From positions 6,236 through 70,235 of the forward strand of contig JBHHUP010000003.1 in NCBI GenBank assembly GCA_046753845.1: a stretch of DNA of 64,000 nt, in the 5' to 3' direction. The notes below the pieces were generated by a model. That model saw nothing but the letters and a program-made list of their open reading frames with translations. It searched no databases and was not told the origin of the DNA. Of the stretch, positions 1 through 64,000 are shown one piece after another (the first letter of the stretch is position 1; every line of letters starts with the position of its first letter). This stretch comes from Thermodesulfobacteriota bacterium. GTDB lineage: Bacteria; Desulfobacterota; GWC2-55-46; JADFVP01. Made by a program: the position numbers and the translations under genes.

Positions 1-28
1 CTCATCCTGCACCGTCATAGCAGAGGGC

Positions 29-727
29 CTACTTTGCCAGCACTATATCCACACGCCTGTTCAGCCTTCTGCCCCCGGGGGTCTCATTAGGCTCAAGAGG
101 GCGAAACTCGCCGTACCCCGTAGCCGATATCATGGTGGGGTCAAAATCATAACGGTTTACAAAAAATTTAAGCACCGTAAGGGCCCTCGCGCTCGATAGA
201 TCCCAGTTAGAGGCATAGGTCTTGTTCCTTGTAGGCACGTTATCCGTATGCCCCTCTATCTTGATAGTGCTCTGAAGACCTTTTAGCGAGAAGGCAAGCT
301 CAGAGAGCACACGATCCGCCCCGAGGTTTAGAGCGGCGCTCCCGGATTTAAAGAGCGTCCCGCCGGGGACCCTGATGACGATACCGTCTTCTACCATAAG
401 AAGCTTAATGCCGTCTGCCGTGGAGAGCCCTTTCATGGATTCGGATAAGGCTCTGTACCTGCCGGAGAACCTTCGCTTGAAATCAAGGGCTATGGAAGGG
501 CCGCTGCCTGCCACAATGGGCAGAGGGTTAGCGGGGTCGTAGCTTGACTGCGTAAAGGCAGTAGATAACGCGCCGCTGAACCTCTGAAACTTGGCCTCAT
601 TAAGGGTGGATATGGCGTACATGCTTGTAAAAAATGCAAAGAGAAGGGTTATAAAATCAGCGTAAGAGACGAGCCACCTCTCATGATTGCCTGCAGATGG
701 TTTTTTTCTTCTTCGACGCGCGCTCAC
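29..727 (-). CDS. motB: flagellar stator protein MotB (OmpA-like C-terminus)
   Basis: 232 aa. N-terminal 'WLVSYADFITLLFAFF' TM/plug region with the conserved Asp. C-terminal OmpA-type peptidoglycan-binding motif 'IEGHTDNVP...NWDLSSARA...NRRVDIV'. 4-nt overlap with upstream motA. Confidence 0.85.
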   Translation of the reverse strand: MSARRRRKKPSAGNHERWLVSYADFITLLFAFFTSMYAISTLNEAKFQRFSGALSTAFTQSSYDPANPLPIVAGSGPSIALDFKRRFSGRYRALSESMKGLSTADGIKLLMVEDGIVIRVPGGTLFKSGSAALNLGADRVLSELAFSLKGLQSTIKIEGHTDNVPTRNKTYASNWDLSSARALTVLKFFVNRYDFDPTMISATGYGEFRPLEPNETPGGRRLNRRVDIVLAK

Positions 728-1500
728 AGCGGCCTCTTCAGGGGGGAGAGCTTATCGGGTTTCTTGATAAACCCCTGGAGCTTTTCCTTGAGGCTTCTCG
801 GGTTCTCACCGCTCGAGAGCCCTACGAGACCCTCTATCATCAGCTCCTTAACGATAGATTCCTCGCGCACCTTTTTTTTCAGCTTCTCGGCTACAGGCAG
901 CCAGAAAAGATTTGCCGAGCCCACTCCGTATACCGTGGCAACAAAGGCAACGGCAATGCCCGCACCGAGCATATCGGGCTCTGCGAGGTTTTCCATGACA
1001 TGAATAAGGCCTAATACCGCACCGAGTATACCTATGGTGGGGGCGTATCCCCCGGCGCTCTCAAAGACCCCTGCCGAGGCCTCGGAATACTCCTCGGAGT
1101 ACTGCAGCTCTATCTCAAGAAGCTCCCTGATACGCTCCGGCTCCACACCGTCTATCACAAGCTGAAGTCCTTTTTTAAAAAAAGGAACCTCAATATCCTC
1201 AAGCTCCGATTCCATGGCAAGGAGCCCCTTGGTCCGCGAATAAAGGGCCAGCTCGTCTATATACTCTATTACCCCCGTGGGACTCAACCCCCTGTGGACA
1301 AAGGCCTTTCTCATGTCTTTTACCGCCTGCACAAATGTGCCCAGGGGGCTCGAAATAAAGACAGCCCCGATGGTGCCGCCAAAGACTATAAGGGCGGCCG
1401 TAGGCTGAAGCACGGAATTAAGGGAACCGCCGTCAAGAATCTGTCCGCCTATAAGGGCTGAAAACCCAAGTAAGATGCCGGCTATTGTGAGAATATCCAT
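724..1500 (-). CDS. motA: flagellar stator protein MotA/PomA (TolQ/ExbB family)
   Basis: 258 aa, four predicted TM helices. The C-terminal 'ESAGGYAPTIGILGAVLGLIHVM' pore segment is typical of MotA. Translationally coupled to motB. Confidence 0.85.
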   Translation of the reverse strand: MDILTIAGILLGFSALIGGQILDGGSLNSVLQPTAALIVFGGTIGAVFISSPLGTFVQAVKDMRKAFVHRGLSPTGVIEYIDELALYSRTKGLLAMESELEDIEVPFFKKGLQLVIDGVEPERIRELLEIELQYSEEYSEASAGVFESAGGYAPTIGILGAVLGLIHVMENLAEPDMLGAGIAVAFVATVYGVGSANLFWLPVAEKLKKKVREESIVKELMIEGLVGLSSGENPRSLKEKLQGFIKKPDKLSPLKRPL

Positions 1501-1542
1501 AAGGAAAGCCTCACTCCTTTTTTACAACAGACGTTCTATTGG

Positions 1543-2601
1543 TCATATCATGTTAACTATCTCAGCCGCTATCATATCAAGAGCTACAACCTTATCGGCC
1601 AGGCCATCATCAATCACCGCCCTGGGCATGCCGTATACAGTGCATGTCTCCTCGCTCTGCACAAGGGTCTTTCCGCCGCGAGACTTCACCTCCCGCATAC
1701 CAAGTTTGCCGTCATAACCCATACCCGTAAGGATTACACCGAGGGTCCTGCCGTTAAAGCATGCGGCAACGGAACTCACGGTTATATCAACAGAGGGTTT
1801 ATATAAAGACTCGGCAGGTTCCTCGTTAATAAGGATACGAACATCGGCGGCGCCATTTCTTACGTACCTTGTCTGAACCCCTCCGGGGCAGACAAGGACA
1901 CGCCCCACCTTTACCTCGTCGCCGCTTGCGGCCTCGGCCACGGGCATACTGCATATCCCGTTAAGCCTCTGGGCAAAGGCCTTCGTGAACTGCCCGGGCA
2001 TATGCACTACGACAAGCACCGATACCTTAAGCCCCGGCGGAAGCCCGGCAAGGACCTCCTGCACGGCCTTGGGACCCCCTGTAGAAGCGCCTATTACTAC
2101 TGTCTTTATGGTCTGTGTAGTAAAACTCTTAGGACGCGAGAGACGCGCCGCAGGTCTTGTTGCCAGAGGACGCAAGCAGGCTGACGGATGAGGTTTTTTT
2201 TTAGCACCGCCAAAGGTCCTTATCTTCTCCACAAGGGCCTTCTCTATCTGCATCACATCAAGGGCCGAGTTATGAATATTTTTAGAGATATAATCAACGG
2301 CACCCCTGTCCAGGGCATCAAGTGTGGCCTTTGCGCCCTCAAGAGAGATGGAGCTTACCATTATGACAGGCACAGGTGCGGTGCGCATTATCTCCGCAGT
2401 AGCCTCTATGCCGTTCATACGCGGCATCTCAATATCCATGGTCACCACATCCGGATGCAGCTCTATGGCCTTTTCCACGCCCTCTACGCCGTCTCTGGCG
2501 GTGCCTACGACCTCGATATCATCATAAGGCTTTAACATCCTCTTTATCATACTTCTCATAAAAGAAGAGTCATCTACTATAAGGAGCTTTATCTTACCCA
2601 T
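1543..2601 (-). CDS. cheB: chemotaxis response regulator protein-glutamate methylesterase CheB
   Basis: 352 aa. N-terminal receiver 'LIVDDSSFMRSMI...TMDIEMPRMNG'. C-terminal methylesterase signatures 'VVIGASTGGPKAV' and 'HMPGQFTKAFAQRLNG'. Confidence 0.9.
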   Translation of the reverse strand: MGKIKLLIVDDSSFMRSMIKRMLKPYDDIEVVGTARDGVEGVEKAIELHPDVVTMDIEMPRMNGIEATAEIMRTAPVPVIMVSSISLEGAKATLDALDRGAVDYISKNIHNSALDVMQIEKALVEKIRTFGGAKKKPHPSACLRPLATRPAARLSRPKSFTTQTIKTVVIGASTGGPKAVQEVLAGLPPGLKVSVLVVVHMPGQFTKAFAQRLNGICSMPVAEAASGDEVKVGRVLVCPGGVQTRYVRNGAADVRILINEEPAESLYKPSVDITVSSVAACFNGRTLGVILTGMGYDGKLGMREVKSRGGKTLVQSEETCTVYGMPRAVIDDGLADKVVALDMIAAEIVNMI

Positions 2602-2665
2602 GTTTTATATTCTCCCCGGACTATCATCATTGTAAATTCATACCTTATACCGCGTCCCGCCTCTA

Positions 2666-4387
2666 TCATGAGGCCAGAGCCAGCCTGCGCACCGTGAGCA
2701 CTGAGGCAACATCAAGGATAAGCACAACCTTTCCGTCGCCGGTAATGCTCGCCCCGGCCACACCCTCGGTGCCCTTCATGTACTCACCCATGGTCTTCAT
2801 TACAATCTCCTCCTGACCGTAAAGCTCGTCAACGAGAAGGCCGAAACGTTTCTCTCCTACACCGATAATAACCACATAAATCTTATTGCTATCCCCTCGC
2901 TCTGCAAATGTGCGCGGCCTTACAATAGACTCAAGCCTCGCTACGGGAAGAACACTATCCCTTACAGAGACCACCTCGCGGCCCCTGATGGTCTTAACAT
3001 CTTCTGGCCGCAGCCTTATATTCTCAATAACATTTGCCAGCGGTATGCCGTAAATCTCACTGCCCGCCTTAACGATTAGTATCTGTATAATGGCAAGCGT
3101 CAGCGGCAGACGGAAGATTATCTTCGTCCCACTGCCAACCTCGGACTCTATATTGATAAGTCCGTTTATATTAGTAATGCCTGTCTTTACCACATCCATT
3201 CCAACACCGCGTCCGGAGATATCGCTAACCTTTTTTACGGTAGAGAAACCGGGCCTGAAGATAAGGTCAAGGGCGTCCTTGGCCGAGAGTTTCGCCGCCT
3301 CTTCAGGGGTAATAACCCCCTTGCCGATAGCGGATTCCTTTATCTTCTCCGGGTCCATGCCCTTTCCGTCATCCTCTACGCAGACAACTATATTCTGCCC
3401 CTCCTGCGCGGCAGAGAGATATATAGTTCCGCAGGCGGGTTTTCCGGCGGCCTCGCGCTCCGCCGGTGACTCTACGCCGTGGTCCACGGAGTTTCTTATA
3501 AGGTGAATAAGCGGGTCGCCTATCTCCTCGATAACGGTCTTATCAAGCTCCGTATCCTCACCTGATACCTTAAGCTCAATCTCCTTATTGCCTGACCTTG
3601 CGAGGTCTCTCACCATACGGGGAAATTTATTAAAGACCCTGGCTATGGGCTGCATCCTCATCTTCATTACAGAGAGCTGAAGGTCTGAGGTAACAAGATC
3701 AAGCTGCGCTATGGCCTCATCTGTCTGAGAGACTATCTCCTCGTCTATCCTCGACTCATTTAATTGTGAACCGAGGCGCATGAGCCTGTTGCGTGATAGT
3801 ACAAGCTCGCCAACAAGGTTAAGGACCTCATCAAGCTTTACGATATCCACTCTGATATTGTGCTCTTTTTCTTTATGAAAGACAGGCGGTGCTTTTTTTT
3901 CTGCCCTGCCCTGAGGTTCTTTCTCCGATGCCTTGCCCGAGGGTTCGGTATTTTTTTTCTCTGCCTCAGCCTCTTCCTGTACCGCCTCCTTTGCGTTATT
4001 ACCCTCGGATATGGCCTTTATAAACTCTATCGATGGTGATATGCCCTCGGTACGGCTCGCCTTAATATTGGAGAGCATCTCTTTAATAATATCCATGGCC
4101 TTCAGAACGGCATCCATTATCTCATTTGTAACGACAAGCTCGCCCTTGCGGAGTTTATTCAGAACGTCTTCGGTGACATGGGCTATCTCCACGAGTTTTT
4201 GAAAGCCGAGAAAACCCGCGGCTCCCTTGATGGTATGGGCGCATCGGAATATCTCATTAAGGAGATCCGTATTGGCGGGGTCCTTCTCAAGGGCTACGAA
4301 CATCTGGTCAAGGGACTCAAGTGATTCCTCTGACTCAACTACAAACTCGTCAATTATCTCATCCATCTCATTGGAAGGTTCGCTCAT
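2666..4387 (-). CDS. cheA: chemotaxis histidine kinase CheA (HPt-P3-HATPase-CheW-like)
   Basis: 573 aa. HPt motif 'CAHTIKGAAGFLGF', HATPase G-box 'GRGVGMDVV', C-terminal CheW-like domain. Confidence 0.9.
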   Translation of the reverse strand: MSEPSNEMDEIIDEFVVESEESLESLDQMFVALEKDPANTDLLNEIFRCAHTIKGAAGFLGFQKLVEIAHVTEDVLNKLRKGELVVTNEIMDAVLKAMDIIKEMLSNIKASRTEGISPSIEFIKAISEGNNAKEAVQEEAEAEKKNTEPSGKASEKEPQGRAEKKAPPVFHKEKEHNIRVDIVKLDEVLNLVGELVLSRNRLMRLGSQLNESRIDEEIVSQTDEAIAQLDLVTSDLQLSVMKMRMQPIARVFNKFPRMVRDLARSGNKEIELKVSGEDTELDKTVIEEIGDPLIHLIRNSVDHGVESPAEREAAGKPACGTIYLSAAQEGQNIVVCVEDDGKGMDPEKIKESAIGKGVITPEEAAKLSAKDALDLIFRPGFSTVKKVSDISGRGVGMDVVKTGITNINGLINIESEVGSGTKIIFRLPLTLAIIQILIVKAGSEIYGIPLANVIENIRLRPEDVKTIRGREVVSVRDSVLPVARLESIVRPRTFAERGDSNKIYVVIIGVGEKRFGLLVDELYGQEEIVMKTMGEYMKGTEGVAGASITGDGKVVLILDVASVLTVRRLALAS

Positions 4388-4578
4388 ACTACATCTCCTT
4401 TTGCCGCAAGAGAGAACGGCTGTATTTCCTCAATAAACTTCGTGATAATACATTAACTGAATTGCCTGAAGAAGAAAAAAAGCCTTCTTTTTCTTCTCAG
4501 AGTCCAGCGGGCCTGCAGCCCTTAAGGTTCACGGGTTCTGCCTTTTTTGCGCTAAAGGCAATCGTCACCTCATGCCGC

Positions 4579-4968
4579 TTAGCCGAGTTTATCGAATATG
4601 GCGTCTATCTTTTCTTTTAAGACGGCGGCGGTAAAGGGTTTAACCACATAGTTATTAACCTTTGCCTGAACAGCGGCCACTACCTTCTCTTTCTCAGCCT
4701 CTGCCGTAACCATAAGCACGGGCATGTCCTTAATGCCATCAGTCTGCCTTATGGCCTTAAGGAGCTCTATGCCCGGCATATTGGGCATATTCCAGTCTGT
4801 TATGACAAAGTTGAACCCGCCTTCCTTGAGTTTTTCCAGCGCCATGGCGCCGTCCTCTGCCTCCTCGGCATTGGAGTATCCAAGCTCCTTCAAGAGGTTC
4901 TTTATTATCTTCCTCATGGTAGCAAAGTCATCTACTACAAGTATCTTCATATTCGCATCAGCCATCAC
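4579..4968 (-). CDS. cheY: chemotaxis response regulator CheY
   Basis: 129 aa single receiver '[14 protein letters not shown]...[11 protein letters not shown]...VKPF'. Confidence 0.85.
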
Positions 4969-5119
4969 TCATTCTCCTTTTTTGTTCTCTTAAGCTCTTA
5001 TCTCCCTGTGTCCGGCTGTAAATCTTATCTGAAGAGCTCTTTGATACCCGCTGATTGCCGCGGGGAATTCTCTCTCATATACGGGTTCACGACTAAAGCA
5101 GTCCCCGAGGCGTCCGGGC

Positions 5120-5482
5120 TTAATGTATGAGTTTCTCTATCTCCCCGATAAGCTCCTCTGCCTCAACGGGTTTTACGAGATAGGTGCTTATTCCGGCCTC
5201 CTCACCAAGGCGCCTGTCCTCACCTCCTGCCTCTGTGGTGAGCATAATTATCGGTATATGCCTGTACTCCTCAATATCACGGACGGTTTTTGTAAACTCA
5301 AGACCATCCATAAGGGGCATGTTAAGGTCTGTTATGATAAGGTCCACCTCGGGGCCCGCGAGTTTTTCAAGACCTTCTACACCGTTTGCGGCGTTGAGGA
5401 TACCGTACCCCTTGCGCTTTATCATAAATGAGAGCAGCTTTCTTGTTACGCTGCAGTCATCCACTACCAGAATCTGTTCCAT
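5120..5482 (-). CDS. CheY-like single-domain response regulator (second receiver)
   Basis: Receiver motifs 'ILVVDD', 'IITDLNMPLMDG', 'MLTTE', 'YLVKP'. The ORF is called to 5515 but 'MEQILVVDD' is the probable start, which avoids overlapping cheR. Confidence 0.7.
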   Translation of the reverse strand: MEQILVVDDCSVTRKLLSFMIKRKGYGILNAANGVEGLEKLAGPEVDLIITDLNMPLMDGLEFTKTVRDIEEYRHIPIIMLTTEAGGEDRRLGEEAGISTYLVKPVEAEELIGEIEKLIH

Positions 5483-5495
5483 TCTCACCCCCGCA

Positions 5496-6314
5496 TTATG
5501 TCTTTTTGTATACAAGCGTATGCCCCATCTTTACCGGGGTAAAGAGCCTCGTAAGGTTATGAAGGGACTCCGAGAATCCAAGAAAAAGGTACCCGCCCGG
5601 GCGGAGACTATCATAGAGATGCGTAAGCACAGCCTTTCTTGAGAGGTCATCAAAGTAGATAAGCACATTTCTGCAAAAGACCACATCCACGCCCTTAACC
5701 CCTCCCATGGCCTTTGTGTCCATCATGTTTACCTTCTTGAAACTCACAATATCCTTCACACGCTTAACCACGGAGTAGTTATCGCCTGTCTTGAAGAAAT
5801 ACTTCTTTTTAATATCTTCAGGCACATTTCTCAGGCTATAACCCTCGTAGCAGGCTCTCCTGGCAGAATGCAGCACACCATCGCTGATATCAGAGCCGAT
5901 TACCGTGATACGCCAGCCCTTCAGGTGAAGACCCTTTTCCATCATCATAATGGCAAGCGTATATGGCTCCTCACCTGTTGATGAGGCCGAGCTCCAGATA
6001 CGAAGCTCCTTGATAACGTCTTTTTCTCTTCTCTTGATAACATCAGGGATTACTCCGTTGATAAAGCCCTCGAGCTGAGGGCCGTCTCTGTAAAAACTCG
6101 TCTCATTGGTAACCATGCACCCTATGAGGTTGTTCATCTCAATCTCTTTATTCTTATCGTAGATAAGATAATAATAATAATCCTCAAAGCTCTTAAGCTT
6201 CATGTCCTCGAGCCTTCCGGCAAGGCGCGTCTCAATAAGATATCGCTTGGTATCGGATAAAGAGATACCGCACCTCTTGTAGAGCAGGTCCCTGAAGAGG
6301 GTAAATGTCTCCAT
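5496..6314 (-). CDS. cheR: chemotaxis protein methyltransferase CheR
   Basis: CheR N-terminal helical domain followed by a SAM-MT fold ('IWSSASSTGEEPYTLAIMM', 'VVFCRNVLIYF'). The probable start is 'METFTLF' at 6314; the ORF is called to 6353. Confidence 0.85.
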   Translation of the reverse strand: METFTLFRDLLYKRCGISLSDTKRYLIETRLAGRLEDMKLKSFEDYYYYLIYDKNKEIEMNNLIGCMVTNETSFYRDGPQLEGFINGVIPDVIKRREKDVIKELRIWSSASSTGEEPYTLAIMMMEKGLHLKGWRITVIGSDISDGVLHSARRACYEGYSLRNVPEDIKKKYFFKTGDNYSVVKRVKDIVSFKKVNMMDTKAMGGVKGVDVVFCRNVLIYFDDLSRKAVLTHLYDSLRPGGYLFLGFSESLHNLTRLFTPVKMGHTLVYKKT

Positions 6315-6346
6315 GGAGACCTTAGGCCGCGACCTCGGCTTTGCCG

Positions 6347-8269
6347 CTAACATCCCATCACCTCTATAGCTTTTTCTATTGCAAAACTGACACTTGGGTC
6401 AGCATCCTCATGCATGGACTTAAGTATAGGAAGGGCCCTCTCCGAGTCCATCCTCGCAAGCGCTCCCGCGGCAGCGGCCTTCACCGGAGGCTCGTCGTTA
6501 CAGAGCATATCTATAAGCGCCTCTTCAGAGCCCCTGTCAATCATCTCTCCAAGAAGGGTTACGGCGTGATAACGAACCCAGAGGCTCTTATCAGCAAGCT
6601 TACGGCGTAAAGTCTCAACAAGCTCATCTGTGGCAACGGCGTTAAGCGAATCCATAATGGCTATGCATGTATCCTCGTCACAGAGAGTGAGGCCTTTTAT
6701 TACCGGCTCCATGGCCGAGGGCGCCCCGAGCATGGCAAGGGAGACGTAAGCGGCCTTTCTCACCACGGGGTCTTCATCTTCAAGGGCCTTGATTAGCGGC
6801 TCCGTAGATGCCTCCTCGCCCATCTTCCCGAGCCCCCTGCACCCCATCTCACGCAAATTCACGCGCTCGCTGGAAAGAAGCTCAATAAACCCCGCCCTCA
6901 CCACTTCCGAGCCCATACCGGCAAGGGCGTCGGTTACCCCCTCAATTACATCCCTGTACCGTTCCCTGATAATCATGGCAAAGAGGTTATCAGCGGCCTT
7001 GTCTCCGGCTACCCGGGCTAATGTCCTCGCCGCTATCTTCCGTACATGCCCGTCTGAAGAATATATGGCCTTGTATAAAAGTTTCTCTGAGTCGGCGGAG
7101 CCTATCTCTTCAATGGCTGCCAGTATGGCCCTCACCTCATTCCTCTCGCCTCTCTCCATGGCGAGTTCAAGGGCCGGCAGGGCCTCTGCTGACCTCATCC
7201 TGCCCGTGAGTTTTATAAGTGTAATGGTATTCTTGCCGCCTTTTTTTATCCTCTCCAGTACCTCGTCCGGCAGATCAAACTCCGCGCATAGATCCCCCAG
7301 AGCACTGATTATATATTCCTCCGTATCCTCATCAAGCTCATCAAGGGCATACATAAACCTCAAGACACGGCTTATGCCTCTACAGTCTCTCAAGAGGACA
7401 AAACCCCGGAGCGCAGTCTTTCTCCTATCTATATCAGGGTCCTCAGCGGCATTATCGAAAATTTTAAAGAGCATATCTCTCAAAGTGACGAACTTATTTA
7501 CGTCCCATGAGGCAAGGGCCGCTTTTTCAAGTATCTCCACTATAGATGATACCGGCATAACGGCATCTTCCTTTATGCAATCATTAAGGGTCATGAGTAT
7601 CTCGTAAGAGTTGGAGGGGGTAGCCATCCTTGAGAGGGCATCAATAGCGGCATCCATGACCGCGCCGCTCTCTTCTCTCGCTATCTCAAGAAGAGGTTCA
7701 AGCTGCCTCACATCGCCAAGAAGCCCCATGGCCTCAACGGCGGAGAACCTCACCCACTGCTCGGCATCTCTCATGGCCTCGACTATGTACCGGGTTGCCC
7801 CGTATGGCTGAGCCCGGCCCATGTACAGGGCTACGGCGCCTCTTACATTGGCATTGGGGTGTTTTAAGAGCTCTGCGACAACAACAGAGGGCTCGGCGTC
7901 GCCTGTACCGGCGAGTATATCAACGGCGAATTTTACGGCATCATCATCTTCATCATGAAGCAGGGCCGTTACATATGGAGTTGCGCCATGGCCTGTGCTT
8001 ATGAGTATCTCTATGGCCCTGTTACGAAGCCTGGCCTCGGATCTTTTAAGCAGCGGCACCGTTGCGGCCGCCGCATCTGCCCCGCCTATCTTCATAAGGG
8101 CCTCCATAGCCGCCTCGGAGACACCGTGGTCCATATCGCCAAGGGCCCCGGCAAGGGGGCCTACAAAGCCCTTCGCATCGCTCTTCTCACCTATCTCCTC
8201 ACAGGCTACCCTGCGAATAGACGGGTCTTCGTCTTTCAGCGCCTCTAATAAACGCCCTGTATCCGGCAT
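6347..8269 (-). CDS. HEAT/PBS-lyase-like repeat protein embedded in the chemotaxis operon
   Basis: 640 aa made of repeated units such as 'DEDPSIRRVACEEIGE', 'DEDDDAVKFAVDILAGTGD' and 'DEDPVVRKAAYVSLAMLG'. No TM segment. Confidence 0.6.
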   Translation of the reverse strand: MPDTGRLLEALKDEDPSIRRVACEEIGEKSDAKGFVGPLAGALGDMDHGVSEAAMEALMKIGGADAAAATVPLLKRSEARLRNRAIEILISTGHGATPYVTALLHDEDDDAVKFAVDILAGTGDAEPSVVVAELLKHPNANVRGAVALYMGRAQPYGATRYIVEAMRDAEQWVRFSAVEAMGLLGDVRQLEPLLEIAREESGAVMDAAIDALSRMATPSNSYEILMTLNDCIKEDAVMPVSSIVEILEKAALASWDVNKFVTLRDMLFKIFDNAAEDPDIDRRKTALRGFVLLRDCRGISRVLRFMYALDELDEDTEEYIISALGDLCAEFDLPDEVLERIKKGGKNTITLIKLTGRMRSAEALPALELAMERGERNEVRAILAAIEEIGSADSEKLLYKAIYSSDGHVRKIAARTLARVAGDKAADNLFAMIIRERYRDVIEGVTDALAGMGSEVVRAGFIELLSSERVNLREMGCRGLGKMGEEASTEPLIKALEDEDPVVRKAAYVSLAMLGAPSAMEPVIKGLTLCDEDTCIAIMDSLNAVATDELVETLRRKLADKSLWVRYHAVTLLGEMIDRGSEEALIDMLCNDEPPVKAAAAGALARMDSERALPILKSMHEDADPSVSFAIEKAIEVMGC

Positions 8270-8315
8270 AGATACTCAACCTCCCGCTTATTTTACTCGG
8301 CCCTAACCTGCCCAC

Positions 8316-9140
8316 TCATATCAACTTCATATCATCGTTCACGGACCTTACCATCCTGCCCTTGAGCCTGTGCATGGCCTGACTATGGAGCTGACATACC
8401 CTTGACTCGGTAATCTCCATGACACGGCCAATTTCTTTAAGCGTAAGCTCATTAAAATAATAAAGCGATACAATGAGCTTCTCTTTCTCCGGCAATGAGT
8501 CCACAAGGGTTGCCAGAGTGCTTTGCAGCTCGCTGAACCTCGCAAAGGCCATGGGGTCGGCCCCGTTGGGGTCTTCAATACACTCGAGTATGTCCATCTT
8601 GCTGTCATTATCAGGGACAAGGTCCTCGATGTGAATAAGACTGTAGGCGCTCACCTTGCTGAGCATCCCCCGGAGCGCCTCCACGGAGAGGTCAAGAAAC
8701 TCCGCCACGTCCTGTTCGCTTGCCGGGCCGCCGGTGCGCCTCTCAATCTCACCGTAGGCCCTTTTCAGCATATTGGACTTTTCACGCATGGAGCGCGTCA
8801 TCCAATCCATGCCTCGAAGCTCATCCATGATAGCCCCTCGTATCCTTATCGACGCATAGGTCTTAAACTTTATACCCCGTGAGGCGTCAAACTTATCAAT
8901 AGACTCAAGGAGCCCTATGGTGCCGGCGCTCATCAGGTCATTTACATCGATATGAGGCGGCAGATGAACGGCTATGTGATGGGCGATTATCTTCACCAGC
9001 CTTATGTTCTCCAGCATGAGGCTCTCCCTCTCGGGTTCCGCAATGAGAGAGACTCTCTTTTTGACTGACGTCTTTTTCATATTGCCTGACCTCAGGCGTC
9101 CTCTTGAAGGCGCCTTGCTTTTATTTATTTGTGTTTTCAT
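8316..9140 (-). CDS. fliA: flagellar sigma factor FliA (sigma-28)
   Basis: Sigma70 region 2 'YASIRIRGAIMDELR' and region 4 HTH 'LTLKEIGRVMEITESRVCQLHSQAMHRL'. ATGA overlap with flhG. Confidence 0.85.
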   Translation of the reverse strand: MKTQINKSKAPSRGRLRSGNMKKTSVKKRVSLIAEPERESLMLENIRLVKIIAHHIAVHLPPHIDVNDLMSAGTIGLLESIDKFDASRGIKFKTYASIRIRGAIMDELRGMDWMTRSMREKSNMLKRAYGEIERRTGGPASEQDVAEFLDLSVEALRGMLSKVSAYSLIHIEDLVPDNDSKMDILECIEDPNGADPMAFARFSELQSTLATLVDSLPEKEKLIVSLYYFNELTLKEIGRVMEITESRVCQLHSQAMHRLKGRMVRSVNDDMKLI

Positions 9141-10075
9141 AACGTGTCCACCTGCGTATTGAGCATGTTTTTCCAGAACAACTGCATCCCGCCCTTGGGA
9201 TCCCTCGCCGCGGGCATGCTCAGGAGTTTCTCTGATATTCCCTTGATACAGCGGCTCGCCGGGGTATCGGGAAACATCTCTACAACGGCCCTCTGATTTA
9301 TCACGGCACGGGAGACCTTATCGTCCTGTACCACGCATCCCAGGTACTCAAGAGAGACGTTGAGAAACCTGCTCGCAACGAGGCTTATGATGCTGTATAT
9401 ATTCTTTCCCTCCTTCTCACCGCGCGCTGTATTTACAAGGAGCTTAAAACTCTTCTCCCCGTGTTTTTTCATAAGCACCTTCATAAGGGCGTAGGCATCG
9501 GTAAGGGAGGTAGGCTCAGGCGTTACTACCACTACTATCTCCTGCGCCGCGGTATTAAAGAACATCACGTTATTTGAGATTCCTGCACCCGTGTCTATCA
9601 TCATGATGTCAACGTCCTTATCAAGCATCTCCATGCTCGATGCCAGCGAGAGCCTCTGCTCGGCGTTAAGGTTCGTCAGCTCGGAGATTCCCGATGCGGC
9701 GGGTATGACCATAATGCCTCCCGGCCCCCTTATGATGACGTCCTCTATCTTTTTCTCGCCCCGCAGCACATGGTTAATATTGTATTTCGGGGACAAGCCA
9801 AGCATTACATCAAGGTTGCAGAGACCAAGGTCCGCGTCAAAGACAAGGACCCTCTTGCCTTTTTTTGCAAATGATATGGCTATATTTACAACGCAGCTTG
9901 TCTTTCCAACGCCTCCTTTACCGCTTGTTACGGATATAACCCTGACGAGGCCGCCTTTTTTACCTCCTTTAGGCACCGGTTCCTTCTCTGCAGCATCCCT
10001 ATCGGCGGCACTCTTAACAACAGCGGCTTTTTTCAGACCTGAATTTTTATCCTCAGCAATTTCTTTCATACCCAA
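9137..10075 (-). CDS. flhG: flagellar number regulator FlhG/FleN (MinD/ParA ATPase)
   Basis: Deviant Walker A 'VTSGKGGVGKTS'. MinD-like. Confidence 0.85.
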   Translation of the reverse strand: MGMKEIAEDKNSGLKKAAVVKSAADRDAAEKEPVPKGGKKGGLVRVISVTSGKGGVGKTSCVVNIAISFAKKGKRVLVFDADLGLCNLDVMLGLSPKYNINHVLRGEKKIEDVIIRGPGGIMVIPAASGISELTNLNAEQRLSLASSMEMLDKDVDIMMIDTGAGISNNVMFFNTAAQEIVVVVTPEPTSLTDAYALMKVLMKKHGEKSFKLLVNTARGEKEGKNIYSIISLVASRFLNVSLEYLGCVVQDDKVSRAVINQRAVVEMFPDTPASRCIKGISEKLLSMPAARDPKGGMQLFWKNMLNTQVDTL

Positions 10076-10183
10076 CCCCTTTTAGCGCTAGGCCCTCTTA
10101 AGGCCGCCACGCAGTAGATTAAAAACCCTCTTCACCTTTTTTCATCTTCCACCTCACCATGCCCGCCATGAGGCCGCTATCAG

Positions 10184-11236
10184 CTAAGCTGGCATGAGGT
10201 ATTTCAATACCTCTTGTTTAGTAGCCGCCAAGAGGTCTTCGGGAATTCTCTGGCCGGTACCGAGATAACTAATGGGTTTTCCCGCAAGTCTTGATACTCC
10301 GAGCATCTGTCCGAATGAGCCTGACTCGTCAAGTTTTGTAAAAGTAATCGTATCTACTGGCAGCGCGGAGAGCCCCTTAACGCTCTTGATAAGGCTCTCG
10401 TCCCTGTCTCTAATACTGAGCACAAGGTTGAACTTCAGCTCCGGTGTAATGGCCGTCATCTCCTGCAGCTCTCTTAAGTAATCGCTCTTTCTCACGTCTT
10501 TGCCCGGCGTATCAATAAGTATGAGCTCTTTATCGCCGTGTATCTTTAAAAATGCCGCCAGCTCAGCTGTTGTGGCCGCCACACCTACGGGCACACCCAT
10601 TATGCGCGCGTAGGTCTTGAGCTGTTCGGGGGCTCCGATTCTAAGGGTGTCCATTGTGAGAAGGGCAACTTTTTTTTTGTTCTTAAGTACCGAGATAGCC
10701 GCGAGCTTGGCTATGGTCGTAGTTTTTCCAGCGCCTGTCGGGCCTATAAAAGAGAGCACCCTTGCATCCTTTAGCGGGTCTTTTACCCTTATCTTCTCTC
10801 TAATCTCCCCTCTTACCGCCTCTCGCAGCATAGCCATCTCCTCTGCCGGGGCTTTGCTCCCTTTTTTTATCATCTTATTTTTACTGGCCCCGGCGAGAAG
10901 CCCCGCCGTTAAGGAGCTTCCAAGACCATTAGCGAGCATCTGCTTCTTTAGTATGGTTACAGCCTCACCATCACCGCCGCTCTTTAGAGAGATGGAGAGA
11001 AGAAGCTCCTTTATCTCCCTCATCTCATCCTCAATACGCCCGACTACAGCGGCGGATGGGTTAGAGAGGCCCTTTGATGAGGAGGCCGCATCTTCATTGT
11101 CTATAACGGCCACCACCTCGGTGAGTCCGCCCGTTAGCCGCCTTGTCTCTACAATAAGGGCCTCGGGACCAAGTTCGCGCCGTACCATAAGAAGGGCCTC
11201 CTTTGATGAAGCGGCCCTGAACCTTCTCATCTGCAT
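10184..11236 (-). CDS. flhF: flagellar biosynthesis GTPase FlhF (SRP-type)
   Basis: G1 'GPTGAGKTTTIAKLAA' and G3 'DTPG'. SRP54-like. Confidence 0.85.
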   Translation of the reverse strand: MQMRRFRAASSKEALLMVRRELGPEALIVETRRLTGGLTEVVAVIDNEDAASSSKGLSNPSAAVVGRIEDEMREIKELLLSISLKSGGDGEAVTILKKQMLANGLGSSLTAGLLAGASKNKMIKKGSKAPAEEMAMLREAVRGEIREKIRVKDPLKDARVLSFIGPTGAGKTTTIAKLAAISVLKNKKKVALLTMDTLRIGAPEQLKTYARIMGVPVGVAATTAELAAFLKIHGDKELILIDTPGKDVRKSDYLRELQEMTAITPELKFNLVLSIRDRDESLIKSVKGLSALPVDTITFTKLDESGSFGQMLGVSRLAGKPISYLGTGQRIPEDLLAATKQEVLKYLMPA

Positions 11237-11237
11237 A

Positions 11238-13328
11238 CTAAAGCCTCACTACTTTTAAGGTCTGGACTTTTGCCTCTTTTGCCAGCTCAACGTGGGAAAG
11301 CACGGGTATGGAGGGAAAAGACCTCTCCGTCAATTGGCGCAGAAATCTCCTGATATTCTTTGATGTAAGTAAGACCGGGCGGTATCCCATGCCCATGACT
11401 TCCTTAAGAGACTCCTCAATATTGGCCATAATGCCTCGCGCAATCCCCGGCTCAATAGTAAGGTACAGGCCCTGAGGCGTCTCACGGAGTGATTTTTCCA
11501 TAACATCCTCTACCTCATGGCCAAGGACCACGGCGCGAATCGTACCGTCGTCTTCCTGCATACTCCGTGATATCTGCCTCGCAAGCTTCATCCTCACGTA
11601 CTCGGTGAGGATATCCGTATCCTTTGTGGCAACGGCATAATCAGCGAGGGTCTCAAGTATTGTCTGCAGGTCTCTAATGGATACCTGCTCGGTAAGGAGA
11701 TTCTGCAGCACCTTATGCACTCCGCCAAGAGACAAGAGCCCGGGCACGAGCTCTTCAACGACCTTGGGGCTTGTCTCGGCAAACCTGTCAAGAAGGACCT
11801 GCACGTCCTGGCGGCCAAGAATCTCACCTGTATGGCTCCTTATAAGCTCCGTAAGATGGGTGGCGATAATGGCCGCGTGGGGCACAACGGTGTAACCCAT
11901 GACCTGGGCCTTCTCGGAGCTGTCGTCAGGAACCCAGACAGCGGGAAGCCCGAAAGTCGGGTCCTTGGCCGGGGCTCCCTCAAGGCCGGGCCTCGCGTTC
12001 CCCGGGTCTATGGCGAGAGAGTTGCCGGGCATAAGCTCCGCCCTTGCCACCTCAATACCTTTTATAAGGAATACGTACTCAGAGGGGCGTACATCAAGGT
12101 TGTCTTTTATATGCACAGGCGGCACGATAAGGCCGAGGTCCTCTGCTACGTGGGTTCGTATTGACCTTATGCGCTCAAGGAGCTCGCCGCCGCCTGCGGA
12201 ATCAACAAGGGGGATAAGACGGTAACCGACCTCCAGAGAGAGCGTATCAAGGCGGGGTACGAACTCAAGTGGCTCGGCAGAGGAGGTTTTCTCCCCCTCC
12301 TCCTCATCTTCCTCAACTTCCTCGGCCGGCGCCGCGTCTTCGATACCGCCGAACCTGTGTATGACAAAGGCAAGGCCTCCGGCAAGGACCGATAGAGTAA
12401 AGAAGGCCAGGTGCGGCAGCCCCGGTATAAGGGCAAAGAGAAAGAGTATGGCCGAGGCTATCATGGCGGGCCTCATATCAGAGGTAAACTGCCTGCCAAT
12501 GGATTTACCGAGGTCTCCGCTTGAGGATACGTGGGAGACGATAATACCCGCGGCCGTTGAGATGATAAGCGCGGGTATCTGAGCCACAAGGCCGTCACCT
12601 ACGGTAAGTATGGTATATGTGCGCGCCGCCTCGGCAGCGGGCATGCCGTGCTGGAATACGCCTATTACAAGGCCTCCCAAGATATTTATTACGGTAATCA
12701 TGATGCCGGCGACGGCGTCTCCGCGGACAAATTTACTGGCACCGTCCATGGAGCCGTAAAAATCAGCCTCAAGGGCGATATCCCTTCTACGATGCCGGGC
12801 CTCATCGTTATCTATGAGACCGGCGTTAAGGTCGGCGTCAATGGCCATCTGTTTTCCGGGCATGGCGTCAAGTGTAAAACGTGCCGATACCTCGGCAATA
12901 CGCCCGGCGCCCTTTGTAATAACAACAAAGTTAATAATCACGAGTATGACAAAAACTATAAAACCAACGGCGTAGTTGCCGCCTACGACAAACTGGCCGA
13001 AGCTTCTGATAACATTACCTGCGGCCCCGGGCCCGTCGCTGCCGTTAAGGAGTATGAGCCTTGTTGAGGCGATGTTCATGGACAACCTTGAGAGCGTTGT
13101 CATAAGAAGAACAACAGGGAAGGTGGAAAAATCCAGGGGCCTTCTGACGTATATGCCTACAAGGAGTATTACAAGGGCCGCCGTGATGTTAAAGGATAGG
13201 AGTATGTCAAGAAGAATGGGCGGCATGGGCAGTATCATCATGGCAAGGATACCGAGGACGCCAAGGGGCAGGAAGTAATCCACGCCTTTTCTAAACCTTG
13301 CCATATTTTCCGCTGATACTGCCATCAT
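11238..13328 (-). CDS. flhA: flagellar export apparatus protein FlhA
   Basis: 696 aa. Conserved TM domain including 'FVRGDAVAGIMI' and the FHIPEP region. Confidence 0.95.
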   Translation of the reverse strand: MMAVSAENMARFRKGVDYFLPLGVLGILAMMILPMPPILLDILLSFNITAALVILLVGIYVRRPLDFSTFPVVLLMTTLSRLSMNIASTRLILLNGSDGPGAAGNVIRSFGQFVVGGNYAVGFIVFVILVIINFVVITKGAGRIAEVSARFTLDAMPGKQMAIDADLNAGLIDNDEARHRRRDIALEADFYGSMDGASKFVRGDAVAGIMITVINILGGLVIGVFQHGMPAAEAARTYTILTVGDGLVAQIPALIISTAAGIIVSHVSSSGDLGKSIGRQFTSDMRPAMIASAILFLFALIPGLPHLAFFTLSVLAGGLAFVIHRFGGIEDAAPAEEVEEDEEEGEKTSSAEPLEFVPRLDTLSLEVGYRLIPLVDSAGGGELLERIRSIRTHVAEDLGLIVPPVHIKDNLDVRPSEYVFLIKGIEVARAELMPGNSLAIDPGNARPGLEGAPAKDPTFGLPAVWVPDDSSEKAQVMGYTVVPHAAIIATHLTELIRSHTGEILGRQDVQVLLDRFAETSPKVVEELVPGLLSLGGVHKVLQNLLTEQVSIRDLQTILETLADYAVATKDTDILTEYVRMKLARQISRSMQEDDGTIRAVVLGHEVEDVMEKSLRETPQGLYLTIEPGIARGIMANIEESLKEVMGMGYRPVLLTSKNIRRFLRQLTERSFPSIPVLSHVELAKEAKVQTLKVVRL

Positions 13329-13558
13329 CTACCCTTATAATTACTTTATTAACGCAGGCGCCGCTTTTTCCGCCCACGCTACTCTCTAAAGCGCCACTGC
13401 TATCCTCTAAACGGCTACAGACACATCAAAAACCCTCTGTGCTCATATCTAAGACTCATACAACCACCACGAAAATTCCATAGGGCCCTCACCTTAAATC
13501 TACCGCTTCCCTTCTGCCCCGCTCACGTCTCTTTTCCTTTTTCACCCCGCGCCACGTC

Positions 13559-14626
13559 TCAGGCGCTCCTGTTCTTCAGCTTGTAGACGTATGCCAGCAC
13601 ACCGGCAACTGCGCGGTAAAGCTCGACAGGTATCTCCCGGCCTATCTCCACATCGTTGTAGATGCTGCGCGCAAGGGGTTTATCCTCTACAACAGGGATG
13701 TTGTGCAGAGCGGCCAGCTCCCTTATCCTCTTTGCGATAAGCCCCGCGCCCTTTGCAACCACATATGGTGCCGCGGCCTTATCAGTATCGTACTTAAGCG
13801 CTACGGCCAGGTGCGTGGGGTTTGTGATGATTACATCGGCGGTGGGTATGGCCTCCATCATACGGCGCCTTGCCATCTCACGCTGAAGGCTCCTTATGCG
13901 CGACTTTACAAGGGGGTCGCCCTCTGTGGATTTTGTCTCCTCCTTCACCTCTTCCTTTGTCATCTTAAGGCCCTTCTCGTACTTCCACTTCTGATAGATG
14001 TAATCAAGTACGGCTACTATGGCAAAGACCCAGAGCGTCCTTGAGAAGACCTTCAGGGCTATGGAGGCCGAGTGAGAGGCCATGGCGGCTATGCCGGCGT
14101 CGTGAAAAGAAGCTATCTCACCCCAGCTCCCCTTTAATGCCGAGACGGCAACCCATGTGAGGACGCTTATCTTCAAGATGGATTGAAATAGGTCTGAGAC
14201 GGAATCCGCGGAGAATATCTTCTTAATCCCCTTCATGGGGCTGATCTTGGTAATATCGAGCGTAAGGGGTTTGGTCGTAAAGACGGGGCCGTGAAGCATG
14301 AGGTTCCCGGCTATTATGAATACAGGCAGTATCAGAACGGGCAGCAGGGACTTTGAATAAACATAAAGACTGTCCTTAAAGATATGCATTAACTCCTCGG
14401 TATTAATAGATTTTATAGCCATCTCAGGTGACGACATCGACTTCATCATAAATGTAGACAATACCTTTATGGTAAAAAAGCCAAAGAGGCTCAGCATTAC
14501 AAAACCGCCGAGGATTACCGTGAATGTAGCTACTTCCTTGCTGTTAAGGACGTTACCGTCACGCCTTGCCTCCTCGCGCTTTCGCGAGGTAGGTTGTTCA
14601 GTGCGTTCCTGACCGTCGTCAGCCAT
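13559..14626 (-). CDS. flhB: flagellar export apparatus protein FlhB
   Basis: 355 aa. 'NPTHLAVALKYD' autocleavage motif. Confidence 0.9.
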   Translation of the reverse strand: MADDGQERTEQPTSRKREEARRDGNVLNSKEVATFTVILGGFVMLSLFGFFTIKVLSTFMMKSMSSPEMAIKSINTEELMHIFKDSLYVYSKSLLPVLILPVFIIAGNLMLHGPVFTTKPLTLDITKISPMKGIKKIFSADSVSDLFQSILKISVLTWVAVSALKGSWGEIASFHDAGIAAMASHSASIALKVFSRTLWVFAIVAVLDYIYQKWKYEKGLKMTKEEVKEETKSTEGDPLVKSRIRSLQREMARRRMMEAIPTADVIITNPTHLAVALKYDTDKAAAPYVVAKGAGLIAKRIRELAALHNIPVVEDKPLARSIYNDVEIGREIPVELYRAVAGVLAYVYKLKNRSA

Positions 14627-14627
14627 A

Positions 14628-15398
14628 TCACATCACCCTTAAAAGTCCATAAACCCCCTGCCACATACCGGCAAAGGCCTTATCCATGGCCCCCTGCATA
14701 GAGGGCAGCGTCAGAAGCAGTACTACAAAACCGGCGGCTATAATAATGGCAAAACCCACGACAAACATATTAAGCTGCGGCACGGCCTTTGAGAGTATGC
14801 CCAGGGTAAGGTTAAGAAAAAAGACTACGGCCATAACCGGGGCGGCAAGCCTTATGCCTATGGTGAATATCTCCCTTGATAGAGTAAGCACCCCCTCGCC
14901 GAGCCCCTCGGAGAGGTGAAAACCATAGGGCGGGATAATATCGAAGGACTTTTTGATGGTCATTATGATAAGGAGATGGCCGTTGGCGGAGAGAAAGACA
15001 AGCATAGCCATAAGGCCCGTAAGGCGGCCAAGGATGGATATCTGCGCGGCGCTTGCGGGGTCGTATACATTGGCCATGGCAAGGCCCATCTGATAACCCA
15101 TGATATGGCCCGCGAACTCCACGCCCGTAAATATAAAGTTAGTGGTCAGGCCTATGGTAAAACCGATGAGTATCTCACGGCCCAGCCCCAGGGCAAGCTC
15201 GAGCACCCCCGCTGGCATGGGCACGGCGCCCACAAAGGGCACAAGGGTAATGGCAATGATGCCCACAAGGGCCATCTTTACCCGCATGGGGATAAAGACA
15301 AACCTGTAGAAAGGAAACAAGAGGAGGATGGAGCTTGTTCGCGCAAGTACAAATATAAATGCCGGGGCGTTTTTAAGGAGCATATCCACAAAATCCAT
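14628..15398 (-). CDS. fliR: flagellar export protein FliR
   Basis: 256 aa polytopic membrane protein in the conserved fliPQR-flhB position. Confidence 0.8.
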   Translation of the reverse strand: MDFVDMLLKNAPAFIFVLARTSSILLLFPFYRFVFIPMRVKMALVGIIAITLVPFVGAVPMPAGVLELALGLGREILIGFTIGLTTNFIFTGVEFAGHIMGYQMGLAMANVYDPASAAQISILGRLTGLMAMLVFLSANGHLLIIMTIKKSFDIIPPYGFHLSEGLGEGVLTLSREIFTIGIRLAAPVMAVVFFLNLTLGILSKAVPQLNMFVVGFAIIIAAGFVVLLLTLPSMQGAMDKAFAGMWQGVYGLLRVM

Positions 15399-15402
15399 GA
15401 GC

Positions 15403-15675
15403 CTACCTTATATAGGTGGGAATATTTGAGAAGATACCGCCCGTAAAGTCCAGCATTATCCTCATCATCCAGGGCATGAAAAAAAGGAGCGCTATAAATA
15501 CGGCTATTATCTTGGGGACAAAGGTCAGGGTCATCTCCTGAATCTGCGTAAGCGCCTGAAAGATGCTTATCAAGAGCCCCACGGCCATGCCCGCTATAAA
15601 GACAGGGGCCGATAGAAGTATGACCGTCTTAATGGCCTCCATGCCGAGAGTGGATACAAACTCGCTTGTTATCAC
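15403..15675 (-). CDS. fliQ: flagellar export protein FliQ
   Basis: About 90 aa, 'LLISIFQALTQIQEMTLTFVPKIIAVF'. Probable GTG start at 15675, preceded by AAGGAGG 5 nt upstream. The ORF is called to 15735 from an upstream TTG. Confidence 0.8.
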   Translation of the reverse strand: MITSEFVSTLGMEAIKTVILLSAPVFIAGMAVGLLISIFQALTQIQEMTLTFVPKIIAVFIALLFFMPWMMRIMLDFTGGIFSNIPTYIR

Positions 15676-15703
15676 AGCGGCCTCCTTGGGTAAGAGAGGT
15701 GAA

Positions 15704-16495
15704 TCATACAAAACTCCGGACAAGTGAGCCCACAAGGAGGTACCACCCGTCTACAAGAACAAAGAGTATGAGCTTGAATGGCAGGGAGATCATCACAGGG
15801 GGAAGCATCATCATGCCCATGCTCATAAGTACGCTGGCCACCACCATGTCGATTACAAGAAATGGCAGATATATGAGAAAGCCTATCTGAAAGGCCGTCT
15901 TCAGCTCGCTTGTTATAAAGGCCGGTATTACGGTGAACAGGGGTAGATCTTCTTTTTTAACCTCCGGCGAGGTCTTTGCAAGCCTCATAAAGAGCTCAAG
16001 GTCTTTTCCCCTGATATTTCTCAGCATAAATGCCCGCAGAGGCGGTACGGCATTTGTAAGGGCGCCGGACTGGGATATCTCACCATCGTTATAAGGGAGT
16101 ATGGCCGTCTTGTTTATCTCCATAAATGTGGGCCTCATTACAAAAAACGTCAAAAAAAGGGCCATGCCTATAATGACCTGATTGGGCGGAACCTGCTGCA
16201 CCCCGAGGGCCTGGCGAAGGAGCGAGAGGACGATTACAAGCCTCGTAAAAGAGGTCATGGTGACCAGCACGGCAGGGGCCAGGGTGAGGGCCGTAAGGAG
16301 TATGATTATCCTTACAGCGGCGCTAATGCCGCCGGGGCCGGACTCGCCGTTTATGCTCAGACCTATGGAAGGCATCTGAAGTGAATCCGCTGCTGCTCCA
16401 GAGGGAAGAATAAGAAACAGAACAACGAGCCCGGCAAAAATAAGTACCGTGACCATGCATATAGACCTCTTATTGGCCGTGAAATATCCCTTCAT
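15704..16495 (-). CDS. fliP: flagellar export protein FliP
   Basis: 263 aa, signal peptide plus the conserved FliP core. ATGA overlap with fliO. Confidence 0.9.
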   Translation of the reverse strand: MKGYFTANKRSICMVTVLIFAGLVVLFLILPSGAAADSLQMPSIGLSINGESGPGGISAAVRIIILLTALTLAPAVLVTMTSFTRLVIVLSLLRQALGVQQVPPNQVIIGMALFLTFFVMRPTFMEINKTAILPYNDGEISQSGALTNAVPPLRAFMLRNIRGKDLELFMRLAKTSPEVKKEDLPLFTVIPAFITSELKTAFQIGFLIYLPFLVIDMVVASVLMSMGMMMLPPVMISLPFKLILFVLVDGWYLLVGSLVRSFV

Positions 16496-16884
16496 GTCCC
16501 GTCCTCAGCATCACTGCGGGAGGCCCTGGCACGGAAATTCTCCATAAGGCCGCCTCGAAGCAGTTTTTCAAGCCCAAGACGGCCGCGGCGCGGCGCGGAC
16601 TTTAAATCCTTAATAACCTCGGGGTCATCAAGGCGAAGCAGAAGATTTACGGCCCCCGTGGATATGCCCAGCACAAGCACCTCTCCGGCGACATCCACGA
16701 TGACGATGCTGCTTTTCTGTCCCATAAAGGCCCTTGAGATAACGCTTATGGGCAAAGGACCCGCTCCGGCGCCCCTTGGGCCCGTAAACCTTCTAAAGGC
16801 GTACATGGCACCTACCATAAGGGCTATGACAAGACCAAGGGCCAGTACAGAGCGCAAAAGCATATATGAGTAATCTCCTGTCAT
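16492..16884 (-). CDS. fliO: flagellar protein FliO/FliZ
   Basis: 130 aa, single TM, in the conserved position upstream of fliP. Confidence 0.6.
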   Translation of the reverse strand: MTGDYSYMLLRSVLALGLVIALMVGAMYAFRRFTGPRGAGAGPLPISVISRAFMGQKSSIVIVDVAGEVLVLGISTGAVNLLLRLDDPEVIKDLKSAPRRGRLGLEKLLRGGLMENFRARASRSDAEDGT

Positions 16885-17058
16885 AGCTCTCTGCCTGCCC
16901 CTTTTAGAGAACTTACAAATTCTCTAACCTTTATAAACGACATCATATAAATCAGCGCTTCGCACCTTCTCATAAGACTGCACCTGCCTCTTCCACAGAA
17001 CTACGAATCCCACTAAACCCCGGCCTGACTTCTCGTCAACCGGCCCCATCGTCCAAAC

Positions 17059-17706
17059 TCATGCCAGCCTCTTCACACGCTCCGAGGGGCTTATGATGTC
17101 CGTAAGCCTTACGCCGAACTTCTCGTTAACCATGACCACCTCGCCTCTTGCCACAAGGCGTCCGTTTACGAGTATCTCCATGGCCTCTCCAGCCATCTTC
17201 TCAAGCTCCACTACCGAGCCCTGACCGAGCTGAAGGATATCCTTTATCATCATCTCCGCACGGCCAAGCTCCACGGAGATGGTTACGGGGATATCGAGAA
17301 TCATATCCATATTGGCAAGGGTTCCCGTGCCGCTTCCCGTAAGCTCCGTAAAATCAGCGGGCTGAGCCGCGTCGCTAAGGGCGCTTTCCTCACCGCTGCT
17401 CTCAGGCACTACCTCAGGCGCGGCGCTCTCTTCTGTATCGCCGGCCTCTTTAAGGGCCTCGGCCCATATGTCGTCAGTAACGGCCTCTTCATCGGCTGAG
17501 GAAGCATCATCCGAGACCCCGCCCACAACGGGCTCCTCGCCCGCGCTCTCACCGGAGGCATCGGCCCCTGCGCCCTCATCAGCGGACTCATTGTTATCGG
17601 CTTCGGCAGCGCCCTCTACGGGAGCCCCTTCAGCGGACGCGGTTGCTGCTTCTTCCGTCTTCTGCTGATCTTCTTCCGCGGCGCTCTTATCATCGGCATC
17701 TGCCAT
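17059..17706 (-). CDS. fliN: flagellar motor switch protein FliN with a long acidic N-terminal extension
   Basis: C-terminal SpoA domain 'ILDIPVTISVELGRAEMMIKDILQLGQGSVVELEKMAGEAMEILVNGRLVARGEVV'. The N-terminal roughly 130 aa are an Asp/Glu/Ala/Ser-rich low-complexity region. Confidence 0.8.
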   Translation of the reverse strand: MADADDKSAAEEDQQKTEEAATASAEGAPVEGAAEADNNESADEGAGADASGESAGEEPVVGGVSDDASSADEEAVTDDIWAEALKEAGDTEESAAPEVVPESSGEESALSDAAQPADFTELTGSGTGTLANMDMILDIPVTISVELGRAEMMIKDILQLGQGSVVELEKMAGEAMEILVNGRLVARGEVVMVNEKFGVRLTDIISPSERVKRLA

Positions 17707-17709
17707 CTC

Positions 17710-18705
17710 TTAACCCCCTTTTTCTATAACGGATTGAATCTCCAGGGCGTAATTACTGCACGATACCCCGGGCCTGCCCCTGAACTTGGCATCACCCTCA
17801 ACCTTAAAATCAAAGGGCTCATATATCTTTTTATCAAGCAGTATTACATCGCCTGTCTTTAGTTTCAGCAGCTCCGAGAGCTTTATCTTTGTGCCCCCGA
17901 CCTCGCTCTCCACATGCAGGGGCACATGATCAATGTGATCTCTAAGCCTCGCTATCCATCCCTCGTCAGCGCCTATTGAGGATTGGCCGCCCCTGCCGTA
18001 AAGCCTCTCTTTAATGGACTCAACGCTGAGATATGGCATGCAGAAGTAAAAGAGGTTCTTATCAGTATTGTTAGAGGACTCTATCTCCATGTGAAAGGCA
18101 GAGACCATCATTACCTCCACGGCCTCTATGACGTTGACAAAGTGCGGGTTCATCTCGCTTTTTTCAAAGGCAAACTCAACACTGCAGATACTCTTCCATG
18201 CCTCTGAGAGGGTTTTTAATATAACGTCTACTACTTTTTTTATTACGGACTGCTCGACAGTGGTGAAGTCCCTGCCCTCGATACGCGTATAAAACCTGCC
18301 CGAGCCGCCAAAATAATTATCTATAATGAGATACGCGAGGCTCGGGTCCATGACAAGGATGCCGTGGCCTCGAAAGGGGGGCATGGTAAAGATATTAATG
18401 CTTGACGGAAGCGTAAGGTTACGGACAAACTCCTCGTACTTCACGCTATCAATACCCTGCGCCTCTATGTCTACACTGCTTCTGATGATACTCTGAAGCG
18501 GTGTGCGCACCTTGTTGCAGAACTTCTCATTGACCATCTCAAGGGCGGGCATTCTGCCGCGAACGGTCTTTTCCTGAGAGGTAAAATCATAAGGCACTAC
18601 CCCCTCGGGGGCGGCTTCAGGGCCCTTCTCAGACTCTATCTGCCCGTCCGATAAGCCCTGCAAGAGGGCGTCTACCTCGTTCTGGTCAAGAATTTGCTCC
18701 TGCAT
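17710..18705 (-). CDS. fliM: flagellar motor switch protein FliM
   Basis: 331 aa. N-terminal CheY-P-binding-like 'LDQNEVDALL', CheC-like middle domain, C-terminal SpoA-like region. Confidence 0.85.
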   Translation of the reverse strand: MQEQILDQNEVDALLQGLSDGQIESEKGPEAAPEGVVPYDFTSQEKTVRGRMPALEMVNEKFCNKVRTPLQSIIRSSVDIEAQGIDSVKYEEFVRNLTLPSSINIFTMPPFRGHGILVMDPSLAYLIIDNYFGGSGRFYTRIEGRDFTTVEQSVIKKVVDVILKTLSEAWKSICSVEFAFEKSEMNPHFVNVIEAVEVMMVSAFHMEIESSNNTDKNLFYFCMPYLSVESIKERLYGRGGQSSIGADEGWIARLRDHIDHVPLHVESEVGGTKIKLSELLKLKTGDVILLDKKIYEPFDFKVEGDAKFRGRPGVSCSNYALEIQSVIEKGG

Positions 18706-18716
18706 ATTCGTCCCTG

Positions 18717-19295
18717 TTACTGGATTACAAAATCAGTAAAATAAGCGCCCTTAACCGAGGTCTCCCGTAAAAGCCTGTTTATCCTCTTTACAATCTCGTC
18801 ACGGAGCCTGTACTTGCCCTCCACGGTGCCTATCTCAGAGTAGTTCTTGCTGCTAAGGAGTATAATAAGGGCGTCCCGCACCTTCGGCAGCTGACCCTTC
18901 AGCTCCGTCTCCACCTCTGAGTCGGCAAGCTCGAGCTTTACCGTAAGTTTCAGATAACGCGTACCGATATTGTCCTGTAGGTTTACGACAAAGGGCGCGA
19001 GGTTGAAAAAGGCCGGCCCCTCACCTGCGGCCTCCTCACCATGCCCGCCATGCTCCGACTTTTTGGCGTGCTTTTTTTTACCATGTTTTTTCTCGCCATG
19101 TTTTCCATGACCGCCGTCCTCGCTCGTCGCCTGCTCATCACCTGTATCCGGTGAGGCGAGAAAGGTCTTATAGGCAAAAAACCCGCCTCCGCCAAGCAGA
19201 ATTACGGCCAGCGGTATGATAATCAGAATAAGCTTGCTCTTCTTTTTTTTGGTCTCCTTGCCTTCTTCTTTACTCTCTTCTTTCTCATCGCTCAT
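18717..19295 (-). CDS. fliL: flagellar basal-body-associated protein FliL
   Basis: Single TM then a periplasmic domain 'FFNLAPFVVNLQDNIGTRYLKLTVKLE'. Carries a His/Lys/Gly-rich insert 'GGHGKHGEKKHGKKKHAKKSEHGGHGEE'. Confidence 0.7.
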   Translation of the reverse strand: MSDEKEESKEEGKETKKKKSKLILIIIPLAVILLGGGGFFAYKTFLASPDTGDEQATSEDGGHGKHGEKKHGKKKHAKKSEHGGHGEEAAGEGPAFFNLAPFVVNLQDNIGTRYLKLTVKLELADSEVETELKGQLPKVRDALIILLSSKNYSEIGTVEGKYRLRDEIVKRINRLLRETSVKGAYFTDFVIQ

Positions 19296-19337
19296 AATAC
19301 TCTCCTTAAGTCTAATTAGTTCTTACCGGTATTGAAT

Positions 19338-19354
19338 ATTGCAAGCTCCGTGCC
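19338..19354 (-). promoter_or_regulatory. sigma-54 promoter (TGGCACG-N4-TTGCA, perfect consensus) upstream of fliL
   Basis: Minus-strand reading: TGGCACGGAGCTTGCAA. It lies about 45 nt upstream of the fliL start codon. Confidence 0.65.
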
Positions 19355-19477
19355 ACTGCCGGAAAGACGTGGTGAAACCCCTCTGCACGGTAAAAACATA
19401 ACCTGATGCCAGCAGGCGCACCTCTGAGATGGCGCTCAGTCAAAGTCATGGGATAAGTGGCTGTCATTTTAATGATT

Positions 19478-19510
19478 AAAAAAAACGGGGTATGCACGCG
19501 GCATACCCCG
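19478..19510 (-). terminator. rho-independent terminator downstream of flgE
   Basis: Minus-strand hairpin GGGGTATGCCGCGTGCATACCCC followed by TTTTTTTT, located between the flgE stop and the fliL sigma54 promoter. Confidence 0.65.
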
Positions 19511-19589
19511 TAGGATAAGTATCTGTAAGAAAAGATCCAAACTCGAACTTATTGGAGTGACCTCTCTTACAGATGGAACAAAAGGCCTA

Positions 19590-21239
19590 TTAACGCTTCA
19601 AGTTGACAAGCTCTGCAAGCAGGGCGTCTGTTGTGGTGATAATACGCGAGTTGGCCTGAAAGCCTCTCTGCGCCGTAATCATCTTTACAAACTCCTGTGC
19701 TATATCCACTGTTGAGAGCTCCAGCGTAGAGGCGCGAAGAACCCCGACTCCGCCGTTACCGGGAGCGTTAAGAAGGCGCTGTCCCGAGCTTGCGGTCTCG
19801 GAGAAAAGACCGCTTCCGTCAGAGGTAAGCCCCGTAATATTAGGAAAATCCGCTAACATGACTCGAGCTATGCTCCTGTTCGTGCCATTGGAAAAGACAC
19901 CCGTAATAAGCCCGTCAGTGCCCACATCAAGCCTCTGCAGAGTGCCCGGAGCATAACCGTCCTGCTTTAAGCTGAGGAGCGAGGAGCCCACGCCGTACTG
20001 CGTTGTTCCGTCCGTACCCGTACCGCCCGCGGTAATGCCCTTGCCAAAGTCAAAGGCTATAATCTGATTCTGATTTACGCCTCCCGCAAAATCAAAACCC
20101 GCTGTTGGATAGGTAACGGCAGACTCGGAAAATAACGCCCCTGTTGTGTCAAAGACCATACTGCCCTGCGCCTGAACCTCAGATGCACCGCTTGTGCTCT
20201 CGGCGGCGTCTACTACGGAGAACCAGTCCCAGGTATTACCTGTAGTCCCGACGTTGTTCTTTCTAAAATATGTGGTAATTACATGTGAGTTGCCGAGTGA
20301 GTCGAATATCGTCACAGGGGCCGAGAAGTTAGAGGTCTCACCGGCCTTGGCCAGAGTAAATGCCCCTCCGGCGAGATCGCTCACATCAGAGGCTCCAGCC
20401 GCTATAGCGCCTGAGCTGACGGCGTTGAATCCAAGGAGGGCGGCAGATGTGCCCGTACTCCAGTCAAGGGTAAGCACCGTACCATTACCTGTATCGTTTT
20501 TTACGGTAAACTTTCCCGTCTTGCCGTCATAATTAACTGTATATGTGTCCGTAGTACCGTTCTTGGCCTCAAGGGCGGATTTTATCGCCGCGGCCACCGC
20601 CCCACCGTCATTTGCCGAACCTGTTGCAAGGCCGCCGTCAGTAACAAGGCTCGCCGTAATAGGCGCTCCTCCTACATTAAAGGTCACCGTGTCATTGGTC
20701 CCGGAGGTAAAGACATACCCTGTTACAGGTGCGTTGGAGTCAAGGTTAACGGAGATGTCTATCTTTGAGGTGGAGTTGGGGGCAACATTGTTCGTCGTAA
20801 GCTGAATGTCCTTAACGGTATTACCGAGCACGCCTGATGAGTTGGCAAGAAAACCCTGGAGGCGCAGGTTTTCGGGGTTTACAAGGTAGTTCTCCTTATC
20901 CGTATGAAATTGGCCCGCCCTTGAGTATGAAGGTTTGCTGAGCGAGGGGTTCTGCAGGACAAAAAAACCGCCGCCGCTTATGGCAAGATCAAAGGCGTTG
21001 CCCGTAGTCTCCATGGCGCCCTGATTAAAGAGATGCTCCACCCCTGTCATCTCAACTCCGAGACCTATCTGCTTGGGGTCACCTCCGGCGTTAAGCGTCT
21101 GGCTGAGCAGATCTGAAAAAACCGCCCTACTCGCCTTAAAGCCCACTGTATTCACATTGGCTATATTATTACCAACAACAGATAGTTCGGCCAGATTGGC
21201 GTTAAGACCGCTGATTCCCGTAAAGAGTGATGTCTGCAC
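19590..21239 (-). CDS. flgE: flagellar hook protein FlgE
   Basis: 549 aa. N-terminal 'FTGISGLNANLAELSVVGNNIANVNTVGFK' and C-terminal 'ITAQRGFQANSRIITTTDALLAELVNL'. Confidence 0.9.
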   Translation of the reverse strand: MQTSLFTGISGLNANLAELSVVGNNIANVNTVGFKASRAVFSDLLSQTLNAGGDPKQIGLGVEMTGVEHLFNQGAMETTGNAFDLAISGGGFFVLQNPSLSKPSYSRAGQFHTDKENYLVNPENLRLQGFLANSSGVLGNTVKDIQLTTNNVAPNSTSKIDISVNLDSNAPVTGYVFTSGTNDTVTFNVGGAPITASLVTDGGLATGSANDGGAVAAAIKSALEAKNGTTDTYTVNYDGKTGKFTVKNDTGNGTVLTLDWSTGTSAALLGFNAVSSGAIAAGASDVSDLAGGAFTLAKAGETSNFSAPVTIFDSLGNSHVITTYFRKNNVGTTGNTWDWFSVVDAAESTSGASEVQAQGSMVFDTTGALFSESAVTYPTAGFDFAGGVNQNQIIAFDFGKGITAGGTGTDGTTQYGVGSSLLSLKQDGYAPGTLQRLDVGTDGLITGVFSNGTNRSIARVMLADFPNITGLTSDGSGLFSETASSGQRLLNAPGNGGVGVLRASTLELSTVDIAQEFVKMITAQRGFQANSRIITTTDALLAELVNLKR

Positions 21240-21332
21240 GATAAAACCTCCTTTTAGTTAAAAACTTATGTCTAAAGGGCCCGGAACAGGGCCGCACATG
21301 AAGCTATTTTCGCTGCCTTAGAGAAAAAACCA

Positions 21333-21989
21333 TTAAAAAATCTCTTTAATATCACCGGCCGAAAACATGGCCCCATTTATACTTACCTTCGCCTCATTTC
21401 CAAAGAAATCCACTCCCTCCACAGTACCGCTGATGTAGGTATCAAGGGGGATATCATTACCATTGACGTCACCTGTTGTTACGGTAAATCCATACTCCCC
21501 GGCCGGAAGCGGATTACCGGCTGCGTCAAGGCCGTCCCAGCTGAATACGTGGCTGCCGGCCCCTACATCCTTTGCCGTATCTGAACTAACGACCCTGCCC
21601 CTATTATCAAAGACCGTAAGGGTTACGGTCTCCGCCGGGTTATTTAGCTCGTAGCCAAGAGAGGCGGGGGCGCCTTTAAAATTAAGAGAATCCCCTTTTA
21701 CCGTCACGTTTCTGCCTATGAGGTTTGCCGTGCCGAAGTTATTAAGTGAGTTCATGGACTCTGTTACACCGGTGAAGTTATCGTTAAGGTTGTTGATGCC
21801 CTCAAGTGAGCTGAACTGGGCAAGCTGAGCTACAAATGCCGTATTATCAGTAGGTGAGAGCGGGTCCTGGTTCTTTAACTGCGTAACGAGCAGCTTTAAA
21901 AACATGTCTGACGAGACCTCCTGGCCGCCCGTGGGGCCGGAGGCCCCTGCCATGGCTGCAAGGCCTAGGGGATTTGTCTGCATACTCAC
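21333..21989 (-). CDS. flgD: flagellar hook capping/assembly protein FlgD
   Basis: 218 aa. 'FLKLLVTQLKNQDPLSPTDNTAFVAQLAQFSSLEG'. Confidence 0.85.
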   Translation of the reverse strand: MSMQTNPLGLAAMAGASGPTGGQEVSSDMFLKLLVTQLKNQDPLSPTDNTAFVAQLAQFSSLEGINNLNDNFTGVTESMNSLNNFGTANLIGRNVTVKGDSLNFKGAPASLGYELNNPAETVTLTVFDNRGRVVSSDTAKDVGAGSHVFSWDGLDAAGNPLPAGEYGFTVTTGDVNGNDIPLDTYISGTVEGVDFFGNEAKVSINGAMFSAGDIKEIF

Positions 21990-22027
21990 ACCTCCATTAT
22001 CTTATTTACACCGAGAGTAACGTCTTC

Positions 22028-23779
22028 TTATATAAAAAGATCAAGCCCGCCGCGGGCAGCGGTTTTTTTCCCGAGACCCGGCAATAGTTCCCGCGCACCG
22101 CTTCGTCCCGAAGGCTCTGTATTTGCTGAGTTTCGTGCCTTATAAGGCCCTTCTCCCTCACCTCTGAACTCTCCATTAAAACCAAAGTCATTGCCGCCGT
22201 TATTTAGCGCTACCTCAAGACCTCCCGCCACGATGCCCTCCTCTGCGAGCAGCTCTTTTAATAAGGCGGCATCAGCCTTAAGCATGGCCATGACACGGGG
22301 GTTATCAACAAGGATACTCGTCTCCACAAAGCCGTCCTCAAGACGAACCTTTATCTTCATCTCTCCGAGTTCCTTTGGCCTTAACTCTATGACTATCTCC
22401 TTATCCCTCTCATTCAGGCTCATCACCACGCCGCCGGCCGCTCTCTTTATCAACTCCACGCCGTGCGCCCCTCTAAGCCCTCCGTGGAGGTTGGCGGCTT
22501 TTGTACGAGCCCTGCCCCGTCCTTCCATAACCCCCGCTCCAGAGGTCGAGTTCATGACAGGCCCCTCTGATGGCTCTCGCACTCCTGCGGCGCCGCCCTC
22601 AGCGCCGGCACCAAGGTCGCCGCCGCCGATGGCATTTGCTGCAGGCGATGGATTAAGGCTCATAAGGCCGGCTAATTTAGTACCCGCCCCGCCCTTGCCG
22701 CCCTCGCTTACCTGCCCGTATGCACTCTTTAAAAAACCGTCCTCTGAGAGCTCCTTTTTCTCAATAGCGGCCCTCTTATCTTCCATTGTACGGGCTCTCT
22801 TACCTCCACGTGCTGTACCCTGCTCTCTTAAAAGCCCTGCCTTTGCTCTTCTTTTAGAGACCGCCTTTTTAAGAGCATTTACCGCACCCTTTGTTGATAT
22901 ATGCTTAGAGGCACTATGGCTGCTAACCTTTGCTGAGGCCCCTTTTAGTTTTCCGCCCTCTGCGGTAAGAGTATTTATCATGGGATCAGAGGGGGCCTCC
23001 TTGAGAGCAGCGGCTGCAGAGGCCTCAGCTGCAAGGCCATCCCTAACCTTGCCAGGGGCCGCCTTAGCGGCTTTGACTCCATCTGCTCTTACAAAGACCT
23101 TTAGAGAGGCCTTTTTCAAGGGCCCCTTGACTGACTCTCCGCTTATCTTATCCTTTACTCCCTTATGGACCAGGCCTCCTTTACCTGTGCCTTTTTTACC
23201 CTTTTTATGGCCAAGCACGGTCCGGTTAGAACGGGCGCCCTCAATAGACCCTTCCGAAGAAGCAGACCACGTAAAATAAAGGCCGCCATGGCCCGAAGAA
23301 GCGGCAAAGGGTTTAGGGGCGGCAGAGGTTTTTACATAAGGACTCTGCCTTGCTGACGTGCCCTTCGGAGCAATATTCAGAGGACTCTGTAAGAATACCC
23401 CGTCCTCTCGGCCCGGTGCCAGAATCCGCCTCTTACCGGACTTATCACGGTGCCTGCCTCTATCCTTACCTTTTATCCCGGCCTTGCCACTGGTATTATC
23501 ATGAGAAGATACGGGCTTTATCTTACCAGGCGCCGGGGCCGCCCCGCCCCTCTCCCCGAAAGCCCCCTCTGCCTGTGCAGAACCGGCGTCTCCGGGTCCA
23601 GAGGGTCCAGGCGCATCGGAGTGTTTTTTCCCGAGCCCCTCAAGACTTTTTTTGAAATCACCCCTCATAAGTGCCTTGCCGCCGACCTCTGCCTTAGCCA
23701 AAACCGGAGACCCCGAAAAAGAGGCTTTCGCAGCTTGAGGCACGGTTTTTATAAATGCCGGTATTAATGCGTTGCTCAT
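22028..23779 (-). CDS. fliK: flagellar hook-length control protein FliK (Lys/Ala/Gly-rich low-complexity middle, Flg_hook C-terminal domain)
   Basis: 583 aa. The C-terminal 'ELRPKELGEMKIKVRLEDGFVETSILVDNPRVMAMLKADAALLKELL' resembles the FliK C-terminal domain. It sits in the conserved slot between ylxF/fliJ and flgD. Confidence 0.7.
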   Translation of the reverse strand: MSNALIPAFIKTVPQAAKASFSGSPVLAKAEVGGKALMRGDFKKSLEGLGKKHSDAPGPSGPGDAGSAQAEGAFGERGGAAPAPGKIKPVSSHDNTSGKAGIKGKDRGRHRDKSGKRRILAPGREDGVFLQSPLNIAPKGTSARQSPYVKTSAAPKPFAASSGHGGLYFTWSASSEGSIEGARSNRTVLGHKKGKKGTGKGGLVHKGVKDKISGESVKGPLKKASLKVFVRADGVKAAKAAPGKVRDGLAAEASAAAALKEAPSDPMINTLTAEGGKLKGASAKVSSHSASKHISTKGAVNALKKAVSKRRAKAGLLREQGTARGGKRARTMEDKRAAIEKKELSEDGFLKSAYGQVSEGGKGGAGTKLAGLMSLNPSPAANAIGGGDLGAGAEGGAAGVREPSEGPVMNSTSGAGVMEGRGRARTKAANLHGGLRGAHGVELIKRAAGGVVMSLNERDKEIVIELRPKELGEMKIKVRLEDGFVETSILVDNPRVMAMLKADAALLKELLAEEGIVAGGLEVALNNGGNDFGFNGEFRGEGEGPYKARNSANTEPSGRSGARELLPGLGKKTAARGGLDLFI

Positions 23780-23846
23780 ATCAATCCCGTCTGTCCTTTA
23801 AATAAAAGAGAGTAGCAATCATTCCATTCATCTCAACAGTATCTTT

Positions 23847-23863
23847 AGCAACGGCCGTGCCAG
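23847..23863 (-). promoter_or_regulatory. sigma-54 promoter (TGGCACG-N4-TTGCT) upstream of fliK
   Basis: Minus-strand reading: CTGGCACGGCCGTTGCT, about 55 nt upstream of the fliK ATG. It sits in a 335-bp AT-rich gap. Confidence 0.65.
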
Positions 23864-23891
23864 AAGTATTTTAAGTTACAAAAATCATGTT

Positions 23892-23904
23892 TATCAAATA
23901 CTTA
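23892..23904. promoter_or_regulatory. IHF-like site (WATCAANNNNTTR) about 30 bp upstream of the fliK sigma54 -24 element
   Basis: TATCAAATACTTA matches the IHF consensus. The spacing is appropriate for DNA bending between an enhancer and a sigma54 promoter. Confidence 0.4.
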
Positions 23905-24115
23905 TAAGATTAGCTTCATATTAACACTTATGGCATTATCTGCCGGTAAAGGGGCAAAAAAAAGACCCCCGGGCAATCTTTGCCTCATTAAAGAGGTCAT
24001 TAATCGCGCGGGGGCCCTGTAAGTTTACGGCCTGCCTATTGATAAAAATTATCTCATTAAATATTCTCCGCTACCGGACTAAGACGTACCTCCCCGTTCC
24101 ATCCTCCCTCCGCGC

Positions 24116-24676
24116 TTACCTGATGTCTTTTTTCAGCACACGGCTTATCTTTACGGATTTTTCCACGTTAACGAACCCCAGAATCTTACCGGCTACCTTC
24201 TCTCTCATGGTGCCGAGTATGGAGGCGGCCATGGCATCGTCAAGACGCTCTATCCTCGCGGCGGCGTCCTGAGGCGTCATACTCTCGTATATCTTAACAA
24301 GGTGCCTGGCCTTGCCGTTGTTAAAGGTATCAATTTTCGCACTCACTCTCTTAAGGTCTTTTATCAGGCCCTTGAGCTCCTTTACCCTCGTCTCTATATC
24401 GCCCCTTACATCGGCAAGATGGGTCATTCTCTCATTAAGTTCATCCTCTCTAATACGCAGTTCCCTGTCTTTTCGCTGAATAGCGAGAATAAGGGCTTTA
24501 TCCGTAGAGGGAGGCCTCTGTTCTGTTATATGAGATGATACTGCGGTCTCCGGCGGCAGACCCGCCGATACAATACCCGGGGAAAAGGGATCAAAGGTTG
24601 TAATAAACCACGTACTAAGAATGGAGAGCTTAAGTATAATAAGAGCGGCAATAACCTTATTTCTCATCTTTATCAC
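24116..24676 (-). CDS. YlxF/FlbB-like flagellar protein (N-terminal TM, coiled coil, MgtE-N-like domain)
   Basis: 186 aa, conserved position between fliJ and fliK as in the Bacillus fla/che operon. TM segment 'VIAALIILKLSILSTWFI' and a coiled-coil region. Confidence 0.45.
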   Translation of the reverse strand: MIKMRNKVIAALIILKLSILSTWFITTFDPFSPGIVSAGLPPETAVSSHITEQRPPSTDKALILAIQRKDRELRIREDELNERMTHLADVRGDIETRVKELKGLIKDLKRVSAKIDTFNNGKARHLVKIYESMTPQDAAARIERLDDAMAASILGTMREKVAGKILGFVNVEKSVKISRVLKKDIR

Positions 24677-25115
24677 CTCCGAAAAAAAACCTTCTTCCGG
24701 CTATATCGTCCTGTATCTTCTGGCGGGCACGCTTTGACTCGAGGTTATGCTTCTCATGTGATTTTTCTCTCATAACATCAAGGACCTTGCGGTCTTTCAT
24801 TACCTCTATTAAGGCGGCCCGTTTTATCTCAAGCTCTTTTTTACAGGCCTCAAGAAGGGTTTCTTTTTCCTGAATAAACTCCTTAAGGTCCGCTATATAG
24901 GTGGCGTAGAGCGCGAGCTCAAGCTTTTTGTCACCGCTCTGCTTAAGGTTGTCTATCTCGGCGGCAAGGCGAGCTCTCTCTTCTCTAAGGCGCAGCACAC
25001 CATTTTGCTCATCATTAAACCTCTTGAGCTCACTTGAGAACTCTCTCATGGTAGCTTCCTCGATACTGCTTCTGTACCTGTGAAGCGGGGCCAGATTAAA
25101 GCTGAATTTTTTCAT
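24657..25115 (-). CDS. fliJ: flagellar export chaperone-like protein FliJ
   Basis: 152 aa coiled coil, 'FNLAPLHRYRSSIEEATMREF', immediately downstream of fliI. Confidence 0.65.
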   Translation of the reverse strand: MKKFSFNLAPLHRYRSSIEEATMREFSSELKRFNDEQNGVLRLREERARLAAEIDNLKQSGDKKLELALYATYIADLKEFIQEKETLLEACKKELEIKRAALIEVMKDRKVLDVMREKSHEKHNLESKRARQKIQDDIAGRRFFFGGDKDEK

Positions 25116-25141
25116 AACATCACCTTAGTATCTCACAATGG

Positions 25142-26431
25142 TTAAGAGACCGCCCCGAACTCGCCGGAGATAGAAAGCAGCATGGCAAGGGTCTCATCAA
25201 AGCTGACGCTCTCGCTTATACCCTGACGAAGAAACCTGTTTATCTCCCCTATGGCCTTTATAGCCCTGTCTACCTCGGGGTCGCTTCCGTCCTTATATGC
25301 GCCTATGCTGATAAGGTCGTAGGCCTTTTTGTAAGAGGCCATAAGGGCTCGCACCTTAGCTGCGGCCTCCATATGCCATGGCGGGACTACGTCTATCATT
25401 ACGCGGCTGATGCTCTCAAGCACGTCTATGGCAGGGTAATGCCCGCCCGAGGCTATAGCGCGCGATAAGACCACATGGCCGTCAAGGATGCTCCGCGTAG
25501 TATCTCCCACAGGGTCGTGTATATCATCACCCACTACGAGAATAGTGTAAAAACCCGTTATAGTCCCCTCAGTGCTTGAGGTGCCTACGCGTTCAAGTAA
25601 TTTTGGCAGCATGGTAAAGACCGAGGGCGGATAACCGCGCGTGGCCGGAGGCTCTCCGGCGGCAAGGCCCACCTCCCGCTGCGCCATGGCAAACCTTGTC
25701 ACAGAGTCCATCATAAGAAGGACATCACGGCCCTTGTCTCTAAAGTACTCGGCGATGGCCGTTGCCATGAATGCGGCGCGCATCCGTACAAGGGGAGGCT
25801 GGTCCGAGGTGGCCACAACCACTACGGAGCGGGCAAGCCCCTCGGGGCCAAGGTCTTTTTCTAAAAACTCCTTTACCTCACGGCCCCTCTCGCCCACAAG
25901 GGCTATGACATTAACATCTGCCGAGGTATTCCTTGCCATCATGCCCATGAGAACGCTCTTTCCCACGCCGCTCCCCGCGAATATCCCTATCCTCTGACCT
26001 CTGCCCACTGTAAGAAGGCCGTTTAACGCCTTAATACCCACGTCAAGTGGTTTCTCAATACGTCTTCTTGTAAGGGGGTTATCGGGCGCGCTATAGAGGG
26101 GGTATTCCATATCAGGCGCCACCTCGCCAAGGCCGTCTATGGGAAGCCCCATGCCGTCAAGTGTCCTGCCAAGGAGCCGCTCGCTCACCTTTACTCTGGC
26201 GCTATTTCTCTTCGTCACTATCTTACTGCCCGGCCCCACGCCAAAGACCTCGCCAAGGGGCATGAGCAGTATCCTCTCACCTGCAAAACCCACTACCTCG
26301 CAGTCAAGGCTCCCCATGCCGTCTCTGGGATAAACCCTGCAAATCTCCCCCACTGAGGCGCCAAAACCTATGCCCTCCATAATAAGCCCCACGACACGCG
26401 TGACCCTGCCGTTAACCCTTACGGGACGCAT
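25142..26431 (-). CDS. fliI: flagellum-specific ATPase FliI
   Basis: 429 aa. Walker A 'GIFAGSGVGKSVL', F1/T3SS ATPase family. Confidence 0.9.
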   Translation of the reverse strand: MRPVRVNGRVTRVVGLIMEGIGFGASVGEICRVYPRDGMGSLDCEVVGFAGERILLMPLGEVFGVGPGSKIVTKRNSARVKVSERLLGRTLDGMGLPIDGLGEVAPDMEYPLYSAPDNPLTRRRIEKPLDVGIKALNGLLTVGRGQRIGIFAGSGVGKSVLMGMMARNTSADVNVIALVGERGREVKEFLEKDLGPEGLARSVVVVATSDQPPLVRMRAAFMATAIAEYFRDKGRDVLLMMDSVTRFAMAQREVGLAAGEPPATRGYPPSVFTMLPKLLERVGTSSTEGTITGFYTILVVGDDIHDPVGDTTRSILDGHVVLSRAIASGGHYPAIDVLESISRVMIDVVPPWHMEAAAKVRALMASYKKAYDLISIGAYKDGSDPEVDRAIKAIGEINRFLRQGISESVSFDETLAMLLSISGEFGAVS

Positions 26432-26567
26432 GGATTTTACTGACTCTGTACAATTTGCAAGTCTTTTCTTAAGGGCCCCTGAGTACAGAACAAGACCTCC
26501 ATCTCTTTTAGATAAAAAGAACCTCGGCCATAAATCTCAAAACAACAGAGTAATCTTCAGAAGAGAC

Positions 26568-26623
26568 TCTACTCTCATCCCCCCCCCGCATACCCCGGCG
26601 CCCCTCTGCTCTCTCAGCTCAGA
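26568..26623 (-). other. G-run-rich element (G9, G4, G4, G5, G3 on the transcribed strand) in the 238-nt fliH-fliI spacer
   Basis: Plus strand shows cccccccccgcataccccggcgcccctctgctctctcagctcagatcccccatccc. On the minus (mRNA) strand this has G-quadruplex-forming potential. Confidence 0.4.
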
Positions 26624-26669
26624 TCCCCCATCCCATTCCACCACCACTAACGCTGCCCCCGGCTGCCCG

Positions 26670-27302
26670 TCAGCTCTCTTTCAGAAGACCAACAACCTCA
26701 TCAAGCAGACCCTCTATCGTAGCGTCCACCTCGCCGGAATCCGTCTCGATTATGCAGCCGCCCCTGCTTACGCCCTCATCACCCTCAATGGCTACGGCTG
26801 AAAACCCCTTTGTGAATCTCTGAAAATCCTTGCCATGGCCGTTAATCATCTCCATATCAGCGGGGTTAAGCCTTATCAGAATCTTACCGTTAGTAACGGC
26901 GGCCTTCAGGGCCTCCTTTACCACGTAAACAATACTGTCTTCACGCAAAGAGAGTTCTCTCTGGATTACCTTGCGCGCTACGCTCATGGCCAGCTCCACA
27001 ACCTCGTGCTCGCACTCGCCAAAGAGTTCTTTCTTAAACTCCCCTATCTCACCCATGATGGCCTCAAGTCCCCTGCAAAGACCTGCGGCCTCTCGCATCC
27101 CCGCCTCAAAACCGGCCTTCTCACCATCGGCGAAGGCCATTCTGTAGGTCTCATTACACCTTCTCTCCCCTCCGTCTTTATCCTCGGCCCTTCTCTGTGA
27201 GACCCTCCTGTCTATGAGCTTCTCAAATACAAGAGCAGATGCCTCTCCGGCCCCTTTTTCCGTACCCTTAAAAACATTTGATGACACGTAATCCCCTCTC
27301 AT
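26670..27302 (-). CDS. fliH: flagellar assembly protein FliH
   Basis: 210 aa, FliH/V-type stator-like C-terminus 'GGCIIETDSGEVDATIEGLL'. Positioned between fliG and fliI. Confidence 0.7.
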   Translation of the reverse strand: MRGDYVSSNVFKGTEKGAGEASALVFEKLIDRRVSQRRAEDKDGGERRCNETYRMAFADGEKAGFEAGMREAAGLCRGLEAIMGEIGEFKKELFGECEHEVVELAMSVARKVIQRELSLREDSIVYVVKEALKAAVTNGKILIRLNPADMEMINGHGKDFQRFTKGFSAVAIEGDEGVSRGGCIIETDSGEVDATIEGLLDEVVGLLKES

Positions 27303-27334
27303 TATTTTACAAATCCCCTTTATAAAACGAGACC

Positions 27335-28330
27335 CTACTCTATAAGGTCTCCCTGCTTTCCCGCTCTCATGATTGTGCCGTCCTGTTCAAGTTTTCTGGC
27401 AACGCCTACAACGGCTATCTGCGCGGCCTCTACATCGCTTACCCTTACGGGCCCCCGTGTCTCAATATCTTCACGGAGCATATCCGCGGCCCGCTCCGAC
27501 ATATTCTTAAAGAACTTCTCGGCCAAAGTCTCATCAGCGCCCTTTAAGGCTATGCTCAGAGACTCCGTATCTACTTCTTTCAATATAGCCTGCATGGACC
27601 TGTCGTCCATCTCAAGGAGATCGATAAAGACAAACATCTTTTCCTGAATCTTCGTGGCAAGCTCTGGGCTCGATTTGTCTATGAACTCGATTATCGAGGA
27701 CTCTGTTGCGGACTCCATCTGATTAAGTATTTCGGCGGCAAGCTTAACGCCCTCTACAAGGTCTCCCGGCGAGTCATCGGTATCAAGAACCTGTTCCCTT
27801 ACAACTGCCTCTATCTCGTTTAAGGCGGCCTGCGGTATGGTCTCTATTACGGCTACCCTCTGCATAACATCTCCCATGAGGATTTCCGGCAGCTGCTTTA
27901 CTACAAGGGATGCGCGCTCCGGCGGCATAAGGGCAAGGATTATGGCTATTATCTGCGGGTGCTCGCCCCTTACCATATTCGCCACAGCAGTTGGGTCCAT
28001 GTAAGCAAGGGCCTTTATGCCGTCGCCTTCTGTCTCCTTGGCGATCTGCTCAAGGACGCGTTTTGCTTTTTCAGGGCTAAAGGTGTTCTCGATAACGTTT
28101 CTCGCGAACTCAAGGCCCTGCACGGCAAGGCCCGATTCCTCAGAGGTTGAGAGGAAATCCCTTGTTACCTCTGCGCCAACATCAGCGTCGATAGACTCCA
28201 TACGGGCGATATTCTCGCTTACATCCTGAACCTCTCTGTGGCTCAGAAACTTCATAACCTCAGCTGCCAGGTTCTCACCTACGTTGATAAGCAGTACCGC
28301 CGCTTTCTCTACACCCTTTATATTAGCCAC
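27335..28330 (-). CDS. fliG: flagellar motor switch protein FliG
   Basis: 331 aa. 'GAEKAAVLLINVGE' and the C-terminal torque helix 'ADMLREDIETRGPVRVSDVEAAQ'. Confidence 0.9.
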   Translation of the reverse strand: MANIKGVEKAAVLLINVGENLAAEVMKFLSHREVQDVSENIARMESIDADVGAEVTRDFLSTSEESGLAVQGLEFARNVIENTFSPEKAKRVLEQIAKETEGDGIKALAYMDPTAVANMVRGEHPQIIAIILALMPPERASLVVKQLPEILMGDVMQRVAVIETIPQAALNEIEAVVREQVLDTDDSPGDLVEGVKLAAEILNQMESATESSIIEFIDKSSPELATKIQEKMFVFIDLLEMDDRSMQAILKEVDTESLSIALKGADETLAEKFFKNMSERAADMLREDIETRGPVRVSDVEAAQIAVVGVARKLEQDGTIMRAGKQGDLIE

Positions 28331-28342
28331 GATTTTCTTCTT

Positions 28343-29911
28343 TTACCTCTCCTGCATCCAACCCTTGATGACCATAGCGGCCTGCCTCGGATTCTCCATT
28401 ACCAACTGCTTAAGCTTATCCGTTGCCTCTAATTTTTCATCGGCCCCGGATTCAAGGGCATGCCCGGAGCCGTCAAAGGCCATGGGGAAACTCTTTCCAA
28501 TGGCCTCAAGGGCGTCTTTCTCCATTGTCAGACGCTTGATAATGGGCCTTAAGACAAAGAATATTAAGAAGATTACGCTAAGGGCCACGCTTCCATATTT
28601 AACGGCCATGGGCATGACCTTCTCAAGCATGGGCGGGGCCTCTTCAGGAAGAGTGGCCTCGGCAAGGGGCAGAGTATCCTCAAAAGGAATATTCACCACG
28701 CTTACCGTGTCTCCCCTCTCTTCATCAAAACCAACGGCTCCCTTTACCATGGCCGTAATCTTACCGAGCTCCTCTGGGGTGCGCGCTATGTATTTTCTCT
28801 TTGCCCCCTCGGCGGCGTCCGCGGCAAGGGGGGCATAACTGCCGTCAACAAGGACAGAGACTGAGAGTTTTTTTATCTGGCCAAAGGGCTCGACGACACG
28901 CTTTACCACCTTATTGAGCTCGTAGTTAAGGACCTCGTCCTCTTTTTTCGAGAAAGAACCCACGCTGCCGCTACGCTTGCCGCCCTTACCGGGAAGGTTG
29001 GAAAGCACACCGGGGACTCCGCCGCCGCCTCCGCTGCCTCCCACGCTCTCTTTTGTCCTCTGCTCGCTCCGTACAACCTGGCTGTCGGGGTCGTAAATCT
29101 CCTCAGTCCTGTCAACACGGCGTCTCTCAAGCTCCACTGAGACGCGAGCCACGGCATTACCGTTACCAAAGGCGCGTTCAATCATGGACTGAACACGGGT
29201 AGCTATATCGGCCTCAACCCTCTTCTTGTAATCCATCTGCGTTGCGCTAAAACCACTACCGTCTTCATCATCACCGCTTGCCGTAAGGAGCCTGCCCTCT
29301 GTATCCACGATGGTCACATCCGAGGGGCTGAGGTTCTGCAGCCCGCCTGCTACAAGGTGTACAATCGCCTTGACATCACCGCCGCTAAGGCGCGCGCCGG
29401 GACGGAGCATCAAGACGATAGAGGCGCGGGCCTTTTTTTCCTCTTCAAGAAAGACACCCTTCTCGGGCATAACAAGATGCACACGGGCAGAACGTACGCC
29501 CTTAATCCGCGAGATACTCCGTGACAGCTCTCCCTGCATGGCGCGGCGGAAGTTTATCCTCTGAACAAAATCCGTGAGCCCGAAGTTCCCCTTGTCAAAT
29601 AACTCAAAACCAACACCGCCGCCTCCGGGCAGCCCGTCCCCGGCAAGCTCCATCCGTGTCTCGTGTATCTTATCCTCAGGCACGGAGATAATTCCGCCGT
29701 CAATCTTATAAGGTATATTCTTGTCGCCGAGTTTGGCGATAATCCGGCCGGCGTCACCTGAGTCCAGACCTGCAAAAAGAACACCGTACTCCGTACGCGA
29801 ACTCCATGAGACAAGAAAAATAATGCCCCCCGCCGTAATGACGGCTATCGTCATAAGGAGACCGAGTTTCATGGAACTCATTGCCTTGAGCTGTTTTGAT
29901 ACGGGCGCCAT
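28343..29911 (-). CDS. fliF: flagellar MS-ring protein FliF
   Basis: 522 aa, two TM segments flanking a large periplasmic domain, Gly-rich 'GGSGGGGGVPG' linker. Confidence 0.9.
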   Translation of the reverse strand: MAPVSKQLKAMSSMKLGLLMTIAVITAGGIIFLVSWSSRTEYGVLFAGLDSGDAGRIIAKLGDKNIPYKIDGGIISVPEDKIHETRMELAGDGLPGGGGVGFELFDKGNFGLTDFVQRINFRRAMQGELSRSISRIKGVRSARVHLVMPEKGVFLEEEKKARASIVLMLRPGARLSGGDVKAIVHLVAGGLQNLSPSDVTIVDTEGRLLTASGDDEDGSGFSATQMDYKKRVEADIATRVQSMIERAFGNGNAVARVSVELERRRVDRTEEIYDPDSQVVRSEQRTKESVGGSGGGGGVPGVLSNLPGKGGKRSGSVGSFSKKEDEVLNYELNKVVKRVVEPFGQIKKLSVSVLVDGSYAPLAADAAEGAKRKYIARTPEELGKITAMVKGAVGFDEERGDTVSVVNIPFEDTLPLAEATLPEEAPPMLEKVMPMAVKYGSVALSVIFLIFFVLRPIIKRLTMEKDALEAIGKSFPMAFDGSGHALESGADEKLEATDKLKQLVMENPRQAAMVIKGWMQER

Positions 29912-29915
29912 GAGG

Positions 29916-30215
29916 TTATACCTGCATCCTCATAACCTCTTCATAGGCCGCGATGAGCTTGTTTCTCACCTGCACCATGAGGTTAAATGAAAGGTCCGCT
30001 TTTTCTATAGCTATCATAGTCTCATGAAGGTCTTTTACCTTGCCTGAGGCAAGGCCCTCTATGCTTTTATCGGCCTCGCCCTGAAGGGTATTAACCTTCT
30101 GCAGGCTATCCTTAAGCATGCTCTCAAAGCCGCCCTTCTCAGCGCCTGTCACCTTTGATTTAAGCGCGGCGGGATCCACCGCTGTATTAAGCCCACCCTT
30201 TATCGCATCTACCAT
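29916..30215 (-). CDS. fliE: flagellar hook-basal body protein FliE
   Basis: 99 aa. 'FESMLKDSLQKVNTLQGEADKSIE'. Confidence 0.8.
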   Translation of the reverse strand: MVDAIKGGLNTAVDPAALKSKVTGAEKGGFESMLKDSLQKVNTLQGEADKSIEGLASGKVKDLHETMIAIEKADLSFNLMVQVRNKLIAAYEEVMRMQV

Positions 30216-30246
30216 GCTCTTCTCCCTGAAGTGTTATTCTTCAACC

Positions 30247-30678
30247 CTATTGAATTATCTCCATGGCCCGCATGAGCATCTCACGAGTAGCCTTAAAGGC
30301 GTTTACATTGGCCTCGTAACTCCTTGAAGCGCTAATCATATTGACCATCTCCTCGGCTGCGTTTACATTAGGGTACTTTACGTAACCGTCTGAATCAGCC
30401 CCGGGGTGGCCCGGCTCATAGACCTTCTTAAGGGGCCTGCTGTCTTCTACTATGGATGAGACGCGTACGCCTTCGAGAGAGGAGCCGCCCACGGTCCGCA
30501 TAACATCAGAAAAACCAGGCCTCTCTTTTACAGAGTCAAAGACAACGTCTCTTCTGCGGTACGGCCTGCCCGAGACACCTCCGGTGCTGTTAGCGTTAGC
30601 AAGATTACTCGATATAACATTCATCCTTACCCTCTGGGCCTTCATGCCCGAGGCTATTACGGAAAAGATATCATTCAT
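30247..30678 (-). CDS. flgC: flagellar basal-body rod protein FlgC
   Basis: 'ASGMKAQRVRMNVISSNLANANST' and 'EANVNAFKATREMLMRAMEI'. Confidence 0.9.
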   Translation of the reverse strand: MNDIFSVIASGMKAQRVRMNVISSNLANANSTGGVSGRPYRRRDVVFDSVKERPGFSDVMRTVGGSSLEGVRVSSIVEDSRPLKKVYEPGHPGADSDGYVKYPNVNAAEEMVNMISASRSYEANVNAFKATREMLMRAMEIIQ

Positions 30679-30681
30679 GCA

Positions 30682-31086
30682 CTACCTCCCCTCTTTTATT
30701 GCTGTTCTTAAGAGATGAAACTTTTTCCTCAGTATCTTGGACGAGACGTTGTACATCATGTAGTTGCCTGAGAGCCGCGCCATCTCGTCTTCTATATCCA
30801 CGCTATTATCATCAAAACCATTATCCTCATAGGGTCTATCCACAAGTTTTATCTTCTGCTCTATCCCTGCCGTGCCAAGATGACGAGGATTGGTGCCGCG
30901 GAGGCTTACCCGCTCTCTTGAATTATTCATGGCCCCGCCGAGGGCGGACTTAAAGTCCACATCCCTCGCGCGATAACCGGGCGTCTCGTTATTGGCTATA
31001 TTGGAGGCTATGGCCCTCTGCTCGGCCGCCCGTACATCAAGATTTCTTGTGAGCAGCCCTATCGTAGTTCCGAACATATAATCCAT
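30682..31086 (-). CDS. flgB: flagellar basal-body rod protein FlgB
   Basis: 'AEQRAIASNIANNETPGYRARDVDF'. Confidence 0.9.
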   Translation of the reverse strand: MDYMFGTTIGLLTRNLDVRAAEQRAIASNIANNETPGYRARDVDFKSALGGAMNNSRERVSLRGTNPRHLGTAGIEQKIKLVDRPYEDNGFDDNSVDIEDEMARLSGNYMMYNVSSKILRKKFHLLRTAIKEGR

Positions 31087-31193
31087 CTCATCCTCTTTAA
31101 CAGGAAAGATAATTTTTTAACTAACTAAAAATACCTCATCAAGGCCAGCCGGCTCAAAATACCCGCCCTCATTAACCTCTCCACCATCTTCCT

Positions 31194-31257
31194 ACTCATC
31201 TGCCAGCCACATATGCCTGCCTTACCATCCTCCTGCTCATCTGCCAACCATATACGC
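31194..31257 (-). promoter_or_regulatory. pair of 23-bp imperfect direct repeats in the flgB upstream/leader region (candidate regulator binding sites)
   Basis: ctcatctgccagccacatatgcc (31194-31216) and ctcatctgccaaccatatacgcc (31235-31257) are 19/23 identical with a 41-bp offset. They lie in a strongly pyrimidine-rich (plus strand) tract. Confidence 0.45.
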
Positions 31258-31330
31258 CCAAGATCCCTGCGCCTATCTCCTTTAGATCCAGGACCCGGAG
31301 ACCATAACAGTGGCTGCCAGGGATATTAAT

Positions 31331-31346
31331 TGCAAGATTCATACCG
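31331..31346 (-). promoter_or_regulatory. weak candidate sigma-54 promoter (GG-N10-GC with TTGCA -12) upstream of flgB
   Basis: Minus-strand reading: CGGTATGAATCTTGCA. The -12 TTGCA is perfect and the -24 is poor. TTGCAA is palindromic, so the plus strand gives a similar weak match. Confidence 0.25.
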
Positions 31347-31433
31347 AGCCAAAGGGGCTGCTTTTACTATCAATTAAATAAATAACCCTATGTTATATGG
31401 AATAATCTTCCCTGCCGCGTGAATGATCCTGCC

Positions 31434-32780
31434 TCAAGGCGGGGCAGCGGCGCCGTACTCCTTGAGCTTATTCCGAAGTGTACGAATTGAAATGCCAAGC
31501 CTCATGGCGGCCCTTGTCCTGTTGCCTCCTGTATCATCGAGTGTCTTGTATATAAGGTCCCTCTCCACATCCTTAATGGTTATGCCCTGTAATGAAGGCC
31601 CCGTAGAGGCCGTTACACCCCGGCTGGCCTCATCTGCGCCGCCGTGACCGGTACATAGGAGCAGGTGCTCTTTACTAAGGACCGAGCCGCTGCTTAAAAG
31701 CACTGAGCGTTCTATGGTATTTTCAAGCTCCCTTACGTTTCCAGGCCATTGCCGCTCTTTCAAGTAAGCGATAGCCCCGGCGTCGATAGAGGTAAGGTGG
31801 CGTTTATACCGTGCGCTGAACCTCTTCATGAACCCATGGGCCAGAAATGTTATATCCTCGCTCCTGTTGCGGAGCGGCGGGATTACTATGGGAAAGATAT
31901 TAAGGCGGTAGAAGAGGTCTTCTCTGAAGCGGCCCTCCGTGACCTCACTTCGCAGGTCTCTATTGGTAGTAGCGATAATCCTGATATCAAGGCTTTTTAC
32001 CTTTTTTGCGCCAAGCCTCTCTACCTCCCTCTCCTGAATAACGCGCAGGAGCTTGGCCTGAAGCCTTACATCCATCTCGCTCACCTCGTCAAGGAGGATA
32101 GTTCCTTTATCGGCCTGTTCAAACTTACCCTCGCGGGCGGCATTAGCCCCTGTAAAGGCGCCTTTCTCAAAACCAAATAACTCGCTCTCAAGGAGCCCGT
32201 CAGGGATGGATGCGCAGTTAACGGCTACAAAAGGAGCGTCTCTCCTTGCGCTCTCATCGTGAATGAACCTTGACATGAGCTCCTTACCTGTGCCGGACTC
32301 TCCGCTTATCATCACGGTAGCGTCGCTGCCCGCGGCTATCCTTGCAAAGGCAAGGGTCTTGCTCATCACCGGAGAGCTCGTGGGCATGACCCGGGCCCCG
32401 CTTTTTCCGCCGCTGCCTCTTCGGCCGGCAAAGGTCTTATCTACAAGGCTCTCTAGAAGCTCAAGGTCAAAGGGTTTCTGAATAAAATCAAGAGCGCCCT
32501 CCTTTACCGCCTCAACGGCTTTTTTTACCGTTCCGAAGGCCGTGATTAATAGCACCGGCGTAGTGGGCTCTATCTTCTTCACCCCCTTCATTAACTCCAT
32601 ACCGTCCATGCCCGGCATCTTCATATCGCTTATTACGAGCCCGTACCTCCCGGCATGAAACATATCAAGGGCCTCTCTACCTGAAGCGGCGGTAGAGACC
32701 CTGTACCCCTTACGGCAGAGGGCCTCGTTAAGGGCCGTCATCATGCCAAGGTCATCATCAACAACAAGTATATCCTCCAT
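31434..32780 (-). CDS. sigma-54-dependent response regulator (NtrC family; FlrC/FleR-like)
   Basis: Receiver 'ILVVDDDLGMM...ISDMKMPGMDG'. AAA+ 'GESGTGKE' and 'GAFTGA'. C-terminal Fis-type HTH. Sits next to a soluble histidine kinase. Confidence 0.85.
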   Translation of the reverse strand: MEDILVVDDDLGMMTALNEALCRKGYRVSTAASGREALDMFHAGRYGLVISDMKMPGMDGMELMKGVKKIEPTTPVLLITAFGTVKKAVEAVKEGALDFIQKPFDLELLESLVDKTFAGRRGSGGKSGARVMPTSSPVMSKTLAFARIAAGSDATVMISGESGTGKELMSRFIHDESARRDAPFVAVNCASIPDGLLESELFGFEKGAFTGANAAREGKFEQADKGTILLDEVSEMDVRLQAKLLRVIQEREVERLGAKKVKSLDIRIIATTNRDLRSEVTEGRFREDLFYRLNIFPIVIPPLRNRSEDITFLAHGFMKRFSARYKRHLTSIDAGAIAYLKERQWPGNVRELENTIERSVLLSSGSVLSKEHLLLCTGHGGADEASRGVTASTGPSLQGITIKDVERDLIYKTLDDTGGNRTRAAMRLGISIRTLRNKLKEYGAAAPP

Positions 32781-32808
32781 GTAAGACCTCCATATAAAAA
32801 AGGGGCTC

Positions 32809-33660
32809 TTATGATTCTACCCGTACTTCTTCCTGTGCCTCTTCAGACCACGGCAGAGATAACCTGAACTTCGTGCCCTCACCGGCTACGGATGAACATG
32901 TTATCTCGCCGCCATGAGCCGTGGCAATGGACGCCACTATGGCAAGGCCGAGACCTGTGCCGCTCGGGCGTGTGGTAAAAAAAGGATCAAAGACCCTGTC
33001 TTCTATGCTCTCATCCATGCCGCATCCCGTGTCCTCTATGGTAATCTCAAGTATTTTATCTTCTCTTACAGAGGTGGCTATTTTTATCGAGGCCCGATCC
33101 TTGCCGATGGCGTCAATGGCGTTAAAAAAGAGGTTCAGGAAGAGCTGACGAAGCAGCCCCGCGTCTGCGCGAGTCCTCGTGCTGCCGCTGTAGGAACGAA
33201 TTATCTCTACGTTATCACCGCAGCGTCCCGAGCATGCGGTCAGGGCATCTTCCAAGACGTCCCTTATCTCGATAAAATCCATATTAGGCTCGGGGCCGTT
33301 GGAGAATACAAGCATATCCGAGAGTATGCGGTCGAGGTTCCTCACACTGTCAAGGATATGTCCTGCGAGCTGCTGATTCTCGGTCTGACCCGATAGCTCA
33401 CGGCAGAGCAGGGTTGAAAATATCAGTATGGAGCCCATAGGGTTTCTAATCTCATGGGCAATCTTGGCGGCCATCTCTCCCATGGCCGCAAGGCGCGCCG
33501 TCCTCTGCTCGGCCTTATTCTTTCCGGAGAACTCTCGTTCAAGCTCACCGAATTTATCACCTAACATCTCGTACTGCCGCTCAAGCTTTCGCGAGGACTC
33601 CTCAAATTCCCTGAAGGCCCTGTTCAGGAAGGCCTTATCAATACTCTCGTTCATCTGCAT
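32809..33660 (-). CDS. soluble sensor histidine kinase (FlrB/FleS-like)
   Basis: H-box 'IAHEIRNPMGSI', HATPase 'DTGCGMD...GTGLGLAIV', no TM helix. The probable start is 'MQMNES' at 33660, two nt after the TPR gene stop; the ORF is called to 33705. Confidence 0.75.
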   Translation of the reverse strand: MQMNESIDKAFLNRAFREFEESSRKLERQYEMLGDKFGELEREFSGKNKAEQRTARLAAMGEMAAKIAHEIRNPMGSILIFSTLLCRELSGQTENQQLAGHILDSVRNLDRILSDMLVFSNGPEPNMDFIEIRDVLEDALTACSGRCGDNVEIIRSYSGSTRTRADAGLLRQLFLNLFFNAIDAIGKDRASIKIATSVREDKILEITIEDTGCGMDESIEDRVFDPFFTTRPSGTGLGLAIVASIATAHGGEITCSSVAGEGTKFRLSLPWSEEAQEEVRVES

Positions 33661-33662
33661 CT

Positions 33663-36083
33663 CTATTGTCCCCTGTTTTGCGCTATGGTAAGGGCCTCGG
33701 CCCACTCGCCGTAGGAGTTATATTTCTTCTTAAGTTCACTTACCGCCCGCACCGCCTCTTCGTCCATGCCGGCGCCTGCGTAGCTAAGTGATAAACGGTA
33801 CCTTGCCCATCTATCAGCGGCAAGAGAGAGATTATCCGCCATTGCAGCCGCCTCGGAGTAAGCCACCGCGGCGGCGGCGTATCCTCCGGAGATAAAGAGA
33901 GCGTCTCCGTACCCTGTCTTTGCCTCCAAAAGTCCTGCCCTGTCATTGATTTTTTTGTACTCCTTAATGGCCCGTGAATAAAGAGCCTTAGCCTCGCGCC
34001 ACCTGCCAAGCGCCTTATTGGCTCCGGCTCTCATGAGAAGACAATTAGCCCCCGTCCTGCCGCTGCCAAGACTTATCACCTCTTTATAATTACCCTTCAG
34101 GTACTGAGTCTCAATATAATACTCAGCCCAGAGAGATGCGTTCTCGGCTGCAGAGGAGATGCCCCTTGTGTCCTCAAGAAGCTTAGCCGCCGAGTTAAAG
34201 TCTCTCTGATCAAGATAGATACGTGCCAATGAGAGGTTTGCCTTCACTCTTATATCCCGGCGGCCGATTTTACCGGCTTTGCCAAGTGCCATAACCGCGT
34301 CAGGAGTAAGCCCTACTCTGTAGAGCGCTTCACCCACCCTCAGAAAATTTTCCGCCCTCTTGCCAAATGAGATCCAGTGGCCATAACGATAGTTAACGGT
34401 TACCACCTCAAGCCATTTTTTTTGCTTATACAGCTCCTTAAGCCAGTTATAAGCTGTCTTAGAGCGCAGCAGCCCCATCATCTCTGCGCCGGTGGCAAAA
34501 GGATAGAGAATAAAAAAATCGTCAAGGGCCTTCATGGCCTCGCCATGCTCCTTTAAGTCTTCAAGGACACCGGCAAGGGACAAGAGGGCTTCAGAGGATC
34601 CTATGGTCCTTGCGCCCGCCACCTCTCTATAGAGGTCTCTGGACTTTATAAGTATATGGTCGTCATGGGAGTAATAATCCGCAAGGGCGAGCATGGCCAT
34701 GGCAGCCCCCTCGCCATCGCCTCTCTTTTGAATTTTGGTATAACGCGTAACAGCCTCGTCAATATTACCGCCGGCCAGGATGGTGTCAGTCTCTCTCAAG
34801 GCAAAAAAAGACTCTATAAGGGACTGACCTCTAAAGCGTGTTCCAAGCCCCTTGAATATAATGCCCGCCCCCTTGTAATCACCACGCATCATCTTCAGGT
34901 CTGCAAGTCCCATGAGACTTAGAGGGTCTGTGAAATTATCAAGCTTTTCGTAATAAGACCATGCGGTCTTGAGCTCTCCTTTTAAAAAAAGCGAATCAGC
35001 AAGCCACGCAGCGGCTTCTTTAGAACCATCTTTACGGGCCTTTTTAAACCACTCTCTTGATTCGCTTACCCTGCCTGAAAAAAAGAGTACACGCCCTCTG
35101 CCAAGGGCGGCCGAGGCATGGAGCTTTTTCACACTCTTAGCCTCATAGGCCATGCCATAAAAGGCCATGGCCTCAGGATAGAGCCCCTCTCTCTCATAAG
35201 ACGAAGCAATAAGAAAGTGTACCATCGGTGTAAGGCCGTTCTCAGGGATACTTAAGAGGTCTGTCTCTACATAAGTATTAGATACGTCTTTTTTGATAAG
35301 CAAGATTATATCCTGAAGCGTCCTGGCACGAGGCATCTGCCCCTCTTCAGTAAGAGTTCTGAGATAACCCACGGCATCCATACCCTCTGTCCAACCCTTT
35401 AGGTGAGTTATTGGAAGATACTCACCTATCGTATCAAGGGCGGGGTCAGGGATATTACCGTAATAGTAATCCGTGAGGCGCTGCACCGTAGCCACTCTAT
35501 ACCTCCATCTCCAACCTTTATTGTAGAGAAGCGTATGTTTTCCCTCCTTGCTGTAAGGCTTAAGTGTAAACTTTTCTTCCTGGTTTTTTTTTGTCTTTGG
35601 CTTTACAAAATTAGATTTTCCGGCAAGGTGAGACTTCTTTACATTGGAGTGTGTGACCGTGGCGGCAGGCGCCGGTGTATGTGCTTTTTCGGGATACATA
35701 TCCACAACAATTCTGTATGGCTTATCCATAGTCCAGTACCTGACGCGAGCCATATTCTGCTTAAGTTCAACAAAAAAACTCGTAACAGGGGTATCACCAT
35801 CACTTTTCGTAGATACCTTTGTGAGTCTAAATAAATCCGTTCCGGCGTTACCGCCGCTAAATCCCTTGGACTCTATACCAAGAACTGATACTTCAATGGT
35901 CCTGCCGGTTTTTTTTGTACGATACCCGGCTTCGCTTCCGAGCTCTATCACAAGCCTGTGAAAATCTCTGTGCTCACCCGCCCTTGTTGAGAGAATATCT
36001 CCCTTGTCTCCGCCAGAGGCCGGCAAGAAGGTAGAGATAGATAAAAGAGGTATTATGATTATATACAGAATATACTTCAGCAC
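33663..36083 (-). CDS. secreted TPR-repeat protein with N-terminal AMIN-like domain
   Basis: 806 aa, GTG start with a GGAGGAG SD. Signal peptide 'MLKYILYIIIIPLLSISTFLPASG'. N-terminal 'FRLTKVSTKSDGDTPVTSFFVELKQNMARVRYWTMDKPYRIVVDM' resembles AMIN beta-domains. The remainder is TPR-like helical repeats (many A/Y/G-rich pairs). Confidence 0.6.
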   Translation of the reverse strand: MLKYILYIIIIPLLSISTFLPASGGDKGDILSTRAGEHRDFHRLVIELGSEAGYRTKKTGRTIEVSVLGIESKGFSGGNAGTDLFRLTKVSTKSDGDTPVTSFFVELKQNMARVRYWTMDKPYRIVVDMYPEKAHTPAPAATVTHSNVKKSHLAGKSNFVKPKTKKNQEEKFTLKPYSKEGKHTLLYNKGWRWRYRVATVQRLTDYYYGNIPDPALDTIGEYLPITHLKGWTEGMDAVGYLRTLTEEGQMPRARTLQDIILLIKKDVSNTYVETDLLSIPENGLTPMVHFLIASSYEREGLYPEAMAFYGMAYEAKSVKKLHASAALGRGRVLFFSGRVSESREWFKKARKDGSKEAAAWLADSLFLKGELKTAWSYYEKLDNFTDPLSLMGLADLKMMRGDYKGAGIIFKGLGTRFRGQSLIESFFALRETDTILAGGNIDEAVTRYTKIQKRGDGEGAAMAMLALADYYSHDDHILIKSRDLYREVAGARTIGSSEALLSLAGVLEDLKEHGEAMKALDDFFILYPFATGAEMMGLLRSKTAYNWLKELYKQKKWLEVVTVNYRYGHWISFGKRAENFLRVGEALYRVGLTPDAVMALGKAGKIGRRDIRVKANLSLARIYLDQRDFNSAAKLLEDTRGISSAAENASLWAEYYIETQYLKGNYKEVISLGSGRTGANCLLMRAGANKALGRWREAKALYSRAIKEYKKINDRAGLLEAKTGYGDALFISGGYAAAAVAYSEAAAMADNLSLAADRWARYRLSLSYAGAGMDEEAVRAVSELKKKYNSYGEWAEALTIAQNRGQ

Positions 36084-36109
36084 CGTGACTCCTCCATGTC
36101 ATAAGAAGA

Positions 36110-36127
36110 AGCAACAAACATGCCACG
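36110..36127 (-). promoter_or_regulatory. sigma-54 promoter (TGGCATG-N4-TTGCT) upstream of the TPR-kinase-regulator operon
   Basis: Minus-strand reading: CGTGGCATGTTTGTTGCT, 15-25 nt upstream of the GTG start. It is immediately downstream of the FleQ-like gene. Confidence 0.6.
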
Positions 36128-36297
36128 AGGAAAGCCCCGTGGCATCTATTGAGAAAAAGCCGTTTTTCTTATGGATAATTGGCCTGTTACGGCGATATGA
36201 AATGGAGATTTTACGGATTAGGCCGCAGTAAAGAGCCCGACGTCATAAGACAGACACCCACAATGTGTTGAGAGCTTGACCCTCAGGAGTTTACCCC

Positions 36298-37698
36298 TCA
36301 GGAATCGAGTCTCAGCCCTTTTCTCTTCATCTTTTCTATAAGGGTTGTCCTGTTGAGCTTCAAGAACTTGGCCGCGTTTTTCTTAACGCCATGCACCATG
36401 CCCAGGGCGTTGATAATCAGGTCCGTCTCGAACTTATCTACAACGGAATTAAAGTCAAGCCCCTCAGGGGAGATATAGACACGGTAATCAAAGCCCTTAA
36501 CGTGTTTTCTTGAGAGGAGAATCGTAGCCTTTTTGATGTTATCAGGGAGATCGTTTTCCACCACCTCGCCTTTTTCTTTAAGAACAACGATCCTCTCTAT
36601 AACATTTTCCATCTCACGTACATTACCGGGCCACTCATACTCCTCAAAGAGCCTCATAGCATTTGGAGACACTTTGGTTACGTCTTTATTCTTTGACTTC
36701 GAAATTGATTTGAGAAAATGTTTGATGAAGACAGGTATATCTTCTTTTCTCTCCCTTAAGGGGGGCATATCTATCGGGATTACATTAAGTCTGTAATAGA
36801 GATCCTCACGAAATTTTTTCTCCTTGATGGCCTTGGTGAGGTTCTGATTAGTGGCGGCCAGAACTCGGATGTCTACCTTAATAGTCTTTCTTCCGCCAAC
36901 CCTCTCGAACTCCTTTTCCTGCAGAACCCTCAGTATTTTGACTTGCAGGCCGGGGCTCATATCACCTATCTCATCAAGAAAGACCGTTCCGCCGTTGGCG
37001 GCCTCGAACCTGCCTATCTTCGTGGCTATAGCCCCTGTAAAGGCGCCTTTTTCGTGACCAAAGAGCTCACTCTCAAGGAGGTCTTCGGGGATGGCGCCGC
37101 AGTTTATGGGTACAAAGGGCTCACTGGACCTGTTGGACCCAAAATGCAGGGCCCGAGCCACTATCTCTTTACCTGTACCGGACTCGCCGAGGATAAGAAC
37201 AGTGGAGTCCGTATCTGCTACCTTGTTAATGATGCTTCTAACATGTTCTATCTTGTCGCTGGTGCCAAGGATACGGTCTATTAGCTTACGGCTTATGTTT
37301 CTTTTAAGCCTGAGATTTTCAGCAGTAAGCTCACTCACCTCAAAGGCCTTCTCAATGGTTACGAGGACCTCGACTTTATTGTAGGGTTTTTTGATATATG
37401 AAAAAGCTCCGGCGTTTAATGCATCCATGGCTTTTTTTATAGAGCCGTCGCTGGGAATAACAACGGCGCTCGTACTGGAGCTGGCACCTGTTATTGCACG
37501 GACGAACTCTATATCATTTATATCCGAGATGTTAAGATCGGCTATTACAACGTTGGGGGCGTTTCTTCTGATGTAGCTTATCGCGGCATCGGGTTTTTTT
37601 ATTGTATTAACAAAATAATCCTCGGCGCGAAAATTTTCTTTAAGGAACTTAGACATCGAGCCATCCTCTTCGACTAATAGAACATTCCTTTTCCTCAT
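36298..37698 (-). CDS. sigma-54-dependent transcriptional activator (FleQ/FlrA-like master regulator)
   Basis: 466 aa. Atypical N-terminal receiver-like domain. AAA+ 'GESGTGKE', 'GAFTGA', 'EWPGNVREMEN'. C-terminal HTH. Confidence 0.85.
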   Translation of the reverse strand: MRKRNVLLVEEDGSMSKFLKENFRAEDYFVNTIKKPDAAISYIRRNAPNVVIADLNISDINDIEFVRAITGASSSTSAVVIPSDGSIKKAMDALNAGAFSYIKKPYNKVEVLVTIEKAFEVSELTAENLRLKRNISRKLIDRILGTSDKIEHVRSIINKVADTDSTVLILGESGTGKEIVARALHFGSNRSSEPFVPINCGAIPEDLLESELFGHEKGAFTGAIATKIGRFEAANGGTVFLDEIGDMSPGLQVKILRVLQEKEFERVGGRKTIKVDIRVLAATNQNLTKAIKEKKFREDLYYRLNVIPIDMPPLRERKEDIPVFIKHFLKSISKSKNKDVTKVSPNAMRLFEEYEWPGNVREMENVIERIVVLKEKGEVVENDLPDNIKKATILLSRKHVKGFDYRVYISPEGLDFNSVVDKFETDLIINALGMVHGVKKNAAKFLKLNRTTLIEKMKRKGLRLDS

Positions 37699-37829
37699 CC
37701 ATATCTCCTTTTATAAGAATATGATATCGAGGATGTATCTCAAGATGAAAGTATTTAGTAATATGCCGCGATGAATCTTCAGTGATGAGTGGTTTTTAAA
37801 GACAACGAGATGAAGACTGCCAATCCCTG

Positions 37830-38120
37830 ATGCAATTCAGACTCAGGTACAACTTAGGCCCCGGTGTTATTTAGACCCATGTGTGATTTAGTCGAGTTGA
37901 AATATAGCCCAGGAGCAATTTTGGCCAAGATGCAATTTAGTCGAGAGGCAAATCAGGCCCGATGAAACTTAGACCCATGTGCAATTTAACCAAGGTGTGA
38001 TGTAGTCGAGTTGAAATGTAGCCCCGATGCAATGTAGCCCAGGAGCAATGTTGGCCCAGGTGCAATGTTGGCCCAGGTGCAATGTTGGCCCAGGTGCGAT
38101 TTTAGCCCAGGTGCGATTGC
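37830..38120. repeat. degenerate tandem array of about 18 copies of a 16-18 bp unit (consensus approximately GTGCAATKTWGSCCMRG), including three perfect 17-bp copies
   Basis: The perfect copies gcaatgttggcccaggt x3 are at 38045-38095. Degenerate copies (tgcaatttagtcgagag, gtgcaatttaaccaag, gaaatgtagccccga and others) extend upstream. The array lies in the divergent region between the FleQ-like gene and motA2. Confidence 0.8.
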
Positions 38121-38247
38121 GTGATGTTGAGCATGCCAGAGTTGGGTGAGATATCCGAGGTGTAAAAATATTGTACTTTAAAGGTGCGGGACTGTCAATA
38201 TGAAAATTAAATAGTCTAATTTGTGACACAGAGGCTGTGCCATGCGG

Positions 38248-38285
38248 TGCCGTGAAGTTTTGCGTGAAGTTTTGCGTGACGTTTT
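38248..38285. repeat. 12-13 bp direct repeat x3 (TGCGTGAAGTTTT)
   Basis: tgccgtgaagttt tgcgtgaagttt tgcgtgacgtttt, about 60 bp upstream of the sigma28 -35 element of motA2. Confidence 0.6.
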
Positions 38286-38343
38286 ACGAGAGGGATACCT
38301 CTTTAGAGAGAAAAATCAAGAGAGCTGAAAGGGGATTTTTATG

Positions 38344-38370
38344 TAAAGTTTTGCTCCATGCATCCGATGT
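38344..38370 (+). promoter_or_regulatory. sigma-28 (FliA) promoter upstream of motA2B2
   Basis: TAAAGTTT-N11-TCCGATGT against consensus TAAAGTTT-N11-GCCGATAA, about 95 nt upstream of the motA2 ATG. Confidence 0.6.
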
Positions 38371-38465
38371 TTTAAATAGTGAGACAACTATGACGGCAGA
38401 GTTCTCAGCGGTGAAATATTGGCGGCAAGATGGCGTAATACTAATATTAATAAGGTAGAATTATA

Positions 38466-39320
38466 ATGTTTCCCATAATAGGATTAGTCGTAGTTTTTGG
38501 TGCCATAATCGCAGGTTACACAATGGAGGAAGGTAACTTTTCTATTCTCATACAGCCAGCGGAGCTCATTACCATCGGCGGAGCGGCCATTGGCTCTCTT
38601 GTTGTCTCATGCCCGTCAAATCTCTTAAAAGACGTCTTTAAGGCCATCCCGGCCATCATAAAAGGGAGTACTCTCAAGAAGAGCCATTACATTTCACTAC
38701 TAACGCTATTATACGGTATTTTTTCAAAGATAAAAAAAGAGGGCCTGCTATCTGTAGAAAAAGATGTGGAGAGCCCAAAAACCAGTCCCCTCTTCAAAGG
38801 CTGTAAGGATATCATGAAAAATCACCATGCTCTGAATTTCCTATGCGATAACTTGAGGGTATTTATCATAGGCATTAAGCCTACGGAGATGGAAGATCTA
38901 ATGGATATTGAGATGGACAGTCACCACGAGGAGGCTGCTGTTACCCCCGGCATCATCACCAAGGTTGGCGATGCCCTTCCGGGATTCGGTATTGTTGCGG
39001 CGGTGCTCGGGATTGTCATTACCATGGGTAAGATGAGTGAAGGCCCAGAGGTCATCGGGCACAGCGTTGCCGCTGCACTTGTAGGGACATTTCTGGGAAT
39101 ACTTCTGAGTTACGGTGTAGTTGGTCCCCTTGGCAGCCACCTTGAGCACAAGAACAGAGAGGACGGCAAATACATAGAGACCATAAAGATAGCGCTTCTG
39201 GCCTTTGCCAAGGAGCTGCCGCCTCAGATGGCGGTAGAGGCCGGAAGAAGGACAATATTCAGCGGGGCGCGGCCATCCTTCAAGGATCTTGAGGACGCTA
39301 TCAAGAAAAACAAAAAATAA
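38466..39320 (+). CDS. motA: second flagellar stator protein MotA
   Basis: 284 aa, four TM helices, 'GFGIVAAVLGIVITMGKMSEGPEVIGHSVAAALVGTFLGILLSYGVVGP'. Confidence 0.85.
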   Translation: MFPIIGLVVVFGAIIAGYTMEEGNFSILIQPAELITIGGAAIGSLVVSCPSNLLKDVFKAIPAIIKGSTLKKSHYISLLTLLYGIFSKIKKEGLLSVEKDVESPKTSPLFKGCKDIMKNHHALNFLCDNLRVFIIGIKPTEMEDLMDIEMDSHHEEAAVTPGIITKVGDALPGFGIVAAVLGIVITMGKMSEGPEVIGHSVAAALVGTFLGILLSYGVVGPLGSHLEHKNREDGKYIETIKIALLAFAKELPPQMAVEAGRRTIFSGARPSFKDLEDAIKKNKK

Positions 39321-39332
39321 TAAGGTCTGGTA

Positions 39333-40136
39333 ATGGAAAGCAACGAGACTCAGCCCATAATAATTAAGAAGGTCATTAAAAAAGGGCATGGCGGCGGCCA
39401 CCACGGCGGAGCGTGGAAGGTTGCCTATGCCGACTTTGTAACGGCCATGATGGCTTTTTTCATGGTGCTCTGGCTTGTGGCCATGATGAGCATTGAGGCC
39501 AAGAAAGACATGGCCGAGTACTTCAGGAGTTATACTATATTTGAGGGTACCGAGGCCGGCGGCGGTAAAGGCGTCTCCATCATGAGCGGTAATCCTGTCC
39601 TGCTAAATAAGGCATCGGAGGTTACGACGCCCAAACCAAGCTCCAGCTCGTCAAGCAGCCTGAGTATTCTGCTTACAAAATCAATTAACACTCACCTGCG
39701 TGAATTAAAGGATCAGATACTTATATTTTCAACTAACGACGGGGTAAGACTTGAGCTTGTAGACCTTGATGACAGCCCAATGTTTGAGCGCGGCGGCGGA
39801 AGGCTTGTACAGAGGGGCGAGGAGGTCTTCAAGGTCCTCGCTGAATCTCTAAAGAAGATGCCTTACAAGATAGCCATCGAGGGACATACGGACAGTTTCA
39901 AGTTCGCCAATAAGGAGCATACGAACTGGGAGCTCGCCGCCGAGAGGGCCAACAGCGCAAGAAGGGAGCTTATAAAGAACGGCCTTGATGAGAAACGCAT
40001 CTCCAGGGTATCGAGTTTTGCAGACGTAGTACCCTTAAACGGAAGAGATACCTTTGACCCCATCAACAGGCGTGTAAGTATTCTTGTGCAGAAGAACAAA
40101 TACTCACCCGGGGCAGAAGACGATATCTTCAGGTAG
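39333..40136 (+). CDS. motB: second flagellar stator protein MotB (OmpA-like)
   Basis: 'WKVAYADFVTAMMAFFMVLWLV' and the OmpA motif 'IEGHTDSFKF...NWELAAERANSARREL...NRRVSILV'. Confidence 0.85.
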   Translation: MESNETQPIIIKKVIKKGHGGGHHGGAWKVAYADFVTAMMAFFMVLWLVAMMSIEAKKDMAEYFRSYTIFEGTEAGGGKGVSIMSGNPVLLNKASEVTTPKPSSSSSSSLSILLTKSINTHLRELKDQILIFSTNDGVRLELVDLDDSPMFERGGGRLVQRGEEVFKVLAESLKKMPYKIAIEGHTDSFKFANKEHTNWELAAERANSARRELIKNGLDEKRISRVSSFADVVPLNGRDTFDPINRRVSILVQKNKYSPGAEDDIFR

Positions 40137-40182
40137 TTGTTTTGCATAGTTGTTAAGATAATTTTTACAGTAGATAAAAAAT

Positions 40183-40214
40183 GACCCCCAATGACGATCA
40201 TCGGGGGTCTTTTG
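40183..40214 (+). terminator. rho-independent terminator after motB2
   Basis: GACCCCCaatgacgatcatcGGGGGTC followed by TTTTG. Confidence 0.65.
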
Positions 40215-40312
40215 AAAATTTCTCTCTGAATTATTCAGGGAGAAAAAAGAAAAAGTGGAGACTTATTTTTCTTACAGTGATTAAAAATCACGGCACATCC
40301 CTGTAGGGCGCA

Positions 40313-40335
40313 AATGTCTGAATTAATCAGACATT
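40313..40335 (-). terminator. hairpin (10-bp arms AATGTCTGA..TCAGACATT) 3 nt after the PilZ gene stop; putative terminator of the flagellin operon
   Basis: Perfect inverted repeat aatgtctgaattaatcagacatt. On the minus strand it is followed by TTTG. The related palindrome CTGAATTATTCAG at 40225-40237 is nearby. Confidence 0.4.
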
Positions 40336-40337
40336 GC

Positions 40338-40919
40338 TTAGTGAGTACCGGCATCTTTCTTATTCGAACCGCTCCGTATCATCCTTCTCTGCCAGGCGAA
40401 GATATACCGCACAATTCTCTCCCTTACCCTGTCATCCATATCCACAAACTTTATCCCCACCTTCCATCCCCCCTCGATATTATCGCATACCCAGACGACC
40501 TCTCCTGTGACATCAAGGTCCTGGGTCTGATTAGGGAGAAATAATTTTATCGCAAGCTCATCGCCCTCACTGAACTGCTTATTGCATAGAATCTTAATAC
40601 CTCCGCCGCTTATGTTATCTATACGGGCCTCGGGTATCTCAAAACAGCGTTCGCTGGTGGTCTGCGTAAGGAGCTTTTTCAGCTTCTGGTTTATCTCAAT
40701 CAGAAGATCGTACATATCAGGGTCGTCTGAGGAGATGGCCTCCACCTTTCTTGCAAAGGACCTCAGCTCCCGGATATTCACGGCGGTATCTGTAATATTG
40801 ACACCTTGTTTTGCCACATAATACATGGGTATACTGTCATCTATTCTCACATACTCGCGATTATTAGAAATCATGCCAACCATGTACATCACCTCTTCTC
40901 TTTCATTGACATTATCCAT
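40338..40919 (-). CDS. PilZ-domain protein (YcgR/MotI-like candidate c-di-GMP flagellar effector)
   Basis: 193 aa. 'RIDNISGGGIKILCNKQFSEGDELAIKLFL...GEVVWV...GIKFVDMD' matches the PilZ (D/N)xSxGG barrel motif. No canonical RxxxR motif at the usual spacing. It is the last gene of the flagellin-fliD-fliS operon. Confidence 0.5.
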   Translation of the reverse strand: MDNVNEREEVMYMVGMISNNREYVRIDDSIPMYYVAKQGVNITDTAVNIRELRSFARKVEAISSDDPDMYDLLIEINQKLKKLLTQTTSERCFEIPEARIDNISGGGIKILCNKQFSEGDELAIKLFLPNQTQDLDVTGEVVWVCDNIEGGWKVGIKFVDMDDRVRERIVRYIFAWQRRMIRSGSNKKDAGTH

Positions 40920-40926
40920 CTTTAGA

Positions 40927-41271
40927 TTACCTTTGTAATTTCATGTTAACCATAGGCGAGGCGTAGGCCCTGTGCGCCCTGGTACAATGTAATACTTTCC
41001 GGAGTTCCCGGCGGGTTTCTTCAAGCGCGCCTTCCATAGAGACCCGGAGATCGCAGTCAAAGTTAAGTATCTCTTTTATAATATCTTGCTCCATATTTTT
41101 TTGCGCCTCCACCGCCTTTATCTTACTTATTCTGGAGATAATCTCATCGCGTTCAAGGATGGAACCCGCGAGCTCAGTGAGACGATTTTCAGAAAAAAGT
41201 CCTTTTTGGGCCCTGGCGATATTGAGCAGTCTCTTTAATAAATCAATTCTATCCGCGTTCTCAAGCTCCAT
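40927..41271 (-). CDS. small helical protein in the FliT position (possible flagellar chaperone)
   Basis: About 115 aa downstream of fliS, as fliT is in the Bacillus fliD-fliS-fliT arrangement. Probable start 'MELENADRIDLLKRLL'. No diagnostic motif. Confidence 0.3.
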   Translation of the reverse strand: MELENADRIDLLKRLLNIARAQKGLFSENRLTELAGSILERDEIISRISKIKAVEAQKNMEQDIIKEILNFDCDLRVSMEGALEETRRELRKVLHCTRAHRAYASPMVNMKLQR

Positions 41272-41674
41272 ATCCAGCCCCCGCTTCAATTGAAGGTTTT
41301 TCAGCCCCTGCGCCGGATGCCACAAGAGCGTCCCAGCCTTCTTTGACCTCGGCGAATAGCGCCGTAACACCCTCGATAATCCTTATAGAGTTCTTATTAT
41401 TTGCCTCGGCAAGCCTCGTAAGTGAGTGCAGATAGAGGTCCCGGAGGTTAATGGCCACCTCTTCACCCCTCTGCATATCAAGAGCGTTGTATAGCTCGCT
41501 TATAATGGCGATGGATCTGTTTATATACTCGCTGCGCTTCTCTATATCATTGTCTTTTATCGCCAGAGCCGCGAGCCTGTTGAACTTGATAACACCCTCG
41601 TAAAGCATTACAACAAGGCGAACCCTGTCAGATGTCATTACCTGAACCTTCTGATATGCCTTGATACCTTTCAT
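41261..41674 (-). CDS. fliS: flagellin-specific chaperone FliS
   Basis: 137 aa. 'RLVVMLYEGVIKFNRLA' and 'IISELYNALDMQRGEEVAINLRDLYLHSLTRLAEAN'. Confidence 0.85.
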   Translation of the reverse strand: MKGIKAYQKVQVMTSDRVRLVVMLYEGVIKFNRLAALAIKDNDIEKRSEYINRSIAIISELYNALDMQRGEEVAINLRDLYLHSLTRLAEANNKNSIRIIEGVTALFAEVKEGWDALVASGAGAEKPSIEAGAGYGA

Positions 41675-41686
41675 CCAACCCCCTTT

Positions 41687-43009
41687 TTAAAATCCGGCGC
41701 TCAAAAATTGTCCCTGTGCCTTAAGGCCGGCAAGGGTTCTCTCAAGGAGTGAGAAACGCACCCTGAGAGAGGCCTCATAATCGCTTATCTCCTGCTCCTT
41801 GGAGGTTATATGCGTAACAAGCGAAGCAATATTACTTCCAAGACCTTCCTGCTTTTTTGTAATCCTGCCGTCAACGCTGTCATTCATGGATTTTGTTAAA
41901 TCGTATACAAGTTTACCAAAACCCGAGGTGGAGGTTCCTTCTACAAAGAGATTCACTACGTCGCTATAGTTCGTGTTGAGGGCGTCTTTAAGCTTAGCAC
42001 TGTTAAGGGACATTACGCCATTAGTGTCTCTTGTAACACCGACATGGATGAGCCTGTTCATGGTATCTGGCAGTCCGCTTACGGCAGAGGTCATTATCCT
42101 GCTGAGTTCATCGGCGACGCTCCTTGCAATGGGATCTCCAAAGAGTGCGCCTCCTGTCTTTGTATCAATATCATACCGGTTATTTGATTTTATGTAGCTC
42201 ATCGCGGCATTGTACCTGTCTACAAAGGCCACGATCTTTTTTTCAATCTCACCTACATCACGCGATGTTGTCACGGTTACCGGAGCCGACGCCCCGGTAC
42301 TCTTCAGGTTAAGGGTTACGCCTGTAAGAACATCGCTTATGGTGTTGGAGGATCGCGTAACGGCAAGGCCGTCCACTGTAAGAGAGGCGTCCTGCGCAGC
42401 CTGCAGGGTGGTATTAAAGGCAAGGGTTGTATCGTTTTGATTAATAGTAATCTGATTAGCGGTACCTGTGGAATTAGCGGTAAGTACAAGCCGGTAGGAG
42501 GTGCCGTCATTTACCACCGACGCGGATACGCCTGCGTTAAGGGCGTTTATGGCGTCGCTTAACCCCGTAACGGTAGTGGCGGCGTCAACGGCTACGGACT
42601 GCATGGTTCCCGTACCCACGGTAAAATTAAAAGAACCCGCGGCTGATGCTACGACCGTAGTAGAGGCGGCCACACCATCGGCGGCCATCTTATGCGACTT
42701 TGCCAGAGCGTTTACGACTATTACCGAAGAACCGGCAAGTGCTGAAGTGCCGGCTGTGGCGTCGAGTATTGAGGTATCGCTGCTCGAAGAAGTAAATGAA
42801 TCAAAACCCGAAAGGGTCTTAAGGTCATTGGCAGCGGTCTCAAGGTCTGTGACACGGGATGCCAGGGTAGTATAGGAGGATTGAGTGTGTTCGAGCTTTT
42901 TCTTGTCGGCTATAAGCTGATCAACGGGCAGGCTCTTAACACTTACAAGCTGCTGAATAATAGAATCGTAATCAATACTGGAGACGAGTCCTGTAGCGGT
43001 TATGGCCAT
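41687..43009 (-). CDS. fliD: flagellar filament cap protein FliD
   Basis: 440 aa. N-terminal 'GLVSSIDYDSIIQQLVSVKSLPVDQLIADKKKLEH', C-terminal coiled coil. Confidence 0.8.
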   Translation of the reverse strand: MAITATGLVSSIDYDSIIQQLVSVKSLPVDQLIADKKKLEHTQSSYTTLASRVTDLETAANDLKTLSGFDSFTSSSSDTSILDATAGTSALAGSSVIVVNALAKSHKMAADGVAASTTVVASAAGSFNFTVGTGTMQSVAVDAATTVTGLSDAINALNAGVSASVVNDGTSYRLVLTANSTGTANQITINQNDTTLAFNTTLQAAQDASLTVDGLAVTRSSNTISDVLTGVTLNLKSTGASAPVTVTTSRDVGEIEKKIVAFVDRYNAAMSYIKSNNRYDIDTKTGGALFGDPIARSVADELSRIMTSAVSGLPDTMNRLIHVGVTRDTNGVMSLNSAKLKDALNTNYSDVVNLFVEGTSTSGFGKLVYDLTKSMNDSVDGRITKKQEGLGSNIASLVTHITSKEQEISDYEASLRVRFSLLERTLAGLKAQGQFLSAGF

Positions 43010-43152
43010 GGTATCCTCCCATTAACTAAAATAATCGGCCTCTCTCCCCTGTTATGCAGCTCAAATCAACTCTCACCCCCTCCCATAGGCGGGTGGTGAG
43101 GCGGCGCGGGCCACCTCACCCGTAGGGGGAAATGTTAATGCGGCCTGGAACT

Positions 43153-43995
43153 CTACCTTAAGAGCTGCAGCGCGCTCTGAGGCAGTGTATTAGCCTGAGC
43201 AAGTACGGAGATACCTGCCTGAACCATTATCTGGTTCTTTGTGAAAGTGGCCGTCTCCGAGGCAAAGTCAGCATCTCTTACCCTGGATTCAGCGGCCTGG
43301 AAGTTAGTGAATGTTACCTGAAGGTTCTGCAGCGCAACGTTAAGCCTGTTTGTTGTGGCGCCGTATACGGCCCTTGCGCTGTTGATTCTGTTAAGAGCGA
43401 CGCTTACGGCATCAAGGGCGTTAAGCGCGCCCGTTACGCTTGAGAGGGCTCCGGCGGAGAGACTGAGACCTACGTTACCGGTAGCGCCCGCGCTTGTCAG
43501 GGCGACAAGGCTTACACTGAGCTGGTTGTCAACTGAGTTCTTAAAACCAATAAACATGGTAAGCGAGGAGATGGAGCCGTTAAGGAGCTTGAAGCCTCCG
43601 AACTCCGTTGTACCGGCGATCCTGTCTATCTCGCTTATGAGTTTATCGTACTCATCCTTAAAGAACGTTCTTGCATTGGAATCAAGGGTTCCCTGTGCGG
43701 CGCTGGCAGCAAGCTCACCCATCCTTGTAATGATGCTTGTAACCTGCTCAGCGGCCTTATCACTTATTTCCATCGCGCTTACGCCGTCATTGACGTTCCG
43801 CATGGCGGCCTGAATCATCCTGGACTGACTGCGGAGCTGGTCGGCTCTTGCAAGTCCGGCGGCGTCATCAGCAGAGCTGTTTACCCTGTGACCCGATGAC
43901 AGCCTCTGAACGCTTATCTTCAACATCGCGTTCGAAGAGCTGATGTTCTGCTGCGCCAGTAGTGAAGCTATGTTGGTATTAATCGTTAAAGCCAT
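43153..43995 (-). CDS. fliC: flagellin (short D0-D1-only type, 280 aa)
   Basis: N-terminal 'INTNIASLLAQQNISSSNAMLKISVQRLSSGHRVNSSADDAAGLA' and C-terminal 'ESRVRDADFASETATFTKNQIMVQAGISVLAQANTLPQSALQLL'. Confidence 0.9.
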   Translation of the reverse strand: MALTINTNIASLLAQQNISSSNAMLKISVQRLSSGHRVNSSADDAAGLARADQLRSQSRMIQAAMRNVNDGVSAMEISDKAAEQVTSIITRMGELAASAAQGTLDSNARTFFKDEYDKLISEIDRIAGTTEFGGFKLLNGSISSLTMFIGFKNSVDNQLSVSLVALTSAGATGNVGLSLSAGALSSVTGALNALDAVSVALNRINSARAVYGATTNRLNVALQNLQVTFTNFQAAESRVRDADFASETATFTKNQIMVQAGISVLAQANTLPQSALQLLR

Positions 43996-44117
43996 GTTCT
44001 TACCCTCCTTAGTGTGTTACGGCATCCCTGCCAGATAATTAACTGTCCGGAGAGTAAAAGGCTTCTTTGATATATCCCTCCTTTTACGCCCTACTTAACA
44101 CCGGACTCTTAATAACC

Positions 44118-44144
44118 TTATCGGCAGCAAGGTAAGAAACTTTA
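44118..44144 (-). promoter_or_regulatory. sigma-28 (FliA) promoter of the flagellin operon, perfect consensus
   Basis: Minus-strand reading: TAAAGTTT-cttaccttgct-GCCGATAA, about 120 nt upstream of the flagellin ATG and just after the stop of the upstream gene. Confidence 0.75.
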
Positions 44145-44152
44145 ATACCTGC

Positions 44153-44788
44153 TCACATATCGCCTCGGCTGAAGACCTTTTCCTCCATTTCTTTAAGGAG
44201 CGGTGTCAACTCATATTCGAGTATATCGGCAAGAAGCACATTATCGAGGGCCAGCCTCGCGTCCTTTAACGCAGACATATTCCGCAGTATATCCTCGTAA
44301 TAGGTTAGGGGATTTTCTTTAAATACATCTATGCTGTAAGCAAGGCCGCATTTATAGAGCGCGTCCATGGTCCTTACCATCTCTCCGGTGCTCTCAATAA
44401 TAGCGCCAAGGTAGTTATCTATCTCGCCTGAGCCGCGTCTGAGCGCGCCTGTCATATTCATCGCGAGCTCGCAGATAAAGGTAATGTACTCGCCAACAGT
44501 GTATATACCCTGCAGTACAACGTGGTCAATGCCGCTCGTAAAGAGCCGTAACTCGCCATAGCTTTTAAGGGGCTTATTAATAGCAGAGGCGTCCTTCCAC
44601 AAAGCGCCCTCGTTTCTGCCGTCAACCCATAACTCCATAATAAAACGCCTTAAGGGTTTTAAATCAGACTCCACGGCATCAACAAGATCGCCTACGGTAG
44701 AGCTTACTTTTACGCCGCTAAAATCCAGCCGGGCATCGTCAAGGTATATTTCCGTAATCATAGGAGACTCCTTTCTTGCTTTTTTCAC
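44153..44788 (-). CDS. hypothetical protein translationally coupled (ATGA) to the Maf-family gene
   Basis: 211 aa. No recognizable motif. 4-nt overlap with the upstream maf-like gene. Confidence 0.4.
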   Translation of the reverse strand: MKKARKESPMITEIYLDDARLDFSGVKVSSTVGDLVDAVESDLKPLRRFIMELWVDGRNEGALWKDASAINKPLKSYGELRLFTSGIDHVVLQGIYTVGEYITFICELAMNMTGALRRGSGEIDNYLGAIIESTGEMVRTMDALYKCGLAYSIDVFKENPLTYYEDILRNMSALKDARLALDNVLLADILEYELTPLLKEMEEKVFSRGDM

Positions 44789-46701
44789 TTTTTATTAACA
44801 GCAACCGGCATCTCTGCTTGCCCCTCCAAATTCAAGCACCGAACCTTTTTAAGGGCATCTGATATCTTGGGCAGGAAAAGAAGACACATCTTACGTACCT
44901 CCTTGTATGTGCGTATAGTACGATCGATATCCTTTCTGAACTGGTCTTCTGTTGAGCTCTCCTCATCCTCTTTCAGGTACTCCTTAAGGTCGTATGTATA
45001 CTCAACAAGGGCCTCCCAGAGAAAAGAGACCTCGCAGACAGCCTTAAAGAGCCTGCGTTCCTTTCTCCTTATCCTGTCAAGTTTACCGCTAAGCTCGGTA
45101 CGAAGCCCCCTGGATATAAAATCAACCTTAAGTACGCCGGCCCCCTTGATTATCTCCCCGGAGAGTTTTTCAACAATTCTTACCCTGTCTCGAAGTTTTG
45201 TAAAAGACTCTATAAGCCCTCTTATGTCTACATCAGGGGGCGTGCTCTCGCTTTGATGAAGTATCTTGTCCACGTCTACGGGTTTTTGCAGGTGCCTTCT
45301 GATAACCTCTTTGAGGGTTGTATGCTCCATGCCCTTTATAAAGGCCCCGCCCTCAGTGGCGTTGTATACACGGATTGAGGGAAACTGCTCTTTAAGCAGC
45401 GCAGTATAACGCTCAAACCACTGATGAAAGGTTACCCAGTCGTATTTGCTCGCTACGGGTTCACCGTTAAAACCTTGCAGCCACAGCAGCTTATGCGTAA
45501 TAGTACGCCGGTGACCTGATATATAATGCTCTTTTACACTGACAAGCCCCTTATCCTTGTCAATGGATATCCTCTGCTTATCGTAAACGCCTCCGCCAAC
45601 GTGGGTCATGTTTTTATCAAAGGCAAGATCCTGGCCGAGAAATATTATAGGGTCGCAGCCGAACATTACGCCCATATCAAACATGGCCGTAGTTACGGAG
45701 CCGCCGATTGATACAAAGGACTTACTCCCCCAGAGGCGCGCCTGCTGAAGGCTCAAGGCGATAAAGGGGCTGTAGAAGATAAATTTACCATGGGCTTCGC
45801 GCTTGAACATCTCCGGATGCGAGACCTCTGAGAGTATAAGGCGTATCTTTTTATCGGCCTCACCGCCGTCAAAGTATTCATCAAGATTAACTTTTTCTCC
45901 TGATATTACCGCGTGCGGCACGATACCGTAGCTTAGCAGGCTCTTATAAGCGGTTACGGCGGAGACTATAAAGGCCTTGTCTTTTAGCTCCGCAAGAAGT
46001 GATACGTTTTTTCGAAGCGATGGCCCGGCACCTACGATAATCATGGGAACGCCCTTGAATTGGTCACGCATAACATCTACAGAGGGATAGACAGGAAAGG
46101 CGTCGAGGTTGGCGAAATAATTCATCAGCCAGTCCAGCCTTGAGTCTATCTCTGTCTTTATGCCAACCATCTGCGAGGTATGGGCGTTCTGTATCTTAAC
46201 GAGAAATTCCTTAAGCTCACCCTGGAAGGTCAACCTGTAAGGCATGGTGTGGTAGCCGATGATACTGTCAACCCCTTCTGTAAACTGCTGAACCCGTGCG
46301 ATAAAGGGCCCTATATAATTTGCAAGGTAGACCCTCTGTCCGGAGAATTCTTTACTGAGGTCTATCTTCATAAGCACAGCCTTTAGTATCTCCATAGAGG
46401 GCTCATAGATAAAAATTTTCTGTGTGCCGCGCTTTAAGAGGGTAGACATAAGGTAACCGCATCCGAGTCCGAATAAGGCCACGGAGTCGGGTTTCTTGCC
46501 GAGTATCTCTTCGGCCTGCTCGTCAGCCTCCTTCCACGGCCCGTACTGGCTGTTAAAGAGGCGTCCCTTGTAGGAGAGGACAAACTCCTTATTCTTACCT
46601 CTGTAGATCTTGGCTACGTCCTTATTAAAGGCGCGCAGTCTCTCGGCGAGGATGCTGTCCTGTTTTGCTATGGCGGCGCAGTTAGTCTCGAAAATACTCA
46701 T
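44785..46701 (-). CDS. maf: motility-associated factor (Maf/DUF115 family) putative flagellin nonulosonic-acid glycosyltransferase
   Basis: 638 aa. The central 'GVPMIIVGAGPSL...NATEGGAF' MptE/DUF115-like core is typical of Campylobacter/Helicobacter/Aeromonas Maf proteins. Adjacent to flagellin and the pse genes. Confidence 0.65.
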   Translation of the reverse strand: MSIFETNCAAIAKQDSILAERLRAFNKDVAKIYRGKNKEFVLSYKGRLFNSQYGPWKEADEQAEEILGKKPDSVALFGLGCGYLMSTLLKRGTQKIFIYEPSMEILKAVLMKIDLSKEFSGQRVYLANYIGPFIARVQQFTEGVDSIIGYHTMPYRLTFQGELKEFLVKIQNAHTSQMVGIKTEIDSRLDWLMNYFANLDAFPVYPSVDVMRDQFKGVPMIIVGAGPSLRKNVSLLAELKDKAFIVSAVTAYKSLLSYGIVPHAVISGEKVNLDEYFDGGEADKKIRLILSEVSHPEMFKREAHGKFIFYSPFIALSLQQARLWGSKSFVSIGGSVTTAMFDMGVMFGCDPIIFLGQDLAFDKNMTHVGGGVYDKQRISIDKDKGLVSVKEHYISGHRRTITHKLLWLQGFNGEPVASKYDWVTFHQWFERYTALLKEQFPSIRVYNATEGGAFIKGMEHTTLKEVIRRHLQKPVDVDKILHQSESTPPDVDIRGLIESFTKLRDRVRIVEKLSGEIIKGAGVLKVDFISRGLRTELSGKLDRIRRKERRLFKAVCEVSFLWEALVEYTYDLKEYLKEDEESSTEDQFRKDIDRTIRTYKEVRKMCLLFLPKISDALKKVRCLNLEGQAEMPVAVNKK

Positions 46702-46732
46702 ATCAATACCCCGTACTTTTTACCATGGCAGG

Positions 46733-48823
46733 TTACATTACCTTCTCTGCCATGACCTTGAATCTTACCTCGTTAATTCCTCGCCATACCCAATAGGCCG
46801 TATCATCAACCTCGCCAGCGGAGTGATAGAGGCGCAGAAAAAACTCATTACCGGGTTCGCTGTAATTTATCATGGGCACGGTGTGCACAATGTTGCGCTC
46901 CGAAGATATGCATAGGGTCTTTTTCCTGTCCCCAAAGCTTACCCATCCTTCCGTGGCCCCAAGACAGCTTGTGCCCGATATGGCCGGGCTTACGGGCTTC
47001 GCGTGAGAGAGACTGCGACCGCTTAAGCTGAACCTCTCAGGCCCCGTACCGCCGTTAATGGTCTCGAACCACAGGTCTTTCTTATCAAAGGCCCCGGGCA
47101 TAAGCGTAAATATACCGAGGCGCAGGCTTGAAGCCGCCAGTCCCCGTGCCGTCAGCCTGTAGCTTAGAGTAAATTCATCCCCGCCCCGGGGGATTTGATA
47201 CTCCTTTACAAGCCTGCCTATGGACGTATCAATTACCGCGCTTATACGCACCCCGGCCTCGTCTTCAATCACAGTTGGCACGACAGGCACAAGGTCCGTA
47301 GTCTTTGTGCCGGCTCGGTCCGTATGTATGAGATGCCCTGAAAAAAAATCGGCCCCGAGCTCAATGGAATCAAAGTAACCGTGCCCGAGGGTGCCGAGCA
47401 GAGGCCGCGCTGAGACATGGGGAAAAAGAACCGAGGCAAGGGCAAGGCCCCTGTCTTTCAAAAACTCAATCTCAACCCTGCCGGTGGAGATGCGAAGGCG
47501 CCTTGCGTCCTCGTAGACCCTGACCTTGCTCCTGCCCGCCAGAGCCCTTGCCCCCTTTACAGGTAAAGAGAAGGCCACGCCCCCTGTGGTGCCCGTAGCG
47601 CGGAGCGCCCCTTCCTGTACAATGGATTCACTTCGCGCGAGATCCATGGAACCTTCAAGAGTAAGGTTTTTCCCTCTCTCCAGAAGACCGGCCTTGGAGA
47701 TTAGAGACCTGGTCTCAAAACTCAGCCACCCCAGTCGTTCGTTTAAATAAGCGAGCTTATCATCAGTGGTGTTTGTACGAAAATCACTGCCCCAGACCTC
47801 ACATAGCATCTCACACAGCTCACCCCTCCCCCGTAGCGCGCCCCCTGCCTCAAGGGCCAAAAGCTTCTTATATACACCGAGACACCGCGCGTTAAGATGG
47901 GCGCTGTCCCTACCCGTGACGCTCCACCTTAGCGGGTTGTACCGCTCCTGCTTCTTGCATACAATGGGCGTCTCCGTTGATTCAAGCCTTATGGGCGGGG
48001 CGTCGGAGCTACCCTTGAATTGACGTAGAATTTCCTCTGGCCTTAAAAGGGCAAATCTCTTCTCCATTATCAGCCCCTTTAAGAGCTCTCTTATCCTCTT
48101 AAAATCCCCCCGCGGCATCCGGCCGAGCCCCGGCCTGTAATCAAAGACCTCGGCGTCATTGGAATAGGCCACAAAGGCCCTCTCCTGCTCCTTATTATAA
48201 TGAGAGAGCAGATACTCTCTGTATTCTCTGGTAGATAGCTCGCCGCTGACGCATCGGCCAAACTTCTGAAAGGCTATGGAGTTTGACCATAGCAGCCCCA
48301 TGGACTCGCCGGGAAGCCTTCCGGCGGCCCTCTGCGGCGAGTACATAATCTCCGGCGCATACTCGTTATGACGGGAGCAGTTATTCCAGTCCATGATTAA
48401 GGCATCATAACCGGCCTCTTTATATAACCCCACAAGCCCGGCAGAAAAGGTCTGCTCATTGACAAGGGCTACTGATGGGCTAAACCCGAGAATTTCCTCG
48501 TAATACTTATTGCCAAGCTCAAGGTTCCATCTGTTAACCCCGGCCGGAATTAGAGGCATAATTGACTGAGCGTAACCTGAGCCGATAAAACTCATCCTGC
48601 CCGACCTTAATAACTCCTTAAGGCCTCGGGTAAAGGCCGGGTCTATGCTTTGAACCTCGCGAAGGGTCCATGCAGGCATCTCAATGGCGATAGGAATCCC
48701 CTCCTCGGCCATACGAAGTAAGGGCCAATAGCAGTTTTTGATAACAACAGGAAACTCCTCTCTCGCTATGAGAGAAAAAGCCAGATTGCAGTGAAATAAT
48801 ACGTAAAGGTTAAGCCTTGCCAT
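46733..48823 (-). CDS. large protein with a GH57-like N-terminal domain, function unknown
   Basis: 696 aa. The N-terminal 'LNLYVLFHCNLAFS' block resembles the GH57 / (beta/alpha)7 glycoside-hydrolase-like fold. The C-terminal half is uncharacterized. Co-operonic with maf. Confidence 0.35.
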   Translation of the reverse strand: MARLNLYVLFHCNLAFSLIAREEFPVVIKNCYWPLLRMAEEGIPIAIEMPAWTLREVQSIDPAFTRGLKELLRSGRMSFIGSGYAQSIMPLIPAGVNRWNLELGNKYYEEILGFSPSVALVNEQTFSAGLVGLYKEAGYDALIMDWNNCSRHNEYAPEIMYSPQRAAGRLPGESMGLLWSNSIAFQKFGRCVSGELSTREYREYLLSHYNKEQERAFVAYSNDAEVFDYRPGLGRMPRGDFKRIRELLKGLIMEKRFALLRPEEILRQFKGSSDAPPIRLESTETPIVCKKQERYNPLRWSVTGRDSAHLNARCLGVYKKLLALEAGGALRGRGELCEMLCEVWGSDFRTNTTDDKLAYLNERLGWLSFETRSLISKAGLLERGKNLTLEGSMDLARSESIVQEGALRATGTTGGVAFSLPVKGARALAGRSKVRVYEDARRLRISTGRVEIEFLKDRGLALASVLFPHVSARPLLGTLGHGYFDSIELGADFFSGHLIHTDRAGTKTTDLVPVVPTVIEDEAGVRISAVIDTSIGRLVKEYQIPRGGDEFTLSYRLTARGLAASSLRLGIFTLMPGAFDKKDLWFETINGGTGPERFSLSGRSLSHAKPVSPAISGTSCLGATEGWVSFGDRKKTLCISSERNIVHTVPMINYSEPGNEFFLRLYHSAGEVDDTAYWVWRGINEVRFKVMAEKVM

Positions 48824-48857
48824 AACGGGTTATCCCTTCTTTTGTCAAAAAAATTCT

Positions 48858-50438
48858 TTACGGGTATCTCTCACTCATCTTAAGTAGATCGTACTTTACA
48901 AACATGCCCGATGTCTCGTAGAGGACTTTTAGGAATATGGGCCTCTTTCTGCGCCATACATCGCTAATGTATCTGGGTGCGGCAGCGGGGTTTGACTTTA
49001 TGAGGTGATGGGTGCGGTCGGCCTCAACAATGGTCTCAATGTACTTCGAGGTAAAATCCCCTGTCGTAATATTCGGTTTTACCACCTCGAGCTTATCGTA
49101 GCTGAAGCCATCGGAAAACAGGCCCTCGGTCTCGCACCTCTTGAATAACTCCGTGCCCGGCAGAGGAGTAGCGATGTAGATTTCCCTGCTGTCAAATAAA
49201 CCGCTGTAGTTGGCCATGTACAGTGACCTTCTGATGTCCTTTTTTGTCTCTCCTGGCAGGCCTATGACAAAGGTTCCCGTAAGGTGCACGCCTTTTTTTC
49301 TCGCATACCGCAGCACCTCCATGGCCTTTGTTAACTTAAGAGGTTTTTTAACTACCCTTGTAAGCACCTCCTGAACACCTGACTCTATGGCAAAACCCAT
49401 TGAGGTACATCCTATCTCCATTAGTTTATCGATAAGCTCCTCATCCATGCACCAGAGCGCGAGGACCATGAAGTGAATCTCAAGTTTAAAACCCTGCCTC
49501 TTGAACTGGTCGCAGAACTCCTTTGCACGGGCCTTGTCATGGGTGAAGTTATCGTCTATTATCATGAGTTTTTTTATCTTGTATCTGTCTACCAGAAAAC
49601 GTATCTCAGCGAAAACCTCGTCGAGCTTACGGGCCCGAAACCTCCGCCCCATGGTGCGGTGCACGGAGCAGAAGACGCATGTCCCGGCGCACCCTCTGGT
49701 GGTAAGCACCGTGGGCATGGCCTGAGGCTCGCCCCAGGTAACCTTATTGGGTTTATAGTTACTGGAATATTTTTCGTATGGAAATAAATGCCATGCAGGG
49801 TAGGGCAGCGCGTCAAGGTCGGCTATAAAGGGACCCTGTGCGTTATTTACCACCGCCTCACCGTCTCTCCAGACAAGGCCCGGAACAGTACCGTATGAAG
49901 GGACATCGTTCTCTTTATTATCCTTATTATCGCTACTCTCTTTACCGCAGTCGCACTTTGCGCAGCCCTTGCAGTTATCACCGATGGCCCGTAGAAGAGC
50001 TGGAAAAGAAAGCTCTGCCTCACCCTTTAAGACAAAGTCTATTGCCCTGTTCTCCATAACCTCCTCTGCCATGGAGGTTGGATGATTGCCGCCCACTACT
50101 ACGACTGCCTCGGGCAGCATCTCCTTTACAAGGCAAGCCGTCTCGTTCATTGAGCCCACCATTACAGAAAAATTACAGCTAATACCCACAAGGTCGGGTG
50201 AGAATTTTTTAATCCTCTCCCTTACCTCATCCATGGGTATACCAACATCCACATATCCCTCTGTAAGAGGCGCATCTCTATCAAGGCCCTCGGTCTGGCA
50301 ATCAAGTATGGCTACGGTATAACCTTCGGCCTCAAGCACGGAGGCAAGGTACATAATCCCCATCGGCGGGTAGACGATGCGTTGGCCCGAGGTGGCTATC
50401 TTCATATTAGGCTGTAAAAGAAGTATCCTCTTTATCAT
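48858..50438 (-). CDS. B12-binding radical SAM enzyme
   Basis: 526 aa. N-terminal cobalamin-binding-like Rossmann region 'VVVVGGNHPTS'. CX3CX2C cluster 'TTRGCAGTCVFCSV'. Confidence 0.75.
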   Translation of the reverse strand: MIKRILLLQPNMKIATSGQRIVYPPMGIMYLASVLEAEGYTVAILDCQTEGLDRDAPLTEGYVDVGIPMDEVRERIKKFSPDLVGISCNFSVMVGSMNETACLVKEMLPEAVVVVGGNHPTSMAEEVMENRAIDFVLKGEAELSFPALLRAIGDNCKGCAKCDCGKESSDNKDNKENDVPSYGTVPGLVWRDGEAVVNNAQGPFIADLDALPYPAWHLFPYEKYSSNYKPNKVTWGEPQAMPTVLTTRGCAGTCVFCSVHRTMGRRFRARKLDEVFAEIRFLVDRYKIKKLMIIDDNFTHDKARAKEFCDQFKRQGFKLEIHFMVLALWCMDEELIDKLMEIGCTSMGFAIESGVQEVLTRVVKKPLKLTKAMEVLRYARKKGVHLTGTFVIGLPGETKKDIRRSLYMANYSGLFDSREIYIATPLPGTELFKRCETEGLFSDGFSYDKLEVVKPNITTGDFTSKYIETIVEADRTHHLIKSNPAAAPRYISDVWRRKRPIFLKVLYETSGMFVKYDLLKMSERYP

Positions 50439-51688
50439 CAGAGAGCCATCCTTAATGGTTTTTCCGTTATAATCTCCACAGCTGATATGGCACGGGCCGC
50501 CCTTGCCGCCGCCTCTTCCCTTGAGTCCCCCGTGGCTATTACCATGCCGGCGCGCCCGGGGTGCGAGACCACGGGAGAGAGGGTATCGCCCTCGTGCACA
50601 TAAAACCTCATTATCTTAATCCCAGGTATGTTCTCAAAGTCAGCGGCGCGGCGTATCTCTTTTACCACCCCCGACTCAGGAAACCAGAACCTCTGCGAGA
50701 CAAATCTCGTGAAATCAGCCCTGTAATCATCTGCCTTTAGACTTACTCCAAGGGCCAGCAATAAGGCCGCCTCTACAAGATTCACCCCCGTTGATAAGGG
50801 GATGGTATGGGTGCAGAAGTACCCGCCGCTAAGCCTTGTAGCCGCCTCTATAAGCACAGGGCCGCTGCCCGTCATTACGATATCGCCCTTAATCGTCCAG
50901 TTATCCATACCAAAGGCGCGGGCCACCTTTAGTATTACCTTGTCTATGGCAACAAGCTCACCGGGCCAGTGACGGGCCGGCAGGTCTCCGCCGTTCTCAA
51001 TGACATAAGGGGCGAACCTGGCGAGATGCTCATAGTTTCTGTCCGATAACCCCGGTGTAGCCACCACACCATCTGCGATAAGGGACTCCGTGCTTACCTG
51101 CTCACCCTCTACCCATTCCTCGGCCATGACACGGCCCGAGGGCGAGTTCTTAAGGGCCTCAGAATAGGCCCACGATGGCTCAACGCCCTCACTCAGCCGC
51201 ACTACGCCCCGTGCCCCCCGGCTGTCAACGGGTTTTACTACAAGGGGCCTCTCCCTCTCCCCCATAAAAACCTTAAGCTCCTCAGCCCCCTTTACAAGGG
51301 CAAACCACGGCACAGGCACGCCCATCTCTTTAAAGGCCTTCTTCATAAGAAACTTATCACTTGCTATGCGCGCTGATTCCACGGAAGGCCCGGGCAGCCC
51401 CAATTCCTCTGCTACTAAGGCTACTGTCATTGGCACATCAGCGGCCGCAGAAATAACACCATCAATGGGTGTACCTTTATTAGATGCCCGCGCAAGCCTC
51501 AGGGTCTCTTCCGCATCATATGTGCTCGCCACGATGGCCTCATGGGCAATGGCAAGACCGGGGGCAGCAGGGTCTCCATCAGATACCACGACTCGAAGGC
51601 CCATCTCACGGGCGCACTCTATAATGGGCAGGGCCTCTACGCCGCCTGAGATTATAAGAATATTTTTTCCCCTTACATTCACGGGCAT
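50438..51688 (-). CDS. ATP-grasp family ligase
   Basis: 416 aa. PreATP-grasp then ATP-grasp ('LVVKPVDSRGARGV', 'AEEWVEGEQVSTESL'). Overlaps neighbouring genes, so operonic. Confidence 0.7.
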   Translation of the reverse strand: MPVNVRGKNILIISGGVEALPIIECAREMGLRVVVSDGDPAAPGLAIAHEAIVASTYDAEETLRLARASNKGTPIDGVISAAADVPMTVALVAEELGLPGPSVESARIASDKFLMKKAFKEMGVPVPWFALVKGAEELKVFMGERERPLVVKPVDSRGARGVVRLSEGVEPSWAYSEALKNSPSGRVMAEEWVEGEQVSTESLIADGVVATPGLSDRNYEHLARFAPYVIENGGDLPARHWPGELVAIDKVILKVARAFGMDNWTIKGDIVMTGSGPVLIEAATRLSGGYFCTHTIPLSTGVNLVEAALLLALGVSLKADDYRADFTRFVSQRFWFPESGVVKEIRRAADFENIPGIKIMRFYVHEGDTLSPVVSHPGRAGMVIATGDSREEAAARAARAISAVEIITEKPLRMAL

Positions 51689-52731
51689 ACAACCACCTTT
51701 ACGGCCTTTGATGTCTTTTTATTAAAGGCGATATCAAAACCGTCCATTATATCTCCAAGTGCCACTTTATGCGTTATAAGCGAGTCTGCCTGCACCAGCC
51801 CGTCAGCAAACAGCCCAAGGGACTTCACAAAGTCACGCCTCCTATAACGCTGCGAGCCGCGGATCTGAATCTCTTTTTCCGTGAGATTCTTCAGATTCAT
51901 CCTCGGCGTCTCGTAATGAACGCCTGAGAGGATAATAATCCCCCCTGCCTCAAGGGCCGCTATTGAGGTAGTTATGGAATCACTCCCATAACCTCCCGCT
52001 GTCTCAAAAGCCAGGTTAAAGCAATCCTCACGACTTAACTCCTCATCACACTCGGCCTCGGGGTCAAGTGCCCTATCAGCGCCCATGGTGATGGCGAGCT
52101 CTCTTTGATAATCATGCCTTCCAAGGGCCGTCACATATGAGGCCCCTGCGAGCTTAAGGGCCCTGATGGTAAGGAGCCCCAGAGTGCCGCATCCTATGAC
52201 AAGGGCCCTTTTTCCGGCTACTGCTCCGGCCACGGAGAGGGCATGAAGAGCATCAGCAAAGGGCTCTACAAGGACGGCCTCATCAAAAGTGAGTTCATCC
52301 GGTATCTCAAAGACATTTGCCGCGGGCAGGGCAACCATATCGGCAAAACCGCCGGGACGGTTAAAGCTCACAAAGGTCGCCTTCCTGCATAGATTTTTTC
52401 GTCCCGCCTTACAGAGAGAGCAGCTCTGGCATGGCACGAGAGGCGAGAGGCAGACTCTTGTGCCCGCCTTCAACCCCCTTACGCCGCGGCCCCTCTGCTC
52501 TACAATACCGCTTATCTCGTGGCCTGCCCAGTACACGGGCACAGGCGGGTCGCGGTAAAAGATATTAAGGTCGCTCCCGCATATGCCGCATGCCTTTACA
52601 CGAATTAGGACCTCGCCTTTTTGCGGCCCGAAAAAACTCCAACGCCGCACCCCAAGCTCACCGGGTCCGTTAAATACGGCGGCCCTAAGCTCCAGACGCT
52701 CTTCTGATCTCTTCTCTAAACATGTACTCAC
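51679..52731 (-). CDS. Zn-dependent alcohol dehydrogenase (MDR; sorbitol/threonine dehydrogenase-like)
   Basis: 'ACGICGSDLNIFY' with 'GHEISGIV' and a GxGxxG Rossmann 'VIGCGTLGL'. The called start overlaps the FSA gene; the true start is probably an internal non-ATG codon. Confidence 0.75.
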   Translation of the reverse strand: MSTCLEKRSEERLELRAAVFNGPGELGVRRWSFFGPQKGEVLIRVKACGICGSDLNIFYRDPPVPVYWAGHEISGIVEQRGRGVRGLKAGTRVCLSPLVPCQSCSLCKAGRKNLCRKATFVSFNRPGGFADMVALPAANVFEIPDELTFDEAVLVEPFADALHALSVAGAVAGKRALVIGCGTLGLLTIRALKLAGASYVTALGRHDYQRELAITMGADRALDPEAECDEELSREDCFNLAFETAGGYGSDSITTSIAALEAGGIIILSGVHYETPRMNLKNLTEKEIQIRGSQRYRRRDFVKSLGLFADGLVQADSLITHKVALGDIMDGFDIAFNKKTSKAVKVVVCP

Positions 52732-53377
52732 GTCCCGGCACCTCCTCCCAGTCTTTTAAGAACTTCTCAAGGTCCATATCAGTCATGGTATTAAGGAGCA
52801 TCTTCTCAAGGATAACAAAAGGCACGGTTGCGATATGAACACCGGCCTTTGCTATCTCAACTATCTGATGAGGGTCGCGAATGCTCGCGGCTATTACCTC
52901 GGTCTTGGAGTCATGACGCAGTAAGGCATCCATAAGCTCACGCACCATGCCAAGGCCGTCGTAGCCCCTGTCCTCAAGGCGGCCGATAAAGGGACTGACA
53001 TAATCAGCTCCGGCCATACTGGCAAGAAGTGCCTGTGTGGGTGAGAATACAAGCGTAAGGTTGGTCTTTACTGACTCGCCGCGAAGCAGCGTCAATGCCT
53101 CCATGCCCGCGGGGTTGGCCGGAAGCTTCACAACAACGTTACGTGATATCTCCGATAGCTTTCTTGCCTGATCGGCCATGGCCTCGCCTTCTCTATCCAC
53201 TACCTCAAGGCTTACGGGCATGGGATATACGGTCTCGCATATCTCTGTTGCAAGTGAGCAAAAATCCCTCTTCTGCCTTGAGATAATAGATGGATTTGTC
53301 GTTATACCGCTTAGCACTCCCCAAGACTTTGCCCTTTTTATCTCTTTAATATCAGCTGTATCTAAGAATAACTTCAT
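52685..53377 (-). CDS. fructose-6-phosphate aldolase / transaldolase (TalC/FSA subfamily)
   Basis: 230 aa. 'MKLFLDTADIKEIK...GVLSGITTNPSI' and the Schiff-base Lys region 'VVVKLPAN'. SD GGAGGA 5 nt upstream. Confidence 0.8.
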   Translation of the reverse strand: MKLFLDTADIKEIKRAKSWGVLSGITTNPSIISRQKRDFCSLATEICETVYPMPVSLEVVDREGEAMADQARKLSEISRNVVVKLPANPAGMEALTLLRGESVKTNLTLVFSPTQALLASMAGADYVSPFIGRLEDRGYDGLGMVRELMDALLRHDSKTEVIAASIRDPHQIVEIAKAGVHIATVPFVILEKMLLNTMTDMDLEKFLKDWEEVPGREYMFREEIRRASGA

Positions 53378-53441
53378 ACTAATCCTCCATATTTATAGGC
53401 CTTGTTAACTTCGCTCTCCTTCCCGCCTGCTCCACCGCTTT

Positions 53442-53542
53442 ATCGCGCCTGCCCCCCCTGTTGCACTCTACCTTTTCTGTCCTGCCCCACTTCGCGCCCT
53501 ACCCCCTCCCCACCCTGCACCTTCGCACCCTGCCCCCTCCCC
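53442..53542 (-). other. G-run-rich repeat element on the transcribed strand in the 200-nt ADH-FSA intercistronic gap
   Basis: Plus strand holds three copies of tcgcRcc(c)tRccccctcccc (53442-53460, 53491-53511, 53522-53542). On the mRNA these are GGGGAGGGGG(C/T)AGGG(C/T)GCGAA, that is many G3-G7 tracts. Confidence 0.5.
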
Positions 53543-53577
53543 TTTTTCATCACCACATCAGCCCCCTTTAAAGCCCA

Positions 53578-63296: not shown

Positions 63297-64000
63297 CGCG
63301 ATCAAACTCCCTGATGATTTTGTTGAGTTGAAACCTGTCGAGTTTTTTCTCGTTAGTATCACTGGAAAAAATAAAACCCTCTGGAACCTTGGAGCCGTCT
63401 GTCTGTTTTTCTTCGCTCCACCAGGAAAAGTGCGGCTGCACAACAAAGTGGTCATCATACTCAAGCGTAAGCCTGCCGTCCTCTTTTGAGATAAGAACCT
63501 CGTGGAGTTTCTCCCCTGGACGTATGCCTATAAGGTCGAACTTGCACTCAGGGACAATGGCCTTTGCCACATCTACTATGGGGGTGCTCGCTATCTTGGG
63601 GACAAAGATCTCGCCGCCGCGCATACGCCCAAGAGATTTCAGGACAAAATCAGCGCTCTGCTCAAGGGTTATCCAGAACCTTGTCATCCGCATATCCGTA
63701 ATAGGCATAACGCCCGTCTTTTTCATCTTCAGGAATAATGGTATGACGCTGCCGCGGCTCCCGGCTACGTTGCCGTAACGTACTACGGAAAAACGCGTGG
63801 GTTTACTGCCGGCGTAGGAGTTACCTGATACAAATAGTTTATCGGAGCATAGCTTTGTGGCGCCGTAAAGATTAACGGGGTTAACGGCCTTGTCTGTAGA
63901 GAGTGCCACAACCTTCTTAACGCCGCTGTCCATGGAGACATCTATTATGTTTTTCGCTCCCAGTATATTGGTCTTAATGACCTCAAAGGGGTTATACTCC
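63229..64000 (-). CDS. pseB: UDP-GlcNAc 4,6-dehydratase (inverting) PseB/FlaA1, 5'-truncated by the window edge
   Basis: The reading frame stays open to the window end ('EYNPFEVIKTNILGAKNIIDVSMDSGVKKVVALSTDKAVNPVNLYGATKLCSDKLF'). C-terminal half of an SDR-extended dehydratase. Confidence 0.8.
   Translation of the reverse strand, partial: EYNPFEVIKTNILGAKNIIDVSMDSGVKKVVALSTDKAVNPVNLYGATKLCSDKLFVSGNSYAGSKPTRFSVVRYGNVAGSRGSVIPLFLKMKKTGVMPITDMRMTRFWITLEQSADFVLKSLGRMRGGEIFVPKIASTPIVDVAKAIVPECKFDLIGIRPGEKLHEVLISKEDGRLTLEYDDHFVVQPHFSWWSEEKQTDGSKVPEGFIFSSDTNEKKLDRFQLNKIIREFDRGAKKTYRIRRPNNRRRGYKVCT

Follow-up and report, generated by a model that had tools for sequence, protein, structure and literature searches.

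Within a 64,000-nt stretch of DNA from an uncultured member of the Thermodesulfobacteriota (the window), a gene of a flagellar cluster encodes a secreted 806-aa protein with an AMIN beta-sandwich and a long TPR superhelix. This protein is probably a periplasmic structural accessory of the polar flagellar motor, that is, the uncultured-Thermodesulfobacteriota counterpart of PflA in C. jejuni and MotK in Cereibacter. PflA, the paralysed flagellum protein A, is also known from Helicobacter pylori. By analogy with PflA and MotK, its most likely role would be that of a periplasmic spoke which holds the stators of the polar motor. The gene starts with a GTG codon, and its parts are arranged as follows:

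33663–36083, minus strand: AMIN-linker-TPR protein, 806 aa, secreted, candidate PflA/MotK-like spoke (open reading frame, Pfam TPR matches and AF2 model)
36089–36095, minus strand: ribosome-binding site GGAGGAG, 5 nt 5' of the GTG
36012–36083, minus strand: signal peptide, residues 1–24, MLKYILYIIIIPLLSISTFLPASG, with putative cleavage
35691–35996, minus strand: AMIN beta-sandwich, residues 30–131, eight strands in the AF2 model
35529–35684, minus strand: disordered Lys/Pro-rich linker, residues 134–185, with a pLDDT below 50 over this range
33675–35516, minus strand: TPR superhelix, residues 190–803, 36 helices in about 17 repeat pairs (Pfam, alignment and AF2 model)

The N-terminus, MLKYILYIIIIPLLSISTFLPASG followed by GD, contains a single Lys, a hydrophobic core of 17 residues and the motif A-S-G, and residues 2–18 form a helix in the full-length AF2 model (pLDDT 74.6). 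Clear AXA-type signal peptides are present on members of the same family. The protein thereby has a signal peptide for export but no membrane anchor, and cleavage after MLKYILYIIIIPLLSISTFLPASG is predicted from the sequence. A lipoprotein was considered and rejected, since Cys is absent and no lipobox can be formed. Some relatives do contain Cys residues, located outside any canonical lipobox.

In the AF2 model, residues 30–131 are an AMIN fold with close likeness to AmiC and PilQ. Pfam family PF24837 scores 17.6 bits on this protein, under its gathering cut-off of 27 bits, and matches 12 of 41 relatives (best E 9e-9), while PF11741 matches five of the 41 (best E 4.5e-7). The AMIN domains of AmiC and PilQ bind peptidoglycan (as cited in the available part of PMC10954123) and are joined to an amidase or a secretin, whereas the domain described here is joined to a TPR rod. 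The linker between both parts varies in sequence and length among relatives (alignment A1, close family). About one third of the full-length family representatives lack AMIN altogether, which argues that wall anchoring is not essential to the role of the family, and many of the AMIN-less members hold the same gene position. The remaining part of the protein, residues 190–803, is all-alpha in the AF2 model, and several Pfam TPR families exceed their cut-offs. The superhelix starts with the near-invariant motif N-x-G-W-R-W-x-x-R and also contains the motif Y-E-R-E-G-x-Y-P-E. Across 41 sequences, W191, R192 and R196 are conserved in at least 90% and E304 is invariant. Membership of the MamA and HaaT families was rejected, with scores far under the cut-offs.

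The TPR gene is embedded among sigma54-dependent regulators:

32809–33660, minus strand: soluble histidine kinase (HK), 283 aa, FlgS/FlrB-like (HisKA and HATPase_c)
31434–32780, minus strand: NtrC-family response regulator (RR), FlgR/FlrC/FlbD-like (REC, sigma54 AAA+ and HTH_8)
36298–37698, minus strand: upstream sigma54 enhancer-binding protein (EBP), 466 aa, REC domain with the acceptor Asp retained
36110–36125, minus strand: sigma54 (−24/−12) promoter TGGCATGTTTGTTGCT, exact match to TGGCAY-N5-TTGCW
36120–36145, minus strand: conserved hairpin with the −24 element as its 3' arm and a U-rich tract after it (folding and covariation)

The ATG of the kinase gene lies 2 nt 3' of the TAG stop of the TPR gene, and the kinase has no hydrophobic, transmembrane or periplasmic segment. 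This soluble HisKA/HATPase kinase and the REC-AAA+-HTH regulator adjoin flgB-fliE-fliF, as a flagellar sigma54 two-component system would. Since the NCBIfam equivalog scores stay below their cut-offs (104 of 600 bits for FlgS with the kinase, 346 of 750 for FlgR and 424 of 750 for FlbD), both proteins are analogues or relatives rather than named orthologues. The sigma54 regulation of flagellar genes is shared with FlrB/FlrC of Vibrio, FlgS/FlgR of Campylobacter and FlbD of Caulobacter; we know of no secreted TPR gene within those operons. A survey of the literature on flrBC-type and Geobacter FgrM operons gave no relevant report of an internal TPR gene. The upstream EBP is a candidate master regulator.

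Exact matches to TGGCAY-N5-TTGCW occur three times in the window (0.15 expected; none of 100 shuffles reached three). All are intergenic and on the coding strand, preceding the TPR gene, the fliK block and the fliL block. In 11 of 14 related loci, a promoter-like match to a degenerate consensus is found 22–132 nt 5' of the TPR gene. The promoter thus marks the TPR gene as early and class-II-like, made together with the checkpoint regulators. No match to the sigma54 consensus lies directly 5' of flgB; the sole candidate there, a GG-N10-GC site at −259, is weak. A 35-nt direct repeat was also noted 5' of flgB. The hairpin at 36120–36145 comprises 11 pairs and folds as RNA with −21.3 kcal/mol (z −4.06). 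In an alignment of only seven close sequences, 90.5% of the cells are paired, six pairs are changed on both sides, and the covariation score was reached by none of 500 shuffles. It probably serves as the terminator for the activator gene upstream, which itself is preceded by a sigma70-like promoter (38170–38198, 11 of 12 matches).

Word-indexed homology searches with the TPR protein returned only ten close relatives plus TPR noise. An exhaustive search of representatives yielded about 45 representative clusters (50% identity) at E<1e-30, and all family members stem from uncultured organisms. The order EBP-TPR-(HK)-RR-flgBC-fliEF(GHI) was found in 12 loci (L001–L010, L013 and L014, with L005 and L008 incomplete) of uncultured Thermodesulfobacteriota, 'Deltaproteobacteria' and Nitrospiraceae; the short contigs L011 and L012 are compatible with this order. 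In each of these 12 sufficiently long loci, the TPR gene sits between the sigma54 activator and the flgB-fliI block, without exception. The order TPR-HK-RR is kept in Thermodesulfobacteriota MAGs and in one Nitrospiraceae MAG, and the TPR and kinase genes overlap or are separated by very short gaps in other loci too. L013 and L014 are devoid of the HK. The more distant AMIN-TPR relatives P0055 and P0062 stand directly before the sigma54 activator and flgBC with the kinase absent. What the TPR gene stays linked to is thus the basal-body operon of the flagellum rather than the kinase. In a comparison of annotated flagellar and regulatory genes, the TPR protein proved the fastest-evolving (48–67% identity versus 87–95% for the adjacent activator), in agreement with the published remark that the PflA-type class is unconserved at the sequence level (available passages of PMC11870540).

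The window as a whole represents one polar-flagellum cluster with an FlhF/FlhG-type GTPase and ATPase, FliL, two MotAB sets and an FlgY/FlbB-like gene; flgB is three genes away from the TPR gene. The parts relevant to a motor scaffold are:

24116–24676, minus strand: E-ring candidate, FlgY/FlbB/MotE-like, 186 aa, between fliJ and fliK
38466–40136, plus strand: stator set 1, MotA (38466–39320) and MotB (39333–40136), divergent from the activator gene
29–1500, minus strand: stator set 2, MotA (724–1500) and MotB (29–727)
18717–19295, minus strand: FliL, preceded by an exact sigma54 promoter of its own (19340–19355)

The 186-aa protein has a hydrophobic N-terminus, a coiled coil and an MgtE_N/ARM-like C-domain. 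It matches Pfam MgtE_N (E 6.9e-5) and NCBIfam collar_FlbB (E 3.8e-6, co-linear at 64–158 / 67–160), and is the predicted partner of the TPR spoke. A PflB-like second TPR protein was not found in the window. A preliminary description, made from the DNA alone, had proposed several of these features. The secreted AMIN-TPR protein is borne out by its N-terminus, the Pfam TPR matches and the AF2 model, with cleavage as a prediction and the suggested lipobox check negative. The two stator sets (38466–40136 on the plus strand and 29–1500 on the minus strand) were likewise recovered, and the operon, in which the TPR gene is joined by a soluble HK as well as an NtrC-type RR, holds, given the 2-nt gap, the domains, the lack of transmembrane segments and the exact consensus match. 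The sigma54 promoter had been placed at the right site but drawn 2 nt too long (36110–36127). The conservation beside flrBC-like genes, which had been proposed as a check, was confirmed as the position is kept in every related locus examined.

When the full-length model of the TPR protein was searched against the PDB with Foldseek, the best match was 9hmf_K, which belongs to the periplasmic scaffold of C. jejuni and has 773 residues. Its E of 4e-12 covers 852 aligned columns and beats that of the best generic TPR match about 1000-fold; the likeness may go beyond that among TPR proteins in general. We take this chain to be PflA, because its length corresponds to PflA residues 16–788. PflA consists of a beta-sandwich, an unstructured linker and 16 TPRs, and its spokes serve as a scaffold for the stators (PMC12222027). 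The TPR protein has the same parts in the same order, with about 17 repeats versus 16. MotK is a periplasmic protein with AMIN, disordered regions and TPRs that binds MotB2 and MotE and whose loss paralyses the cells; peptidoglycan anchoring and MotB support are its proposed roles (PMC10954123). By this published description, MotK shares with the TPR protein the periplasmic location, the N-terminal AMIN (modelled on AmiC and PilQ in MotK), the disordered regions and the TPR body, and each gene belongs to a flagellar cluster that also encodes a MotE/FlgY-type protein. The gene contexts differ: motK adjoins motE and motA in another phylum (Cereibacter sphaeroides Fla2), whereas the TPR gene adjoins sigma54 regulators. 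That is, the modelled protein has the plan of the PflA/MotK class, in which a beta-sandwich or AMIN domain is followed by an unstructured linker and a long TPR superhelix, and the PflA-like scaffold envisaged in the preliminary description is supported by the part order and agrees with the best Foldseek match. Homology has been proposed for the pairs FlgY-PflA, MotE-MotC/MotK, FlbB-FlcB and CC_2059-CC_2058 (PMC13023049). At the sequence level, three HMM profiles (A1, close family; A2, AMIN domain; A3, 41 diverse members) did not match PflA among all PDB chain sequences (A2 and A3 up to E 10). Their only hits were TPR proteins, either designed or generic, and the AMIN of PilQ as a weak match (E 0.27).

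Such spoke candidates had been catalogued in this phylum before. According to the available passages of a 2025 preprint by Feng et al. (PMC11870540), cultured Thermodesulfobacteriota and Nitrospirota have one flagellum-linked TPR protein plus an FlgY homologue, listed as 'potential PflA homologs'. The examples there are 809 aa in Desulfobulbus propionicus (WP_015724899.1), 801 aa in Desulfocapsa sulfexigens (WP_015405282.1) and about 700 aa in Geobacter. These entries were identified solely through TPR content and proximity, with the TPR protein at most five genes from flagellar genes and the FlgY homologue defined as an MgtE_N match near fliJ/fliK. In the window, the TPR gene is three genes from flgB and the FlgY-like ORF (24116–24676) lies between fliJ and fliK. 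The catalogued entries and the TPR protein belong to the same phylum, occur once per genome near flagellar genes, and are accompanied by an FlgY homologue. The size classes also agree, with about 800 aa as here and about 700 aa as in the AMIN-less members. Moreover, the accession numbers of the catalogued TPR and FlgY homologues are 9–10 apart, and the distance from the TPR gene to the FlgY-like gene in the window is 11 genes; in L013 and L014, the TPR gene is 10 genes before the post-fliJ slot, if the FlgY-like gene occupies this slot as in the window. Judged by TPR content, size and position as described, the catalogued entries may be orthologues of the TPR protein. The claim of novelty in the preliminary description was therefore not upheld. 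The available passages of that preprint describe neither a sigma54 promoter such as the one conserved here nor the constant place of the gene between activator and two-component genes.

Since the TPR gene tightly abuts the kinase gene, with 2 nt here and short gaps or overlaps elsewhere, and the TPR-HK-RR order extends to the Nitrospiraceae MAG, its product could also be a periplasmic input or checkpoint part of the two-component system, which reports envelope or assembly state to the soluble kinase directly or via the MS-ring/E-ring. However, the kinase lacks any periplasmic segment, the exported TPR protein leaves at most 2–3 residues in the cytoplasm, and the relatives P0055 and P0062 retain the gene without a kinase. 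In addition, FlgS and FlrB, which are soluble kinases homologous to this one, are understood to sense the export apparatus on the cytoplasmic side and the MS-ring (available part of PMC7064773). A membrane-anchored sensor was rejected on these grounds, the envelope sensor suggested in the preliminary description is disfavoured, and the input role in general appears quite unlikely.

An unlikely alternative function is placement or wall remodelling, with AMIN targeting peptidoglycan at the pole or the septum and the TPR rod recruiting or organising positioning, wall-opening or P-ring factors. The likeness of its AMIN fold to the peptidoglycan binders AmiC and PilQ, the FlhF/FlhG-type proteins that fit a polar flagellum, and expression in the early tier ahead of the rod all agree with such a factor. 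Against it speak the many AMIN-less members at the same gene position, and the mutants of PflA, MotK and the Caulobacter crescentus protein CC_2058, which are paralysed yet flagellated (PMC12222027, PMC10954123), with flagella neither misplaced nor absent. The TPR repeats themselves might suggest a general envelope protein of the CpoB/YbgF, LpoA, BamD or PilF type that is a mere bystander in the cluster, but this is extremely improbable. CpoB/YbgF membership was rejected, as TIGR02795 scores 30.9 bits against a cut-off of 90.1 over 93 residues only; such matches stay far under the cut-offs and cover 1–3 repeats. Furthermore, the gene keeps its place within the flagellar regulon, preceded by a sigma54 promoter, in 12 related loci including the Nitrospiraceae MAG, and the 64-kb window contains no tol-pal, bam or pil neighbours.

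As a spoke, the TPR protein would be exported by Sec and then fastened through AMIN to peptidoglycan or to a partner at the outer rim; the pairing of the PflA N-domain with PflB is a model for the latter contact. The TPR rod would extend radially between an E-ring encircling the MS-ring, which may be built from the 186-aa FlgY/FlbB-like protein, and those portions of MotB and FliL that lie in the periplasm. The spokes would keep the stator units at a fixed radius and at high occupancy. Transcription from the sigma54 promoter, with the EBP encoded upstream as its presumed activator, would place the protein in the earliest tier, so that it would be in position before kinase and RR switch on the rod and hook genes. 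The preliminary description had coupled the structure to the class III switch; what we observed is co-regulation, from a promoter typical of an early, class-II-like gene. It is conceivable, though very unlikely, that the operon link has a function beyond co-regulation and that TPR assembly around the MS-ring/E-ring is itself part of what the kinase reads via FliF/FliG before it licenses rod and hook, with the wall-anchored AMIN-TPR spoke made stoichiometrically with the kinase. If true, the transcriptional checkpoint of the flagellum in Thermodesulfobacteriota and Nitrospirota could not be passed without a periplasmic stator scaffold.

The locus reveals no new kind of system, as spoke candidates are already catalogued in the phylum. 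E-ring/spoke scaffolds of FlgY and PflA/MotK were recognised as widespread only in 2024–2026, and beyond Campylobacterota, Alphaproteobacteria and spirochaetes they are represented by proximity-based computer catalogues. New here, for one candidate lineage of this sort, are a defined sequence family of about 45 clusters with a modelled AMIN fold and natural AMIN-less variants, and a fixed regulatory address, namely a place after the activator and before the FlgS/FlgR-like pair, behind a sigma54 promoter of its own. The activator-TPR-(HK)-RR position thus offers a simple genomic marker to find spokes that are poorly conserved in sequence. For relatives in culture, Desulfobulbus or Desulfocapsa for example, the family also provides concrete targets that genetics and cryo-ET can address.

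The open reading frame at 33663-36083 (minus strand) is a genuine gene of 806 codons, with GGAGGAG just before its GTG start. Two bases after its TAG stop begins, with ATG, the gene of a histidine kinase (283 aa) that has no hydrophobic segment, and the next gene encodes a sigma54 activator of the REC-AAA+-HTH type. An exact sigma54 consensus (TGGCAY-N5-TTGCW, 16 bases at 36110-36125) is located 27 nt 5' of the start. This arrangement of open reading frame, promoter, kinase start and activator bears out a preliminary description of the locus, which had also correctly reported two stator sets in the window. These are a divergent motAB pair and a second motAB pair after cheB.

The gene is embedded in a large flagellar cluster. 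Downstream of the regulator lie flgB, flgC, fliE, fliF, fliG, fliH, fliI, fliJ, a 186-aa open reading frame and fliK, then flgD, flgE, fliL, fliM, fliN, fliO, fliP, fliR, flhB and flhA, and finally FlhF- and FlhG-type genes, fliA, a HEAT-repeat gene, cheR, two receiver-domain genes, cheA, cheB and the second motAB. On the 5' side we found a second sigma54 activator (466 aa), the divergent motAB and a PilZ gene and, farther away, fliS, fliD, flagellin and a flagellin-glycosylation island.

Features of the window (coordinates, strand, description)
6347-8269, minus: 640-aa HEAT-repeat protein (PBS-lyase type), between fliA and cheR in the flagellar/chemotaxis cluster
19340-19355, minus: exact sigma54 consensus promoter directly 5' of fliL (consensus match)
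23847-23862, minus: exact sigma54 consensus promoter directly 5' of fliK (consensus match)
24116-24676, minus: 186-aa open reading frame between fliJ and fliK; hydrophobic N-terminus, coiled coil, C-terminal MgtE_N/ARM-like domain
40338-40919, minus: PilZ-domain protein, 193 aa, adjoining the divergent motAB pair
40927-41370, minus: 147-aa open reading frame adjoining the PilZ gene; position kept in related loci L001 and L003-L006
44153-63464, minus: large flagellin-modification island after the flagellin gene

The PilZ protein could be a YcgR-like c-di-GMP brake, and the neighbouring 147-aa open reading frame matches no family. The island encodes a Maf-type glycosyltransferase, NeuB, a CMP-sugar cytidylyltransferase, aminotransferases and two methyltransferases, together with a B12/radical-SAM enzyme, an ATP-grasp ligase, a GH57-like protein and dehydrogenases; this content suggests an elaborately decorated nonulosonic-acid glycan.

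Exact sigma54 consensus matches occur three times in the window versus 0.15 expected, a number reached by none of 100 shuffles. All three are intergenic and on the coding strand, preceding the TPR gene, fliK and fliL; no consensus site was found before flgB in the window. Among the 14 related loci, 11 have a promoter-like match 22-132 nt 5' of the TPR gene. Since the gene combines a sigma54 promoter with a kinase start 2 nt past its stop codon, we place it in the early tier; its product would be made together with the checkpoint regulators, ahead of the rod and hook genes.

Two further DNA elements were observed. A hairpin at 36120-36145 (minus strand, extended 36116-36149), followed by a U-rich tract, sits alike in L001-L006, and its 3' arm is the sigma54 -24 element. 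In seven close loci 90.5% of cells were paired, six pairs had changed on both sides and the covariation score was reached by none of 500 shuffles (fold z-score -4.06), with the 5' arm co-varying with the promoter spacer (ATG/CAT versus CTCG/CGAG). This hairpin, which the more distant loci L008-L012 lack, probably terminates the upstream activator gene and overlaps the promoter. In the 347 nt that separate the response-regulator gene from flgB, about 97-172 nt 5' of flgB, lies a 35-nt direct repeat (two copies at 31183-31258, 86% identical, 41-nt spacing), a possible binding site for an activator or a possible leader element.

Four close loci from Thermodesulfobacteriota MAGs (L001-L004), and likewise L006, conserve the order activator, TPR gene, kinase, regulator, flgB, flgC, fliE, fliF, fliG, fliH; L005 ends within the TPR gene. 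The order also holds in three distant members (L008 stops in flgB) and in a Nitrospiraceae MAG, whose secreted 742-aa TPR protein has just 26% identity over the C-terminal part. The short contigs L011 and L012 are consistent with it as far as the next gene is visible, a PAS-kinase in L012. Even more remote AMIN-TPR proteins (957-972 aa) directly precede a sigma54 regulator and flgBC-fliE(F), with the kinase absent. The Nitrospiraceae locus (L007) also encodes a stand-alone receiver protein and a PAS hybrid kinase (4635-6652) before the flagellar activator, and its kinase downstream of the TPR gene has one extra PAS domain. Its input layer is more elaborate than that of the window.

An AlphaFold2 model from a family alignment of ten sequences (mean pLDDT 74.6) resolved the protein into four segments.

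Segments of the TPR protein in the AlphaFold2 model
Residues 2-18: N-terminal helix
Residues 30-131: eight-stranded beta-sandwich (AMIN domain)
Residues 134-185: disordered Lys/Pro-rich stretch
Residues 190 to 803: 36 helices forming about 17 TPR-like pairs

The N-terminus, MLKYILYIIIIPLLSISTFLPASG/GD, resembles a Sec signal peptide lacking a lipobox and would be cleaved; AXA sites of the textbook kind are seen in more distant relatives.

When 1.84 billion representatives were searched exhaustively with an HMM, about 45 clusters matched full-length at E <1e-30, separated by a gap from generic TPR proteins. All members come from uncultured organisms, and those with a name are called just 'tetratricopeptide repeat protein'. 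A near-invariant N-x-G-W-R-W-x-x-R motif marks the start of the TPR body. About two thirds of the full-length representatives have the AMIN domain; in the remaining third (about 650-750 aa; P0024, P0029, P0031, P0033, P0034, P0037, P0040 and P0165, loci L009 and L010) the signal peptide leads over the basic linker directly into the TPR body. These members retain signal peptide, linker, motif and gene position, which shows that the putative wall-binding module is repeatedly present or absent. Of the annotated flagellar and regulatory products in the comparison across L001-L006, the TPR protein diverges fastest: it shows 48-67% identity, against 87-95% for the adjacent activator, 76-86% for the regulator, 81-96% for FliG and 89-93% for MotA. 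Only the 147-aa open reading frame is equally variable (45-69%).

The domain plan is very similar to that of Cereibacter MotK (AMIN, disordered regions, TPR body), whose AMIN domain was modelled on AmiC and PilQ. MotK is periplasmic, required for rotation but not for assembly, and binds MotB2 and MotE (PMC10954123). A 2026 review and the preprint behind it propose FlgY-PflA, MotE-MotC/MotK, FlbB-FlcB and CC_2059-CC_2058 as homologous pairs building an ancient E-ring plus spokes, call the PflA N-domain an AMIN domain of PilQ origin, and place a TPR protein, usually single and nearer PflA than PflB, near flagellar genes in about half of flagellated species (PMC13023049; PMC11870540). The supplementary table lists FlgY homologue/TPR protein pairs from cultured Thermodesulfobacteriota and Nitrospirota, among them those of Desulfobulbus propionicus (192/809 aa), Desulfocapsa sulfexigens (194/801 aa), Geobacter (about 181/700 aa) and Nitrospira inopinata (259/723 aa) (PMC11870540). 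In the window, the 186-aa open reading frame matches Pfam MgtE_N (E 6.9e-5) and, in a co-linear alignment, NCBIfam collar_FlbB (E 3.8e-6). By sequence it is a candidate E-ring protein of the FlgY/FlbB/MotE type, and we predict that it partners the TPR protein.

By analogy with these systems, we consider it the most likely reading, and a reasonably probable one, that the protein serves in the periplasm as a spoke or stator scaffold, as the preliminary description had proposed. It would be exported, pinned by its AMIN domain on peptidoglycan or an outer partner, and would keep stator occupancy stable at a fixed radius. Architecture, promoter, operon junction and synteny were established here; localisation, wall binding, partners and the effect on stators are drawn from the analogues. 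The same description had offered an envelope sensor feeding the kinase, for which the operon link speaks. However, the kinase is cytoplasmic, no part of the TPR protein lies in the cytoplasm and some loci lack the kinase altogether, so that we regard a sensor as quite unlikely. A role in polar targeting or wall remodelling would be compatible with the AMIN domain but fits neither the AMIN-less members nor the paralysed phenotype of the studied analogues, and is unlikely. That an unrelated envelope TPR protein happens to lie here is hardly credible given the conserved synteny.

The claim of novelty in the preliminary description has largely been pre-empted by literature from 2024-2026. New from this locus are a delineated sequence family, a firm AMIN fold together with AMIN-less variants, and a sigma54-promoter address, lying between an activator and a FlgS/FlgR-like pair, that is conserved in MAGs of Thermodesulfobacteriota and in one Nitrospiraceae MAG.

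Follow-up and report, generated by a model that had tools for sequence, protein, structure and literature searches.

In Vibrio cholerae, flagellar gene expression follows a four-class hierarchy that passes from FlrA to FlrBC and on to FliA (PMC4641369, PMC3930126). The gene of the master sigma-54 activator, flrA, stands directly before the sigma-54 promoter of the kinase/regulator operon flrBC, and a GTCA-N6-type activator site lies upstream of that promoter (PMC4641369, PMC3930126). In Pseudomonas aeruginosa, FleQ controls fleSR through looping from a distant site, and fliL expression requires FleQ (PMC6120874, PMC3930126). Desulfovibrio vulgaris, which falls in the same phylum-level group as the bacterium studied here, also has two flagellar sigma-54 activators, the FlrA/FleQ-like DVU2894 and the two-component EBP DVU1063, and the predicted autoregulatory motif yGTCA-N6-TGACr is located upstream of DVU2894 (PMC4641369). 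In Geobacter, flagella require an RpoN-dependent activator (PMC8844916), and sigma-54 promoters precede flgB, fliL and the fliA-containing operon (PMC2725144). In Campylobacter and Helicobacter, the soluble coiled-coil kinase FlgS and the sigma-54 activator FlgR control the rod and hook genes (PMC3930126, PMC7064773), and the protein PflA consists of a signal sequence, an AMIN beta-sandwich, a linker and a superhelix of about 16–17 TPRs (PMC12222027, PMC11870540).

In the 64-kb stretch of DNA analysed here (the window), which comes from a sulfate-reducer-type bacterium, the genes of a sigma-54 activator (EBP1), a TPR protein, a soluble histidine kinase and a second sigma-54 activator (EBP2) are all encoded on the minus strand, as is the sigma-54 promoter between EBP1 and the TPR gene (Table 1). 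The segment 36110–37698 probably represents the hand-over between tiers 1 and 2 of a sigma-54/sigma-28 flagellar hierarchy, and the cascade as a whole can be predicted, with good support, to be the regulatory hierarchy known from Vibrio and Pseudomonas with local twists. As in V. cholerae, the master activator gene directly precedes the promoter of the kinase/regulator operon, a GTCA-N6-type site lies upstream of it and FlhF/FlhG and FliA are encoded; as in Geobacter, sigma-54 promoters stand before flgB, fliL and the fliA-containing operon. The structural gene order, called Bacillus-like in the preliminary description, matches the Bacillus fla/che order, in which the locus differs from V. cholerae, and the fliA gene and two sigma-28 promoters reported there were located; rpoN is absent from the 64-kb window. 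Close relatives retain full synteny (fliD-fliS-fliT-PilZ / motBA / EBP1-TPR-HK-EBP2-flgB...), and the four-gene cassette EBP1-TPR-HK-EBP2, which is not described in the Geobacter literature consulted, is also kept by distant relatives. All comparison loci come from MAGs; the distant locus L022 was obtained through a FliM metagenome scan, and a metagenome scan with the TPR-family alignment gave no matches. On comparative evidence and not on one motif alone, the FleQ/FlrA to FlrBC to FliA design is extended to an uncultured lineage of Thermodesulfobacteriota whose flagellar genes follow a Bacillus-like order, with three apparent variations: a receiver-bearing master activator, a PflA-like gene co-transcribed with the checkpoint kinase/regulator, and a hairpin on the -24 box. 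Current understanding is not overturned by these variations, which may be of use for MAG annotation and for studies of rewired flagellar hierarchies.

Table 1. Coordinates of genes and of predicted regulatory elements in the window.
Feature	Position	Strand	Details
fliA	8316..9140		
sigma-54 promoter before fliL...flhA-flhF-flhG-fliA	19340..19355	-	
FleQ-box-like ATCATTAAAATGAC	19463..19476	-	116 bp upstream of fliL promoter
sigma-54 promoter before fliK-flgD-flgE	23847..23862	-	
fourth sigma-54 promoter, CGGTATGAATCTTGCA	31331..31346	-	before flgB-flgC-fliE-fliF...
EBP2, FlrC-like REC-AAA+-HTH activator gene	31434..32780	-	Pfam, PDB comparison
soluble histidine kinase gene	32809..33660	-	coiled coil, HisKA, HATPase
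PflA-like AMIN+TPR protein gene, 806 aa	33663..36083	-	Pfam, AF2, Foldseek
Shine-Dalgarno GGAGGAG and GTG start of TPR gene	36081..36095	-	read from sequence
sigma-54 promoter TGGCAT-GTTTG-TTGCT, TGGCATGTTTGTTGCT	36110..36125	-	GG 36124-36123, GC 36112-36111
GC-rich hairpin ATGCCACGGGG-CTTT-CCTCGTGGCAT	36120..36145	-	3' arm is the -24 box; terminator scan match
A/T block AGAAAAACGGCTTTTTCT	36152..36169	-	conserved as AAAAC(A/G)G(G/C)TTTT, alignment of 9 loci
Site B, GTCATAAGACAGAC, candidate enhancer	36242..36255	+	about 125 bp upstream of -24 GG
Site A, degenerate FleQ-box-like GTCAAGCTCTCAAC	36267..36280	-	directly past EBP1 stop
15-bp tandem duplication, TCCTGAGGGGTAAAC and TCCTGAGGGTCAAGC	36274..36303	-	spans EBP1 stop codon; contains the ccctcagga repeat
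EBP1, sigma-54 activator gene, 466 aa	36298..37698	-	REC, sigma-54 AAA+ with GAFTGA, FleQ-type HTH (Pfam HTH_8)
predicted EBP1 5' leader, ~465 nt	37699..38163	-	start predicted from promoter
EBP1 sigma-70-type promoter TTGACA-N17-TACAAT	38170..38198	-	11/12 consensus positions
FleQ-box-like GTCACAAATTAGAC, candidate autoregulation site	38214..38227	-	just upstream of EBP1 -35
motAB sigma-28 promoter TAAAGTTT-N11-TCCGATGT	38344-38370	+	divergent from EBP1
flagellin sigma-28 promoter TAAAGTTT-N11-GCCGATAA	44118-44144	-	

Judged by its sequence, the sigma-54 promoter between EBP1 and the TPR gene is real. It is contained in CGTGGCATGTTTGTTGCT, the reverse complement of 36110–36127, and its GG and GC are separated by 10 bp within the TGGCAC-N5-TTGCW framework. 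The preliminary description had the activator gene followed by such a promoter, and the spacing from the EBP1 stop codon to the -24 T is 173 bp; the promoter lies 27 bp before the GTG start of the TPR gene, and the transcription start predicted from its position is near 36100. Exact matches to TGGCAY-N5-TTGCW number three in 64 kb against 0.15 expected, a count reached by none of 100 shuffles; all three are intergenic, on the coding strand and 27–70 bp before a start codon, and the same three have the top scores in a weighted sigma-54 scan. A generic GG-N10-GC search was uninformative (668 matches, 693 expected). The motif TGGCAY-N5-TTGC is unchanged in 10 close Thermodesulfobacteriota loci and also in L021, and the TPR proteins of the relatives that keep the promoter are only 47–67% identical. 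The 16-nt promoter is invariant while the sequence of the rest of the EBP1-TPR spacer diverges. The spacer length is fixed, at 200–204 bp in the nine relatives, compared with 214 bp here. Among the distant loci, two of three (L018 and L019) have a sigma-54 promoter before the TPR gene, and the third, L017, with a spacer of 143 bp, has no recognisable one, which counts against the main model. The sigma-54 promoter before flgB, which was missed in the preliminary description, as was the hairpin on the -24 box, is 100% identical in six of six close loci and occurs as variants in L017–L019 and L021. The gaps that precede flhA, flhF and fliA showed no further sigma-54 promoter. The motAB sigma-28 promoter is conserved in all relatives.

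EBP1 is an NtrC-class EBP by its Pfam matches (PF00158, 247 bits; PF02954) and the GAFTGA in the alignment, and its sequence is 87–93% identical across relatives. Its best PDB matches are FleQ (329 bits) and FlrA (295 bits), with FlrC scoring lower (252 bits), although NtrC1-type chains nearly equal FleQ (326 bits). For the HTH, FleQ is the only PDB match, with the recognition helix RTTLIEKMKRKG in EBP1 and RTTLVEKMRKYG in FleQ. The N-terminus, in contrast, is a Pfam Response_reg domain (58 bits), and Pfam detected no FleQ domain in EBP1. In this receiver the acceptor Asp D54 and K104 are kept, EE replaces DD, and P/S occupies the T87 position. The c-di-GMP residues of FleQ are reportedly R144, R185, N186, E330 and R334; R185 alone is kept in EBP1, and the other four positions hold D, A, H and S, respectively. 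The designation FleQ-like given earlier to this activator therefore holds for the ATPase core and the HTH, but not for the N-terminus, where there is a receiver with its Asp and four of the five c-di-GMP residues are missing. Unlike FleQ and FlrA, EBP1 has retained a phospho-acceptor receiver, which counts against the main model. DVU2894 also differs from EBP1: it has no N-terminal domain, its gene lies apart from the two-component pair, and descriptions of that context mention no TPR gene. The Geobacter activator FgrM is reportedly controlled by a His-Asp phosphorelay, and such control would fit a receiver-bearing EBP1. None of EBP1, EBP2, the kinase and the TPR protein received an equivalog-level name from NCBIfam.

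The three genes downstream of the promoter had been described as encoding a TPR protein, a soluble kinase and a second sigma-54 activator, and the genes and their domains were confirmed. The TPR protein is built like the motor spoke protein PflA: an N-terminal hydrophobic helix, an AMIN-like beta-sandwich (30–129), a disordered linker (133–185) and a TPR superhelix (190–805). In the structural model (AF2, pLDDT 74.8) and by domain layout, the TPR protein is thus PflA-like, and its gene lies near flagellar genes. Pfam matched the TPRs, and the AMIN-like match was weak (24.6 bits, cutoff 27). The top Foldseek match in the PDB is 9hmf_K, a periplasmic scaffold protein of C. jejuni, with an E value of 1e-12 (next match 2e-9) and a TM score of only 0.2. 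This chain of 773 residues is presumably PflA 16–788. The shared architecture is not accompanied by similarity to the Campylobacter/Helicobacter PflA at the sequence level: a profile of 10 TPR-family members matched none of the PflA chains in the PDB at E <= 1, NCBIfam gave only a weak YbgF match, and a profile search of the family yielded about 45 clusters at E <= 1e-30, none tied to a named family. The relatives are annotated only as "tetratricopeptide repeat protein". With a protein of PflA architecture, the operon would mix a structural gene with regulators; in Campylobacter and Helicobacter, by comparison, no linkage of pflA to flgSR is described and a FleQ-like tier is absent, and in V. 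cholerae no PflA-like gene forms the first cistron.

The kinase ATG is 2 nt past the TPR stop. The kinase has no transmembrane segment, a heptad-like N-terminal stretch (read from the translation) and an architecture resembling that of FlgS; Pfam found HisKA and HATPase alone and no PAS domain, in contrast to FlrB and FleS, which have PAS. In most close relatives it has 275–282 aa and starts 3–18 nt past the TPR stop, and in L021 it has 310 aa and overlaps the TPR gene. EBP2 (PF00158, 228 bits; PF02954) matches FlrC in the PDB with 277 bits, ahead of FleQ (233–248) and FlrA (225), so that the pattern is reciprocal: among flagellar EBPs, EBP1 stands nearest to FleQ/FlrA and EBP2 nearest to FlrC. 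The kinase and EBP2 combine a cytoplasmic HisKA-HATPase protein and a REC-AAA+-HTH protein in a flagellar cluster with FlhF/FlhG, as FlrBC, FleSR and FlgSR do, and the earlier label FlrBC-like is appropriate for a pair that is FlgS/FlrB-FlrC-like.

Candidate binding sites for EBP1 were sought among sequences resembling the FleQ box, for which the FleQ consensus and looping at fleSR (PMC6120874) and the DVU2894 motif and the FlrA site at flrBC (PMC4641369) are precedents; the FleQ consensus is reported to be unreliable across the genome (PMC6120874). The boxes here resemble the FleQ site GTCaNTAAAtTGAC. Only four exact matches to GTCA-N6-HGAC occur in the window, one of them just upstream of the EBP1 -35, where it is conserved as GTGTCA(C/T)-N5-(A/C)GAC in nine loci and is placed like the D. 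vulgaris motif. The adjoining sigma-70 promoter is itself conserved as TTGACA-N17-TAyAAT in eight related loci, and a FleQ-type box at this position suggests autoregulation. In the spacer downstream of EBP1, Site A is kept in nine of nine loci as GTCA-N6-(C/T)(G/A)AC, at -198 to -203 relative to the TPR start, with the exact GTCA-N6-CGAC in L004, L013 and L014. Site B, the best enhancer candidate by sequence, is an exact GTCA-N6-AGAC, the variant shared with the box at the EBP1 promoter, and recurs in L001, L002 and L005. The FleQ-box-like sites of the spacer lie at a distance from the promoter that suits an enhancer. Two of the four window matches are GTCA-N6-(A/C)GAC sites on either side of EBP1, in intergenic DNA, which makes up 6.8% of the window. 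In the distant locus L022, a perfect GTCATAATTCTGAC precedes the fliL sigma-54 promoter by 138 bp, which, together with the box before fliL in the window, suggests that fliL, and hence fliA, is also driven directly by EBP1. The regions upstream of the flgB and fliK promoters showed no FleQ-type box.

The hairpin over the -24 box is probably a terminator or the 3' end of the EBP1 transcript. Its stem of 11–15 bp covaries across loci, and the predicted free energy is -19.1 kcal/mol (z = -5.6) in the window and -18 to -28.5 kcal/mol (z = -5 to -7.7) in seven of eight folded relatives; the L002 segment in this set was cut short of the 5' arm. In nine loci, 91.7% of cells are paired, compared with at most 64% in slid controls, and six pairs show compensatory changes. 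L021 lacks this hairpin, but carries a canonical terminator past the EBP1 stop. The T-tract 3' of the hairpin is interrupted (GTTTGTTGCTTCTT), with five T in the first 8 nt; it passes the terminator scan, but counts against the main model. It is weaker in the L003–L005 group (only 3–5 T in the first 8–10 nt), and clear terminators elsewhere in the window have 8–9 T. Rfam gave nothing at gathering thresholds and only two chance snoRNA matches at E <= 1.

From these comparisons, we infer the protein-DNA interactions, transcript ends, operon boundaries and order of tiers as follows, with each activator paired to its promoter by analogy. EBP1 would be transcribed from its own conserved sigma-70 promoter, subject to autoregulation through the FleQ-type box, and its transcript would most likely stop at the GC-rich hairpin, in which the -24 box of the next promoter forms the 3' arm. 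If it ends there, the downstream genes would need sigma-54. EBP1 protein would bind the FleQ-box-like sites about 125–150 bp upstream and open TGGCAT-N5-TTGCT with sigma-54 RNA polymerase, which would drive the PflA-like periplasmic spoke protein, the FlgS/FlrB-like soluble kinase and the FlrC-like EBP2. EBP1 probably also fires the fliL promoter of the long operon that ends in fliA. The flgB and fliK promoters, both without a box, would presumably be fired by EBP2 in its phosphorylated form, and FliA would then read the flagellin and motAB sigma-28 promoters. In other polar flagellates, fliF and fliG are needed before kinase activity (PMC7064773); since the flgB operon includes both genes, a strict dependence of flgB on EBP2 would be circular, which argues against the main model.

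Autoregulated two-component EBP operons are common, and EBP2, which is encoded within the operon and has a full HTH, may itself fire the spacer promoter by positive autoregulation as in glnAp2-ntrBC, with the targets of EBP1 elsewhere. The spacers of L003 and L006, which contain no exact FleQ-type box, favor this possibility over the main model. It nevertheless seems unlikely, since one GTCA-N6-(A/C)GAC variant occurs at both the EBP1 promoter and the spacer, the EBP1 HTH is FleQ-like and the box resembles those of FleQ, FlrA and DVU2894 (PMC4641369), and the equivalent operon in Vibrio and Pseudomonas relies on the upstream master activator (PMC3930126). A separate second tier would not be required at all if EBP1 and TPR-HK-EBP2 shared one transcript from the sigma-70 promoter, with a sigma-54 motif that is incidental or a booster. 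The weak T-tract, through which the hairpin may leak as a terminator, and the spacer of L017, in which no sigma-54 promoter is recognisable, are compatible with this; the unchanged promoter amid a diverging spacer, the enrichment of the motif over chance and the presence of a terminator-like element in the spacer of every close relative make it highly improbable.

The -24 palindrome might alternatively act as DNA, as an operator for a dimeric repressor or for an EBP competing with the sigma-54 holoenzyme, rather than as an RNA hairpin or terminator. The inverted repeat is perfect, its centre adjoins the promoter, and the trailing T-tract is imperfect. A protein site, however, would keep sequence and not pairing, whereas here the arm sequences differ between lineages with complementarity kept, including the loop-proximal part, the G-U wobbles pair on the sense strand only, and L021 has its canonical terminator elsewhere in the spacer instead; this reading is therefore very unlikely. 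Under the main model of an RNA hairpin, the element could conceivably be more than a terminator: its 3' arm, being the -24 box, would physically couple the tiers and, with a phosphorylatable EBP1, form a self-latching relay. The sigma-54 closed complex, bound at the promoter, could be a roadblock and enforce termination of the EBP1 transcript, read-through could evict the closed complex, and EBP1 may be fed by the kinase it induces. In that case, expression of the kinase/regulator operon would depend on two inputs, EBP1 protein and the traffic arriving from its gene. This extension is speculative and rather improbable, and no such relay is described among the flagellar hierarchies compared. 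The V. cholerae locus differs in lacking a hairpin over the -24 box.

Two other elements in the spacer had been proposed as enhancers, for which role the FleQ-box-like sites are better candidates. The ccctcagga repeat, located at 36280–36288 and 36295–36303 and not at 36271–36294, arises from a 15-bp duplication whose second copy of the repeat overlaps the EBP1 stop (36298–36300); it is missing from all nine relatives, is found in this window only and is not conserved. The A/T hairpin, given previously as 36150–36167, corresponds to a block at 36152–36169 that is indeed conserved, but its proposed role as an enhancer is unsupported; inspection by eye revealed no IHF consensus in it, and to call it a bend or IHF-type site would be guesswork. 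A second helix proposed by RNAalifold, in which the pyrimidine tract (-12 to +1) would pair with the Shine-Dalgarno sequence as an anti-SD in read-through RNA only, is 87.5% paired (54–69% in slid controls), and 27–36 of 500 shuffles reach the observed values; it was dropped because it cannot be told apart from an effect of composition. The EBP1 and flgB leaders share a complementarity of 7 nt, which is within chance by estimate and is not claimed. The EBP1 leader itself contains about 17 tandem copies of a 16–17-bp unit and the strand-specific motif CAYCYB, which occurs 7–18 times per leader in eight loci (1.3–3.9 expected), with 0–2 reverse-complement copies.

The proposed relay from EBP1, a sigma-54 activator gene, to the operon headed by the gene for a TPR protein is well supported by conservation, and every relevant gene in the window lies on the minus strand. 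The gaps of 2 and 28 nt between the genes for the TPR protein, a histidine kinase and EBP2, a second, FlrC-like activator, make a single operon likely. A sigma-54 promoter had been claimed 3' of the FleQ-like activator gene in the preliminary description, and it was confirmed with slightly corrected coordinates. Exact TGGCAY-N5-TTGCW sites occur three times in the window (0.15 expected), and none of 100 shuffles gave three. All three fall in intergenic DNA, on the coding strand, close 5' of the TPR, fliK and fliL starts, and they also rank top in a weighted scan, whose lower-scoring matches are all intragenic. Relatives of the TPR protein are few, and every one comes from uncultured Thermodesulfobacteriota. 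The comparative set of about ten related MAG loci includes ten distinct loci with TPR proteins 47–67% identical and unchanged gene order, in which TGGCAY-N5-TTGC is invariant and in the same place, though most of the spacer sequence diverges. A sigma-54 promoter also precedes the TPR gene in the close locus L021 and in two of three distant loci, where EBP1 is 58–60% identical; none was seen before this gene in the distant locus L017. The spacer promoter is regarded as real on this pattern.

Features of the EBP1/TPR region and associated flagellar promoters
Feature	Coordinates	Strand	Description
Flagellin sigma-28 promoter	44144..44118	-	
motA sigma-28 promoter	38344-38370	+	Conserved in all relatives
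FleQ-like box	38214-38227		GTGTCAC-N5-(A/C)GAC; just 5' of EBP1 sigma-70 promoter
EBP1 sigma-70 promoter	38198..38170	-	TTGACA-N17-TACAAT, near-consensus; conserved in eight loci
EBP1	36298..37698	-	466 aa; REC, sigma-54 interaction AAA+, Fis-type HTH
Site A (FleQ-box-like candidate)	36267-36280		GTCA-N6-(C/T)(G/A)AC box-like, right after EBP1 stop; 9/9 loci, exact GTCA-N6-CGAC in three
Site B (FleQ-box-like candidate)	36242-36255	+	GTCATAAGACAGAC; ~125 bp upstream of -24 GG
A/T block	36152-36169		AAAAC(A/G)G(G/C)TTTT; conserved
GC-rich hairpin	36120-36145		-24 box forms its 3' arm; conserved
Spacer sigma-54 promoter	36110-36125	-	TGGCATGTTTGTTGCT (reverse complement of these positions), before TPR gene
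TPR protein	33663..36083	-	806 aa; GTG start, GGAGGAG ahead; separated from EBP1 by 214-bp spacer
Histidine kinase	ATG at 33660	-	2 nt past TPR stop; HisKA, HATPase; membrane segment absent
EBP2	31434..32780	-	REC-AAA+-HTH activator
Fourth sigma-54 promoter	31346..31331	-	CGGTATGAATCTTGCA; 5' of flgB; variants farther out

Among solved structures, the ATPase core of EBP1 matched FleQ best (303–329 bits), with NtrC1-type chains at 326, FlrA at 295 and FlrC at 252 bits, whereas for EBP2 the order among flagellar activators is reversed (FlrC 277, FleQ 233–248 and FlrA 225 bits). FleQ is the sole PDB match of the last 100 residues of EBP1, and the recognition helices are near-identical (RTTLIEKMKRKG in EBP1, RTTLVEKMRKYG in FleQ). 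The N-terminus is a receiver domain that retains D54, the acceptor Asp, as well as the Lys, with DD changed to EE and the Thr position also changed, and four of the five c-di-GMP residues of FleQ, reportedly listed by Matsuyama and colleagues in 2016, are replaced. EBP1 thus looks like FleQ/FlrA at the ATPase core and the DNA-reading end, but its N-terminal domain places it outside that family. EBP1 is 87–93% identical across relatives, far above the conservation of the TPR protein. In locus L014 (1840-2958), a clean in-frame loss of residues ~16–109 eliminates the receiver core entirely, acceptor Asp included, while the start codon and leader are kept and the remainder is 90% identical; this may be a natural form without a receiver, DVU2894-like and possibly constitutive, or else an assembly artefact. 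An EBP1 paralogue in L020 (6001-7506; 501 aa, 80% identical) has non-flagellar surroundings, adjoining PAS-HisKA_3 kinases and a GerE-type regulator, and the TPR gene is absent downstream.

The proposed FleQ consensus of P. aeruginosa is GTCaNTAAAtTGAC, a motif reported to perform unreliably at the genome scale (PMC6120874), and GTCA-N6-TGGC was pointed out in the flrBC region bound by FlrA (PMC4641369). The window holds four exact GTCA-N6-HGAC sites, two of them within the intergenic 6.8%, flanking EBP1 on either side and both of the AGAC variant. Site B occurs in the window and three relatives (L001, L002, L005). A related box, ATCATTAAAATGAC, lies 116 bp 5' of the fliL sigma-54 promoter, and the distant locus L022 carries a perfect GTCATAATTCTGAC 138 bp 5' of its own fliL sigma-54 promoter. 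No such box was found upstream of the flgB and fliK promoters.

The spacer is constant in length in nine relatives (200–204 bp) and longer in the window because a 15-bp tandem duplication spans the EBP1 stop codon (36274-36303). The ccctcagga repeat, once considered a possible enhancer, is this duplication and, being missing from all relatives, is not a conserved enhancer; the small A/T hairpin proposed alongside it corresponds, at corrected coordinates, to the conserved A/T block. The GC-rich hairpin has a free energy of -19.1 kcal/mol in the window and -18 to -28.5 kcal/mol (z-scores -5 to -7.7) in seven of the eight relatives folded, the L002 segment being uninformative as it ended short of the 5' arm. 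In a nine-locus alignment, 91.7% of cells in the 15-pair consensus stem are paired, against at most 64% with the partners slid, and six pairs show compensatory changes, counts to be read as coming from about ten related MAG loci. One of these six joins a C or T at the sixth position of the -24 box to a G or A of the 5' arm, as GC in five loci and AU in four, and G-U wobbles at several stem positions pair on the sense strand only. This pattern matches what is expected of a structured RNA, not of a palindrome recognised by a protein, and the hairpin would exist only in RNA from EBP1, since sigma-54 transcripts would begin downstream, near 36100. Directly 3' of the hairpin lies GTTTGTTGCTTCTT, and a terminator scan accepts the hairpin; its T-tract is broken by the -12 element and weaker in the L003–L005 group, and the clear terminators of the window have 8–9 T. 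L021 has a canonical terminator just past the EBP1 stop in place of the overlapping hairpin, which backs an insulating role. The hairpin is best described as a likely, putative insulating terminator of the EBP1 transcript.

The modelled TPR protein comprises an N-terminal hydrophobic helix, a beta-sandwich (30–129) with a weak AMIN-like Pfam match, a disordered linker (133–185) and a TPR superhelix (190–805). In the PDB, Foldseek matches it best to chain K from the periplasmic scaffold of C. jejuni (E 1e-12; first generic TPR protein 2e-9), with low TM-scores; from its 773 residues, we infer that this chain is PflA 16–788. PflA consists of an AMIN-like beta-sandwich, a flexible linker and 16–17 TPRs and forms spokes holding the stators, and single TPR proteins beside flagellar genes in many phyla are proposed PflA homologues (PMC12222027, PMC11870540). 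Homology between the TPR protein and PflA is undetectable at the sequence level. The kinase is soluble, has Pfam matches to HisKA and HATPase only and, as read from its translation, a coiled-coil-like N-terminal stretch, features by which it resembles FlgS (PMC7064773). The accessory E-ring, spokes and PilZ stator stabiliser of Campylobacter-type motors (PMC11870540) are matched here by FlbB/FlgY-like, PflA-like and PilZ proteins. The FlbB/FlgY-like ORF (24116-24676, -), 3' of fliJ, has weak matches only (NCBIfam collar_FlbB at 26.8 bits, under cutoff, and Pfam MgtE_N). The PilZ-domain gene (40338-40919, -) lies 3' of an ORF downstream of fliS (40927..41370) that is named FliT in relatives; the window copy had no family match.

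Downstream of EBP2 follow flgB, flgC, fliE, fliF, fliG, fliH, fliI, fliJ, the FlbB-like ORF, fliK, flgD, flgE, fliL, fliM, fliN, fliO, three ORFs (fliP, fliQ and fliR by position), flhB, flhA, flhF, flhG and fliA, so the Bacillus-like gene order noted previously holds. In Bacillus fla/che is one operon, whereas canonical intrinsic terminators with 8–9 T after flgE (19478-19511, -) and ahead of the fliK promoter (~23960-24010, -) divide the array here into several sigma-54 units. No sigma-54-like site was found ahead of flhA, flhF or fliA, so fliA is probably the last gene on the fliL transcript. In the flgB promoter the -24 half is unusual, reading CGGTAT where TGGCAC would be the norm, and the identity of all 16 nt, spacer included, in six close loci suggests constraint beyond sigma-54 recognition. 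The promoter types would fit the order sigma-70, sigma-54/EBP1, sigma-54/EBP2 and sigma-28. Control of fliL by EBP1 and of flgB and fliK by EBP2 is a tentative assignment, made only from box presence or absence and from Pseudomonas/Vibrio analogy (PMC3930126). One difficulty for placing flgB under EBP2 is that fliF and fliG, which are needed for kinase activity in other polar flagellates (PMC7064773), lie in the flgB operon, yet would be required before kinase activation. The cascade first proposed is partly supported: its relay stands but follows the FleQ/FlrA–FlrBC–FliA design already known. For Desulfovibrio, flagellar control by two activators was predicted earlier, and in Geobacter flagellar operons were shown to be under RpoN control (PMC4641369, PMC2725144, PMC8844916). 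Locally distinctive are the receiver on the master activator, the PflA-like protein encoded by the first cistron and the hairpin built into the -24 box.

Upstream of EBP1 lie the divergent motAB, then PilZ, fliS, fliD, flagellin and a flagellin glycosylation island (44785-64000) with Maf-like MptE, NeuB, DegT aminotransferase, ATP-grasp, radical SAM/B12, methyltransferase and dehydrogenase genes. A HEAT-repeat protein gene (640 aa; 6347-8269, -) sits directly 3' of fliA, ahead of cheR, two cheY and cheA. The sense strand of the flgB leader (31087-31330, -) is strongly purine/G-rich, as in the intercistronic spacers 26432-26669, 13329-13558, 10076-10183 and 53378-53577 (-), with runs of AGGATG, AAGATG, GAGGTG and GGGGCAGGGG; the leader contains a 35-bp direct repeat (~31250-31180) and is 113–362 nt and G-richer still in relatives. 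The predicted EBP1 leader (37699-38163, -) is G-poor, likewise in L001–L006, L013, L014 and L021, and spans 260–557 nt across loci. Its strand-specific motif CA(T/C)C(T/C)B (e.g., CATCTTGA, CATCCTGA, CACCTCGG) looks anti-Shine-Dalgarno-like, has no Rfam entry and occurs in 7–18 copies per leader against 1.3–3.9 expected (reverse complement, 0–2). The copies form tandem arrays with a lineage-dependent unit (17 bp, ~17 copies, in the window and L002; ~48 bp in L004, L013 and L014). The divergent promoters of motA (sigma-28) and EBP1 (sigma-70) have between them, just 5' of the FleQ-like box, a 12-bp unit, CGTGAAGTTTTG (+ strand), repeated 2.9 times (38251-38285); together with the leader arrays and the duplication at the EBP1 stop, it suggests that small tandem duplications are common in this lineage's intergenic DNA.

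Follow-up and report, generated by a model that had tools for sequence, protein, structure and literature searches.

A candidate flagellar master-regulator gene from an uncultured environmental bacterium of the Thermodesulfobacteriota is preceded by an array of short tandem repeats whose number of units differs between near-identical strains. We tentatively read this array, with a confidence that falls a little short of even, as a contraction- and expansion-prone cis-regulatory tract located in the 5′ leader of the activator mRNA, probably working as a multivalent landing pad of single-stranded RNA. We infer that the leader is transcribed, that the repeats would act at the RNA level and that they would have some effect on expression. 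The window, i.e., the whole stretch of DNA that was analysed, is 64 kb long.

The genes of the window form a polar-flagellum cluster. At one end lie NeuB/Maf-type flagellin glycosylation genes, flagellin, FliD, FliS and a PilZ protein; the cluster continues with motAB on the opposite strand, followed by the activator, an 806-aa TPR protein, a histidine kinase and a second receiver-sigma54 activator. The rod genes (a 134-aa ORF devoid of Pfam matches, flgB by position; an FlgEFG-type rod protein, flgC-like; and FliE) precede FliJ, a FliQ-family export protein and FHIPEP (flhA-type), after which come an SRP54-type GTPase (flhF-like by position) and a MinD/ParA-type ATPase (flhG-like). Further along, still within the window, come fliA (encoding FliA), chemotaxis genes and another motAB pair. 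The two transcription units that flank the array are:

36298..37698, minus strand: REC-sigma54 AAA+-HTH_8 activator of 466 aa (Pfam), flagellar master-regulator candidate by synteny
38466..40136, plus strand: motA-motB pair (Pfam), divergent from the activator gene

The activator comprises a receiver, a sigma54-interaction AAA+ and a Fis-type HTH domain. A preliminary description of this DNA had called it a FleQ-like master regulator beside motA. Pfam agrees with a REC-sigma54 AAA-HTH_8 activator and with MotA/MotB, but no FleQ-specific model matches the protein: the best NCBIfam models are of AtoC/NtrC type, all below cut-offs, and the N-terminus is an ordinary Pfam Response_reg domain and not a FleQ-type one. 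The role of flagellar master regulator is therefore a candidate function suggested by gene order and does not amount to a family assignment; the gene occupies the position that flrA/fleQ has in the flagellar clusters of Vibrio and Pseudomonas. The nearest database proteins belong to uncultured Thermodesulfobacteriota MAGs, and an exact-protein look-up of the MotA of the window returned no match.

By dynamic programming, and with contiguity checked base by base, the repeats were parsed into 17 abutting units of 16-17 bp each, with zero spacers:

37832..38112, minus strand (sense for the activator): repeat array of 17 contiguous 16-17-bp units, consensus ACCTGGGCCTAAATTGC (...TTG-CAYCnnGG-...)
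38045..38095, minus strand: three identical 17-bp copies of GCAATGTTGGCCCAGGT (starts at 38045, 38062 and 38079), exact, where the copy-number polymorphism is found
38113..38124, minus strand: degenerate remnant of an 18th unit, GCGATTGCGTGA on the plus strand, read from the sequence and below the parse threshold

TRF reports a 17-bp period at 37974-38114 (8.6 copies, 78% matches), with a younger core at 38028-38114 (5.2 copies, 90% matches), as well as a higher-order 65-bp period across 37898-38068. The autocorrelation of the array has its top peak at lag 17, followed by 114, 16, 49, 98 and 65; the higher-order periods of 65 and 114 bp indicate that duplication has affected blocks of several units as well as single ones. 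Conservation among the columns of the 17 units is uneven, some G and T columns being invariant. The preliminary description had proposed a tandem 17-bp array of about 18 units at 37830-38120: both TRF and our own parse bear out the array, and its tandem units stand, whereas the exact count is 17 full units plus the remnant. Its three perfect consecutive copies at 38045-38095 proved to be exact, and the distance of 130-420 bp that it gave between the array and the activator start agrees with the 134-414 bp measured to the start codon at 37698. The decay gradient that it saw holds broadly, since identical copies lie at the motA- and promoter-proximal end and diverged ones toward the activator gene, but the trend is not monotonic.

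Allowing up to three mismatches, the 17-mer has 5 matches in 64 kb, all of them within the array, against 0.14 expected from shuffles, and none of 100 shuffles reached a count of 5. The search for the unit elsewhere that had been suggested thus yielded zero copies beyond the array in the 64-kb window, and it is on this scope that REP/BIME-type dispersal was examined. A CRISPR array, already set aside in the preliminary description for want of spacers, is ruled out, given that the 17 units abut without any. A coding role of the repeats is likewise rejected. The periods 17, 16 and 44 (the last two from relatives, see below) are not multiples of three. The ORF at 37969..38229, which had been regarded as a mere translation of the repeats, indeed appears meaningless: it has no Pfam match, it begins before the predicted transcription start and the 17-bp strain polymorphism would frameshift it.

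The signals around the array place it with respect to both neighbouring genes:

38170..38198, minus strand: sigma70-type promoter TTGACA-17-TACAAT, 11 of 12 consensus positions, facing the activator gene
38144..38163, minus strand: block at the predicted leader 5′ end, ACACCTCGGATATCTCACCC, with the first copy of the CAYCYYGR core (form in relatives, CAYCTCGAAWWAATC)
37717..37747, minus strand: block just 5′ of the Shine-Dalgarno, CATCTTGAGATA CATCCTCGATAT CATATTC, three motif copies at 12-nt spacing, present in 8 of 8 lineages
37696..37709, minus strand: Shine-Dalgarno AGGAG (37709..37705) and ATG (37698..37696) of the activator, whose N-terminus MRKRNVLLVEE is conserved
38214..38227, minus strand: imperfect palindrome GTCACAAATTAGAC, just upstream of the sigma70 promoter (in relatives, GTCACTAAACCGAC)
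38344..38370, plus strand: sigma28 (FliA)-type promoter TAAAGTTT-N11-TCCGATGT for motA/motB, read from the sequence and conserved in relatives

A TTGACA-N17-TAYAAT promoter is kept at the equivalent spot in L006/7, L008, L009-11, L092, L094, L097 and L098 (our labels for the orthologous loci described below), standing 330-490 nt upstream of the start codon in all loci that reach far enough. From this conservation, the activator transcription start is predicted near 38163, and the array would occupy about +52..+332 of a 465-nt untranslated activator leader. Because the conserved sigma70 promoter precedes it, the array would lie inside the predicted transcribed leader rather than in upstream promoter DNA. 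Its earlier assignment to the divergent control region of the activator and motA is thus right in that it lies between both genes, but what it occupies is the predicted leader of the activator and not promoter DNA. On the other side, the promoter of motA, in relatives TAAAGTTT-N11/12-CCGATGT, was assigned by the sigma28 consensus. Since motA has this conserved promoter of its own about 230 bp away, past the activator promoter, it is unlikely that the array acts on motA. As for the palindrome, it resembles the FleQ box of P. aeruginosa, whose consensus is GTCaNTAAAtTGAC (PMC6120874), and it is a candidate for a putative autoregulatory site.

Within the leader, the blocks conserved in relatives are the first ~20 nt and the ~35 nt directly before the Shine-Dalgarno; across leaders, a conserved motif trio, CATCTTGAtATA CATCCTCGAtAT CATCTTT, precedes the ribosome-binding site AAAAGGAGA. 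The sequence between promoter and ribosome-binding site is otherwise not alignable across lineages.

The same locus was compared in relatives whose activator is 87-93% identical (L005; L006/L007; L008; L009-L011; L092; L094/L098/L099; L097). The gene order PilZ-motB-motA <> activator-TPR-HK is conserved in these orthologous loci, and leader tandem arrays occur in four of the eight lineages, that of the window among them, with units of 17, 16, 15 and 44 bp. The leaders of four of the loci compared read as follows:

L005 leader: 16-bp unit CACCCCGGCGTATTTG, at least 8 copies, the contig starting inside the array
L006/L007 leader: 15-bp unit, 3.3 copies, plus longer (~45-bp) repeats
L094 leader: 44-bp unit, 5.6 copies, 91% matches
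L092 leader: scaffold gap of 100 N at the same place, with repeat-like sequence on both sides

No array with a TRF score of 80 or more was found in the leaders of L008, L009 and L097; L009 and L097, which lack one, show that a large copy number is not essential. The activator of L005 is 93% identical to that of the window, its flanking DNA only ~72%. A search of genome contigs with the TPR protein returned a single distant relative. The unit of the window is homologous to a single-copy element of L008, CACCTCGGGCTATATTG, and to part of the 44-mer of L094, CACCTCGGCCATTTAG, and for this reason we regard the arrays as lineage-specific amplifications of leader elements that existed before.

Such a history could also be that of a neutral VNTR, namely a leader that tolerates insertions and held short direct repeats, where slippage makes and erodes arrays without any effect on expression. 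We consider this explanation unlikely, even if a good part of the data agrees with it: turnover is fast, units and periods differing among lineages with so similar an activator, two lineages have no array, and the copies decay away from the young end. What it does not account for is the recurrence of arrays at one spot in at least four of eight lineages. In a control set of 80 unrelated sigma54-activator loci (390 kb; paralogues of at most 47% identity, gathered by a metagenome search with the activator), there are just 2 arrays with a TRF score of at least 80 and a period of at least 10, whereas in the orthologous loci the arrays scoring at least 80 are confined to the leader.

Evidence that the tract contracts and expands comes from both the species of the window and a sister species. 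Four Logan contigs (L001-L004; runs SRR29324588-93) encode an identical activator. Over 6.1 kb, L001 matches the window at 99.64% identity, and the sole gap is one 17-bp unit, so that it carries 2 identical copies where the window has 3; L002, L003 and L004 all terminate within the identical copies. Assemblers that use short k-mers break where a periodic stretch is longer than k plus the period, and the ends of these three contigs would reflect this behaviour. Two JGI samples differ in turn by exactly one 44-bp unit (5.6 in L094 vs 4.6 in L098) between flanks that are 98.6-99.8% identical, and the L099 contig breaks inside the 44-bp array. Both polymorphisms rest on one short-read contig each, and short-read assemblies can miscount tandem repeats. 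With this qualification, the count across strains called for in the preliminary description (3 vs 2 of the 17-mer, 5.6 vs 4.6 of the 44-mer) sustains its proposal of an element prone to contraction and expansion. Copy-number polymorphism would equally be expected of a neutral VNTR. The locus nonetheless combines features by which contingency loci are recognised: identical head-to-tail copies, a unit number that differs between near strains, and a position in the 5′ UTR (the start being predicted). Short-read assemblies end or leave gaps in this regulatory region precisely because of the tract, which is therefore systematically under-represented in MAGs.

What the leaders have in common, with or without arrays, is a core motif, CAYCY(YGR), that occurs on one strand, CAYCYYGR in context and often spaced by 12 nt. 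When seven leaders are pooled, CATCC is found 36 times in sense and 0 in antisense, CATCT 28 times vs 1, TCATC 25 vs 0 and CACCT 18 vs 0. CAYCY is over-represented relative to dinucleotide shuffles in 8 of 8 leaders, the three array-less ones included, with at most 8 of 1000 shuffles reaching the count, statistics that are optimistic because the motif was defined after inspecting the data. Within the window, the density of the motif on the minus strand is highest in the leader. The copies bracket the variable part, at the leader 5′ end and beside the Shine-Dalgarno, and their spacing (12, 15, 16, 17 or 44 nt) keeps no constant helical phase. This common core, single-oriented and enriched even in array-less leaders, its conserved copies on both flanks of the variable part, and the uneven conservation among 17 otherwise diverged units with invariant G and T columns, all argue against a neutral VNTR and are consistent with a cis-regulatory tract.

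Direct repeats of 35 nt that contain CATCT/CATCC also precede the flgB-flgC operon, with their orientation relative to the gene reversed. Pairing of the activator leader with the purine-rich, GGAUG-rich leader of that operon was considered and rejected, the duplex energy being no better than that of shuffles, by a method that is ill-suited to long RNAs. The string RGRTG, which resembles a Shine-Dalgarno plus start, is absent from the sense leader of the window and appears at most once per sense leader, about one being expected by chance. In every lineage, a CAUCU-type copy is the predicted pairing partner of the Shine-Dalgarno; self-sequestration by anti-Shine-Dalgarno-like repeats was nevertheless discarded, given that the pairing is no stronger than with shuffled upstream leaders.

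Regarding structure, folding z-scores for both strands of the array and for the full leaders in six lineages range from -1.7 to +1.9, none of them significant, and Rfam gave only chance-level matches in the window and its relatives, none within or close to the array with an E below 0.1. On these grounds the structured ncRNA that had been put forward in the preliminary description does not hold, and neither does a riboswitch or other structured cis-regulatory leader, with no fold beyond chance and no Rfam family. That neither structure nor a known family was found is a further point that a neutral VNTR would accommodate. In turn, the C/G ratio is 1.43 in the leader of the window and 1.1-2.0 in relatives (C>G). 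A leader that is predicted to be untranslated, unstructured and richer in C than in G has the traits of rut regions, a likeness that is permissive rather than specific. Between 37500 and 38600, no terminator-like site was detected on either strand, nor a promoter for a plus-strand transcript.

The bank of binding sites suggested in the preliminary description is plausible, be it on RNA or on DNA. As DNA operators, the repeats would bind a regulator or a nucleoid protein downstream of the start, and a roadblock or a loop would repress the master-regulator promoter. A motif copy does overlap the predicted +1, the classic place for an operator, and the units of both the window and L005 contain TGCACC, an NtrC-type half-site. 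The opposite orientation of the CATCT/CATCC repeats upstream of flgB-flgC could also be mentioned in its favour, orientation mattering less for DNA binding. Nevertheless, we regard DNA operators as decidedly unlikely: the copies, spaced 12, 15, 16, 17 or 44 bp, have no common helical phase, and most of them lie 50-450 bp downstream of the promoter, reaching the ribosome-binding site. Furthermore, the units are probably not sites for the adjacent activator, because its HTH, unlike the units, does not change from one lineage to another, and the conserved upstream palindrome is a better candidate for its site. Dimeric HTH_8 proteins, besides, recognise inverted and not direct repeats. Another DNA-level identity, an array of sigma54 promoters, is rejected on spacing. 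Such promoters need GG and GC exactly 10 nt apart (TGGCAC-N5-TTGCA), whereas the spacing in the sense unit CTGGGCCAACATTGCA is GG-N9-GC and that of the 16-mers is smaller still, at least one base too short.

CsrA binds GGA motifs (PMC4894983), and a sponge of the CsrB/RsmY/RsmZ type was rejected since GGA occurs in 0 units on the sense strand and in 2 of 17 on the plus strand; a CsrB-type sponge sRNA would moreover lack a promoter of its own, a terminator, an Rfam match and above-chance hairpins. Among the window ORFs scanned, no Pfam match to CsrA, FliW or another RNA-binding family was found. A separate non-coding RNA, either structured or an antisense (plus-strand) CsrB-like sponge displaying the reverse-complement motif GGAUG/CAGGAUG, is highly improbable: the antisense of L006, L008 and L094 would carry many GGAUG or UCAGGAUG strings resembling CsrA sites, but most of the window units read AGGUG, AAGAUG or CGAUG instead, the plus strand has no promoter and neither strand a terminator, Rfam has nothing with an E below 0.1 for the array and its surroundings in either the window or relatives, the folds are no more stable than shuffles on both strands in six lineages, and csrA was not found among the window ORFs scanned.

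In the reading that we prefer, that of a cis-regulatory tract acting on RNA, the master-regulator mRNA would be transcribed from the conserved sigma70 promoter with a ~465-nt untranslated and unstructured 5′ leader. The units would be a multimerised, pyrimidine-rich leader element with the core CAYCY(YGR), in the same orientation in every relative, placed at the leader 5′ end, before the ribosome-binding site and, in variable number, between the two. The copies would act in cis on the RNA, as a single-stranded platform for a trans-acting factor (a motif-specific RNA-binding protein, an sRNA or Rho being the candidates), and the bound factor would set the amount of full-length, translatable master-regulator mRNA. 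As the units are head-to-tail and partly identical, slipped-strand mispairing would gain or lose them whole, which may result in a heritable, graded (rheostat-like) flagellar expression within the population.

Action at the RNA level is favoured because the motif is strictly oriented, its copies extend from +1 to the ribosome-binding site with no helical phasing, and the leader is unstructured and C-rich; with a spacing so irregular, a flexible RNA would fit better than cooperative binding to DNA. Rho may be a generic candidate, although it would leave unexplained the conserved G-R with which the core ends, and a motif-specific protein or sRNA may be the more interesting one; a search of the window identified neither. 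It is conceivable, if on balance rather unlikely, that in Thermodesulfobacteriota the CAYCYYGR units are recognised by a regulator of the flagellar hierarchy, an RNA-binding protein or an sRNA not described before, with a TRAP/CsrA-like logic but a new motif, and that lineages retune motility by expanding and contracting this platform, which would make it a contingency locus atop the cascade in environmental bacteria that are free-living.

Among known systems, the nearest analogue is that of H. influenzae, where 7-bp repeats of hmw1A/hmw2A lie downstream of the active promoter and lengthen the 5′ UTR (PMC8262952). Their copy number varies between close isolates and more repeats lead to less expression, through a mechanism that is still unresolved (PMC8262952, PMC2424069). 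The likeness is that of a variable tract placed downstream of a promoter, predicted in our case, in a 5′ UTR. The differences concern the tract, made of 13-24 perfect 7-mers in hmw and of mostly diverged 16-17-bp units (15-44 in relatives) with 2-3 identical copies here; the target, a surface adhesin there and here a transcription factor atop the flagellar hierarchy; and the host, H. influenzae as opposed to an uncultured environmental bacterium.

A functional parallel is offered by the flhDC mRNA of E. coli and Salmonella, whose long untranslated leader is targeted by CsrA and several sRNAs (PMC3634460). Both cases would share a long leader on a flagellar master-regulator mRNA, predicted in ours; yet flhDC encodes FlhDC and its leader is not made of tandem repeats, whereas here the gene encodes a sigma54 activator and GGA sites are absent from the sense strand. 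The Bacillus TRAP protein binds 11 (G/U)AG repeats in the trp leader, and their copy number sets avidity. In CsrA-bound leaders and CsrB-type sponges, many GGA sites are read by a multivalent protein (PMC4894983). The likeness to the TRAP and CsrA systems is one of logic only, that of a short motif repeated in unstructured RNA: their motifs differ from CAYCYYGR, and in our case the spacing is irregular between lineages and the partner only putative. The Vibrio cholerae ctxAB promoter, in turn, carries TTTTGAT heptad repeats, in a number that varies among strains, which are bound by ToxR. These heptads stand upstream of the promoter and act on DNA, while the repeats described here are downstream of the predicted start site. 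The array differs from the known tracts in its longer, mostly diverged units and in that arrays have been rebuilt independently in several species around one motif.

To our knowledge, examples of heritable expression tuning by repeats come almost exclusively from host-adapted pathogens and surface structures. Here, such a tract precedes a gene that, judging by gene order, switches on the whole flagellar programme, and it does so in an uncultured environmental clade. If the number of units sets the output of the regulator, a population could spread its bets over motile and non-motile states with no need for a signalling input. Should this be true, the common motif would be a handle for finding a post-transcriptional regulator of flagellar hierarchies of the sigma54 type.

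In a sister species sampled in two metagenomes, the activator leader, i.e., the predicted untranslated 5′ region of its mRNA, carries a 44-bp tandem unit, TATTTTCATCCCGACATCCACCTCGGCCATTTAGGGGATTCCTT, whose copy number is 5.6 in one sample (L094, 2546-2792) versus 4.6 in the other (L098, 867-1069). Short-read contigs break exactly in the leader repeat, as seen at the 5′ ends of three contigs with an identical activator (L002-L004) and of two orthologous loci (L005 and L099), and the MAG scaffold L092 has a gap at about 2619-2718, also exactly within it. Thus, the regulatory region of the activator is frequently absent from the assemblies of this clade.

Three further elements lie between the activator and motA-motB:

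38214-38227, minus strand: imperfect palindrome GTCACAAATTAGAC, immediately upstream of the activator's sigma70 promoter
38251-38285: tandem repeat CGTGAAGTTTTG, 2.9 copies with 95% matches, flanked by the palindrome above on one side and by the motA promoter on the other
38344-38370, plus strand: sigma28/FliA-type promoter TAAAGTTT-N11-TCCGATGT, upstream of motA-motB

The palindrome, which resembles in sequence the Pseudomonas aeruginosa FleQ box GTCaNTAAAtTGAC, is the single match to the pattern GTCAN[TA]AANNNGAC in the 64-kb window. It is kept at the equivalent position in seven orthologous loci (L006, L008, L009, L092, L094, L097 and L098), GTCACTAAACCGAC being the form found in most relatives, and may serve in autoregulation. 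The small tandem repeat was found in the window and in L001, a 99.64%-identical strain, and was absent from the remaining lineages compared. The sigma28/FliA-type promoter is kept in all relatives and, since it precedes the motA-motB pair beside the array, this pair is probably a late, FliA-dependent operon. It occupies 38466-40136 and constitutes the sole plus-strand flagellar operon in the window; a second stator pair of the same cluster is located at 29-1500.

Two additional features are found elsewhere in the cluster:

31183-31258: two 35-nt direct repeats ACCATCTTCCTACTCATCTGCCAGCCACATATGCC, 86% identical and 41 nt apart, intergenic, upstream of the flgB-flgC-fliE operon
33663-36083: 806-aa TPR protein, inserted so as to separate the master-regulator candidate from the pair formed by the kinase and the second activator

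The direct repeats contain CATCT/CATCC strings on the plus strand, so that the operon's own leader reads GGAUGG/AGAUGAG. The TPR protein is kept next to the activator in all relatives, with lengths of 759-848 aa, and we know of no counterpart of this insertion in the flrABC arrangement of Vibrio or the fleQSR arrangement of Pseudomonas.

The next-closest activator homologue (L095 and L096) is 64% identical and, as in the window, has a TPR protein and a kinase downstream of it. Its upstream region, of just 161 bp and adjoining a peptidase gene, holds neither a long leader nor repeats; hence, the repeat-rich leader is limited to the clade with an activator identity of at least 87%.

Follow-up and report, generated by a model that had tools for sequence, protein, structure and literature searches.

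The gene at 40338..40919 on the minus strand encodes a tPilZ (tetramer-forming PilZ) protein and adds one more member to a family already known. Both c-di-GMP motifs of the protein are kept intact, and for this reason it should, on its sequence, bind c-di-GMP. The gene keeps its flagellar context in its relatives, so that the protein can reasonably be seen as a late-class effector through which c-di-GMP acts on the flagellum. Below, "the window" denotes the whole 64-kb stretch of DNA that was analysed.

The split PilZ domain and its c-di-GMP motifs

The gene and the features of its product are listed here, with the evidence for each in brackets.

40338..40919, minus strand: tPilZ gene, 193 aa, single-domain tetramer-type PilZ (ORF, Pfam PilZ, AlphaFold model, Foldseek, family profile)
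40845..40859, minus strand: RxxxR motif R21-E-Y-V-R25, codons CGC GAG TAT GTG AGA (sequence, conservation)
40629..40811, minus strand: insert between beta1 and beta2, residues 37-97 (model, family profile, conservation)
40599..40616, minus strand: [D/N]hSxxG motif N102-I-S-G-G-G107, codons AAC ATA AGC GGC GGA GGT (sequence)
40350..40433, minus strand: basic C-terminal helix alpha4, residues 163-190 (model, composition, conservation)

ORF calling in the window gave a 193-aa ORF with an ATG start at this position; it carries no further domain and is the one tPilZ copy within the 64 kb. The PilZ barrel proposed by the first-pass annotation was borne out by the Pfam PilZ profile PF07238 (E=7.2e-17; score 62 bits, cutoff 22.5) and by an AlphaFold model in which strands b1-b6 have a pLDDT above 90. 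The usable model, with an overall pLDDT of 80, was built from 72 diverse sequences, while the one from 16 close sequences reached only 49. Its topology is a1/b1/a2/a3/b2-b6/a4, with strands b1 and b2 at residues 25-36 and 98-104 and the helices of the insert, alpha2 and alpha3, at 49-60 and 67-88; confidence in the insert is moderate (pLDDT 50-80). The Pfam match is restricted to residues 97-175, equivalent to profile positions 24-102, because this two-helix insert splits the domain.

As a fold, the protein is closest to XCC6012 (XC_2249; FlgZ or PilZX4 in X. oryzae; PDB 3RQA and 3PH1), the founding tetrameric PilZ, which was the best Foldseek match (3RQA_A, E=6e-6, 178 columns). The superposition of the model on 3RQA is loose (TM 0.47-0.51, rmsd ~8 A), with an identity of ~13-17% in the structural alignment. 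The two proteins share the same a1/b1/a2/a3/b2-b6/a4 topology with two helices inserted after beta1, and both are single-domain proteins of ~190 aa with a basic C-terminal helix. A profile of the 72 sequences also matched XCC6012 (3PH1/3RQA) with E=7.4e-5, aligning profile positions 49-185 with chain residues 55-190, the insert included, and pairing 'inaKLdlil' with 'MDAKLDLIL' of XCC6012, so that the KLD interlock is aligned. The canonical PilZ of MotI aligns to the same profile in two contiguous pieces that omit positions 36-93. Searches of the PDB with the single protein or with a profile of the close homologs returned barrel-level matches only, to PilZ proteins of type IV pili, and the latter profile also matched MotI weakly. 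The Pfam tPilZ model PF16823, which is centred on XCC6012, misses the window protein: it found no match at E<=10 in any of the 16 close homologs and matched 3 of the 72 wider relatives (best E 0.0011). This miss appears to reflect a narrow model and not to count against tPilZ membership, as the profile and fold searches reach XCC6012; FlgX, too, was missed by sequence methods. The tPilZ class itself was described in 2011 and 2020. About 46 full-length matches of an exhaustive search were proteins of ~250 aa with the same split motifs.

In alpha3, when K79 is taken as position g in the manner of K77 of XCC6012, the a/d heptad residues are M69, L73, I76, L80 and L83; the last four of these do not vary among the 16 close homologs, and their columns are hydrophobic in 72/72 relatives. 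From this heptad and from homology, the protein should form tetramers. At the interlock position the window protein reads N77-Q-K79-L80-K81, where three of the four specified positions fit and the last is K and not D/E/N, while both the NQKLN of the sister clade and the family consensus NxKLD fit; the authors of the FlgX study advise that the interlock motif should not serve as a criterion of tPilZ membership. Helix alpha4 is basic, with nine K/R among residues 163-193, and R166, Y172, Q177, R178 and R182 in it are conserved across the family.

In canonical PilZ proteins the domain is uninterrupted and the two c-di-GMP motifs lie ~20-30 residues apart. The window protein departs from this spacing, as R25 and N102 are 76 residues apart (the family median is 78), and its Pfam match starts at profile position 24; RxxxR is far from N102xS104xxG107 because the insert splits the domain. 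The earlier statement that RxxxR is absent is thus correct for the usual position only, the motif being present at R21-E-Y-V-R25, with both arginines invariant in 16/16 close homologs and in 72/72 diverse relatives. Another RxxxR string, R53-S-F-A-R57, which lies 45 residues before the second motif, was rejected, as it is unconserved even in close relatives. The second motif, contained in RIDNISGGGIKI (residues 99-110), is kept nearly as strictly among the 72 relatives: S104 in 68, G107 in 71, and N, D or S at position 102 in 68. The window's clade differs from the family consensus in two places, with K81 for D/N in the interlock motif and D/E for a hydrophobic residue at position 101. In both alignments the two motifs are the most conserved positions of the family and, as they are also intact, the suggestion of an altered or absent c-di-GMP dependence has no basis in the sequence.

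The first-pass annotation had suggested a YcgR/MotI-type brake, of PilZN-PilZ architecture, which had lost RxxxR and whose c-di-GMP dependence might thereby be altered or absent. MotI was indeed the second structural match in Foldseek and the best sequence match of the barrel in the PDB, and a brake-like outcome is possible. However, no PilZN or YcgR Pfam domain was found at E<=10, residues 1-96 belonging to one split PilZ domain, of which they form helix alpha1, strand beta1 with RxxxR, and the insert with alpha2 and alpha3; with RxxxR present and invariant as well, the architecture and the missing motif are both refuted, and we hardly credit this reading. Of the PilZN and PilZ domains that were to be looked for by HMM and structure prediction, only the second was found, and the c-di-GMP-binding residues were intact.

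A c-di-GMP-independent role could also be imagined for a genuine tPilZ protein, namely that of a structural motor component like FlgX of Campylobacter jejuni, with the motifs kept for folding. Both FlgX and XCC6012 work without canonical c-di-GMP binding, and the motility role of XC_2249 did not need it (PMC3749722). We nevertheless consider this improbable for the window protein: both arginines are invariant across the 72 relatives, with S104 and G107 nearly so; tPilZ lineages that cease to bind c-di-GMP lose the motifs fast, even within one genus (10.1101/814665); and the tPilZ gene has a c-di-GMP phosphodiesterase gene as its partner in related lineages.

The filament gene cluster and its neighbours

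The gene lies in the following surroundings.

44118..44144, minus strand: sigma-28 (FliA)-type promoter TAAAGTTT-N11-GCCGATAA, upstream of flagellin (perfect consensus)
43153..43995, minus strand: flagellin gene (Pfam Flagellin_N and Flagellin_C)
43095..43120, minus strand: GC-rich hairpin of 11 bp with no U-tract, in the fliC-fliD spacer (RNA fold)
41687..43009, minus strand: fliD, filament cap (Pfam FliD_N and FliD_C)
41261..41674, minus strand: fliS, flagellin export chaperone (Pfam FliS, E=1.4e-32; TIGR00208 above cutoff)
40927..41271, minus strand: FliT-like gene, 114 aa from the ATG at 41271 (weak Pfam FliT match, E=0.0026, below the gathering score)
40183..40209, both strands: bidirectional intrinsic terminator hairpin common to the tPilZ operon and motAB (12-bp stem with 7 GC pairs)
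38466..40136, plus strand: long-type motA (38466..39320) and motB (39333..40136), convergent with tPilZ (Pfam MotA_N/MotA_ExbB and MotB_plug/OmpA)

As the first-pass annotation had stated, the 193-aa protein is encoded by the last gene of a flagellin-fliD-fliS-fliT-like series, a probable operon: it follows the flagellin, FliD, FliS and FliT-like ORFs, all on the minus strand, and the gaps are operon-like (12 nt between fliD and fliS, an overlap between fliS and fliT, and 7 nt between the stop of the FliT-like gene and the tPilZ start). In relatives, an annotated FliT gene stands at the position of the FliT-like gene and shares 8 nt with the start of tPilZ. The proposed link to sigma28 is supported by the promoter upstream of flagellin, which is the only site in the window with zero mismatches; when one mismatch is allowed there are three sites, against 0.3 expected by chance. 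This promoter is kept at the same place in the loci of nine relatives. A second sigma-28 promoter before fliD (GCCGATTA, ~23 nt 5' of the ATG) was rejected for lack of TAAA at the right spacing. Co-transcription of tPilZ with flagellin is plausible, with the GC-rich hairpin without U-tract intervening between fliC and fliD; this hairpin was not called as a terminator by the terminator scan and may either end some of the transcripts or stabilise the mRNA.

On its other side the gene faces motB across a terminator, again as described earlier. The GC-rich hairpin at 40183..40209 has a T-run after it on each strand, ATTTTTTATC on the minus and TTTTGAAAAT on the plus strand. The long-type motA/motB pair matches TIGR03818 at 346.7 bits, above cutoff. 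The label motA2B2 given to it is justified by a second, divergent motAB pair at 29..1500, whose short-type MotA is encoded at 724..1500. Within the 64-kb window no c-di-GMP cyclase or phosphodiesterase genes were found, nor any HD-GYP domain, the only matches being to receiver domains; a 'GGDEF' string in the ORF at 46733..48823 was rejected as a diguanylate cyclase, the protein belonging to the GH57 family. A search of the whole window against Rfam, which took in the 128-nt 3' region of the tPilZ gene, found no RNA family.

Conserved contexts and candidate targets

In all seven close loci the order is FliC-FliD-FliS-FliT-tPilZ, convergent with MotB-MotA. About 20 loci at 36-42% identity have FliC-FlaG-FliD-FliS-FliT-x-RR-RR.HDGYP-tPilZ, and a subclade at 20-29% identity has FlgM-FlgN-FlgK-FlgL-x-RR-RR.HDGYP-tPilZ-HisKA-MotA-MotB. 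The flagellar context is kept in every relative examined; genes for the filament, for hook-associated proteins and for chaperones are conserved beside tPilZ more widely than those for the stator. The adjacency of tPilZ and motAB is convergent and not co-transcribed in the window, and it is absent from the sister clade. In the distant subclade, MotA follows tPilZ-HisKA on the same strand; this MotA is 47-53% identical to the long type of the window versus 21-26% to the short type.

The prominence of filament genes raises the possibility that tPilZ has its effect on the building of the filament or on late export, and not on the motor: coupled in translation to FliT and sensing c-di-GMP, it would have FliT, FliS, FliD or the export gate as its binding partner, tune the export of flagellin or cap by c-di-GMP, and set the length or number of filaments. 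In favour of such a role, no neighbours are conserved more widely than fliD-fliS-fliT or flgK-flgL; the overlap of fliT with the tPilZ start is seen not only in the relatives but also, with a length of 1 bp, in Xanthomonas oryzae, whose fliS-fliTX-flgZ genes have been proven to form an operon; and the order fliS-fliT-tPilZ is common to Gammaproteobacteria and Thermodesulfobacteriota. On the other hand, we know of no export chaperone that is the target of any PilZ protein. In the distant subclade, moreover, RR and HD-GYP genes lie between tPilZ and the chaperones while motAB adjoins, and FlgX, the one tPilZ protein with a located flagellar position, sits under the stator. We regard a target in filament assembly or export as unlikely.

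A different assignment is suggested by the RR-HD-GYP phosphodiesterase gene that lies directly 5' of tPilZ, often overlapping it, in more than 30 related loci. The protein may be an adaptor in an HD-GYP/GGDEF complex whose output is a different machine, the type IV pilus ATPases for example, with the flagellar locus setting only the time of expression. XC_2249, which occupies the same operon position, forms complexes with RpfG (an RR-HD-GYP protein) and GGDEF proteins, and is reported to act on the type IV pilus ATPases by binding PilT/PilU (PMC3749722). However, the window's clade has no HD-GYP gene adjoining tPilZ, no pilus genes were found in any locus examined, and the conserved neighbours are all flagellar; this assignment therefore seems to us quite unlikely.

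XCC6012 offers a genomic parallel as well, as it has the same place in Xanthomonas, fliC-fliD-fliS-fliT(X)-tPilZ, under sigma-28/FliA control. Its downstream genes differ, being those of a LuxR-type RR, rpoN2 and fleQ in place of the convergent motB-motA. [quoted passage not shown] Loss of XC_2249 reduces motility.

FlgX resembles the window protein in its tPilZ fold, in its size as a single-domain protein of 160-190 aa, in its flagellar gene neighbours and in a basic alpha4, which is required; it sits under MotA, with alpha4 contacting MotA and the basic residues of this helix being needed (PMC11725899). The likeness is drawn from the published description, in which FlgX lacks alpha1, the interlock motif, the c-di-GMP motifs and ligand binding. 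FlgX is confined to Campylobacterota, and its gene order is ubiA-flgX-flgW, in contrast to fliT and motB as the neighbours in the window.

With regard to its motifs the window protein is more like those tPilZ proteins that have kept RxxxR in full and the second motif nearly so, among them PA2989 of P. aeruginosa. PA2989 has RxxxR and, at the [D/N] position of the second motif, a Ser; it is reported to bind c-di-GMP, and the family, found in delta-Proteobacteria and Nitrospirae, is described as stand-alone and single-copy (Galperin and Chou, 10.1101/814665). No flagellar linkage of PA2989-type tPilZ is described in the literature searched.

Regulation of the motor by PilZ c-di-GMP receptors is known from MotL (Shewanella putrefaciens), FilZ (Pseudoalteromonas), YcgR, MotI and the FlgZ of Pseudomonas; YcgR and MotI contact MotA, and MotL, a single-domain PilZ of 144 aa, is encoded beside the motAB of one of two flagellar systems. 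MotL and FilZ differ from the window protein in being a canonical single PilZ without the two-helix insert, and YcgR, MotI and Pseudomonas FlgZ in having an N-terminal PilZN domain; an alpha3 coiled-coil tetramer is not expected in any of them.

Proposed function and its implications

The reading that we favour, to which we give an even chance, is by analogy with these proteins that of a c-di-GMP-binding tetrameric adaptor which is made late and acts on the motor, most probably on the long-type stator. In this protein the RxxxR/beta1 segment is parted from the rest of the barrel by the ~60-residue insert with helices alpha2 and alpha3, and the basic alpha4 follows the barrel. As in XCC6012 and FlgX, four alpha3 helices would pack in parallel as a coiled coil and so hold together a homotetramer, its four barrels at the corners and alpha2 and alpha4 exposed. 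Because the protein would be made with the last flagellar genes, fliD-fliS-fliT, downstream of the sigma-28 flagellin promoter, its expression is expected mainly late in flagellar assembly. The tetramer could then relay the level of c-di-GMP to the completed motor, with alpha4 making the protein-protein contact; its most probable partner is the adjacent long-type MotA5B2 stator, and it might serve as a brake or a stabiliser. The stator is probably the target, as it is for FlgX; consistent with this, the distant subclade links tPilZ to a MotA of the same long type as that next to it in the window, and the basic alpha4 is strongly conserved.

A further, and more speculative, scenario is that this tPilZ lineage is a c-di-GMP-gated version of FlgX, a cytoplasmic scaffold of four subunits which would dock, in one ligand state only, under the long-type MotA5B2 and not under the short-type stator of the same cell, so that c-di-GMP would pick the stator set that drives the flagellum; the local c-di-GMP level would be set by the RR-HD-GYP phosphodiesterase encoded alongside in related lineages. 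We put this forward tentatively and think it unlikely. If it is true, the link between tPilZ and the stator would be ancestral and widespread, and not an invention of the Campylobacterota.

tPilZ membership accounts for the RxxxR motif reported as missing, and no novel class of PilZ that works without c-di-GMP is seen here. A question raised in the FlgX study was whether, across bacterial phyla, tPilZ proteins have a link to the motor of the flagellum and to the 5:2 stator (PMC11725899). In the window and ~45 related loci, a motif-intact tPilZ is fixed in the late flagellar clusters of uncultured Thermodesulfobacteriota and related lineages, at a fliD-fliS-fliT end that matches Xanthomonas, and often paired with an RR-HD-GYP phosphodiesterase and one type of MotAB. 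The family thereby offers a concrete candidate for a c-di-GMP-responsive tetrameric component of the motor.

Organization and expression of the tPilZ locus

The gene for the tetramer-type PilZ protein (tPilZ) lies behind the filament genes and faces a motAB pair. The features of the locus are as follows:

38466..39320, + strand: MotA gene, converging on the tPilZ gene
39333..40136, + strand: MotB gene, converging on the tPilZ gene
40183..40209, both strands: terminator hairpin, 12-bp stem with 7 GC pairs, T-runs on both strands
40338..40919, - strand: tPilZ gene, ATG start, 193 aa
40927..41271, - strand: FliT-like ORF, 114 aa, best read from the ATG at 41271
41261..41674, - strand: FliS gene, upstream of tPilZ on the same strand
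41687..43009, - strand: FliD gene, upstream of tPilZ on the same strand
43095..43120, - strand: hairpin in the 143-nt fliC-fliD spacer, 11 bp, GC-rich, without a U-tract
43153..43995, - strand: flagellin gene, upstream of tPilZ on the same strand
44118..44144, - strand: sigma-28-type promoter, a perfect TAAAGTTT-N11-GCCGATAA upstream of flagellin

This is the layout described in the first-pass annotation: a 193-aa ORF behind the filament operon genes, convergent motAB genes and a shared terminator. The spacings are operon-like: fliD and fliS are 12 nt apart, fliS overlaps fliT, and the PilZ gene follows fliT after 7 nt. For the FliT-like gene, the mechanical ORF (40927..41370, -) begins at a GTG at 41370, which would place 110 nt of it inside fliS; the ATG at 41271, with an 11-nt overlap, was preferred because the resulting length agrees with the 115-116-aa FliT of relatives. 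The FliT match is weak in the window (E=0.0026, under the gathering score) and stronger in some relatives. Between the tPilZ stop and the shared terminator (40210..40337, 128 nt) several short palindromes were seen, e.g. ATGTCTGA-n5-TCAGACAT at 40315..40335; no Rfam family matched this interval.

For the proposed co-expression with flagellin under sigma28, the promoter is the sole zero-mismatch site in the window (with one mismatch allowed, 3 sites are found vs 0.3 expected by chance), and it recurs at the corresponding place in the loci of nine relatives. Downstream, nothing before fliD looked convincing as a separate promoter. Since the fliC-fliD hairpin carries no U-tract and was not called by the terminator scan, transcription from the flagellin promoter could plausibly run through into fliD-fliS-fliT-tPilZ. 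The one-mismatch sites at 8846..8872 (-) and 30067..30093 (-), TAAAGTTT-N11-GTCGATAA and TAAT-N15-GCCGATAA, may mark other late flagellar promoters.

A second motAB pair, at 29..1500 (-), is 27% identical to the one beside tPilZ. Its products are of a short type (258 and 232 aa), and those of the convergent pair of a long type (284 and 267 aa) matching TIGR03818 above cutoff. Beside the long-type pair, 31434..37698 (-) encodes two sigma-54-dependent response regulators (448 and 466 aa), a HisKA/HATPase kinase and an 806-aa TPR protein, an arrangement kept in close relatives and probably forming the upper tier of flagellar gene regulation. Upstream of flagellin, 44785..51688 (-) encodes a Maf/MptE-like protein (638 aa), a GH57-family protein (696 aa), a B12-binding radical SAM protein and an ATP-grasp ligase, a probable flagellin-modification island. 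Between Maf and flagellin lies a conserved 211-aa ORF (44153..44788, -), in a 4-nt overlap with the Maf stop. Both clades have it in this position (34-87% identity); no Pfam family matched it in the window, and DUF8042 and TP0873_N were weak or faint in relatives.

A split PilZ domain of the tPilZ fold class with both ligand motifs invariant

The PilZ signature RIDNISGGGIKI noted earlier was confirmed at residues 99-110. Pfam PilZ (PF07238, E=7.2e-17) matches residues 97-175 only, i.e. profile positions 24-102 of 102, and leaves the RxxxR-bearing part of the profile unmatched. RxxxR had been annotated as missing from its usual position; it is present, as R-E-Y-V-R, at residues 21-25, where it had been overlooked. 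A homolog search over 5.8 billion proteins returned 16 sequences (twelve at 66-100% identity, four at 33-38%), and in all 16 R21, E22, V24, R25, S104, G105, G106 and G107 are invariant. When 1.84 billion cluster representatives were searched exhaustively with the profile, 5,983 proteins matched at E<=1e-3, 668 of them at E<=1e-10. Of 165 sequences, made up of the 150 hits listed and the homologs found before, 121 matched the profile over its full length, and most of these have R-x-[YF]-[FV]-R and, 75-100 residues further on, N-[ILV]-S-x-x-G. When 72 split-motif relatives (19-74% identity to the query) were aligned, both RxxxR arginines were found in 72/72, S104 in 68/72 and G107 in 71/72, at a median inter-motif distance of 78 residues. 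Because the arginines are invariant and S104 and G107 nearly so, the sequence comparison indicates that RxxxR is displaced, not lost, and strongly constrained. Inspection of the c-di-GMP residues thus found both motifs intact, and this invariance speaks against a purely structural, ligand-independent role for tPilZ, which we regard as quite improbable.

With the 16 close sequences as input, AlphaFold gave a poor model (pLDDT 49); with the 72-sequence alignment the mean pLDDT reached 80, the barrel being above 90 and the insert at 50-80. The predicted elements of this second model are a1 (6-18), b1 (25-36), a2 (49-60) and a3 (67-88), then b2 (98-104), b3 (107-112), b4 (121-126), b5 (135-146), b6 (152-159) and a4 (163-190); b1-b6 form the barrel. 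The first Foldseek rank in the PDB was 3RQA_A (XCC6012; E=6e-6, 178 aligned columns, full length), on which the model superposes with TM 0.47-0.51 and an rmsd of ~8 A; alignments to canonical PilZ domains were essentially confined to the barrel. The 72-sequence profile also matches the XCC6012 sequence (E=7.4e-5) over profile positions 49-185, a2 and a3 included, family 'inaKLdlil' aligning with 'MDAKLDLIL'. The canonical PilZ of MotI matches in two parts: MotI residues 96-124 fall on profile 7-35 and residues 125-212 on profile 94-177. As these parts are contiguous in MotI, the insert is mapped precisely. If K79 is assigned heptad position g, which K77 occupies in XCC6012, the a/d core consists of M69, L73, I76, L80 and L83, the last four invariant in the window's clade. 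The family consensus N-x-K-L-D agrees with the interlock motif published as [DENH]x[KR]h[DEN] (10.1101/814665); in the window protein (N77-Q-K79-L80-K81) the final residue does not fit. The window protein also carries D101, at a site that is hydrophobic in 66/72 relatives. Helix a4 is basic (9 K/R in residues 163-193), and R166, Y172, Q177, R178 and R182 are kept across the family.

The Pfam tPilZ model, PF16823, did not match the window protein even at E<=10 and matches just 3/72 relatives, weakly; we take this as a narrow model, and FlgX is likewise missed by sequence methods. No PilZN/YcgR domain was found by Pfam at the same threshold. The protein is therefore a tPilZ-family member with intact ligand-binding motifs and inserted a2/a3, not a YcgR/MotI-type protein as proposed. 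Of the motor brake suggested earlier, a late flagellar PilZ effector remains reasonable; a YcgR/MotI-type protein with a lost motif does not.

Gene order in relatives and the likely partner

The tPilZ kind is already known: the structure of XCC6012 established the class in 2011, and it was widened in 2019/2020 to >3,000 proteins, with members recorded in delta-Proteobacteria and Nitrospirae and many retaining both motifs; one, PA2989, is reported to bind c-di-GMP (10.1101/814665). The window position, too, is already documented for this founding member. XCC6012 is XC_2249, whose gene order in all xanthomonads examined is fliC-fliD-fliS-unknown-pilZ-LuxR-type RR-rpoN-RR-fleQ, and in X. oryzae fliS-fliTX-flgZ, flgZ being the same atypical PilZ gene, is one operon by RT-PCR. 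The operon position of window tPilZ therefore has a direct precedent in the literature, from XCC6012/flgZ of a different phylum.

All members of the window's clade are MAGs from uncultured Thermodesulfobacteriota ('Deltaproteobacteria'). In 7/7 reference-genome loci of close relatives (68-90% identity) the order is Maf-unknown-FliC-FliD-FliS-FliT-tPilZ, converging on MotB-MotA, then a sigma-54 response regulator; in those relatives for which gene calls were read, the start of tPilZ and the end of fliT share 8 nt. An action on FliT, FliS, FliD or export would be favored by the translational coupling of tPilZ to fliT seen across phyla; we nevertheless consider it unlikely beside an action on the stator.

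In the sister clade (36-42% identity, ~20 loci) the order is unknown-FliC-FlaG-FliD-FliS-FliT-small ORF-RR-(RR-HD-GYP)-tPilZ-TilS, the tPilZ start often overlapping the end of the HD-GYP gene. Among distant relatives (20-29% identity), one tPilZ follows FlaG-FliD-FliS-x-RR, and a metagenome subclade has FlgM-FlgN-FlgK-FlgL-small ORF-RR-(RR-HD-GYP)-tPilZ-HisKA-MotA-MotB on a single strand wherever the locus is long enough to tell. The subclade MotA is 47-53% identical to the window's long-type MotA vs 21-26% to the short-type. Placement of tPilZ at the end of late flagellar clusters is thus fixed, with an RR-HD-GYP gene and one MotAB type repeatedly adjacent.

A module of small ORF-RR-[RR-(GAF-like)-HD-GYP]-tPilZ recurs in related loci (L001 5523..8008; L043 1567..5228; L046, L047, L050), and one subclade extends it by a 262-aa HisKA-only protein, then MotAB. 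The first RR of the module is a single-domain response regulator and the HD-GYP protein a phosphodiesterase; its small conserved ORF (62-66 aa) had no Pfam match. In related lineages tPilZ is linked to the long-type stator pair only. The window's clade kept only tPilZ of this signalling module and lost the rest. HD-GYP, GGDEF and EAL domains were all absent from the 64-kb window, a 'GGDEF' string in the GH57-family protein being a chance occurrence. XC_2249 is reported to form a complex with RpfG, an RR-HD-GYP regulator, and with GGDEF proteins, and to contact PilT/PilU (PMC3749722); its loss lowers motility and virulence. That tPilZ is, as in Xanthomonas, an HD-GYP/GGDEF adaptor for another machine seems to us less probable still than an action on FliT or export.

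FlgX lies under the MotA pentamer, is needed for the stator ring and relies on basic a4 residues (PMC11725899); its authors state that tPilZ across phyla should be examined for stator association. MotL and FilZ, encoded in flagellar clusters, act on the motor as stand-alone PilZ proteins of the canonical type. We rank the stator as the likeliest partner, on the precedent of FlgX and because the tPilZ-(HisKA)-MotAB linkage recurs. In such a scheme tPilZ would be made late in flagellar assembly, its a3 helices would form a coiled-coil tetramer, and it would bind c-di-GMP and pass the c-di-GMP level to the flagellum through protein contact. We would give this proposal as a whole, with long-type MotA as partner, about an even chance. 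A motif-intact tPilZ in flagellar clusters, tied to HD-GYP and MotAB genes, is a candidate c-di-GMP-responsive counterpart of FlgX.
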